A stretch of DNA of 62,990 nt, filler included, from Catajapyx aquilonaris (taxonomy: Eukaryota), in the NCBI GenBank assembly GCA_000934665.2. It is 3 parts of 3 records of this genome, joined end to end, with 100 filler letters (N's around TTAATTAATTAA, not from the genome) between each part and the next. Parts side by side here need not be neighbours in the genome. Positions count along the whole stretch, not along the records: positions 21,005 to 41,987 come from JYFJ02006167.1; 2 more parts are not named here. The stretch is one strand, 5' to 3'. Both the position numbers and the translations under genes were made by a program. Below, in pieces: positions 1 through 62,990 of the stretch. Position 1 is the stretch's first letter. Each line of letters begins with the position of its first letter. Under the pieces are notes generated by a model. That model was not told where the DNA came from. It worked only from the letters and a program-made list of their open reading frames with translations, and searched no databases.

Positions 1-686
1 CTAAATTTCATCCTTAGGATGTCAAAAATGATCTGCGATCATAAAAAAAAGGTCCCCTCCAAAAAACGCACGGGTTTCGGTTCCTCGACCGGACTATAAA
101 GCCATTCTGCATTAAATGCATGCCTTGCTGGCCTACTACAGGACACAATGCCTATGCCAGGATCTATGCCAGACTTTGGCCAGCTTTGGCTCCCCCAATC
201 AATCAGCCAACCAGGTGTATCCTGCCTCAATGCAAACATCAGCACTCTCTCAAGGAAAAGTCAGTGCGAAAAAACTCCAAAGTGCTGCAAAGTGCTGATG
301 CCTGTGGAGAGCCATGAAACCTCTAGCCAAATAAAATTTCACGATGACGTTTTTCTCAAATAAAGTTAATATGTATAAGAGCACTCTTCGTGACATGTCA
401 AATGCATAAAGAGATTTTTTTCACCAAAGCGATGAGCCCAATAATAGGATTAGAAATCATAACTACATTTGTTGCGTTGGTTCTGTTCGTTTTAGACGTA
501 TCTGTTTTACATAAGCCAAGAACAATCAGGTATTTTTTACACCCCCATTTAAAAAAGGGCAGTTCAATAAACGTCCACCTTACCTACCATTACCCATTAC
601 CCCCTCCCCCTCACATTTTGAGTACCGAGGTTCGCCTCCACAATCGGAAATGACGTCCCTGCTGACCACGGGAACATGAAGAGAAC

Positions 687-766
687 CCGGACATAGGATT
701 CTCATGAGGAAAACGTTTTTAGGGTCCACCCTAAAAACGTTTTCCTCATGAGAATCCTATGTCCGG
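687..766. repeat. Perfect palindrome, 39-bp arms, 2-nt spacer, inside a minus-strand tRNA-derived SINE remnant
   Basis: 687-725 is the exact reverse complement of 728-766. An adjacent B-box GAGTTCGACCC lies on minus at 772-782. Confidence 0.9.
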
Positions 767-3700
767 CCCGGGGGTCGAACTCGGTGCCTCTGTAGCACTT
801 ACCAAACTGCACAATCACGTCGCCATGCAACACTGTGCAGTTTCTGCTGCTCGTTATTGGCAAAGCGCTAAAATATGAATTAACGTTATTACAAGCATGA
901 CATGCATAGTATTGAAGCAGCGGGGTAAAAAAAACCAGTTTGCAGCAGATAATTGGCAAAATAAAAAAGTTCTTGCTACTATAATAACGGAATGTGCTGC
1001 ATAATATGCAGCCATGCTAAAAATGTAAGGAGAAAATGCGGGTCGATAAAAATAAATTAACTCCCAGAGCATGAGAGTTGATGGTTTAGGCCGGCTTACA
1101 ACGTTCCCGGAATATCACAAACGGCGTTTTTATTCTTGTTATTTATTGTTATTTAATTGTTGCCAACAATTAATAAATAAGCAGAAACCCGCATTTTTCA
1201 TTTATATACCGGATGCTATGCAAGCCGGCCTTTTATACGGACCTTGTTCCTCTACAGCTATTAAGCTCTGATGCACTAGCCTAACGTAAGTTACCTGCAC
1301 GTATCCTATTAGGCTTATGGGCTCTTTTTATATTGAAGGTAGTCGCTTATTATCCTTCAAAGCGGGCTAGTCATGTTGATGCTACAAGTATTCTATTTCA
1401 TAATTATATACCGGTAACTTACAGTATTAGGCATTCCACATCATCCATGAGATGTGGACGATATTCCGGTATTTTGTATCACCCATGTATGTGTGCAAGT
1501 GTAAGCAAGTTTGTTTGCTCATGTGATGCATGTTTGCGCAACAGTAAATCATTTTCGACCTTTTTTTTGTCTGATACAGGTCCTTGGAGTGCTGTGGGCT
1601 GTAACTCTCACGACAACAAAGGCAAATCCGGAAAATGCTGTCAATGAGATTTCTTAACGATGTGTTTCTACAAATCAAATAGTTGCATTCCAAATGCCCT
1701 CCAAATTTTCTGTTGATTTCCCCCAAAACTGGACACCTGATATTTTCTGATTGACCTTCAGAATAAAGAATGACCTGTGGACTGGTGACTTCCACAAACC
1801 GTGGTGGGGCAAAATATGATTTTGATGAATTTTTTTAGACGCATTGTTATGATTTTAACGAGATAAAATTAGAAAAATCCGCCGCCGTCTATCCGCCTCT
1901 TCCCATTGGCCCCCACTCTCCTGCCCTTGCTTGCTTATGCCTTTGGACGCCATATTAAGTGTAAAAGTACAGCAATATTTTTACCAACGCGAATAAGTCT
2001 CAAGATAGGATCATCTTCAAGATAGGACTGTACTTTTGCATTTTCTGCTGCGAATCTGAATTAAACTATGCCGACTACCTACCAATGTATTTCATTAGCA
2101 AAATTACGACCATTTTTCCACAACAGTTGATAGCCATTTTTAAACGCATGTATGCACTATAAGTAGGCTATGTATACAAGTTAGCACGATAGCACCTATG
2201 GAGAATTATGAATTACAAGAAAAATATGAAGTGACCACACATTGATTTAGTAACAGTGAAATGCACGCTGGGAGCTGGAGCAACTGCTTTCAATAATTAG
2301 AGAAAACGCTGGAAGAAATTGAAACTGGAAAGAGTGCCCCCCGTGGTGTCCCTTTCCCAGAAGGTACCAATAAGTAAGGGCAGCCTTGGGCCAGGGGTCA
2401 TGCTGGGCTTGCTCTGATTCATGTTCTCGGAGGTGGTAACTCGTGACACATGGCAGAAGGTTTCCGTTCAGAACTTCAGATTTGGTGGTCAGTTGACTCA
2501 GTTCGGAGAAGGCTTTGGAAAGTGAGGTCCAGTGGTTTGAAGGCGAGGGTTCTGCTGCATGTAAGTTTACTGTTCATAACTAAAATTTTCGTCGCGTTCA
2601 TTTGGATATTATTTGGGTGAGTAGCATTAGTACAGTAGTCTATAAATTATTGAAAATGTGGAGTGGCATATCTCGCGCGGGGATTAGCACATACTCGGTA
2701 TATATAGGATTCTTACATAGAGTTTTTTGAATGGAATGAACGCAGTAATATTAGACACTATTATTTACTAGAAGTTATGACTGTCCAGCCGGGGCAGAGA
2801 CAGATGCAGGCCTTTCGAGTATGAGTCAGGCTAGGAAAGTGGCCTTTGCGTAACACAACATTTTGAGCATCCAACATAAGCAGGTAAAAGCACAAAACCG
2901 CCATTAATAACGGAAGAGGTGAATTATTAGCATATCAAAACTTAAATCATTTAAATATGTCTATAAGTTTTCGAGCGATAGGGTTTTAAAATCCGCGCAT
3001 TCTTTTTTCGATCACCCAGCCTACTGTCCAAAGCGCGCACCGGGGCAGCGTTTTCGCCCTCTAGCGGGTGAAATTCCAAAAGTCACCTCCTACTCCTAGA
3101 GACCTAGACTTTTCGGAAACATGAAGCACACATTTCACGCTTCATTTTCAGATCCATTGAAAAAATCCCAAAAGTATATCTAACTTTCAGTTATATTAAA
3201 ATCACAATTTCGCCGGGCACCATCTTGAAATTGAAAGATTTTATCCCGGCTATTTTCAATGCGATATTATTAAAGGCCTTTAAAAGAGCTTCCAAAATCA
3301 CGTATCAGATTTGGATTCACTTCAGGGGTTCAGAGGTTAGGGGCCTCCATTACAAGCCTTGACAGCGTCAAATGAGTGAAAAATCTCAATTACACACCCT
3401 GTAGTTTCGCAACCACGTGTCACAGAGAGACGAAATCTCGGTTCCTTACATACAACGACGACTACTACAAACCCATGAATTTTGGTCGAAATCAGAAAAT
3501 ATTTGTCGATCCTAGTTGACGTGGAATGCCTCATTAGTATAAGTCGCTAAAGCGCAGCAGTATGGCTGAACAGAGTGATGAGGAGTCTGAATGTCTGATG
3601 ATGAATTAGGTGATGAGTTTGTAACACTATATATATGCCTATAATTGAGGAAAAAAAGTTTGTCCACGCTCATAACATACAGTACACACAAAAAAATTGG

Positions 3701-4399
3701 ACATGTCTGGTTCTCATTCGGTGCAAAAACTAGACTTGTCCACATTATACTCTACTGTAGAACGTGTAATAGGCATCGTACAAACTTCATATTCTGGTGC
3801 ATGTTGACTTTGGTATCCTATTCAACAAAAAATTATCAGTATGAACATTGTTGAAATTTTCCGGAAATTCTGCTTTTTTTTGTTTTTCTAAAGTAACAAA
3901 AGTGGACTTATCCTGCTTTTGCACCAAACCCTTCAATTGCTAATGGACTCAAAATAGTTTCCGTAATTTTTTTAGATGCACCTCTTCAGTTATCCCTTCC
4001 TATCTGCACAAAGGGCATGGTAATGTTTTATTAGGATGTAACCACGTTAAGAATTCAGTCAACAAAATTATTATTGGATATGTCATGTTGTACAGAAATT
4101 CACTCGTTGAGAATACGTCCCACATTTAGATCTTGCCTAGGGCCCCGCCCTGAGAGAAGTTATGGATTGTTTGGCCTAGAAACCACGTTGTTATGAACCA
4201 AATCGTTGGAGAGCGACAGTCACATGTCAACTGGGCTCAAACCTGATATCAGCAGCCAATATTTTTGATAACCACCATTAACTAAGCAAAATAAAGTGCT
4301 GCTCAAAATAAGCAGCTTAGCGTAAAAAATCGCAATTTTTAAGAGCATGAAAAGCGGAAAAGCGGACCAATAAGCAGTACCGGTATGTTATCCTCGTTA

Positions 4400-4810
4400 T
4401 AGCTGACATTTGCCTTTACTATCATGCCAATATCAATTCAACGAGACGTTGCCTATGTGAGAAAATAATTCTAGAATTTGCCAAATAATTCATTAAAATC
4501 GTGATAGTTGACCTGAAATATCTCAATGTGGGGCTGCTCGATATACGTATTTTTCTTTACGCCTTTAAATGAAGCTCTTCATGTTCGGGTATGATCACAT
4601 GTGAAAAGTTTGTACACTCCCACCAGAAATGAAAATATGCATGTTCAAAAATCATGCATTCCAGAGAGATACGCCCATCAAGTCTGACAACGGTGTCAGT
4701 TGGCAAATCAGATAACCGAGCCCTTGTGATTTTGCTTGAAACATTCATTGGTGTTTACCTGAGTGTGTCATACCCAAAATTAAAATGTCAGATTTTTCCA
4801 TACAACCCCT
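4400..4810 (-). repeat. Inverted copy of the dispersed repeat at about 6840-7270
   Basis: For example acggtgtcagttggcaaatcag here versus ctgatttgccaactgacaccgt there; similarity continues over about 400 bp. Ends approximate. Confidence 0.7.
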
Positions 4811-4911
4811 AAGGGGTCGTGCAAATACCACTTGGCACTTGTGGGGGGAGGAGGGGGAGGGGGTCGGCGACTGTTCATGTGGTATCTCCGAACACGGTGA
4901 ATGAGCACATA

Positions 4912-5241
4912 CAGGGTGTTTCAACTTTTTTGTCCGAACAGTTATCGGAAAATTGCCCGTAGCTGCTACTTTGTAAGCAGTGACTTGCAAACGATGATTT
5001 TTCTGAGGAACGGGGAATATTCCCTGCGAATCGTAGGTTGAAGTGGCATACGTGCTGCCCGCTGAAAATTGAGGGTCAAGCCTGGGAAAAAGAGGGTCAC
5101 ACATGCCATGGGATGTGTGACTCTCTTTTTCTCCATTCCCAATTACTCCGACAAATCACCGGTTGCAAGTCACTGCTTACAAAGTACCAGCTACGTGCAA
5201 TTTTCCGATAACTGTTCGGACAAAAAAGTTGAAGCACCCTG
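4912..5241. mobile_element. Tc1/mariner-type MITE, about 90-bp TIRs, TA target duplication
   Basis: TA|cagggtgtttcaacttttttgtccgaacag ... ctgttcggacaaaaaagttgaagcaccctg|TA. An uninterrupted copy of the host repeat is present at about 43337-43530. Confidence 0.88.
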
Positions 5242-5744
5242 TATATGGGAGCTTTTACATATGCACACGTGGGTTTTTGTTTAATACCGAAATTGGTTTT
5301 TGAAACAACTTCTGAGTGTATACGCACATGATTTATGTATCAAATTCCAGGGGTTTAATCTCTCTCTTTTTTGTCCAGATGGAAAGTTTGCCATCCAGGC
5401 TTTCATCTGGAGTACAAATTGTTTTGTTGGAGTGCTTAATTTTTAATTACTGGGTTTAGCTATGTTAAAAACCAGTACCAACTGGAGTGCAAACTCTGCA
5501 CTCCAGGGTTCACTTTGGAGTGCAAATGAATAATTTTGGAGTGCAAATTGCACCTTTGCATCCGAATATTTCGACCCCTGAAATTCTGAGCTGGTCGAGC
5601 CACCAACTTGTCTGTCTTGACATGGAATGACCTACCTCTGCTTTATATTATTAGGAGTCTATCATCAATCTTCGTAGAGATATGCAGAACGCTATATTAA
5701 AGGTACCGTATTAAACTGATGAAAACTTTCACAATTTTGCCATG

Positions 5745-7043
5745 CGCCATTTAACAAATGATATAGGTTTGCTTAAAACTTGTGCTTGAACAGGTTTTCC
5801 TAAATATTTAGCAATGAATTTACAGTAATATTTTTGAGCTGCACGTGCCCATCTTATTACAATTTCTACTCTACATGTGCGGATTAAAAGGATATAACAC
5901 CATGGTATTATGGAAGGTAATTCGCAAGAATATAAATTACGCACCCAAGACAGGTTGCGAAAAAATGCATACCTTGCTTGGGGGTTATGGGGAAAATCTG
6001 GCATTCAATTTTGGGCATGCCACATTCAGGTAAACATTAATAAATATAATGTTTCAACACAATCGCAAGTGCCCGGTTAGCTGATTTGCCAACTGACGCC
6101 GTTGTCAGACTTGGGCATACCTCTCTGAAATGGATGGTTTTTGAAAATTCATATTTCATTTCTGGTTGGAGTGCACGAACTTAGCCGCTTTTGGTTTATC
6201 AAACGAATAGAAAAAATAAAGTGATAAAAAATTATTTCATGAAAATTTAAAAATCATTAGTAAATAAATCATCATCATCGTCATCACCATCACGACATTT
6301 CCCGATAAGGGGTAGTCAGCGATGACGGGAGCCGCAAGCTAACCCAAAATATGAACGAAATTAAAACTTAATTAGTAAATAAAGCGATGATTTAGAAACC
6401 CTCTTAATGAATTAAGAACATTATTCGCAATCATTTATACCATTTATCCTACATCAAGCTCTTAAATTCGATAGTGTTTTTGGTACACCCTGTAGGTATT
6501 GGTTCAAAATAACCTTAAAATCAAAATCATACCCAGTGGGGCATCTCTTCACGTGAAGTAGTGCCTACAACGACATACGGTATAAACCATACATGCACCA
6601 TTTAACAAATGAGATAGGTTTGTTTAAAACTAGTGCTTGAACAGGTTTTCCTAAATATTAAGCAACTAATTTACAGTAATATTTTTGAGCTGCACGTGCC
6701 CATCGTATTACATTTTCTACTCTACATGTTGTACGGATTAAAAGGATATAACACCATGGTATTATGGAAGGTAATTCGCAAAAATATAAATTACGCACCT
6801 AATGCAGGTTGCGAAAAAATGCATACTTGCTTCATGGGGGTTGTGGGGAAAATCTGGCATTCAATTTTGAGCATGCCTCATTCAGGTAAACATTAATAAA
6901 TACAATATAATGTTTCAACACAATCGCAAGTGCCCGGTTAGCTGATTTGCCAACTGACACCGTTGTCAGACTTGGGCATACCTCTCTGAAATGCATGGTT
7001 TTTGAAAATTCATATTTTCATTTCTGGTTGGAGTGCACGAACT
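5745..7043 (+). repeat. Direct duplication of an about 440-bp segment (5745-6181 and 6596-7043)
   Basis: Near-identical text, for example ggattaaaaggatata(a)caccatggtattatggaaggtaattcgcaa in both copies. Confidence 0.85.
6269..6370 (-). mobile_element. 5'-truncated non-LTR retroposon 3' end with (GAT)n tail
   Basis: 13-bp TSD attagtaaataaa (6256-6268, 6371-6383); same family as 54510-54817. Confidence 0.8.
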
Positions 7044-8406
7044 TTTCATATGAAATTATTGAAACGCACTTGAAAAGCTTAATTTAATGATGTAAATAAA
7101 TCAAATCAATCTAGCCCCACATCGAGATAATTATTTGAGGTCAAATATCGCAATTTTGAAGATTTTCTTGGCAAAATTCTCAAGTTAAATTTTCTCAAAT
7201 CGGCAACGCCGCATTGACTTGATATTGACATGGTTAGCCAATGTACAGTAAATATCAGTCATAACGACAATAACAGCCGGATAATGCGCCGCTTATTTAT
7301 TAGTGATTCCACAGCTGCAGACTCGAGGTAGTTTTTCTTTTTAAAGTGCTTTGTGTATACAGGGTGGTCTGTAATAATACCGACAAACTTTCCGTGTGAA
7401 CACCTATGCCCAGAAGATTATGTAACGGTCTTATTTGGTCTCTGTTGCCTCGTTATAGAGAAACATTGCTATTAATCGTGTAGTATAGCATATACTGGAA
7501 GGTTTGTATCCGACCACACATGCTGGGGGGCGTCTGAAACTGTGTGTTCTCTGCTGATGGCTAGTGTAAGTGATGCAATCCGCAGAGTAATAAATTAAAT
7601 GTACGGTTACTCTTTTACATGGAATTTAATGAACGCCCATTGCCATCAGAGTAATGAAGCAAAATATTGAACCACTGTCAGTCACGTAAAATGATTTTCG
7701 GTCCCAACACGTCGTCGATCTGACAAAAGGACGAATTCCAACATTTTCATAATGTTACAGGAGAGACAAAAGAAACCTCCAAACCGTTATACAAATACAT
7801 AGGATGGTGTTTTGATTTTCTGTTATAACTCGGATGCTACTTATCCCATGTGTTCGCTGTTTTGTGACAATGCGACCCAACACTTCATAGTGCTGGCAGA
7901 GGTCATAATCCAATATAAGCTAAAATGTCGAATTCGTCCTTTTGTCATATTAACGACGAATTATTGTAACTATCAACTGAATACGTCCTTATCAGCAAAA
8001 CTCTATGGGATGTGCATGAGCCAGATACTAGTGTCAAATGTATAAACCACCGTTAGTAGACAAACCGAAAGATCATCATGCATGTATATACCGACAAACA
8101 GCTAGGGTGAACTCATGCGGACCAAGGATAGGCCGTTTGGTATCCGAAGCCTTGTAACCCCGAGTCAATGGGCTTCAATCACAATGTATCAAATATCCAG
8201 AGTGGTACCTCGCTCCGAGCCACCTTGCCTTTTTTTGTTTTTCCATTATTTTAAATGTCAGGTGTAATCAGGGAATTTAAATTTAAGCTATGATGGCATT
8301 AAGAGGCGATGAAATTGTCGTACGTTGCTTCCGCGACATAGAAGTTGTTTGATGATAATTATTATATATTATTAGAGTAACGGGGCTGCGGTGGACCAAC
8401 TAACAC

Positions 8407-8508
8407 CCCTACATATAGTAAAATGATCTTCTCGTTCACAGGATATAGCTTTAGAAACTTCTAAAGCTATATCCTGTGAACGAGAAGATCATTTTACTAT
8501 ATGTAGGG
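8407..8508. repeat. Perfect palindrome, 50-bp arms, 2-nt spacer
   Basis: 8407-8456 is the exact reverse complement of 8459-8508. Confidence 0.95.
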
Positions 8509-8608
8509 TCATTGTTATTATGGAGCACCCTTTGTAATGAGAACATTGCTTCAAAAAGTGTAGGCATTTTGTACATGAACTTTTTAACATGTACGTTTCA
8601 GTGCCGTG

Positions 8609-10127
8609 ATGGATCCATTTGACGACGATGAGTTTGAACGCAAAGGCTACAAACGTTTAAATCTTGAATGGAGTGTGCCCAACTACAGCACTCTCCCAGG
8701 GCACCCCATGCTCTCCGAACCCTTCAGCACTTCTCAAGGATTATGGAGATTGATTATTAATCCAGGAGGGTGCGATGACAATCTCTCAGTGTATCTAGAA
8801 TTACTGAAGGCTGAAAATGAACGGCATAACTTGCAGGTTATCGGTCATTGCGAGTTTGTCATCGAAAGCAACGACGACAATGACCACAAAGATTCTCTGT
8901 GGAGCAAGGTAAGCCTGTACTTGCTTTGGAAGGAGAGTCCAAGCTCATGCCATACAATTCTCAAAAGTTTGAGGCTATGGAGTTTTGCGCTTTATGTAAA
9001 TGTACACCATAATTCTCGGATGCGCGTGAAAAAGAGCATAAGTCAAAAAAGTTAATTTGTCAGGAGAGCAGATTATCTTAAATACTGGACTTCTTGTAAA
9101 TATGACATACCGTTGTTCGCACATTTTTTTCCTAGCCTGGTTTTAGGGCTTGACATTCAGCCTTCTGGCAGAACCAAGAGGGACTCCTTGTGACCATAAC
9201 TGGCATAACAGGACACATAACTCAATTTGCACATTTTTTGACTTATGCTCTTTTTCCTGCGCATCCGAGAAATATGATGGAATTTCTCTGAGGATGTGTG
9301 CGTGTGTGTGTGTGTAAGTGAGAGAGAGACAGAGAGACAGAGAGAGATGATGATGATTATGATGATGATTGACAAAAGCATGTACTGTATATCAATATTA
9401 TTTTCTTTTGAAGGTAATGACTCCTGGGAGTCCAGCTGAGGGATTCGGACACTTCATATCCCGGAAGGATTTGCTCGCCCGCAAAGACAGCCTTCTTCCA
9501 GGAGACACCCTAACTCTAATTGTACGGGGCTATATTTGCCGTGGCATATCACCCAGCGAAGAACAAGATGTGACCGACAATATGTATGCACCCATATACA
9601 ACGAGTTCAAGAAACTGAAAGATTCCATGTTCAACACCGACGTGATCCTGATTGCAGATGGCAAGGAATTACCAGCCCACAAGGCCGTCCTGGCTAACAA
9701 AAGCTTCACCTTCGACGTCAAAAGGATGATGTCAGGAATCCCAGACAAATTAACCATCAGGGACATCAGTGCTCCAGTCCTACAGACCCTGCTCATCTAT
9801 TTGTATAATAAGACCCTCCCAATACACGCGGAATTGCCCCCGATATTCTGGATGGACCTTTTGGCAGCAGCTGAAAAATACCACATACGTGAATTTTCTC
9901 TTACACCTTGCGAATCAAATCTGTGTGGCATGATTTTCTATGACAATGTCTTCGAACTTCTTAAGTTTGCCATCCGTTGGAATTCCAGTAAGCTGAAGAT
10001 GGAATGCCTGATGGTTGGTGCCATATATCATCTTGAACTGAAGCAATACCAATGGTGGAAAAAATCTATGCAGATTTTACCTAAAAATGTCATGTTGGAG
10101 TTCCTTGATTACGCAAAGTATAGGTAG
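8609..10127 (+). CDS. MATH-BTB (SPOP/TDPOZ-like) Cullin3 adaptor-type protein, 2 coding exons (8609-8908, 9414-10127), 337 aa
   Basis: ATG at 8609 follows a tttcag acceptor at 8601. Exon 1 ends AAG|gtaagc (phase 0) and exon 2 starts ttttgaag|GTA in frame. The spliced product has MATH motifs (WSVPNYS, WRLIINPGG, LSVYLEL, GFGHFISRKDLL...LLPGDTLTL), a BTB domain (TDVILIADGKELPAHKAVLA, LLIYLY, LLAAAEKY) and a BACK-like tail (DNVFELLKFA). AATAAA at 10404-10409. It looks too diverged to be the conserved roadkill/SPOP orthologue. Confidence 0.9.
9008..9280. mobile_element. MITE-like inverted-repeat element in the MATH-BTB intron, followed by (TG)(AG)(GAT) microsatellites
   Basis: ttctcggatgcgcgtgaaaaagagcataagtcaaaaaa versus ttttttgacttatgctctttttcctgcgcatccgagaa. 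Confidence 0.7.
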
Positions 10128-10345
10128 GGTGATCTCATTGGCACACATGCAAGTATACCGTTATTTACTCTTTGTGTGTGCCTGATGGTTGGTGGCAAAT
10201 ATCATCATGAGCTGAAGCAATTCCAATGGTGGAAAAAATCTATGCAGATTTGACCTAAAATGTCTTGTTGGAGTTCCTTGATTACCCAAGTTAGTTGGGT
10301 GATCTCATTGGCACACATGCAAGTACCGTTATTTACTCTTTGTGT
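10005..10345 (+). repeat. Tandem duplication (about 170 bp x2) of the MATH-BTB 3' coding end and proximal UTR
   Basis: 10005-10177 is repeated with substitutions and indels at about 10179-10345. Confidence 0.9.
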
Positions 10346-10809
10346 TATTACTTACGCTATTTACGTTATACTCTTTTGTATTTGTAGAATGTCTAAAAGG
10401 CAAAATAAAATAAAACTAAATGGCATAACGTGGGCATTAATCAATGCAATAAAACAGAGGCCATAATTCCTGCTGTGATGGGTGATGGAAGGATGGCGAT
10501 CACTAAAGAAACTATCAGGTACAGTATACAGTACGTATACGGGGAAAAGATTCGCCGAGTTACGAACATGGAACCAATTATTGGTATGAACCTTCCTCAG
10601 GCAAGGTGTTGGATTCAAAGAGTGCTATTAAGATATTAATGCGAATGCCTACAATAATAATTTTAATCTTACTGACCATACGTAAAGAGACATTGAATGA
10701 AGCACAACCCAGTGTCGAGCATTCTCACAGCCAGGTCAGTTATTTCTTCTGTTGGTCATTCTGCCTCTCGCCTACCAAAGATTTTCTGGAGATGGTGAAA
10801 CTAGTGGAG

Positions 10810-10950
10810 ATAACTTGATTCAAGGTCTAGATTATGTGGAAAATGTTCAAAGACGTGTCAGAGCTAGGATAATATCCGACTGTCATTGTCAGTTCATAAC
10901 TCAAAGCCTGCAAGAGTTCAAATGGGACACCTTCAAACTTCCAGACCGTT
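10810..10950 (+). mobile_element. Degraded LINE (CR1/L2-group) ORF2 C-terminal fragment
   Basis: LIQGLDYVENVQRRVRARII...ITQSLQEFKWDTF resembles the LE.VQRRAAR...L..L.W..L motif. Confidence 0.45.
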
Positions 10951-12254
10951 GTGGCATTAGGTTCCCGATAATAGGCATATAATTAATAAACAATAACGCT
11001 CTATAACTACAAATTGCAACACTGTTATTATTGCAGATTGAATTGAAGGGATATTTTACACGGCGATTACGGCTCAAAACAAAAAAATCATATCTCAAAA
11101 TCATGCAAATGTCCGGGTTACGCCATTTTAAGGACAAACGCTTAAACAAAAAAAAATCAGCGTTATGTTTCAGTTAATTTTAATGTAGGCGTCCCAGCAG
11201 CCAGACAAAATAAACATGCGATATTCGAAATAAGTGTATGAGTCATGCATGATACTGCCGAAGTTATTTGCGGACATTGACCTAGTAGGAAATGTTCTTC
11301 ATATAACCCGACATGAATAATAATTCACTAGCGTCAAGTCCATGACCTACCAGGCAATATATTGTCCTACCTATACAATCCTTGTGATCGAGGCCTCCTA
11401 TGTCCTATGTCCTATGTCCTGGACATGTGTGTGATTAAGAATAAATTACGCTCTTCCCCGTCAGCTAGAATTGCCTTCCAGCAAGATGGTATGACACCCG
11501 AATACAACCTCATGGTGAGGCATCATCCGCCTGATTGGTTGCCTAAGGAATGTATCTATACCGCTCAAAAAGATAGAGACGATTTTGCATTGAAACCAAA
11601 TGCAAAATCGTCTCCATCAATGATCAGGATAAATGTGTTAAATGTGAGTCAGGGATTATTTTAAGAGTATAGGGCCTATACCCATTGAACAGAGAACCAG
11701 TCTTGCCCTTACTTGTGGAGAAAAGAAATGCTTTACATAAACATGTTTTGGTCGCCATTTTTCGAGATGGCGGCTGAAGCAGTTCTCGATCAGTTCTCGA
11801 TACAGTAATTGGGGGAACTTTCAGATTTGACTTAGAATAGGCACCTTACCTCACACACCTAATGATTATTTTTTCCTTCGCCTCTACATGAATTTCTCAA
11901 TTTCCTGGACAAGCAACTAAGCACTCATTCATTATATTTCATTATCCCAGCACCCAATTATCTATATCTCAAAATTATCAGTTATGCCAATACTGTCATA
12001 ATGTTACAACTGATCCTAGATCAGAGTAGCAACCAACACAGTCATGCTGTGTGTACTGCAGTACATTACAAGTCAACATGTCAGTGTCGTCTCTACGCAG
12101 GTCTCAAGAGGTTTGGGCGGGTTTGGGCCAACTTCGTAACAAACCCAGCAGATTATGAACTGGTTGGCTGGACTGTTCGGATGATGTTCAAACATGTCTC
12201 AGTTGTACGGTTGAAGAAGGACGCACCTTGATGCATGGCTGCACATGGTTGTCC

Positions 12255-13221
12255 CCCAACTACTGGTTTGCTTCCTTACATAATCGTACATAATACGTAC
12301 TCAGCGATACGCAGGAAAAAACGGGAAAATAATGATGTTAGAAGCAAGCCACTTTGGGAAAATGTTCCCTGCTGGACTCAAAGAAAGGTTTTTGTCCACA
12401 ACACACGAAATTCCATGGTCCCTGAGGAAGGGGAGGGGGTGTCAATAAAAATCATGGGTGTGCTAATTGAAAGTGCGTCAACTGACGGATTCTTCCGGTT
12501 TATGTGTCTTTTCGGCGTAATTCGACACCATTATGACGAATGGTGACCATGCCCCGTAATTTTCACCGTAATTTGGACCCTCTGACGCCATATTTAACAT
12601 GACCGCCCCAGCATATACGACTTATACGTGCCATTCGCATCATATTCGCGCGAGGACGAGATACAGTGATGGGCATTAATGGTGTCGTACTGTTGGCGCC
12701 ACTAGCTGATGGCGGCAAAAGAGCGATTCGAAATTTGCCATCCGTATGACCACCTTCACTTGAGCATAAATCAGGTGAAGGTGGTCATATGGAGGGCATA
12801 TTTCGATGTGTCCAGCACTGTAATGATACTGTACAGGACTAACATGGCACATGTATGGGGCGGCCATTGTTAAATCTGACGTCAGATGGTCCAAATTACG
12901 TGCATGATATGCGGGGCATGGTTATCATTCGTCATAGCGGTGTCGCATTACGCCACGTACATTACGACACATAAACCGAAAGAATCCGTCAGTTGACGCA
13001 CTTTCAATTAGCACACCCCTGATTTTAATTGACACCCCCCCCCCTCCCCTTCATCAGAGGTGGAATTTCGTGTGTTGTGGAGAAAAACCTTTCTTTGAGT
13101 TCAACAGGGAACATTTTCCCAAAGTGGCTTGCTTCTAACACCATTATTTTTCAGTTTTTTCTTGCGTATCGCTGAGTACGTATTATGTACGATTATGTAA
13201 GCAGGTAGACCCGTAGTTGGG
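12255..13221. mobile_element. Foldback-like element with long (over 350 bp) terminal inverted repeats
   Basis: cccaactac...ttacataatcgtacataatacgtactcagcgatacgca is mirrored by tgcgtatcgctgagtacgtattatgtacgattatgtaa...gtagttggg. The ORF track shows the same peptide on both strands. Confidence 0.88.
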
Positions 13222-14131
13222 TCGTCCGCATCACTCGCTCCCTGTAAACAGTGGCAACAATCGAAAGAACACTGAAAGCGGCCATCATTGCCTGATGTCT
13301 GAATTCGCTCTCCTACTCCAGTAGGTAACGCCAACACCGCCGACAAATAAACATTTAGGGAATGCAATTTTGTCGGGTAGTGTGCGATCGCAGTGTAAAA
13401 TGACTTGCTCGATATAGATCCCACTGCCACTCAGACAACAATACATATACTATAAATGTACAAAAATAATAGGAGTACTATCCGGTTGCTTTTTTATTGC
13501 AATCACGCTATCCCCTGGGGAATTAGTCGCCTTGCCTACTAGTCACCGTACCGGTACCGGAATGTGTCCAAGAACAACACATTCCAGGAAACCTGCTTAT
13601 CAACAAATATTTCTGTGAATACAGGGGAGATCGAGGACAACTTTAACAATAGACAGTAATAATATTGTATTGTAACATGTCGGATATCTTCCCTGCGTTG
13701 GATATAGGAATACTATTCCTATGTACGTATGTACTGTACATTGATGACTGCCGGGATAAAAATATTATAATAATTACGGGGTTACATCATAAACATTTTA
13801 CGCTGCTGTAAATTTATCTGTACATGAGATAAACAATTACATATTCAGTTTTACCTCTTCCATTGTAGCTGCGTTATTCCAGAAGCAACAAAGAGGAGCA
13901 ACCTTTTGGAAGAAACACTTTTGGAAGACAGTGTGTGCCAAGTATTGGAGTCCTTTTAGTTATCTCAAATTTTGCCCGAAGTTGCCATTTTTGTGCAGCA
14001 GCGTTTTGCGCCTCAATCCAGGTGCCCAATGATTTCCAGGTGTGGTCAAATACTGTATAGCAACTGATATGTAACTTGGCACCTGGATTGGGACGCAATA
14101 ATAAGCTACACAAAAGTAATATTACTTCGGG

Positions 14132-14505
14132 ACTCGGGAGGGGGAGGTGTGGTGGCCGAGATGGTAACGTCTCAGCTTGCTGAGTGAAAGGTCCCAGGTT
14201 CGATCCCGGCCTGGGAGTTCCCTTTCACCTGCGTCGGGAGGGTCTCTGACCCGCACCTTGGAGGTGTCTGGCAACCTAACCTCCTGGGGGACTGCACATG
14301 GCCCAAACGTTTAAGACATTGCACCTGCACAAGTGTCCCCTCCAGGTCCCCTCCACAACAATCCCTATAGCCCTACCCTACATCCTGAAGTCCTTGCACG
14401 GTGATTGAAGAAAAAACAAGTTTGAAAACTGATGGTGGTGTGCCACCCCCCTATAACGACTTATAGTTGTGTCACGGGGTTATAAATAATAAAAATAATA
14501 AAAAC
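14132..14505 (+). mobile_element. tRNA-derived SINE, family A, full length
   Basis: A box TGGCCGAGATGG, B box GGTTCGATCCC, A-rich tail, 11-bp TSD attacttcggg (14121-14131, 14506-14516). Confidence 0.9.
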
Positions 14506-14817
14506 ATTACTTCGGGTGAAATTTGCGATAACTTAACTAAGAGAATCCAGATATTTGGAACACCCTGTATATAATGACATTGGTGGAAAAATATGTATCG
14601 GCTACATTCCAGGGCTATTAATCATTGTAATAGATACTGCCAGCTGCCGAAATATTTGGTCTTTCCTGTGAAATCCACTTGACTCTCGTAAGTTTACGTG
14701 ATGAGTCTCGATAAGACCACCGTTGTCCACCTATTAATGGGAGTTTGAAAATTTTCGGTTCAAATTTAGAGTCGAAAAAAGGGACTCAAAATTCGTAAAC
14801 TTAAAACATATTAAATA

Positions 14818-15159
14818 TTTTTTATATATACCCCGTGATAGGGCCATAGGCCCTTATAGGGGAGTGGAATACCACCATTTTTCATTCAATTTTCTATTTT
14901 TCTTCTAACTCCGGTGCAAGGATGAAAGGACATGGGGTAAGGGTAGGAATTTTTTGGGGAGGGAACATAGGTGCAAGTGCAATGTCTACAAATGGGTCAT
15001 GTGCTGTTCCCCAGGAGGTTAGGTTGCCAGACACCTCCTTGGTGCAGGTCAGAGACCCTCCTGACGCAGGTGAAGGGAAAGTTCCCCAGGCGGGGATCGA
15101 ACCTGGGGCCTTTCACTCAGCAAGCCGAGACGTTACCATCTCGGCCACCACACCTCCCC
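14818..15159 (-). mobile_element. tRNA-derived SINE, family A, inverted copy
   Basis: Reverse complement of the 14132 copy; 16-bp TSD taaaacatattaaata (14802-14817, 15160-15175). Confidence 0.9.
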
Positions 15160-15769
15160 TAAAACATATTAAATAAAAGGCGTATTCACGAATTATTGTT
15201 AGTGTCAATCTCAATAGCCCCTGGGGAATTAGCAGCACTAGCAGGGAAGTAATAATTTGTCGGCAGAAAGGCCTGCATGCATCTGCAGATTGCAACTCAC
15301 ATACCTGCATCTCTGCGTAAAATCAGTCCCGAAAAGGCAAGTTCTCCCATTTGAGGAACACTTGACAGACACTGAGCCCTTGTAAGGTCTCACGTCTCCA
15401 TAAATAATAAAATAACTATTCGGGTGTACTTGGCCACTAAGTAGAGGCCTCCTTGGTGTGACCCTCCATGTAGCACTGACAGAAATGGTTTAGTCCACGG
15501 TTTAGTCACTCACTGTAAAAGGGGTACACTGTAGCTCCAAATTCCAGGAGCGCCATCGAACTCGGAACACCTACAAGATAGTAGTAGCACATCCGAAAAA
15601 CCGCACCATAGTATCTAACCTCTGTGGCTAAACTGCTGAAGTACAATGGAATTGTTGTAGCGCGACACAATTTAAAGTTTAACACACAGAGTATATGAAC
15701 TCCAACAGCACTACATTGTCCATCAGTCACTGACAACTATTCCTATTAGACTGGGTTATACTGTTTGTG

Positions 15770-16020
15770 GGCTTGAGATCCGCAATTATTATTTTCATGA
15801 TAAGGATGTTTAGTCTTGATGGCATCTGTCACTGGCGTCACACGCATGTTATTTCTAAATCACGTCCTCAATGTGAGTTCATGGCGAGTGATGTTCTGGC
15901 CGCTGCTTTTTTGCAGCTGGAATGTCCTTTCTCGCTGTAAATAGTCAACACCATTATAGATAACATTTTCAGCTGTCATGACCATAACAACGCCTTCGCC
16001 ATAAACGTCCAGAGAATTTG
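15770..16020 (-). mobile_element. Heavily degraded mariner transposase N-terminal (HTH) remnant
   Basis: Minus-strand translation DVYGEGVV...WC*LFTARKD...QRP...HIEDVI resembles mariner YGE...W..F..GR.D...GRP; many stops. Confidence 0.35.
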
Positions 16021-18011
16021 CTGACGAGGCAGCCTTCAATAGGCTGTAGGGGCCATAAACATCACTTAATAAATATGATAATTCTGTTATCCGTTCAGCT
16101 ATCTCGCTACTATGACAATGCTTTTAATTTCTAGAACAGTATTGTAATCAAATAGTGTATGTAGGCTATTGTGTGCAGCCACAGATATGGCCGTTCGCCT
16201 TGAAAATGAATAAAAGCTGAATTGTGCGATACACATTTTTGGGCCGCATTTTCACGAACCAATATTGCCAAGAACCTGCGCAACATACATGATTACGTAT
16301 GTAATTTGCAGCGAGGTGTGGTCCACCCAGAGGGATCAGGACACCCTCTCCCAAACGCACCCAGCCCCACCAGCACGCACAATAGGCTAATGAGAGGCAT
16401 CCAGTGAGTCGCTTTTGTATTTTTGAATTCGTGGTCAATGGCGGTTCTCGATGAGGTACCGCTCCATCGGTTTTTGTTCGTACACCACCGGATGAATCGT
16501 AGTGATTGCCGGTGCGAAGAGCATATCTGGTCGAGAGGGCCGCATTGGGACTGTACACGCTGCACTAGGTACCACCAGAGCACGATTTCTCGGGGTCCCG
16601 AGTTAGTTGTCACCTTGGCAACCCCCACTATTTGCGTGAAAACGAGCTGGTGGATAATGCAGTTATGAAAAGGCAACTTTTGACGAAAACAAGCTCTCCC
16701 TTTGATATGTGGGGAAATCCGCGTGCAAGCGATGCTGTGTATAGTTTGGTGTGGGATGGGGCGAACACAGACACTAATCCATACGTAATTAATCCGCCGT
16801 AGCGCTCTTATCTGCCAGGATAAAAACCTGCCACAGAGAAGGAAAGCGCGGCCGCATTGCTCGTAATCCGTCGCTAATGAAGCTCTCGACAGAAAAGTAA
16901 GCCTTTGGCGGTTTTTCATGGCATGACTAGAGTCGTAATTCTGCGAGGACAGCTATGTTTCACAGCGGCCAAAATGGCCACCCAATCTGCGAATTGTAGT
17001 CATAATGGACCTAGTAAACACTCGGGACAATGTGCGAAAAATTACCGGTCTTTAGCGGGGGGAAATACAGATGACGCTGGATTTCAAACACTGCTGGAAA
17101 CCGTGGAGAGGTTTTACGTCATGGCAAGTGAAAACTTGCTAATTGTGAGCCTCGGTTGTATATGGGTCGGATAATGCCGTTTTTTCGACTTGATAGTAGG
17201 AAACTATTCTTGTATTGTCTGTATTATCCGACCATCTATCGGTCCCATTCAGCTCGGATAATCCAGACCCTAATGTACAGTACAGTACGACTCTATTATG
17301 ACCACATAAAATGATGTGTTGCTTACTGTGTACCGGTTCATTGCGAATAAAAATGGACCTTCGAGTTATCTCTGATGCAAATACGTCCCAATCCTCAAAA
17401 TAATTAGGCCACCTCTGACTTCGAAAAAACCGTCCATATGCGCGTTAAAACTATGTTTGTGCAGGGATGATCCAATTAAATGTAATTGTACGTTTCAGTT
17501 AGCGACTTTTTGGCACCAAGCTGCTTATTTTTAAGCAGTTACTTTTAGTGGATATCAAAGGGATAAGCTGATAATTCCAGATTTCATGAACCCGTCCTTT
17601 TTTAAAGCCTACAAAGAGGGGCTGGTCTGCAAAAACTGGGGTTTTATCATTGACAGTCAATACCAATTGCTCCAATCGGAAATTTCAGGGCTTGGATGAT
17701 TCAATGCGGCCTAATGTTAGCAGCTAATTTCTTTGATAACAACTAAAAGTAACTTCCTAATTTCCTAATTTTTAGTACATTAGTTTAAAAGCAATTAAAT
17801 GATACAAACTTTTGTCAAGGCTATACTTAATAAAGATGGACAACATGATGGCACAAGTCGGATAAGAGTATGAATACTATCTGTGACTTTTAGGAATGCA
17901 AATTTCTTAATTATTCTGACAGACCTGACCGAACCTTCCAGACTAGTTTTGTGCTGTCACCTACCCACAATGATTGAACAGTCCAAAGTTGCAATAATTT
18001 CCGATCAAGTC

Positions 18012-18267
18012 GCATCCCGGCAATAACAGGGGCACAAGTCCAAAAAGTCAATTTCACAGGAGAGCACTTTGAAAGTTGTGTAGTGTTGGTATAGTGTTAT
18101 CATAAATCAGGTATTGATGCAGCATTCGAATAATCAGAATTATTAATAATTAATTTTTTTAAATCAGAATATGCATTCTGAATGTGCACACGGTCATGGA
18201 CCCTGCTCTAGTAATAAGTCAAAATCGTCATTTTTGGACTTGTGTCCCTGTTATTGCCGGGATGCGA
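18012..18267. mobile_element. MITE-like element with about 35-bp inverted ends
   Basis: cgcatcccggcaataacaggggcacaagtccaaaaa versus tttttggacttgtgtccctgttattgccgggatgcg. Confidence 0.7.
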
Positions 18268-20904
18268 AGTGTTTAAGTTGTCTTTAATATTATGCAGAAT
18301 AATGTGCAAAATATACTGTATGCTTTGGAACTGGTGACGGACATTTCCAACATCATCTCTACAGTAGAATAATGATTGCTTTTGGTGAGGTAAGGCACCC
18401 ACTGCTGTATACTATCTTTATCCACAAATATTCCACAAAAACTGGGTACCACATGATAATGGAAATTTGCCAAAAATAATGATAAATGAATTTTAAATTA
18501 TACGTGCCTCTCTTTTGCATGCACATTGCTTGTTAAGCATTTTTAAGCTTAATAGCCTTAAGCTGTAATGAGTTGGTAGAATATGAGCTTGGTGGGGCAG
18601 GCCCAGCTCCGTTGCCAAAATTATGGGCCAATATTCCACTCGTATCGTGTACTGACATCTATCCCGACTCAGTCCCTGCACACAATCGGTTTGATCCTCC
18701 ACAATTTGAATGCCCAGAGATGATTTCCCAGCCTATATCCTGACTTTTTGGCTCCCTCGCTGCGGTTTGGATCCGTGACTATGCGTGGATCCAGCCAAGC
18801 GTGATATCACCCACAATATATGGATGTCGTCTTGCCCCTGCATTTCCATTTTATACGTTTTATTTGAAGCAGCCCCAAGGATGGTTCCGACAAACAAAGG
18901 ATCTAACTTATACGAGCAATTGCGGCCATAAATAAATTCTCCCACGATTTTGATTTGTAGGCCCGGAGGCGTGAAGGGAATAAGAAGCGGCATAAAATTA
19001 TTTCGGGACAAGTAGCGTCTAGCACTCGTTATTAATGAAAAATGTCCGTTGAGACGCCGTACCCCCCTACCCCATTCCACCCTAGCCTTGAGCCATACCG
19101 GCTGCTAGTCGATGCAAACATTTCGCATGGTTGCGACAGGAACTCGATTAAAGAGTCCTCATTAAGCACTGACTTGGCGGGTGTCAAGCCCGCTGGGAGA
19201 AGATCCACTTCTCAGTCTCCTTTCTACTAGAAGAGGAATGACGAGAAGCATATATAGCCACATTTTATATCGTAGGCCTAGTCCTAGGCCTAACTCGTAC
19301 GTGCAGTGCGATTTCAGATTTCAGGGCGTGATGAATAGCCATCAACACTTGGTTGCACGGTTTATTGTTTTCTACTTTATGTTGACATATGCCGGATGTA
19401 TTTACATACATCACCGCCACAGATAACGCGTATTAATGGATAACCACGTGCTCTACGCCACGTGAAAATGAGTCCGTTTTGGCCATAAGCTGGACTAATC
19501 GTAGAGTGATGCATACGTTCGGATAGTTAGAGCGGTGTTGTAGGCTGCGTATATCGTACGTGTCCAATTAGCGGGGCGACAATAACACTACTCCTGTGTG
19601 ACGGAGCACAAACCGAATCTATGGGCAATTTGTAGGAGCGTCACACAGAAATTGGCTTATGAATTGATTGTCACCTGTGCAGTATGACCGCGAATGCACA
19701 TTTCCAGTTGTGATCCTGTCATAATGAGCACCCACCGGAATAACAGCTTCTGAGTCACCAGAGGCTGGCTTGGCTTTATGATAGCCAGTTAAGCCAGGAC
19801 AGGTGTATGTGAGACAAACTTTGCTTCTTAGGTCGCAGACTGTTAAGGCAGAGGCCAGAGGCTCAAGTGATAGCTAAACAACCCCTGTTCATGACCCATT
19901 CTTTTCTTTTTTATTTGATGGGTGTAAAGGAGGGTCGTGCTGTACACTCCCTGCTCTTGCTCCCATCCTCTTCCTTTCCTCCTAGGCCAGGAACAAGCTG
20001 TCTTAAGACGTGAGTGGGGGTCCGAATGGACTGCTTGTTGCCAACCGCATTCCCCAGATAGCAGTGTGGCCAGGCTAACGACGTCTGCTAGCTGCCCCTG
20101 CATCTTCCACTTTTCCAGCCGCCATTCTGGGACTCACTCTGGTGCAGCACGTGTCTCGTCGCTTGTTTACGATGTCCATCCCCCTCAGTTTAGCTCTGAC
20201 CTCTCGTCCTTTACTTTCTCTTCCAATCGATATACTGATGGATATGTGGATGTTGACTATAGCTTCTCTCTTTGGAAACAGTACGATTTGCATGAAACCA
20301 CTAACTGCATACGACCTATATCATGTATACAATGGCATGGAGGAATTAATGAGACAATGATATCCCTGACGACCACTCACCAGTCATACAGTGTAAAAAT
20401 CTTCGCTAAGTTTTAACACAAGTGTCTTCAAAATTACAATGACTTCGCAGCTTCCAACAACAATTGAAGACCTCGGGAGAAAACCGATGAAGGTCCACCT
20501 GAGGTGAAACTGACAGTGAGATAAACCAATTTTAAATTTCGAAGGGCCATAAGGTTCCATTGTAAATCCCACATTCGGGGTCTTTCATAGTGACCTATGA
20601 TCATTACTCCACAACCACGACCAAACCATCATATTCTACACTTGCCGGGAAAGTATCTTCTGAGATATGTAACTCATTTTTGAGAAAAAGTGGAACTTGA
20701 TCTTTCTTCCCCCGATTCTGTGGTGGGAAACTGCGTTGGAGCACTGCTCACTAACCCTAATCAACACCTTAGCTGAACCCTTAATGACAAGCATTTTTCT
20801 ACTCTCTCCTATTACTTGCCCTGATCTGAAAATATTGGGACACCCCCAAAAAATGGAGTGGTGGGGTTATACACAGGATGTGATAAAAAGTTTCCATTAA
20901 GATT

Positions 20905-21004
20905 NNNNNNNNNNNNNNNNNNNNNNNNNNNNNNNNNNNNNNNNNNNNTTAATTAATTAANNNNNNNNNNNNNNNNNNNNNNNNNNNNNNNNNNNNNNNN
21001 NNNN
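20905..21004. other. Artificial contig/gap spacer N44-TTAATTAATTAA-N44
   Basis: Exactly 100 nt with a six-frame stop linker; identical structure at 41988-42087. Confidence 0.95.
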
Positions 21005-21005
21005 C

Positions 21006-21137
21006 GGAAAACGAGAGAACGATCTGACTTCATCAAGGTTTCCATGGAAATACCCTCAGAGAACAATATGAGTAAACAGTGTCAACTAAAAGAAACAATG
21101 TGAGAAACTATGTAGTCAGATCGTTCTCTCGTTTTCC
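21006..21137. repeat. Short inverted-repeat (MITE-like) element
   Basis: ggaaaacgagagaacgatctgact versus agtcagatcgttctctcgttttcc. Confidence 0.7.
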
Positions 21138-22734
21138 TCTCTTTATTATGTATTGATTAAATAATGAGTTATGAATGACTACGGTGTCTAAATATTTTGT
21201 GGTGTCCTCCTTTTTTACATGTTGTCCTCCTTTTTCCCGACATTCTGTCCTCTTTTCCAACTATATGCATCTGGTCACCCTAGGTGTTGCATGACATCGC
21301 CAAAACGTCAGGAATTTTCTTTGATAATGGAGAAAACCATGGCCTCAATTTTGTGCTGAATGCTACTTGTAGGTATTCTCAAACTCTTTTATGGATACTA
21401 TTCATATAATATACTGATGATGCATATTCATAATTTTCAGCAAAAGAGAAGAACTACTATTACTATTCTGGTCAAGCATTTGCCATGGCCTTACTTCAGT
21501 CAGGTGATTGTGGAAATTTGCTATCAGATTTAGCATATGAGCTTATGGAAAGCCAAATCATCTACCCATTGAGGCTATTCCTGAGCTGCACCTTCGTGAA
21601 GCTCTCACTCAGGTAGGATAAGTACTTCCACACCGGGTGGTCGGAAAAGAAGACCCAATATCTTGTTTCAAGTTTCAAAAAGTCCCACATTTTCTCTATT
21701 CCTCAGCCTCCTTAAACTTAAGTACCAATCCTATCCAAGAGAATGCAGTATGTATTCTTCGTTTCCGGTCATCATATCAAACTGGGCGTCAGTGTGATTT
21801 AGTGAGTGACTAGGCCTGGTGGTTTTTTGGCATCCAGTTGCGCCCATGGTCCTCTACCTCTACTAGGGTGGGGTTCAGTGGGTTTACCATGCATATTTTC
21901 TGATAGAATAGGTTCTGAGGAGCATTTTAGGTGTTACAATTATCTTGTACCAATCCAGTTTGCGTTTGTCTGCATCGATTGTTGGAAGCATTAAGTTCAT
22001 CACCCTGGGTGCAAAACTTGCCGACTATCTGGTTATCTGCAGCAGAATCCTGCATTTGAAGGTACACCATTCTAGTTATATTACTTTATGTCATAACCAG
22101 TGTTAAAATTACTGTAGATGGATAGTAAGCCGTCCCGAGGACATGTGCGATCACAAATTCAATAAAAGGGACGGCTGTTCGGTAGGCACTTTTTGACGTA
22201 CTTACTGTATGTTGGATTAATGTAGGATCAATTGTATCCAGCCATTTCAAACTGGTGCAGCCAGTAATTAAAATGGGAAATCATATATTGTTTGGATTTC
22301 ATTGTATCATTTATTGTCGGTGCCATTTTTCAGGTATTTCAATAGGCTGCCTGGCGAACAAGATGGTTTTCCAGGATTTGTCCCTTCCTCCAAAACCAAA
22401 CACCTTGGGACATTTTAAATAGGTCAGGTCAAATTTTTAGTCTGGAAATGTCTTCTGGATATTTACGTGTTAGAATGCTGCAGTACATGCATATTTTATG
22501 GGATACTATCGTAGGCTCGAGTCAAACTGTGTTTACCACATTGCTCTAGTTGCATTTTATAACCACTCAACAAGCCATACTGAAACCTCCAGCGACAGGA
22601 TGGGCAGCGGACGCCTCGGTCCGGACGACGGAGGAGGAGAAACTGTTCCATCAACTGGCCCAGGTGTTGCCCATCCTTCAGGACCCGGACGAGGATGAAG
22701 AGATCAATCAGGGATATTATAAACTGAAGAATTC

Positions 22735-23292
22735 AGTTTCTCCCTTAATCTGGATGAAGAAGTTGTAAAATTTGAGATGGCAAACAAATTTAGTGTAAAT
22801 GTTAATGATTATAAGGACAGTTTGATCGTAGACCCAATTCGTACCACCAGACCACATGTGGATCTCCTCTTACTGAACCAAGGGGAGACACTATGTTGCC
22901 ATAACTAAGTTAAGTGCCTTACTTTGGTGTGGTGTTGGGAAGGGGATATCTAAGCAATATTTCTGTAAATTCTGCACCGGCAGATTTACACAGGAGGAAC
23001 GGTTGCATGCGCATGAGGCAGTGTGCACCATTCCAGGAGGGAAGGGCCAACCTGACGAGATGCCGGAAGGGGAGAATAGTCATCTGCGTTTTAGGAATAT
23101 TAAGAAAACGTTGAGCTGACCTTACGTAGTATACGCTGATTTCGAGTGTATTATGGAGGAGGAGGACACTCTAAAACATATCCCGTGGCTTTGCATATGT
23201 GATAATTGGTCCTGACAGAACCGTTGTAAAATTCAACACGTATCGAGGGGTCGACTGTATTGTCCGTTTCCTCACCAATCTGGAAGATGTGA
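22735..23292 (+). pseudogene. Polinton/Maverick (adintovirus-type) protein-primed DNA polymerase B N-terminal/exonuclease fragment
   Basis: Manual translation across two frameshifts and one stop: VKFEMANKFSVNV...HVDLLLL...HYVAITKLSALL...YFCKFCTGRF..EERLHAHEAVC...MPEG...LRFRNIKKTLS*PYVVYADFECI...GFAYVII...YRGVDCIVRFLTNL. Confidence 0.8.
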
Positions 23293-23439
23293 TGATACCC
23301 GGAAGATTCAGAGTGTGAAGAAGAATTGGTTCAGTTTAGCAAACTTGCAAAAACAGACCTGGTTAGCATAATATCTGATGATAAACATGAGTTTTATGAT
23401 TTAAAATGATAACGTCTGCTAGTTGACAACAATGGCTTT

Positions 23440-23620
23440 GGTTCCTGCTTCCCAAATGTAACGATTCCTCTTAAGATCTACCTCACCCTAATGTTCACCA
23501 ACAGCAGTGGTCAACGCTCGTTTTCTAAATTAAAAAGATAAAAAAACGAAGCCAGATCCAGCATGGGGCAGGCACACCTGAACCATCCTTACCTGATGAG
23601 CACAGAGCACGAGATAGAAG
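23440..23620 (+). mobile_element. hAT transposase C-terminal dimerisation domain fragment
   Basis: FPNVTIPLKIYLTLMFTNSSGQRSFSKLKR...RSSMGQAHLN..LMSTEHEI. Confidence 0.75.
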
Positions 23621-23689
23621 ACAAATACTCGCCCAGCTGCAAGATTAATGATGTCATATTTGATAAATTGATGAATGTGCGTTCGTATG

Positions 23690-24370
23690 CTACATCAGAA
23701 AAGATAGAAACCTGGAATTGTGATGCTATTCCTATAGAATGTCGCTGGGTAGAAATTTTTCAGCATTTCAGTGCCCAAAACATCCCAGCACCAAATTTGT
23801 CCAAGGTCCTTCAATTTGTTTCGTGCCTCCCAGGCAGTTCGGCAAACAGAGCCATCATCAGCGGAGCTGGTCTTCGGAGGGGGGGCAGGAGGAGATGGGA
23901 GAGGAGAGGCTGAAGATGGACAGGATGGGGGACGAGAGAAGAAGATGCCGATGCCTTCCCCTTACTATTTTGTGGGAGGGGTAAGACTCCACAACTTTTC
24001 TATTGACGTGGACCCAATCATCCATTGTCCCAAATGCCTGAAGGTGTTTGGGACAATAGACCCAATTTCCTAGTAATCCTTGCACCGAAGATCGAAGAAA
24101 AAATCCATTAGAAAACTGAATGGTGGTAGAAGACCCCCCTATAATGACCAAGAGGTTGTAGCACAGGGTATTAAAATAAATACCGTGCCTCCCAGGAACG
24201 AATGCATCAACAGAAAGAGTATTTTCTTGTATGAATAATTTGTGGACCCCAAGCAAAACTCAGTTGAAAGTAGAAACCGTAAAGGGAATGCTAATTACAA
24301 AGATGAATTTTTATGAGAATTGTCTGGATTTTCACAAAATTCCATTGAATGACAGGAGTCTCCCGGAGAA
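23690..24370 (+). mobile_element. Second hAT C-terminal fragment, split by a retroposed insertion
   Basis: RWVEIFQHF...PNLSKVLQFVSCLPG [insert] TNASTERVFSCMNNLWTPSKTQLKVETVKGML. Confidence 0.75.
23835..24183 (+). mobile_element. Retroposed insertion (LINE/SINE 3' end)
   Basis: 13-bp TSD cgtgcctcccagg (23822-23834, 24184-24196); A-rich end; tail resembles the SINE family A tail. Confidence 0.8.
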
Positions 24371-24864
24371 GACTTCGTACCCCCCTTTCTCCGCCCCCTC
24401 CTGACGCCAAATTCCACCTCTCTAGGTAGGTCGGGAAGTGGCTCAATTTAGGTGGTGAACATAGTCACACCGCACTGTTACATATGTAGATTAAATTAAA
24501 AGCAAATTAATACCATGAAATAACAGGTCAGTTGTGACATGAGCAATTTAACACGTACCCCTTGGCAGAGGCCCGCGTACCACAGTTTGGGAACCGCTGC
24601 AATAAGCTATACGTGATGCACCAAAAATAACACGTTAACTCCATTCACCTTACTCCCTCGGCAGGCTATAGTGTGCGCAGCGCAAAAGATCATCTCTTGC
24701 GATAGGACCACCGCCCAGCGGCACCTACAGCTGGAAGAGGACCTCATGGTTGGATCCACTCCCTCATGGCCCATGAGCTTGGTGCAGGACTTTAGGAATC
24801 GAATGTACCGGGCATAATAATACGTACAATAGCCTATTAGGCTTGTGTGTTATCATCGTCTTAG

Positions 24865-25976
24865 GGTCGGGTGCACCAGTCGCGGTAGAAATGCGGCGTA
24901 CAAGATTTACCGATAACGGAGGGATCTCCGTAAAAATGATTTACCGACGGTGAATCCCCTGTGGGCGGTGCTCCAGTAAATTTTTTACGCCCCGTTCATC
25001 TCATACGGGGTAAACCATGGTGGCTATGAGAATCGAGGCGACCCAAGGTTTTTCCGGCGCTGCGATTGGTCAGTCTAGCTCTTGGGGGCGATCAGTCGTG
25101 GGTGGGGGTGGCAAGGCAATATGGCTGCGCCGATGAGAACGTTATTCCGCTCCTACTCATTGTGAGTTGTGACCCTAGCCATGGTGGGCACAGCAGCAGG
25201 GACCCGCGGGCGAAAGCAGGAGCAAGTGCTCATAGTAGACCTTGTTCTCCGGTACAAAGATGTTCTGGAGAACAAGGCTACAGATGCCACCAGTAATAAG
25301 GTGAAGGAGGAAGGGTGGCTCAAGTTGGAGGCCGATTTCAATGCGGCCTCCGAAATCAAGAAGACTGCGGCACAGCTGCGGGCTGCCTTCGACAACATGA
25401 AGAAGGCAGCGAGGAAGACTGCCGCAACTGCTAAAGTTGCAGTTTACAAGACTGGTGGGGGCAGTGCTGCCCCACAACCAGATGAGATAACGCTGAAAGT
25501 GCTGGGCATCATAGGCAAGTCAGCTGTGCCCTATGATGTCCAGCATGATGATGATGGCACTGGAGAGAGGGACGGTAGGTTCTGAGTGCTGGCAGGGATA
25601 GCAGTAGTGGAGTACAACATGAGCTCCATGAAGCAGTTGCTCCAAGCATCATATCAAAAAAGGAAAACCCTGCAGTTGGGAGTGCCTGCCAGCATACCTT
25701 TTAGATGAAAGAGTGGTATGTTTTTATTTTGTACTACAGTACTTCATATTAAGAAACACTACAATATAGTATCGAGTGTCTAAATGTGCCAATATTATTT
25801 TCTGCTTCAGCTGATGTTGGAAGCAGAACTACGGTTCAACCAGAGTTTTTCGTCCATGGAAAACACTTTAAATTCTGTCTTGGAAACTGAAACAGAGGCT
25901 TCCGAAGATAGAAACATACCTTGACCTGACCAATCACCTCACTTCCAACAGGGCTGCAATGCCCTTTGTTACTCAG
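24865..25976 (+). mobile_element. PIF/Harbinger-type element 5' part with Myb/SANT-like DNA-binding ORF (25169-25585) and decayed downstream exons
   Basis: EQVLIVDLVLRYKDVLENKATD...KEEGWLKLEADFN...TAAQLRAAFDNMKKAARK...YKTGGG is a Myb/SANT-like (MSANTD-type) signature. TTA|gggtcgggtgcacca resembles a Harbinger terminus. Confidence 0.72.
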
Positions 25977-26289
25977 GTAGGTGTGGTGATAACTTGTTTA
26001 TTAACTCACGCTTAACTGCATTTATCTTGCTAAAGGACAACTGGAATGTAAGATGGCTCTGGTGGGTTCTCATTTGAGTAGAAAGTTCGAGAGTGTGCGA
26101 GGGTGTTTTCATAAGCTCTTGTTTGGGCTTATAAATTACTACTCAATAAGGGAAACAAGTTGCAATACCCTGCACACCCATTCAAAAATAATAGCTATTG
26201 TCACAGGGCCCTTGGCAGTTCCAAAGCATCGTCATATATGTTGCAGATGTGACTTACGGGCATTACAACCCCGAAGGCACAGAATGCAA

Positions 26290-26525
26290 CGGACTGGGGC
26301 ATTTTTAAAGCACTTTTCCTAAAGCGATTCAGTCCCAGCCGCCGCGCCGCTTTGCAGATTTAATTGGCAATGTAAAGGGGATCAAAGCAGAAGAGCAAAG
26401 TGTCAACGAGTTTGCTACCGCATTAAGGAGGATGCAGGTGGACCTCCAAGCATGTGCCGATGCGCCGGGAGATAAGGCAACAGTAGAATTGGTAATTTTG
26501 TCGCAATTTCTTTCCGGCGTCATCG
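26290..26525 (+). mobile_element. Ty3/Gypsy-like gag capsid fragment
   Basis: Manual translation EEQSVNEFATALRRMQ...VELVILSQFLSGV resembles the gag Q..E.V.EF...LR...QF..G motif. Confidence 0.5.
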
Positions 26526-26670
26526 CTCCAAATTTTGAAGCCTGTACATTCGTCGGAAAGTGGTTCGCAAGCTAGAAAGGGTTGTCTTGGACTGGAATGC
26601 GAAGCAAATGAGAAGACTGAGGTAACAGGAAATAAGTATAGTTTCATATACCAAGTATAGTTCAGTATAC

Positions 26671-27264
26671 ATGGTGTTCCAACGTTCGGTAGCTGCTGCA
26701 CAACGTTCGGTAGCTGCTGCACAACGTTCGGTAGCTGCTGCACAACGTTCGGTAGCGGATGCACAACGTGCTATAGCTACGAACCAACGTGCTATAGCTG
26801 CGAACCAACGAGCTCTAGCAGCGAACCAACGTGCTATAGCTGCGAACCAACGAGCTATTGCTGCGAACCAACGCGCTATAGCTGCGAACCAACGCGCTAT
26901 AGCTGCGAACCAACGGGCTGTAGCTGCGAACCAACGAGCTATTGCTGCGAACCAACGAGCTATAGCTGCGAACCAACGGGCTGTAGCAGCAAACGAACGG
27001 GCTAGAGCAGCGAACGAACGGGCTAGAGCAGCAAACGAACGGGCTAGAGCAGCGAACCAACGGGCTATAGCTGCGAACCAACGAGCTATTGCTGCGAACC
27101 AACGGGCTGTAGCAGTGAACGAACGGGTTATAGCAGCGAACCAACGTGCTATAGCAGGTGCTGATGACCAACGGGCTGTGGAAGCTAACATCCTGGCTAT
27201 GGAAGCAGACCTCCGTGCTGTTGAAGCCGACAAACTGGCTGCAGCAGCTCAGCTGAGTCACTAG
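26671..27264 (+). CDS. Ala-rich heptad-repeat (QRAIAAN)n predicted coiled-coil ORF, 197 aa; possibly a decayed terminal exon
   Basis: 22 tandem 21-bp units (26680-27141) with variation mostly at third codon positions, followed by degenerate units, a stop and several AATAAA motifs. Confidence 0.5.
   Translation: MVFQRSVAAAQRSVAAAQRSVAAAQRSVADAQRAIATNQRAIAANQRALAANQRAIAANQRAIAANQRAIAANQRAIAANQRAVAANQRAIAANQRAIAANQRAVAANERARAANERARAANERARAANQRAIAANQRAIAANQRAVAVNERVIAANQRAIAGADDQRAVEANILAMEADLRAVEADKLAAAAQLSH
26680..27141. repeat. 21-bp minisatellite, 22 units
   Basis: Consensus about caacg(t/a/c/g)gctatagctgcgaac. Confidence 0.95.
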
Positions 27265-27344
27265 ATCATGTTAATAAGAAAAATAAAGAGTAATTAATAA
27301 AAAATGAATAAAGAGTAATTAATAAGAAAAACAAACTGAAGTTT

Positions 27345-27460
27345 ATTGTTCGATCCCCACCAGGGGTTCCCACCTTCTTTCGTGCAGAGTTGGGCCATCC
27401 CTGGCTTCGTTTCGGGTGGCAATTTCCGCTAGACAAAGCCACCCGGGGGAGTTTCACACG
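27345..27460 (+). mobile_element. tRNA-derived SINE family B fragment
   Basis: gttcgatccc B box plus body shared with the copies at 35890-36150 and 44428-44740. Confidence 0.7.
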
Positions 27461-27534
27461 GGGAGTTAAGCTGGGTGTTAGTTGCTGAAGAGGAAGATAC
27501 CGACGTAGGACAGTTAAGCGAAAATGTCGCTATA

Positions 27535-28080
27535 GGCGCATTCACACGAGCGACCTTTGGCCAGGAAGTTTCCTGGCCAAAGGTCGCCAGAACCGCTCAC
27601 ACGCAAGTGGCCAGGTTCGGCCAGGTTTAAAAGGTGGCCAGGCTGGCGACCTTCCTACAGCTCGCCAGGATCGTGTCCAAGGGTAACGCAGGCGCAGCGC
27701 AGGCCTCCCTTCAAGAAAAAGATGGCGGCGGCCAAGGCTCGACCCTGGGATAGGGATGAGAACCTGGCCCTCCTGGACATCTGGGGGCAGCCCAGGTGCC
27801 AGGAGGAACTTAAAAACGCCACGAGAAACAAAGTGGTGTATGGTCATATTGCCAGTGACAGTACGGCAGTGCGATGCAGGGAAAAAATTAGGAAGTTACT
27901 CCGGCAATACCATGCCGTAAAAAAAGGCGAGGAATAACTCGGGAGCTGGCTGGACCGAGTGGGAGCACTTTGACAGGATTGACGAGGTGCTCGGTGGGAG
28001 ACATTCAGAGAGGCCCCCTTTTTTGCTGGAGTCGACCCCTGCTGCTCTCACAAGCCAAACAGATCCAATCGCCCAACGTA
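27535..28080 (+). mobile_element. Harbinger-type element 5' part with frameshifted trihelix Myb/SANT-like ORF (ATG 27722)
   Basis: PWDRDENLALLDIWGQ...RNKVVYGHIA...CREKIRKLLRQY, then WEHFDRIDEVLG in another frame. Terminus-like ggcgcattcacacg followed by a palindrome with 18-bp arms (27550-27587). Confidence 0.72.
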
Positions 28081-28454
28081 AGGTACCTGCCTAACCCATG
28101 GGAGGGTAACCAAGGAAATAAAATATGCTGTAAACGTTTCGCTCATTACAAATGATGTTATCAGCTCGGACGAGGAATCCGCAGAGCCTCAAGTGGACAC
28201 ATCAGTTTTGGAAGGTATGCTCGGGTCTTGTGGTAGCTAAGCTGGGTTACTAAACCCAGCACAAGTGGTCATGCCCCACCTTCACTGCAATTTTGGAATA
28301 GAGAGGCCAGAGCACCCAGTCAATGTACAAGTGAAACTTGTTGAGCATCTCCCATCCTGCTTCTCTCCGTCATCTTTTTCTCCGCCAAATTTTTCTTCCC
28401 CTTTCTTCTCTCTGCCCGTTCCCTGCCCGTGACCTGTCCCACCCGCTCTTCAAC

Positions 28455-28610
28455 ATGTCTCGCAACAGAGGGCCGGAATACGAAGCCGAATGCGAACGGT
28501 TGATTACGATCGTGAAGGACGCCCCAGCAATATGGAGCCCAGAGCACAAGGACCACAAAGACAAGACGTACATCGCCGCCCTTTGGGCACAGATAGCCAT
28601 GTTTGCACAC
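28455..28610 (+). mobile_element. MADF-domain fragment (transposon accessory type)
   Basis: ERLITIVKDAPAIWSPEHKDHKDK....ALWAQIA matches the MADF LI..V...P.LW......Y......W..IA pattern; truncated by the hAT fragment that follows. Confidence 0.65.
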
Positions 28611-28639
28611 GCGGCAAACCGAGGCGATGCGACAAATAT

Positions 28640-29700
28640 GCGAGCAGGTCGAGGACACAACTCGACCAAGTATGATCGTGAATTGGAAAGGAAGTGGATG
28701 TTTGGTCCAAATAAATGTCGTGGTTGTAAGGAATATGTTCAGCACGACATTGCCACATGTCTGACAAACGTCTGAGAAACGACTGGGACACGTGGGTGCC
28801 AACTTATAGAGCCTGGGCCAGAGACGAGTATTTGGTTCCGGCCACAGGGAATGTATACTGCTTCCCATGCGTGCTATTTACTGAAACATCTACAGGCCGA
28901 ACTCAATTATCTGTGGAGGGATTTTCACACTGGAAGAATGCCTCGATGCGAATTAAAACGCACGAAGACAGTGCAACGCATCGGGCATGTGTGCAGACAA
29001 TGATCTGTAGACGTCGTACACATGGTCGTGTCGACACCGCTTTAGAAATTGAGTTCAAAAGCGAACAAGACTACTGAATGAAAGTTCTGCAAAGAGTAGT
29101 GGCAGTGATCAAATTCCTCTCATCACGTGGATTAGCTTTTCGCGGTGATACAGAACTCCTTGCTTCTCAACATAATGGCAACTACTTGGGAATCGCGTAG
29201 TACGACCCTTTTCTAAGTCCTCATTTGGCCAAATATGGTAATCAAGGTCGAGGAAAGCCCTCCTATTTATCTTCCACAATTTGCGAGGAAGTAATCGAGA
29301 TAATGGGAAATGAAGTTTTACAAATCATTGTAAAGGAAATTCAGGAAGCAAAGTACTTTTCTCTGAGCGCTGATTCGACACCAGACATATCTCATATTGA
29401 CCAATTGACTATAGTGCTTAGATATGTTGGAGTATCAGATGGTGAAGTAGTAGAACGTTTTCTCACATTCATCCCCATGGCAAGCCACATTGGAAAGCGC
29501 TTGCCACCACTGTTTTGACCTTTTTAGACAAATGCGGCATTGACATTAAAAACCTGAGAGGACAATCTTATGATAATAATGCAGTCAGGGTGTTACAATG
29601 GTCTTCAAGCGCACATTGCCAAGATAAATCATCTTGCATACTACATTCCGTGCGCAGCACATTCACTCAATTTGGTTGGAGTACGTGGTGTAGAAAGCAA
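28640..29700 (+). pseudogene. hAT transposase (ZMYM1/DUF4371-like) pseudogene fragment
   Basis: VYCFPCVLF...GFSHWKN...HEDSATH...FLSSRGLAFRG...NGNYLG...YLSSTICEE...KYFSLSADSTPDISHIDQLTIVLRYV...LRGQSYDN...CAAHSLNL, with stops and frameshifts. Confidence 0.88.
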
Positions 29701-30668
29701 TCTCATTCTTCGGGCTTGTGCAAGAAATCAACCCACCGTTGGGCGATTTTATAACTCGAAAACTCCTGCCACTCTCAGGGTAATATTAGTGGGTGGTACT
29801 ACGCATTGGGCTCCCAACCTGACACACAAGGGGGATGGTGCAGGACAGGTCGATGTAGGCTGTAATGTGTCTACAAAATTTCGAGTTAATTCTAAGGTTC
29901 TCCCCCGATCACCCTGTATACATTGCATTGCATTATTGTTTTTTCCATTGCTAGTTCTAATCCTGGTCGGTTTAGCTGGCATATGCACGGGGACATTTTG
30001 TATGCTAATTTCAATATCTGGTCTGTGGGTGCTAATACGAAGGGTATGTTAAAATAAAACACCGTCATTGAGGTGCTGTGAACTCGAATGGCGACGCTTT
30101 TACTTTGCAGCCACCTACAGGACTTATTGGTCACAGAGTCAAAGTGATGTGGCTTGCAAGTCAAGGCGGTTGGTTGACCTTGATTGCCATCTACACTGCT
30201 GCCCTAATTTTTCTCGATCCGTCATCTCTGCAAACTGCAGGGGGTCTTGCCTTAGTTCTTGGACTGGTATATTCGTTAATTATGTGGATATGGGTGGCAA
30301 ATCTGATGAATCATCATTTGTATCAGGTGCGTGCAATGTTGCATGTAGGTCAAAATACAGGGTGATTCTCTCCTCTCCGTCCAACCAACTGCAGCTCGAC
30401 TTCATGTCTCTCAGGAGAAGGATAAGACGGGGGGAAACTGCAAAATCGTCAAGCAGAATAGGTTTTTTTTCTGTCCAGAAAAAGAGGGAAAGCAAAAAAA
30501 AAAAAAATGTAAGAAAGCGGAAGGTAAGGAGGAAATGGAGTTCGAAGAAATACTGTTAGGGAAACCCGTTCTTGTGATAAATTCAGCTCAAAATAACTTG
30601 GATCACACATACTGATGGCGAAAGTTATTTTGGGCTGAATTTACTAATAAATTCAGCCAGAAAATTAT

Positions 30669-30900
30669 GCAGGACACTTTCATTATGCAAAGTGCGCCCA
30701 TCTGTATGTCCAGGAGATGCAAGAACTCCAGGAAAAAATTCCCCCAGAAGAATATCACAAGTTTACTGTTCAGGGATACTTCAGCATCAGGAGGAGTGAC
30801 AAGTTCTGGAGTGGAATGTGAAGCGATATGATTATAGAGCAGCAACTAATGCGGGCCATGAAGACTTCAGGTGGACTAACTAGAGGTCGTGGTATAACAC
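30669..30900 (+). mobile_element. Academ-type transposase fragment
   Basis: AGHFHYAKCAHLYVQEM...GYFSIRRSDKFWSGM*SDMIIEQQLMRAMKTSGGLTRGRGIT. Confidence 0.65.
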
Positions 30901-31018
30901 AACTTGGATCCCACGAAACCAGCAGAGGCCTGGAGGTTTTGAGCTGGTCGGTGCGATGGGACCTGGAGCTGGCCAATGACCCTGGACAGGGCCCTGATGG
31001 CCCAGGATGGACTGACGA

Positions 31019-31092
31019 CTGGTGGTCTGAGCTTATGGTGGACTGATGTCTGGTGGTCTGAGCTTATGGTGGACTGATGTCTGGTGGTCTGG
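31019..31092. repeat. 31-bp tandem repeat (about 2.4 copies)
   Basis: ctggtggtctgagcttatggtggactgatgt repeated. Confidence 0.85.
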
Positions 31093-31203
31093 ATGCTTGG
31101 TGGCAGCCAAGTTGATGTTTTTATTTTGTATTAATTATGTTAATGTTGAATGAATTGGCTGTTGGGCCTTATGGGCATGGTCGGTCAAATAAATTCCGAA
31201 TAA

Positions 31204-32100
31204 GTGGGAGAGGACACCGATCTGTTGGTCCTGCTCACTTTTCATGTTGCTGTCTTTGAAGAGCCCATCTCCAACATGTTCCTCATCAAACCCGGGAAGC
31301 AGAACCAGGAAACTGGCGTTTACAGTCCGAGCAATTGCCGGCTGCCTGAAGACATGAGGAAGCATGCCCTGTTTCTCCATGCCTTCACGGGGTGCGACAC
31401 TACATCCGTATTTTTCCGCCAGGGGAAAATGAAATTGTTCATGATATCCATGGCAGACCAAAACCTCCTTCATCAGGCCGCAATTTTTCTTGACCCGATT
31501 GCAACTCCTGATCAAGTTGCAGAGGCAGGCGTTCACTTCATAAAAACCTTGTACACGGGAGTCAGCAGCAAGTCCCTCAATCAAGTGAGGTTTGACATCT
31601 TCCAGAGGTCGCTTTCATAAAAGAATTTCAACTTGGCGTGCTTGCCTCCTACAGGAGTGGCTGCTCGCCAGCACTCCTTCAGAGCTTATTTACATGTGCA
31701 GGTATGGAGGAGTAATGTTCCAGAGAGATGGGGATGGAAAATAACCACCAATGGGTTAACTCCCATCACAACGACTGATCCACCGGCCCCACAAGAACTT
31801 CTCAACTCCATATCGTGCACATGTAAAAAAGGGTGCAAAGCAGCTTGCTCCTGTAGGAAGGCAGGAATAAAATGCACCACCATCTGCATAACCTGCAATG
31901 GGCACGCATACCTCAATTCCTTCTCTGAAGACAAGGATGTTATACTGGATGCATCCCAGTGTGGCGGTGAGATTGATATCATCGAAGGAGAGCAAGAAAT
32001 GAATCCTCATTCTCAAGATTCCGAGGATGAGGACCTAGATGACGTGATCGGCGAAGAGCGACCGTATTCTCCTAAACGGCGAAAGATATCGTCAACATGA
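31204..32100 (+). pseudogene. Academ (AcademX-type) C-terminal XPG-like nuclease plus Cys-rich zinc finger fragment, one internal stop
   Basis: GEDTDLLVLL...FLHAFTGCDTTS...GK...LPPT..AARQHSFRAY..VQVW...WGW...CTCKKGC..ACSCRKAGIKCT.IC..C. ORFs 31204..31620 and 31633..32100 are in the same frame. Confidence 0.75.
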
Positions 32101-32261
32101 GTACCTTGTACATCTTTCATATTATGATCTGTCATGTACACAAGTTATACTGTTATCGTTTACATGTATACATATTTTGTTACCTTCAATTAAACAGTAT
32201 TCAATGAAACAGGGTGGTAGTGGGTGGTGTAATTACACGGAAGACTCAATCCTCTTCGCAA

Positions 32262-32470
32262 TTTGCGCCTGAAAGGTCACGCTAAGGAGGAGGTTCGCAC
32301 CTACAACCAACAATGTAAGAAGACGGGCGGTGGGCCTCCACCACCAGAATAGTCGGAGGAGACAGCCAAGCTGGTGGACACTCTGCCCAAAGGAGAGTTT
32401 GTTGTGCCAGTCAATTTTTACGACTCCAACTATGATATAAATGAAGTTCGTGTCAGTCCACACACCAACT
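32262..32470 (+). mobile_element. Third Myb/SANT-like accessory protein fragment (C-terminal part)
   Basis: LKGHAKEEVRTYNQQCKKTGGGPPPPE*...FYDS, with the same KTGGG signature as the 25169 ORF. Confidence 0.55.
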
Positions 32471-34544
32471 GTGTAAGTAGCTATAGCCTGCCCCACACAA
32501 GGCTTACTTACAAGAAATGTCAATAACATGGCATTGCATGACATGGCAATAGCCATGATGACATGACCAGTATTTTGATGCGGGTAAAGGAAATGCAAGA
32601 CAAGTCAGAGACCCAGACTTTTACAACAGATAATTAATTAATTAATTAATTTTTAAAAAAACTAGGTGAAGGTCGTGGTGGAAGAGATGCAGCATGTCAG
32701 TCCTGGAACCACCGGAAGACATTCGGTCCAACATAAAAACTATGTGGTGCCAGTTGTCTGATGGGCTCTGGCAATTGATTGGACACCATCTCTTCTCCTC
32801 ATGCGTCGCATGCACTTGTCCAGTCCAGTCCATAGATAGCATGGTGTGATTGGATCCTTACCCTCAGTCTAACCAGCAAGTATGTGTAGCGAGCTTTATC
32901 ATTTGCATTCCTTTACTTGACCCAACCATCGCTAAACTTGGACTGCACAACAGGACCCAACAGTGCACAATGAAACCAGCATTCTACCAAAGACTGCCCC
33001 TTCTTGCAGGTACAAGTTCTTCTTGAATGAAGGTCATCCCAGAGATCTCCTTCCCCCCTCCTGCCCTAGCTGTTGTCCCCGCCAGTACCCCGCAAGGATC
33101 TCTTGATGGTTAGGGGATTGATGCCCTTCCCAACCCTTTGCCCCTGAAGACCCCCAGGATGACCCCACGAAGTATTTCTGCTAAAACTCCTCTCTTAATT
33201 ATTTGTTAAAATGTGGCTGCAATCACTGAAGCTGTTGGCTGGCTTCTTCAGCAAACTGTGAACGCTTGGGCACTTGCCATAATGTCCTAATTCTTGAACA
33301 GGAACCACTGCTTTCAGGTGTTACTGAAGTGCAGTATGCAGAGGGCACCGAAGTCAATAAATAGCTGGCAACCCTGTGCTGGAGGGTTGAAATTCCCCAT
33401 TCATGGTGAATTCACGTTGACCATCTCACATCCCATAATGCAGCAATGTCTTCAAGAGGTTATGAACTTCCAGGGTGGTTGCTGTTCCACAAAGCAGGTG
33501 AATGACTTCAGAGAAGATAGAGCCAAACGCAGCAGCTCTGATGAAAGTGGCAGCGTAGCAGGCAGCTTCATGTTCCTTCACACCACCAGGGCCTTTCATC
33601 TTCTACAAGCCCACGGGTTGATCGCAATGGATCTGCAGGTTTCTCAGGTACAGAATGGCATCCTTACTAGCTTCAAACAAACCTGGAAAAGAGATTCAGC
33701 AATTAATACACAGTGACAACAGGCATCACCTAACCAACATTTGCCAAGGCGTTACATGGACAGTTAATTTACATGCTAGGCATACTGAACTACACTTCTA
33801 TGGCATAATAATTCAGTTTTTCATTGCCAATGACACAAGTGGCTTATTTTGGCACTTGCCAAATGGCAATGTCCACACAACTGACCAACCAAGTCGAGTA
33901 AAAAATTCACTGTAACTTTGCTTGACAACCTCATCCAAGACTTTGCAACAGATGTACAAACTACAGTCGGTGGAAGTTATTCATCTGGTATTTTCTTGCA
34001 TAAGTTTATTGGGAGAAATGGCTGGTAATACCCATATTTAAATGTGATTTCACAAAATGAGATATATTTCTTCAATCATTAGCACTGTCATGGAAAATAA
34101 ATATGACCTGCATGTTATCATTTTGGAAAAAGATTTAGCTCCACAAATGTACACCAGCAGATTATTTGAAAGCGCTCCGATCCTAAAAGAATTTTGTGGC
34201 AAATATTTTCTGGAACTATAGGCCTATTTCCTTAATGTAATCCAACATTGTAATATACAAAAAATGCATGATAAAATGTAATATACAACAAATGCGTATG
34301 ACATGAAAATGTCACGTTCAACAAATACATATGACCATTAGGTCTTAGTATGACATGAAAATGTGACATCCAAAAAATGGGTCTGACATATTGTGACATA
34401 CAAAAATGAGTTCGACATAAAAATGTCACATTTGAGGTACACCCTGCCGGGAAATGTCATTCTGCCACCATGAAAACATGACGCATATGCTGGAGTAAAT
34501 GCAGCGGTTTTTCTGCCTTTCCCCCCGTTGCATTGGTATGTTGG

Positions 34545-34783
34545 ACCTAACCAAGATCTGAACCGCCCCGAACCTCCGTCCGGAACCGGGTTCAATTCTG
34601 GAGGGGTTGGTCCGAACCAAAAGCCGGACCAAGCTGGCAAGCTCCCAACCAAACTCCGCACCAGCTCCAACCTTGGCTCCACTCTCCCCCTGAACCGGCT
34701 CGAACCCGAACCAAGCTCCTACGCTCGCTCCGGACCCAGCTCTACTGCTCCGAAGCAAGGGTTCGGTTAGGGTCACAACCCTG
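34545..34783. mobile_element. Partial copy of the hAT MITE at 39894-40217
   Basis: Shared gaaccg/ggttc repeats and terminus cacaaccctg. Confidence 0.7.
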
Positions 34784-35889
34784 GATTCATTGGAAGAATT
34801 AATGAAAAAAACTCAATAAATGTCGCCCCATGGGGAATGGCGAACTACCCTTCATTTTGAAAACTACATAATAAATTCGCCCATATTTTTTGGATTTTTT
34901 TGGCATATTCAGTTTTAATAAATCAGTTTCAGTTCCGGAGTAATTAGGGTTTTTTCTAAGGGAAATGGTGACATCACTGTTTCCCTCGAAAATGTTGACG
35001 TCCCACGAAGTGAAATGTTATACCAGTGAATCTTAAAAAATTATTTTGCTTGGTTGCATTATCATGCAATTCATAATAATTCAATTAATTATTATGAATT
35101 ATTATTATATTATTATTATCATGCAACCAACACGGCCGCACGAGACAACGGGTTAATTGAGGCAATCAATAAAATATTAATTTTTTTTTTACATAAGAGA
35201 CTTGCATTTCTCATCAATGTGTTCTTTATCCCTTCATCTCCGGTGGAAGTTTGAGCTACTTTTGAACATTTCTTTCAATCACCCTTTGCATGGTGTAACA
35301 CAAGATCCAGTACCGTGAATTTTAGTTCTTCAGGTCTTACTGCACCACACAAGGACACTTGCAGTCACAAGTTCACCCCCCAAAAAAATCATCAGATAAT
35401 CAAATGATGATCGTAGAGCCTAAATGAGACGAGTTACTGGCGTGGTGTAAGTATAAACTAAAAACAGTTCCACTGCACATAAATGATCGGTGCACCCTAC
35501 ATGTCAGCTCATATCATGATAATTTTTTAGGGTTTTCCTTAATATGTTAAATGACAATTTGTCAGATATTGCCTAATTACATTCCCCATTCAGACATCAA
35601 GATTCGAGAATCACAACTTTCCAGTTTTCCCTACGGCAAATAGGCACACTATAATTTTGATAGTTTTTATTGCATTTTAAATAGAAATCCTAGCAAACTG
35701 CTGCCTTCACTGGAGCTGAGATTAACTTAATTCATGTGAATGCATTGCTGGTTTCCAATTGTACTGCACAATTTAATGAGTTGCCATACTCTGTAATTGA
35801 CATTGCACAATAATTTATTTCCTGAAATGTTTCTTTTCCCTGGGTACTTTGAATAGATTTTTAAAACACGACTATATTCAAATTGCCAA

Positions 35890-36150
35890 GGGAGGCGAAG
35901 TAGTGCTGCAGTAACGCATGCAACCACAGATGTCCAGGTCCCGGGATCAAATCCTGCCCGGGGACATCCCCTTCATCTCGTGCAGAGTTTAAGGCCATCT
36001 CTGACTTCGTCTCGGGTGGTATTTCCAATAGACTAAACCACCCGGGGGAGTTCACAAAATAACATAAGCAACTGTCCTGCACTGCACCTTGCATCCAGGC
36101 GTTATGGTAAAAGGGCCATCTTATACTAGCTGTAATACAAAAGCAAATAA
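35890..36150 (+). mobile_element. tRNA-derived SINE family B
   Basis: Degenerate B box gggatcaaatcc; body catctcgtgcagagtt...cgggtgg...ccacccggggg matches the 44428 copy. Confidence 0.75.
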
Positions 36151-36479
36151 AGGTACTGTGCCGGATGCCCATTGGGCGGAGCACTAAACCCAATATTATC
36201 ATCATCATCATATTCAAACTGCCAGAAAAATTACTCCCAATGAGAATCCTATACATAATTGGATCCTTAAAAACCCAGAAATTTGGATGTAGCTCAAAGT
36301 CAAGAAAAATTCATGTGCAATTAATCAATGAAGCCCTTATTAAATGCTCCTGGGAAAAATGTTTAGTTTCATGACTAATTCAATTTTGAAAGACATCTCT
36401 CGATATGAATAATGCTGTTTTCCTTGGAATCATATTAATTGCACTGATAAGTATGGCTTATCAGACAGTACACAACCTA

Positions 36480-36923
36480 CCGTATTTACTCGCATATAAG
36501 ACGCACACGCGTATAAGACGCACCCCGGTTTTGAGGCGAAAAATCGGGGGAAATCGGTTGTTGACTCATATAAGACGCACCCAGATTTATTGCCGTAGTT
36601 TGGGAACTGGTCTCGCAATGCATGTGCAATGCATGTGCGTGTCACCGGAATTGTGCACGTGTGGGGACGGGGAGAGCATATCAATGGAAGTGAAGGAGAA
36701 ACGCAGGTCGTACCGTGCCGATTTCAAGAGGAAAGTGATCAACTGTGTTGACAAGACATCAAACAGACAAGCTTAAATTTTTCAATAAACGATTTTCACG
36801 ATTTCTCACGGGTTTCACCCGTTGTGCCCTGCCGTATAAGACGCACACGCGTATAAGACGCACCCTACTTTTTGAGCTACAAAAATCGGAAAAAAAGTGC
36901 GTCTTATATGCGAGTAAATACGG
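36480..36923 (+). mobile_element. pogo/Tigger-type non-autonomous element retaining the transposase N-terminus
   Basis: TA|ccgtatttactcgcatataagacgcac ... gtgcgtcttatatgcgagtaaatacgg|TA; internal KRRSYRADFKRKVI...NRQA (Brinker-type HTH start). Confidence 0.88.
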
Positions 36924-39893
36924 TAATTAATATTTCCCAGCTGTATATACCTAATTTGCCATTACATAGTTGCCATATTTAATGTCATAATAAATTAAGC
37001 TGAGGGTTATGATCAATTTTGTGTTGTGGCAAGCATTAACTTTTAACATAAATCATAGATCAACAAAACTGAAACTCAGGTTTTTCACATCTCTCTCTTT
37101 TTTTTTCAAGTTGGGCAAATCAGGTTTTCAAAATGGAACAGTTACAAATTTCCAATTTCATTGAAACATGCATAGATTTTATGTTGATGTTTACAGCAAT
37201 GGTAAATCATGACAAATTTTCAGTCGCATACTTTCCACTAAGGTGTTTCATTTGGCGTATGCAGTCATATTGTCTCATTATGCCATATTGTTCAACCAGC
37301 ATTGCAAAATAATCTCATAAGCATCACTTTAAAAGCATAAATATGCACCATGAAAAATTGGACACGATCTCACACTTCTGTATCAATTTACACATCGTTG
37401 CCATATCCTATATCCTCCTGTGGCCTTTCAAAGTTGAAATAATTGCAAATTTGACAATTTTCCACCCCGACTTTCACAGCTCAGAAAAACCAGAAAAGAG
37501 TGACGTGCATGTTTGCATCTGATTTTATTAGCTCCAATTTGCTTTAAAATTTTTTACTTGCAGCAACAAAATTGATGCTGTCAACATTTACTATCACTAC
37601 AGTCAGTGCTATCAAAACACAATAATTTCCATGTTAATTTTTATGCTAATCACAGCACCAAATTTGCACATTTCCACAATGCACATTAAAATATGTAATG
37701 AGTCAATAATGGCACAATACTGGTTGCAGTGATGTATCTCTTGAAATGGGGGCATCATAAAGCACCACCAAGAGCAAGCACACATGCATTTAATTCCATT
37801 GTAATTTTACTAAAAACACAACCCTAACTATTGGTTGCAACAAAACAAAGCGCATCAAAATTAAAAATTATTGAAGGCCATTAGTATCTGCGATGATTTC
37901 AAGTTGCAACTGCATGACTTTTTAATCTCCCGTGTTCAATCCCAGAACCAACAAAAAGTTTCTGCATCTATTGTTACCAGTGACACCCCCACTAAAAATT
38001 GTGGTGCGCAGTGACACTAAGCCTTCAAGGCAAAGTTGCAATACTGTCGCATGTCATTCCCTCCTGAAATGACTAATTTTGGATTATTGTATACCTGGAT
38101 ATGTGCAGCTGTCATTTTCCAACGCAGCTGTCCTTCCTCAACAGTTGCTACCAGGTTGACACGTTGAAGTCAAGGGTCCTCGTTCCAAGATGATCTCCTG
38201 TAAACAAGAGGCATTAGAAACAAGAAGTACAGAAATGTGGCAATATAACTTACATGTACTGCAAACAGTCAGACGATTTTTCCCAAGTCCTCGACAGTGG
38301 ATCTCCACAGTGGACCGGGAGGCAATGCTGGCCCTGCTGCGGGTTGGTACATGCAGGATCTGGACTAGTTGACCACCAGATGACTCATGTTATGTCCAAG
38401 CTGAAAAGCAATTCACAATGTTGTAAATACACCTCATGTTGCGCATCAGCAACTCTATACACCTTAATTTTGTTGCATGGCTTGGCAATGACATTGGATT
38501 TATTTTGATAACTTTCTACCATTACTCAGAATTAATTAGAATAATAGACCACACATGCTTTGGGAGTTCTGAATATGGTGAAAAAGTTGGTACAATTTGG
38601 ATGATTGTCAATTTTATGCAAATTTGGAGAAGTAGCTCATCGGCATTAACAATTTTTACAACCATTGCGAGGATGAGGCTTCATTTGGATGGGAAGCTAC
38701 CCACCCAAATGCTGTCGGCCATTTTGTGAACACCAAAATTGGGAGAAGGAGTGGTTTTTGACAATAAAATATTAATATAAAAAATCCTGACCTACTGATC
38801 TAATTTCTTGCCCATTAATGAGACCTTCCATTCTGAAATATATCAAGCCCACTAGTTTTTTCTGACACTCATACCCCAGCTCTATATAAATCCCCCCTTC
38901 AGGGGTAGACAGCAGCCCCCCGTAATTCCCTATCTAGCCGTATGGGGAAGGCCGTGAGCTTGGCGAGCAAGTTAGCGAGTCCCCTATCCCCGGACTTGGA
39001 GAACTGTACCAAATCGCACGCAGGCAGATGACTTCTGCCTGCAAGCGCTCGTGAAAAAAGGGAGCGGGGGGGCTTGGTAGACGAGGTGGAGATGTGTTTT
39101 CTGACTGCTGTAGAGATGAACTGCTGCTGCGAACACTGCGAACCTACTCAACCTAGCAGGCAAAGATGCATTTAATAGAAGTTATGGTAGAAATCTATCA
39201 TTTTCTACCGTGTCTTCTATTAAGTCCAAAGGGACCCCACTATGCATTGCAGCTATCGCCCCAGCAGTTCAGCGCCATCGCGACCCCCTGAACGCGATAA
39301 GAGGGGGCATAACCAGACCTGAGTATTCTTAGACCGTGGTTCCCACTATTCACATTGGTGCAACTTGTGTACGTTTCATGAATTTAAAGAAACTTTTAAC
39401 AAATGAAAACTCTGGATCTTTTCTGATTTATTATTCACCTAATTTCCCACCAGAAATGTTGCGCATGATTCCCGTGCCTGCCTCCATCTATATCAATCAT
39501 GTTGTAAAAGCATCACAAAAAGCTGCAGCAAAGAAATAACAAAAATACTGCTTAAAGGGGCAAACTCATATTGACTTGAAACTCCTGATTTGTAAGCCTC
39601 AGTCCAACTTTTCATTTCAAAAGCATGGAATGGTGTTGCTGCGTGTAGTCAGGCGTATTGTTGAATATGACCATGCGCAACCTGTTGGTATCCCGAACCT
39701 ATGCTTGAGGCCTCGATGCGCGCAGGTAGATCATACCTGCAAGCACATTCCGCGCACACAACCAGTAACCAATCACCCTGTAAATTGTTGCTGCCTGATT
39801 CTTGCATTATCATACTTCAAACTAGCGGACTTTAGGCAGGTACGAAGCGGGTGGGGCAGCAGCGCTAAAACTGCTGAGAATGTGCTTCCTTGG

Positions 39894-40217
39894 CAGGCTT
39901 GTGAACCGAACCGAACCCTTGCTCCGTGAATCCGATAACACCGGAGCCACTCCAGAGCAGTAGAGCCTGGTTCGGAGCGAGCGTCGGAGTTTGGTTAGGG
40001 GTCGAGCCGGTTCAGGGGGAGAGTGGAGCCAAGGTCGGAGCTCCTCCGGAGTTTGGTTTGGGCCAGCACCTACGAAGTTGAACCCGGTTCCACTCTCCCC
40101 CTGAACCAGCTCGAACCCAAGCCAAACTCCGACACTCACTCCGAACCCAGCTCTACTGCTCCGGAGTGACTCCGATGTTATCAGGTTCACAGAGTGAGGG
40201 TTCGGTTCACAACCCTG
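39894..40217. mobile_element. hAT-type MITE
   Basis: caggcttgtgaaccgaacc ... ggttcggttcacaaccctg; 8-bp TSD ttccttgg/ctccttgg. Confidence 0.85.
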
Positions 40218-40981
40218 CTCCTTGGAGCCCGGGTTTCTACGGCCCTTCCGCCACCCATGCTTCCCATCACCTGAATCTTAACAAAGCTACCGTGCCAGCC
40301 AAGTCCCACTCACAGCTCATAAAGCAGCCCAACCTGTGCTGCTACCGCTTATTTAAAAATAGCTTTTCTTTAAAAAATATTGATAGCAAAATTAATGTGG
40401 CTCGTTCTGCAACCTCACCTGTTCTGGGGGCAATGGAAGTGGGCCGGCCCGTGGCGTGCCCCGGGTCGGTCTGGCATCACCAGGCCGGTATGGCTTGACC
40501 GCACCATCCTCGTCCCTGCTCCGTGCTGTGGTCGGCCCACGGGCGTGCCCCGGGCAGGAGAGAGACACGACATGCGCATCTTTCTTCCTGTTCGATCCGA
40601 AGGGGAATGAAAGAGGGTGGGTGGTGGGCTGGGTGGTGGGAGGGAGGGAAAGGGAGGCGTTGATTAATCGATACTGCATGTCCAAGTATCGATACTTGCA
40701 TCGGGGCCATAAGAGGCCATGGTTGAAACACGATGTATCGCATCCACATCGATGCATCGGACAGGAGCGTCGCATGGTGGACGGCAGGCAAACTACTCCA
40801 AAGCTTCCAGACGTACCCAGCAGATGGCAGAGGAGTAGTCACGATACATTTTCTAGAGTTGGGTCGACCCGATGGTGGACGCCATCTTTGGTCCAATATT
40901 GTACACCCACCAAGATGGTTAAACATTTTGTTAATATTTACTGCATAATTACAGAACTTGTCATGTATTTCATAGTCTGGA

Positions 40982-41229
40982 CAGGGAGCATATACTACAT
41001 AAGAGGCGGAAACTTCGGTCGGCGCCTTTGATGTTCGCGTCTCTCTGCTTATAGGGCGTTGTCAAGGCTGGCGGCCATTTTGAAGTGTGTGGTACGCCAA
41101 CGAGGTATAATTAGGGTACAGGCAAAAATAGGGTCCGCCATCTTTGATGGTTTTGGCGGCCATGGCAACTACACGGCAAGAACACGCGCGAATTTGAATT
41201 CCATATTGGAATGTAGTATATGCTCCCTG
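40982..41229. mobile_element. MITE with 7-bp TSD (P-element-like)
   Basis: TIR cagggagcatatactacat / atgtagtatatgctccctg; TSD gtctgga (40975-40981, 41230-41236). Confidence 0.85.
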
Positions 41230-41987
41230 GTCTGGAGAGCAGTTCCTTCCAGCTGTATTAGTCTATTGACCAAGGATGCAGAACGTCGCGTCGCGGAGAT
41301 GAAAGTTGGACGTTACGACATAACTACACTCCCCGATATTCACGAAAGACACCCAAGTGAAGGAGAAACGACCGACCTCTTGTTCTCCAGTCAGCATTAA
41401 TGAATTTTTCCAGCACCAAGTTGTGACCTGGAGGGGCATCCATATTGCCCATTGAGTTACTATAATCCTCTTTAACCAACGGGCAGGTTTCTCTTATGCA
41501 CAATTAACCAATCTATAGGTTCTTCTCTGAGGTTCGCAATCCAATGGTAGGCAGACACATTGTCACAAATGCCTGGCAAAAGTGACAACAGGGAACAAAA
41601 CACACACCACGCGTAAAAGTGCTGTAATTATCCCACAATATTATTAGTATGCAAACTATCAAAAACGGTTCAGACGTTCATGACAATATGTCAAACCAAG
41701 CGTTTAAAAAAATGCCAATAAATCCAGGAATTCTATATTGCTTGTAATATTCCTTTTTAACAGCCTTATTTCTACATTTGACGAGATGTGCTGGACCTTT
41801 GCTAGGATAATTCACGTTCCAGGCCTCCAAGTTTGTTAGTCTAATGTAATGAATTATGGTCATGTGTTGTCATTAAACTTTTATGGTACAGTTGCATAGT
41901 GTCATAATCCCACCCAATGACACTAATGAGTTTTTTCCAAGTTGTCTTGTAATATGACGGCATAATACCCTGAAGGTGCAGACTACA

Positions 41988-42087
41988 NNNNNNNNNNNNN
42001 NNNNNNNNNNNNNNNNNNNNNNNNNNNNNNNTTAATTAATTAANNNNNNNNNNNNNNNNNNNNNNNNNNNNNNNNNNNNNNNNNNNN
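41988..42087. other. Artificial contig/gap spacer N44-TTAATTAATTAA-N44
   Basis: Same structure as 20905-21004. Confidence 0.95.
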
Positions 42088-42255
42088 TCCTCTTTCATTT
42101 GGTGTATAACACGTTCATGTACGGTTGATAGGTACGGAGCTATATGCATTTGTAATTATACTATTCATTTGTAATCACCCTGTATAACGCGTTTATGCAG
42201 CACTGATTACTTTCTAGGAGTATAGTCTGAGAGAGATAGCCTGTAATACCTAGAG

Positions 42256-42311
42256 CAGTGGTTTCCAACCGGGGTGTCGCGGGCAGGGTTGCGAGCCTTG
42301 GTTCAACTTTT

Positions 42312-42371
<60 letters not shown>

Positions 42372-42539
42372 TTTTTTTTTCAAGTCCTGTGTCAATCGAA
42401 CCATTTTTGCGGCCGTACAGAGTGTGTGTTTTCTGGAAAGAGGGCAGCTGTAGAAGGGGCCGGGGGAGGGGGGAAAGGGGCGGACATTTATGGAAACATG
42501 TTTCGGGGGTCGCAGTTGGTAAAAGGTTGGAAACCACTG
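42256..42539. mobile_element. hAT-type MITE containing a (TTTC)n microsatellite
   Basis: cagtggtttccaacc ... ggttggaaaccactg; perfect 8-bp TSD acctagag. Confidence 0.9.
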
Positions 42540-42614
42540 ACCTAGAGTAGTAGACTAATCGAAAGAGCTAGATGCCATTGAATTAGGTTAGTGAACTGGA
42601 ACCTACAATAATAG

Positions 42615-42659
42615 CAGGGAGCATATAGCCTACTATATATATTTAGTATATGCTCCCTG
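42615..42659. mobile_element. 45-bp micro-MITE of the 40982 family
   Basis: cagggagcatata ... tatatgctccctg; 7-bp TSD ataatag (42608-42614, 42660-42666). Confidence 0.85.
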
Positions 42660-43157
42660 ATAATAGGTTTCTTGGTAACATAATTATGAATGATGTGGCT
42701 TACCCATATCCTTGCTCATAGTAGGCCTCCTTATAGCAGTTCATGTATAGTACAGTACTGACTACTGAACAGTCAAACAAACGTCCCCCAGTACACGTCG
42801 AGTAGACTTCGAATAAGCGCCGGATGATATTACCGCCCCCTGCCGGACAAATCCATCAGTCAAAATTGAATGTTCCATCCAAGGTCTGTTCCATCCTTGT
42901 TTACTCTTTGGTTCCATCCATCGGTATCAGTGTTGCCAGGTTGAAAGGCGGGACCAGGAGCTGCTGCTCGTATTAATGTAAATTCTTTTATTTTTAACGA
43001 GTCCAAATTATCTCATGCACCCGATAAGAATTTTGCAACTCGGGCCCTCAAATAATCACAATTATAAGTAATGTTTCTGAAGAGAGCAAATCCGGACACA
43101 TCTGGGAATGGAATGGCTGGGGGTCAATGACCCCTTTCAAAAGGCAGTATTAGGTAT

Positions 43158-43191
43158 TACCAGGGATTACTTAGCTAAGTAATCCCTGGTA
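43158..43191. repeat. Perfect 34-bp spacerless palindrome
   Basis: taccagggattacttag|ctaagtaatccctggta. Confidence 0.9.
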
Positions 43192-43986
43192 TTACTGGTA
43201 ATTACCTAAATGCTAAAGTCCTAACCTAAACGATTAATTATGGCACAGATTTGGGGAGAAGGTATTTAAAAAGTAATGTATGAGGTGGTGTCATATTTTG
43301 ATGCCATTCACCTTCCACATGATAACTTACAAATAAGGAGTCGTGCAAATACCACGATGTGACATGGTTTTTTCTGTGTGTGTGTGGGGGGGGGGGGGNG
43401 GGGTTCTGCTGATATACCACTGTTCGTCACGGGGAGGGGGGTCGGCGACCGTTAATGTGTAGTATCTCTGAACTTGGTGAATGGGCACATATGGGAACTT
43501 TTACAGGTGCACATGCGGGTTTGTTTTATATGCAGGGTATGTTATCCTGGATTGAAGAAGAATTACCCTTCACAGAAATCCTGGAAGCAGATGATTGTTA
43601 AACCAATGAATTTTTTTGATTTTAATGCTTTTAAAACTGTGATTTCTATATGGTAGTTTGATTGCGAATCAAAGAAGGTACCGTAAGAGGGGGAGGGGAT
43701 GACTTTGTGACAGTTTTTGAGGTTTTCGTATCAGCAGAAGTGGTTTAATGTTTTCCCAACAAATCTCTTATTGATGTGTACGTATACCCTCATCCTTCCG
43801 CTACATATCCGTGTGCAAATCACATCGATAGCTTCATCCGGTACAAATAAAATATTCGCATTTACATTTTTGTGACAGTGGTCATTTCCTTAAGATTAGA
43901 CAGCAAAGTGACCCCACAAACTCTTTGTAGACAAATTTTCGTCTTTACAATGATGTTTTTAAAAATTGATCATTTATAATGTAAAA

Positions 43987-44979
43987 CTAGTAGGTTACCC
44001 GGTGTTGCCTGGGTATGTTGGGGTGCTGGTAAAGGTTAGGGGTACATATACAGTATATTAGGAAGTGTGTTTGTTTGTAAAAATTTCCCTTCCATACACT
44101 CGAAACTCGATATGTCTTAAAATAGGCCTTATAAGTTACAATCACACCCCCACCTCGTTCCATATGTTTGCTCTCAAGAACTTTAGATTTTGTGCGTACA
44201 GATGCATGGTGGAAAATTTTGTGTTCAACACGGAGTAATATTTGTAAATACTGTATTATTTTATTGTAATTACTTTTGTCTGGAAGTCTACTTTAAAATC
44301 TCACAAAATCCCGGAAATACCATAAGATACGAACTCACATGAGGTGGCCAATTAGCGTAATTGGAGGATGCGTTGAATTAACGGCAATGGTTTAATTTGC
44401 TAGGTATTGTTACATAAGGGCATTTCGTAGGGGCGACAAAGTGGGGCTGCAGAAATGCGCCCACTGATGTGCAGGTCCCGGGTTCGATCCCAGCCCGGGG
44501 TTTCCCCCTTCATCTCGTGCAGAGTTGGATCGTCTCTGCTGGCTTCGTTTCGGGTGGAATCTCCTCAGACTAACCCACCCGGGGAAGTTCACAAAATGTA
44601 CCCGTTGAGAATTGCACTTGCACCTTAGTCACCCTGCCCATGGGCCCGGGCGCTACGTCAAAAAGGTTCCATCAAGACAAAATAAAGGTTCCCTCCCTGG
44701 GGTACGATGCAGAGAGGTAAATAGCCATATTTTTAAAAAGGCATTTCCATGGGAATGCAAATTGATATATTGTTATTGATGTAGGAAGTGAGAAGATTTG
44801 GGAATATGCGTGTTGTGGCAGTTAGGTTCATTTTCGGAAGCTGAAACATGCGGCGTTAGATTCCTTGGAAAAAGTAACCCCTGATATGGTAATTTAAGCC
44901 GGTGTAGGGGCCTTCCCCTGGATTTCTATAAGGGACAAACAAACTCACAAACAAACTTCCTTATTTGTAGATATAGAGA
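43987..44979 (-). mobile_element. Non-autonomous Helitron/Helentron-like element with nested SINE
   Basis: Minus strand begins A|TC followed by (GTTT)n-like repeats and ends with hairpin acccaggcaacaccgggt plus CTAG|T. Subterminal inverted repeat aggaagt..gtttgtttgt. Confidence 0.7.
44428..44740 (+). mobile_element. tRNA-derived SINE family B
   Basis: B box GGTTCGATCCC, shared body, imperfect TSD ggcatttc. Confidence 0.8.
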
Positions 44980-45876
44980 TTATGAAAAACAATGTCATTT
45001 TTTTGGTCTTTTAGTTCAAATCCTTAGCTTCGTAAGTCCACAGTGTCTGATTCTTTTGGATTTTCATGTGGATGTGTATAATTTCGAGTGGCACGGTACC
45101 CTAAAGGACCAGGACATAGGCCAAAACAGTAAATAATATCTGTGGACTGACTTGTGACAAGTTGATGCTGTCACAAAGTCACCCGGAAAAATTAGGATAT
45201 GAAATTCATCTAACACCCTCGTATGTCGTATCTTCTACAAATTAAGTTCAATCCTACATCATGTTGTGACAATACTCCTCTCTTACTAACAGGCTTACTT
45301 CAGTTGTCACACCCATCTTCTGTTCATGACAAGGGCATTAGCTAACATATTAGCTAACACGTAGTCTGCACAATTGATGGAATCAGGTCCACCTTCTTCT
45401 CTGGAAGGGTCAAACTGTTGCCACATGAGGAGCAATTAAGTTTTGGTGATATCTCCACACTAATGATCAGAGTATCCTGCTGGTTAGACCAAGTAACCAA
45501 GCAGCCATGCATCAGGCTGTTACTTGATAATTCACATGACGCCATGATTTATTCAACAAGACTTAATTACCACATAGCATGATGCTTTCCACTTTCCAGC
45601 CACTTGGCATACATCGTAGATAATTTTGATCATGGAATAGAGCACAGAATCACATGCCCACTACTCAGGACTGTCTGACTATTCTGTACCTTATATGGAA
45701 AGTACCAAGAGCCTGGCTTCTTGTCTTATAGGTGTTTGTTACAAAGCAGTTATTCCACTTTATGCATAGTAAAAATATTCCTCAACTGTTGGGTTGAATG
45801 AAGTTTCTCTTGTAATGCCACACTAAATATTTTCCCCAAAACACCTGAACTCTCCTCAATGGCTTTACATTATGTC

Positions 45877-45877
<1 letters not shown>

Positions 45878-45928
<51 letters not shown>
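45878..45928. repeat. (TAA)n microsatellite
   Basis: About 17 perfect TAA units. Confidence 0.95.
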
Positions 45929-45929
<1 letters not shown>

Positions 45930-45969
45930 TAAGCATATTAAGCAATAGACCAGTTGTAATTTAATTCGA

Positions 45970-46003
45970 TTTATTTAACATATAAATAAATAGCATATTT
46001 AAT
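45970..46003 (-). terminator. Candidate CMIP polyadenylation signals (ATTAAA, AATAAA)
   Basis: First canonical hexamers I found on the minus strand downstream of the CMIP stop (plus-strand tttaat 45998-46003, tttatt 45970-45975), followed by a U-rich tract. Confidence 0.45.
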
Positions 46004-46203
46004 GCATAATGTTTTCTTACCGTAAATAATTTACAATTAGTAATATTTCATCAATTAAATAACAATGACAATGTCCATCTATTTCAAAGCTTACGACTTA
46101 TTGCGCCAACTAACATATTAGCTAGAATAACTTCATAAAGGGGGAACATACAACTGCAGAGAACAGCCCCCAGTCACTCATATACCTTATACATTGCTCC
46201 CCC

Positions 46204-46491
46204 TGTGAGCTTAGCTGATCTCCCCCACCAAGGGGGGTTTGCCACGGGTGGCGCTAGGATCACGCACCAAGATAGGTGGCACCACCACTAGTGGAAAATT
46301 CTGAACAATTTTGGTCGACTCCGATTGGCTGGAGTAGTTAAGGCCTCCTACACTACCCCGGCCAATCGGAGTCGACCAAAATGGTTCAGAATTTCCCACT
46401 AGTGGTGGTGATGCCACCTATCTTGGTGTATGATCCTATAGCGCCACCCGTGGAAAACCCCCCCTGGTGGGGGAGATCAACCAAGCTCACA
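46204..46491. mobile_element. Hairpin (palindromic) MITE, about 135-bp arms
   Basis: tgtgagctt..tgatctcccccacca...ttttggtcgactccgattggc is mirrored by gccaatcggagtcgaccaaaa...tggtgggggagatca..aagctcaca. Confidence 0.88.
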
Positions 46492-47022
46492 CAAAAAGGG
46501 GGGGAGTGAGCGGGGCCTGGCAGAGAACAAGAAATATGCATTAAATTCCCTGAGTACAAAACACATTTACTTGCTGAAAAATGGAGAAAATCTCCATTTT
46601 TGTGGGGAAACTACAATGGAGGCAATTTTTTCTTTCATTTTTAGTATACACAGCGAAGAAGTAACCAACAAAGAAGTAAACAATGTCATTAGTTTTGAGT
46701 GACTCCAACAATGACAAAGAGGGAACTAGTAAGGTGCACCTGAAAGTTTCATTCCCAAGATTTGTTTCCATTCCATTCAAATATGTACACCTAGAAATGC
46801 ATCTGGTTAGAAAGGTACACAATTTTGCGTGCACCATAAAAATTTGCTAGTGCACTGTGATGATCTCGTTGGCGCGACAACGAAGCTTCAAAAAAAGTTG
46901 GGGAGGATACCCGTGGTCCTTTGGGAGTCTTTGTTCATCAAACAGGTAAAACACTAATCTAAGTTTTTGCACTGACACATCAATTTGGTCACTGTCATGA
47001 ATGCATCACTGTCTGTTCAGAA

Positions 47023-59982
<12,960 letters not shown>

Positions 59983-62895
59983 CTGCAAACAAAAATATTC
60001 ATCCTTTATAAACTATCCTTCACAGCACCACTATATGTATGACTTTTCGAGCACTGTACCTGCTATTCTTTCGCACAATGACACACAAAATATTCATGAA
60101 CACAACAGAGATCACATCCTGTGAAAGCCCTTTTTGATGTACAAAAAAAGGCAGCCCGGACGTTGAAAGCGCAGAACTGATAAATCGTATCAGCTTTATG
60201 GATAACACTGCAGAAAGAACATTTACTCGCATGAACTGGAATCCATGGTTCTATATGTTCCGAATACCGGAAATAATTAAACTTGAAAATCAGCTCTGGG
60301 GTTTAGATCGATCATGGGGTTATGGGCTAGGGCAACGCCCCGATATAGTTCAAAGGACGCTATAAAATACCAACCTCGGTTATCCACCTCTGCCTCACAG
60401 CAGTAGGCATCTAATTGCATTAAGAAATCAAACAGGCTATGAAGCTTGCTCATTAATTTTCAATGCGCGGGGGGTACTAATGCAGCGAAACCCTCCGCAA
60501 GTCATCATCACTTGCGAAATTCCACATTTTGAAACACCGGTTCTGTCACTGTCACCGAAAGCGCCCATTTGAAATAAGTCTTTCCAAATACACAATATTA
60601 CAATGTACTTTATCACTGTCACTGACATGTTTATGACACCCACATAAGCATGTTTTTAGTTCTCCAGCAGATGCCCAATCTTCCCACGAACTAGAGCGCG
60701 GATATTTAAAGCATTTTAAAGGTTATACTCCTTTCACGTGACCACACTTTGGCAACCTCGCTAAAAATTCCACATTATTCCCCCTCCCCCTAGTGACGTC
60801 AAAATCCAACCGAAAAAAAAACACGAGAGCTGCCTTCGATACCACAAAACCAGGGATGAAAATAAACACCCCGTCCAGTCAGGAACATTAAACTACGTCT
60901 CAGGAAACGGCTGGCCATTTCCACCCGCCCACTCCGGCCAGACTCCGGTTCCGCAGATGAAACCGGATCCAACTCTGGAAACATCGGATCAGCAAGGACC
61001 AATATCAGCAGTCGGTGGACTTGTGCCAAATGGCACCCAAATGTTGTTGTAGAGGCCAGGCAGCATTTGGTGAATGAACCTGCTTGACATGTATCCAGAG
61101 CACAGCGCAGTAATGGAAGCGACGGAATATCGACAGGCCCAGATTGATTCCCGTGTGCGGTCAATTAGCCCAAATGCACCCCAAATGAGTGCCGTTAATA
61201 AAACACGTTCAATTTACTAGTCCTGATCGGAAAGTCACTTTAGAGCCCCGGACGCGACAAGAGTGGACGGCACCTGTTGAAGGTTGGGTTTGGTGCATAT
61301 GCGACATTTTGTCACACTGCACTGAAAGCAATGACTGATACGTCGAAGTGGAGGCTATCGTTGAACGGGCTGAAGGGTCAGCTATTTATCAATAAGAGCC
61401 TTCAAATTGATAACCTCTACTGGCCCCAACGACAGAAATAGAAGCAAACACATGGTTTAACGCCATTAGTATTCTGAAATTGGCTCTAGGGATATTTATA
61501 AATTGCAATTAATTTTCTTCAGCCGACATCTATAACATAGTGTGACACTGATACACGAGGGCACCCTTATTGGGGAAGGAGAGAGCTACTAATTTTTTTC
61601 AGTGATAACTGTACCAACAAAGTTATTTGTCGAAGCACCATTTTGCTCTATATAGGCTACGTTATAGAAAGGTTTCGGTCCAATCGCCTAGAAGCAGCTA
61701 TATGCTGTATACACAATCATGATCATATAGGCCTATCTCTCTGGTTGGGGTCGCAAACTTTGGAGAGTTGTTTTTTGGGGGCAGAAAAGCCTTGCGAAAA
61801 AACATTCGAGCGTTGGCAGCTTTAGCCCACTTTAAGCAAGAAAAGCAATGGCGAAAAATACACCTTTCGCCTTTTACGCAGTTTCGCCCTATTTCTGTCT
61901 ATTATCAATACATCTATGTTTCACTGCCGCAGTAAATAATAAGTGCATAAACAACAAACATAGATATACAGTCGCTCTGCAGGCAGAATGCAATATTCAA
62001 GGGAATTGTATAAGAAACACTTCATGCATCCTACTCCAGTTTTGTGAAGAAGGATAATTTCATTAGTTTCGTGAAGTGCTGGTTCGAGTGCTCTGTTAAC
62101 AGAATTCAGCTCAAGGATGCAGAGGATGTTTCCATTTCTGCCAGTGCCACTTTTATCCACAAAAAGGTTGGACGGTCGGTGTTTAGTAGTTTAGTTATCC
62201 CAATAACCCAAAAGTATTCAGACATTTGCCCAGACCTTGAAAAGTTTATCGGGCAAAGTGCTTTCAAAAATGGTTGGTCAACCATCGGTTGTTATTATAG
62301 TCAAAATTTTATACTTTTAAGGGCATACTGTTTTCTCCAGAGCTCAGTAATACCGTAAATGAGGACTGAATATGATGACGCCAAAAGCAACCCTCCTACT
62401 AAATCCCTGCTGGAACTCTGGAACATAATTTATTTTGTAATCTCAGACTGCAACCCAGAAATGCAGGCTCCCACGGGTTTCCCAAAGAAGCAATCCTATA
62501 ACAGTCCTCCAGTGATTTACTACACCTTCCGCAACTATTCGAGTCTATGAGACCCAACTCAGCACTAGCAGGATTGAAACTACAGTACATAACGTCGAAC
62601 AAACCCTGCTATTTATTACCCGTACGTGTATTATTTCATACAAATGCCGATATACCAATGTGCGCCACACTCGTGGCTAACAATTCAGTTAGCTGGTCAA
62701 TCAACCACACCAATCTATATATAAAAATCCTTCGCACTGAAACGTCACCACTCATGAATTAGTAAAAGCCTGTGTTACAGTTGATGTTATCTTTTGGGAT
62801 CTCCGGGAATACTGATAATATCCATTGTTGGCACCTGTCTGATCATTCATGGTAACCTCTATACATATACCGATATTAACACGATCACATTTATA

Positions 62896-62990
62896 CGAGG
62901 GTCGTCCAATAAGTTCTGAGCCTGATGTTGAAAGACATGTTTGATGGTCAAAATTTTATTACGACTTTTCGACATAGTCACCTTGAACCA
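62896..62990 (+). mobile_element. Probable mariner terminal inverted repeat, cut by the window end
   Basis: TA|cgagggtcgtccaataagt resembles a mariner TIR start; the other end is not visible. Confidence 0.45.

Follow-up and report, generated by a model that had tools for sequence, protein, structure and literature searches.

How does a block of about 10 kb, flanked by two ordinary genes, come to hold remnants of many unrelated transposon genes that all read on the same strand? The question arises at 22.7-32.5 kb of a window of 62,990 nucleotides from Catajapyx aquilonaris (GCA_000934665.2), which is made of three parts of three records joined end to end, and all positions and distances given here, including those to the flanking genes, run along this joined stretch. 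The first-pass annotation had taken the block for a candidate uni-strand piRNA cluster, with the cargo of one giant element as the alternative. Here we describe the fragments, their orientation and copy depth, and then weigh how they may have come together.

The block and its surroundings

A Pfam scan of the 521 ORFs of at least 45 aa in the rest of the 63-kb window gave a single transposon-type match, a weak one to Integrase_H2C2 (1285-1644, plus strand, E 0.006, below the cut-off), and transposon-type domains are thus on the plus strand only and nearly confined to the block. The same scan found host-gene matches to MATH and BTB (8588-10124, plus strand) and the minus-strand exons of CMIP (LRR, 47367-47999; PH, 59791-60012), whose 3' end lies ~15 kb from the block; the block is downstream of this gene and intergenic. 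The LINE-like minus-strand remnants that had been suspected just outside the block did not materialize, since the scanned ORFs of the block and its surroundings yielded neither an RT nor an endonuclease domain. Rfam and tRNA scans gave no matches. The features of the block are as follows.

22856..23185, plus: Polinton-PolB-like ORF, decayed N-terminal fragment (phmmer, tblastn)
23413..23640, plus: hAT fragment A, C-terminal (dimerisation) part (Pfam Dimer_Tnp_hAT)
23690..23870, plus: hAT fragment B, probable C-terminal part, weak ('CLPGSSA' motif, pairwise BLASTP)
24180..24401, plus: hAT fragment C, C-terminal (dimerisation) part (Pfam Dimer_Tnp_hAT, E 8.1e-4, 19.6 bits)
25181..25574, plus: Myb_DNA-bind_5 (Myb/SANT) gene, 5'-complete first exon (Pfam); Myb5 below
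26309..26572, plus: ORF earlier called gag-like, identity unproven (atlas leads alone)
26626..27261, no strand: 21-bp minisatellite, not a gene (TRF)
27346..27455, plus: tRNA-derived SINE copy, 5'-truncated (alignment to window copies, depth)
27722..28240, plus: Myb_DNA-bind_4 (Myb/SANT) gene, 5' part (Pfam); Myb4 below
28455..28629, plus: MADF-domain gene, 5' part (Pfam MADF_DNA_bdg)
28630..29750, plus: hAT-type gene of the DUF4371 kind, 5' part (Pfam DUF4371, E 1.1e-4, below cut-off)
30111..30326, plus: exon-like open segment of 72 codons with two hydrophobic helices (sequence reading)
30519..30660, no strand: small foldback (MITE-like) repeat (inverted repeat, depth)
30669..32134, plus: 3' part of an Academ-like DNA transposon gene, one element (homologue search, tblastn)
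32233..32470, plus: second Myb_DNA-bind_5-type gene, probable 3' fragment, weak (pairwise BLASTP)

Fragments of transposon and accessory genes

In the leftmost piece a C2H2-type finger precedes a 'VVYADFEC' motif (23126-23149). The piece is damaged: an in-frame stop lies at 23117-23119 and the frame shifts near 22880. ORF text that looks related possibly starts at ~22723. A phmmer search against 1.84 billion representatives returned 11 matches, among which P0065 (E 1.9e-5) and P0069 (E 1.7e-4) span the whole query, and tblastn places residues 269-365 of P0065 at 22886-23185 (E 2e-13) and P0069 at 22856-23158 (E 1e-9). Both are truncated proteins with the same zinc-finger layout and a 'YADFE'-type motif. 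The homologues of this supposed Polinton PolB piece are therefore genuine, but its PolB identity is unproven, as no PolB Pfam domain was found in P0065, P0069 or the window; PolB, or Polinton, is the name that we presume for it.

As for the three hAT pieces that had been announced, fragment A (23413-23538, E 1e-3, 19.3 bits against a cut-off of 21.4) and fragment C both match Dimer_Tnp_hAT at ~2 bits under the cut-off, and the DUF4371-kind gene (match at 29201-29515) also stays below it, whereas fragment B is weak, being related to fragment C at E 0.014 in pairwise BLASTP. Fragments B and C have an exact 13-mer in common (at 23822 and 24184), where 0.00 are expected by chance. Fragment A sits within a single-copy contig (22961-24414). 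The DUF4371-kind gene has an ATG at 28757, a zinc finger, seen by eye, that we take to be of the TTF type, frame changes, and a truncation at ~29730-29750. The ORF read as a Gypsy-like gag does exist on the plus strand, but its identity is unproven: atlas leads of 0.83-0.85 point to Retrotrans_gag and DUF1759 clusters, and a homologue search gave no matches.

Two of the three Myb/SANT genes proposed earlier exceed the Pfam cut-off, namely Myb5 (ORF 25166-25582, E 4.9e-15, 55.7 bits) and Myb4 (ORF 27536-27934, E 5.4e-8), whereas the third (32233-32349) is weak, aligning with the 25166-25582 ORF at E 7e-4 in pairwise BLASTP over a 'KTGGG' region, and the ORF after it shows no similarity to the Myb5 piece. 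By reading of the sequence, the Myb5 exon has its own ATG and then a GTAGGT donor, with a possible second exon at 25812-25977, and the Myb4 gene likewise starts at an ATG of its own, changes frame once and shows two apparent donor sites. The MADF piece was borne out above the cut-off (ORF 28335-28772, E 3.5e-5, 24.5 bits against 22); it keeps profile positions 1-37 of 84 and ends where the next fragment cuts in.

The exon-like segment is flanked by 'ttactttgcag' and 'gtgcgt', lies in a single-copy contig (29726-30481) and has a weak match to the Pfam CD47 transmembrane domain (E 0.005); no PDB relative was found for it. The A14 run on its 3' side (30494-30507) had been regarded as a retroposed tail, a view that does not hold, because the preceding sequence is single-copy and has apparent splice sites, and is thus not a processed copy.

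The two Academ pieces of the first-pass annotation are a single element, 5'-truncated and internally deleted: 19 full-length or long relatives are colinear over both (30669-30926 and 31204-32094) in tblastn. In the numbering of a 1471-aa relative, residues ~779-853 and ~1188-1471 are kept, and ~334 residues between the pieces and ~778 upstream are lost; in place of the former stand ~300 bp, a 31-bp tandem repeat (31008-31100) among them. The Academ-like part is 83% identical to an intact relative and has a single in-frame stop (31618-31620) in 298 codons, with the gene's own stop codon at 32098-32100; the homologue search relates it to P0003 (E 9.9e-70, 85% identity over a 138-aa query). The locus keeps just the 3' third of a gene whose protein family, of ~1456-1492 aa, occurs in many animals. 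Academ transposons encode an XPG-type nuclease. The AF2 model of P0003 matches the FEN1, XPG and EXO1 folds, and the C-terminal half of the family is accordingly predicted to fold like the FEN1, XPG/Rad2 and EXO1 nucleases, followed by a Cys-rich CXC motif. The Academ superfamily was described by Kapitonov and Jurka (2010), as cited in the consulted part of PMC5751038, according to which the Academ-type transposase (RNase H-like) domain has no Pfam model.

The remaining features are repeats. The supposed heptad ORF is instead a minisatellite, for which TRF gives a period of 21 and 18.7 copies at 26764-27155 with 88% matches; its frames are open on both strands, and contigs collapse over it. 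The SINE reported in the block was found as a 5'-truncated copy, which aligns in identical orientation with copies at 35.9 kb and 44.4 kb and whose bin depth is ~34,000 against a baseline of ~35, ~1000 times. The foldback repeat has its arms at 30578-30599 and 30622-30643, and its 'opposite strands' joint (30552/30656) has a depth of ~530-740.

Orientation and copy depth

We scanned with Pfam all stop-to-stop ORFs of at least 45 aa overlapping 22000-33000 (137; 72 plus, 65 minus) and those of 26-44 aa in 22600-32700 (132; 61 plus, 71 minus). In both size classes the transposon-type matches in the block are exclusively on the plus strand, and the minus-strand matches are weak and unrelated (YqfQ within the minisatellite; DUF4771, E 0.0022 over 29 residues). 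When 73 proteins were searched against the whole window with tblastn, all 84 HSPs fell on the plus strand and none on the minus strand; they cover just two of the block's units. The claim that all recognisable transposon-type coding remnants of the block lie on the plus strand is confirmed, with no credible minus-strand remnant. Many truncated pieces are indeed present, but the figure of at least 12 was too high: about 7 units are well supported and up to 11 are possible. The two-sided binomial p is 0.016 if the 7 supported units are counted and 0.001 if all 11 are, every unit being on the same strand, nominal values that do not correct for the genome-wide scan; the bias is nominally beyond chance, but it is modest, and not compelling, for a locus chosen from such a scan.

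Whole-genome contigs of baseline depth (~30-40) match the block with 0-4 mismatches at 21911-22955, 22961-24414, 25567-26709, 27744-28629, 29726-30481 and 32105-32808. These take in both block edges and several internal junctions, among them that of Myb4 and MADF (27744-28629), so these junctions are single-copy, and the fragment order does not recur in the genome at 31-mer resolution; its recurrence at many loci had been set beforehand as a refuting outcome. Depth is at or near baseline for the PolB-like, hAT-A, hAT-B, gag-called and MADF pieces and the exon-like region, 2-3 times baseline for the DUF4371-kind gene, ~4-5 times for Myb4, Myb5 (~5) and hAT-C (~5), and ~10 times for the Academ-like piece, and about half of the block has no genome relatives at 90% identity or more.

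How the fragments may have come together

Could a single giant composite element, such as a Polinton/Maverick, a Helitron or some other large transposon with nested fragments, have left the block as its remnant or brought it as cargo? The PolB-like piece does stand at its left edge, and gene-capturing elements such as the maize Helitrons carry co-oriented fragments; like Helitrons and Pack-MULEs, the block has short co-oriented fragments of unrelated genes with introns kept, but it is single-copy, has no Helitron or MULE termini, and its 'captured' pieces are transposon genes, not host genes. We reject this reading, which is already largely refuted and very improbable, because the junctions are single-copy, 22.7-32.5 kb is flanked by neither inverted nor direct repeats, no Helitron-type hairpin and CTRR end was found on either strand of 21000-34500, and Pfam scans of the block ORFs found no Polinton core domain (integrase, packaging ATPase, protease, capsid) and no Rep/helicase. 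That the block is a small, putative uni-strand piRNA source is unlikely but deserves more weight. A minus-strand precursor would start past 32.5 kb, on the right-hand side of the block, and traverse it, yielding antisense piRNAs against transcripts of the hAT, Academ-like, Polinton-like and Myb/SANT/MADF kinds, and the plus-strand insertions would be retained as useful antisense guides. The 7-11 transposon-derived units, all on the plus strand, fit this, as do the many families within 10 kb, the sole such place in 63 kb; single-copy junctions mean that the precursor would map uniquely, and the Academ-like, Myb5, Myb4 and hAT-C pieces have possible targets at least 90% identical elsewhere. According to the consulted part of PMC10643416, strand bias of transposon fragments is a hallmark by which unistrand clusters are found, and the block resembles flamenco and flam-like clusters in being a strongly strand-biased collage outside genes. 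However, in the same part flam-like clusters measure 227-1085 kb and are defined by LTR/Gypsy enrichment, whereas the block, described here from DNA alone, is 20-100 times smaller, without RT, env or LTR and with a doubtful gag, and a flamenco-type reading fails on size and LTR content. Since about half of the block is near single-copy depth at 90% likeness, it would have few or no close targets there; the orientation statistic is modest, and the prior is low, as piRNA clusters total ~0.2-3% of a genome in the consulted part of PMC7259680.

Alternatively, the block may be a mosaic made by template switching in one or few steps, through repair synthesis after a break or excision with filler from ectopic templates, or through an RT jumping between sense transposon transcripts, in which case co-orientation would come from the copying mechanism and not from selection. 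The short pieces abut, are all sense relative to one another, and show no recognisable transposon termini, target duplications or nested splits, and the shared 13-mer falls at one conserved hAT motif in two neighbouring, otherwise unalignable pieces. On the other hand, apparent introns and donors are kept (after 25574, after 28084, around 30111-30326), so the templates were not spliced mRNAs, and decay is uneven, the PolB-like and hAT pieces being far more broken than the Academ-like one, so different arrival times fit better; we consider such a mosaic quite improbable.

We give an even chance to the block being a single-copy, non-mobile and inert intergenic transposon graveyard. It contains no intact gene and does not move as a unit, and its pieces have lost one end or both and show stops or frame changes. 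Like the graveyards of animal intergenic DNA, it packs truncated, decayed members of unrelated families into a single-copy arrangement without termini for the whole; it differs in that its recognisable pieces are fully co-oriented, with no visible split-element nesting, and in that DNA-transposon and accessory-gene pieces dominate over retroelements. The nominally unlikely orientation speaks against a graveyard, as does the lack of any element split around another with target-site duplications, which insertion into insertion should sometimes leave. In addition, Myb5, Myb4, MADF and the DUF4371-kind hAT gene are cleanly 5'-complete with their own ATG and others are pure 3' ends, which hints at a process more orderly than random decay. 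The unequal depth of the pieces fits different ages and family histories. If the block is a graveyard, several unrelated DNA-transposon genes would have reached this one site on separate occasions, by insertion or by copying. Among them would be at least three hAT copies, an Academ-like element and a Polinton-PolB-like piece, together with Myb/SANT and MADF genes such as transposons carry or give rise to. Later insertions and deletions would have truncated each piece, and the SINE, the foldback MITE and the minisatellite would be additions. The shared plus orientation would then be, most economically, a historical contingency, possibly aided by the joint arrival of some pieces.

Setting of the block in the window

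The window is animal DNA with a G+C content of about 40-45%, and two host genes were identified in it by their Pfam domains:

8588-9052 and 9369-10124, plus strand: MATH-BTB (SPOP-like) gene, with the MATH and BTB domains in two adjacent long open reading frames (ORFs)
47367-47999, minus strand: C-terminal LRR exon of CMIP (C-Maf-inducing protein)
59791-60012, minus strand: PH-domain exon of CMIP

From the positions of these genes, the block of gene fragments at 22.7-32.5 kb is intergenic and lies about 15 kb past the 3' end of CMIP, as counted along the window, whose neighbouring parts need not adjoin in the genome. The G+C content of the block is 0.43-0.50, as against about 0.39-0.41 in its flanks. 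The two CMIP exons are only about 12 kb apart, which makes this a compact gene, and an 82-nt direct repeat (at 10005 and 10179) directly follows the BTB ORF. The filler at 20905-21004 and 41988-42087, about 1.7 kb to the left and 9.5 kb to the right of the block, appears as 44-N runs in two pairs, with 12 bases between members.

Outside the block, a Pfam search of 521 ORFs of at least 45 amino acids found host domains only, apart from one weak integrase zinc-finger match (1285-1644). The repeats there had been described as mostly non-coding, and this is consistent with the MITE-like inverted-repeat structures that we found at 4591-7059, 12255-13221, 14141-15159, 39908-40208, 46204-46491, and 49831-50494; a tandem duplication of 850 bp is also seen at 5741-7017. 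Rfam (at the gathering threshold) and tRNA scans gave no match in the whole window.

Gene fragments in one orientation

All stop-to-stop ORFs of the block were scanned against Pfam on both strands (137 ORFs of at least 45 amino acids and 132 of 26-44 amino acids), with the following matches of the transposon type:

25166-25582, plus strand: Myb_DNA-bind_5, E 4.9e-15, above the cut-off
27536-27934, plus strand: Myb_DNA-bind_4, E 5.4e-8, above the cut-off
28335-28772, plus strand: MADF, E 3.5e-5, above the cut-off
23413-23538, plus strand: hAT dimerisation domain (piece hAT-A), E 1e-3, about 2 bits below the cut-off
24180-24401, plus strand: hAT dimerisation domain (piece hAT-C), E about 8e-4, about 2 bits below the cut-off
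29201-29515, plus strand: DUF4371, a hAT-associated domain (piece hAT-N), E 1e-4, below the cut-off

The first-pass annotation, made from sequence alone, had placed every coding piece on the plus strand, and this was borne out: among the 269 ORFs, the transposon-type matches are all on plus and none on minus, and so are all 84 tblastn HSPs that 73 protein queries gave in the window, which cover only two of the units. The minus-strand matches in the block are weak and unrelated, namely a repeat-driven YqfQ match within a minisatellite and DUF4771 (E 0.002 over 29 residues). With only one weak match elsewhere, the block is the sole site of transposon-gene remnants in the 63 kb, and all of these are on plus.

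The individual identifications fared unequally. The MADF piece is secure by its profile, as are two of the three proposed Myb/SANT pieces, while the third (Myb5-B, 32233-32470) is weak, with a pairwise E of 7e-4. Likewise, two of the three proposed hAT C-termini have the sub-cut-off profile matches listed, and the third (hAT-B, 23690-23870) is a weak case, with a motif and a pairwise E of 0.014 only. The piece at 22856-23185, read as a Polinton DNA polymerase (PolB), is homologous to two truncated proteins from outside the window, P0065 (E 2e-13) and P0069 (E 1e-9), which carry the same finger and ExoI-like motif, but no PolB domain was detected by Pfam in either protein or in the window, and a word-based search with the PolB ORF was also empty. 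The gag-like ORF (26309-26572) has low atlas scores only and gave no match in a word-based homologue search. The supposed heptad ORF is a minisatellite (21-bp period, 18.7 copies) that is open on both strands, and no LINE-like remnants were found on the minus strand near the block, where they had been suspected.

If we take as supported those units with a profile match or strong homology (hAT-A, hAT-C, the first Myb5 piece, Myb4, MADF, hAT-N, and the Academ-like element), seven of seven lie on plus (binomial test, two-sided p 0.016), and the addition of PolB, hAT-B, gag, and Myb5-B makes 11 of 11 (p 0.001); both values are nominal, because a very large number of windows had been scanned to select this locus, and some of the units perhaps did not arrive independently. 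The one-orientation feature of a unistrand piRNA cluster is present: seven units with support, or 11 if the possible ones are added, read on plus and none on minus. The co-orientation is nominally significant and mildly unusual.

An Academ-like element at 30669-32134

The ORF at 31204-31617 has strong relatives, among them P0003, a protein from outside the window (E 9.9e-70). Full-length Academ-like relatives are 1456-1492 amino acids long, and tblastn places their residues ~779-853 at 30669-30926 and residues ~1188-1422 at 31204-31902. Both pieces are colinear in 19 queries, and the C-terminal piece alone is matched in 42. Because of this colinear placement, the two Academ pieces of the first-pass annotation are the 3' part of one element. 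About 778 residues are absent upstream. Between the two pieces about 334 more are missing, and in their place stand about 300 bp that contain a 31-bp tandem repeat.

Academ elements encode an XPG-type nuclease, which is taken as their defining feature. When 10 Academ-like relatives were searched against Pfam, nine gave nothing and one gave a weak DUF6589 match; PMC5751038 states that there is no Pfam model for the Academ transposase domain. For P0003, an AlphaFold (AF2) model was built from a 40-sequence alignment (mean pLDDT 74.9, above 90 over residues ~210-490). Comparison of this model with the PDB gave 45 matching chains with E of 1e-3 or below, and all those among the matches listed are FEN1, XPG/Rad2, EXO1, XRN, or other 5'-nucleases of that fold. 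A FEN/XPG-type nuclease fold in the C-terminal half of the family is supported by this model, and the predicted fold agrees with membership of the 30669-32134 element in the Academ superfamily, as a large protein with a C-terminal XPG/FEN feature. The window does not include the part of the element that would encode the Academ-type DDE (RNase H-like) transposase domain. Six further relatives outside the window (P0015, P0017, P0023, P0036, P0052, and P0055) are transposon proteins of ~1426-1492 amino acids from insect and rotifer records, without a Pfam domain, and their family has the predicted FEN/XPG-like fold in the C-terminal half, followed by a CXC cysteine cluster.

Copy number and anatomy of the pieces

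Three DNA runs of one sample contain 77-85% of the sampled words of the block, and we aligned them on 21100-36000, where the baseline word depth is about 30-40. Contigs at baseline depth, with 0-4 mismatches, cover 21911-22955 (left flank into block), 22961-24414 (PolB, hAT-A, hAT-B, and hAT-C), 25567-26709, 27744-28629 (Myb4 into MADF), 29726-30481, and 32105-32808 (block into right flank). When sequences of 90% likeness and above are counted, depth is raised for hAT-C and Myb5 (about 5 times baseline), Myb4 (about 4 times), hAT-N (2-3 times), the Academ-like element (about 10 times), and the SINE (about 1000 times), whereas PolB, hAT-A, hAT-B, gag, MADF, and an exon-like region stay at or near baseline. 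Because the raised depth is confined to individual pieces, these come from low-copy families and their arrangement is single-copy.

This bears on the alternative reading of the block as cargo, or the remnant, of one giant or composite mobile element. The same fragment order was not seen at several loci: the junctions, checked by bridging contigs in the three runs, are at baseline depth. Neither inverted nor direct repeats bracket the block, no Helitron-type end (hairpin plus CTRR) occurs in 21-34.5 kb, and the 269 ORFs of both strands hold no core genes of a Polinton (integrase, ATPase, protease, capsid) or a Helitron (Rep/helicase). Within what the contigs of one genome can show, we therefore reject a Polinton, Helitron, or other giant element as the source of the block and consider it highly improbable.

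Several other features lie among or near the fragments:

27346-27455, 35918-36040, and 44455-44600, all plus strand: three copies of a tRNA-derived SINE, at ~400-1000 times baseline depth
30111-30326, plus strand: exon-like open segment of 72 codons with two hydrophobic helices, acceptor look 'ttactttgcag' and donor look 'gtgcgt', single-copy
30519-30660: foldback MITE-like repeat with 22-nt arms, where contigs join opposite strands at ~15-20 times baseline depth

The SINE copy inside the block is 5'-truncated and oriented like the other two. The exon-like segment has no Pfam or PDB relative except a weak CD47 transmembrane match. It belongs to a stretch (29751-30507) that had been taken for a retroposed tail. 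Although this stretch contains an A14 run, it is not a processed retrocopy, as it keeps the exon-like piece with its acceptor and donor look and no flanking duplication is seen. At the minisatellite (26626-27261), contigs of the DNA runs leave the window sequence at ~26706 or 26748 and, after 31 other letters, rejoin it at 27223, so that short-read data give a collapsed or variable length for it.

Several pieces are 5' gene ends with their own start codons (Myb5 at 25181, Myb4 at 27722, MADF at 28455, and hAT at 28757), some of them followed by donor-like sites. Nothing but the 3' end is present in the three hAT C-termini, the Academ-like part, and Myb5-B. Since intron-like sequences are kept, the pieces are genomic copies and not processed mRNAs. 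Myb5-B is not the continuation of the first Myb5 piece in one split element, as the 'KTGGG' region occurs in both. Diverged tandem duplication of the three hAT C-terminal pieces was likewise ruled out, as the DNA of hAT-B and hAT-C is unalignable except for an exact 13-mer, CGTGCCTCCCAGG. In both pieces the 13-mer falls in the same conserved hAT motif, at 23822-23834 and 24184-24196, with a distance of 362 bp between the two copies (0.00 expected by chance). It may be the footprint of recombination or template switching.

Origin of the block

We conclude that the block is a further case of a known thing, a degenerate multi-family transposon patch. As for its origin, about an even chance is given to an inert graveyard, in which elements inserted and were truncated one after another at a single tolerant site between genes, and for this we count the unequal decay of the pieces and the unequal copy numbers of their families. 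A mosaic made by template switching in one or a few steps is hinted at by the absence of elements split through nesting and by the exact 13-mer that two neighbors, otherwise unalignable, share in one hAT motif. The unequal decay weakens this reading, and we regard it as quite unlikely. There is a slim chance that the block is something else.

The first-pass annotation had proposed a flamenco-type piRNA cluster, and the strand bias of a multi-family collage, a structural hallmark of such a source, is indeed present. Clusters of this type are further marked by abundant 1U-biased small RNAs of 24-31 nt from a single strand and by one long Pol II precursor with a defined promoter. In this form the block would be a small uni-strand piRNA source, a compact locus of ~10 kb whose targets would be DNA transposons, the Myb/SANT and MADF accessory genes of these, and the virus-like polymerase of a Polinton, and not retroelements. 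Its minus-strand transcript would come from just right of the block, downstream of CMIP. On the other hand, flam-like clusters measure 227-1085 kb and are defined by antisense Gypsy/LTR enrichment, according to PMC10643416, whereas the block is ~10 kb long and has no retroelement domains: Pfam found no reverse transcriptase, integrase, or env in its 269 ORFs on both strands, and gag is doubtful only. Both the size and the LTR/Gypsy (env) enrichment of the flamenco type are lacking. Moreover, relatives at a likeness of 90% and above are few or absent for about half of the block, so that antisense small RNAs from this half would find hardly any close targets or none; relatives that could be targets exist for the Academ-like element, Myb5, Myb4, and hAT-C. 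The prior is low because piRNA clusters jointly make up only 0.2-3% of a genome (PMC7259680). We hold a small-RNA source to be unlikely.

Two sequence proxies do not discriminate. AATAAA occurs 10 times on plus and four times on minus in the block, but the asymmetry is window-wide (75 on plus and 31 on minus, with first-order Markov expectations of 42 and 35) and reflects an excess on plus, not a depletion on minus, so it says nothing about minus-strand transcription. CpG observed/expected varies between 0.38 and 1.13 from piece to piece and does not set the block apart from its flanks. A further sequencing run, X5 (2022, library type unrecorded), contains 8% of the sampled words and gives no evidence on expression. 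Its exact low-depth contigs lie at 25741-25903, 29440-29676, 30218-30448, 30788-31075, 32579-32933, and 33097-33687, covering nearly all of 32579-33687, and some high-copy bins have no cover, including 34022-34518 at ~78 times baseline. This coverage looks unlike random shotgun DNA; should X5 be RNA, the right edge of the block would be transcribed.

Significance

The Academ-like family, of ~1470 amino acids, widespread in animals and without a Pfam domain, now has a supported, model-based FEN/XPG-type nuclease fold. An inert block would be of little importance, as yet another patch of degenerate transposons, except as a record of past DNA-transposon visitors (hAT, Academ-like, and Polinton-like) to the genome. 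As a small-RNA source, it could instead be called a 'flamenco in miniature' directed at cut-and-paste elements. Fragments of DNA transposons and Polintons would then have been captured under selection for strand, which is far less documented than retroelement-directed clusters, and scanning sequence alone for co-oriented collages would be able to find such loci.
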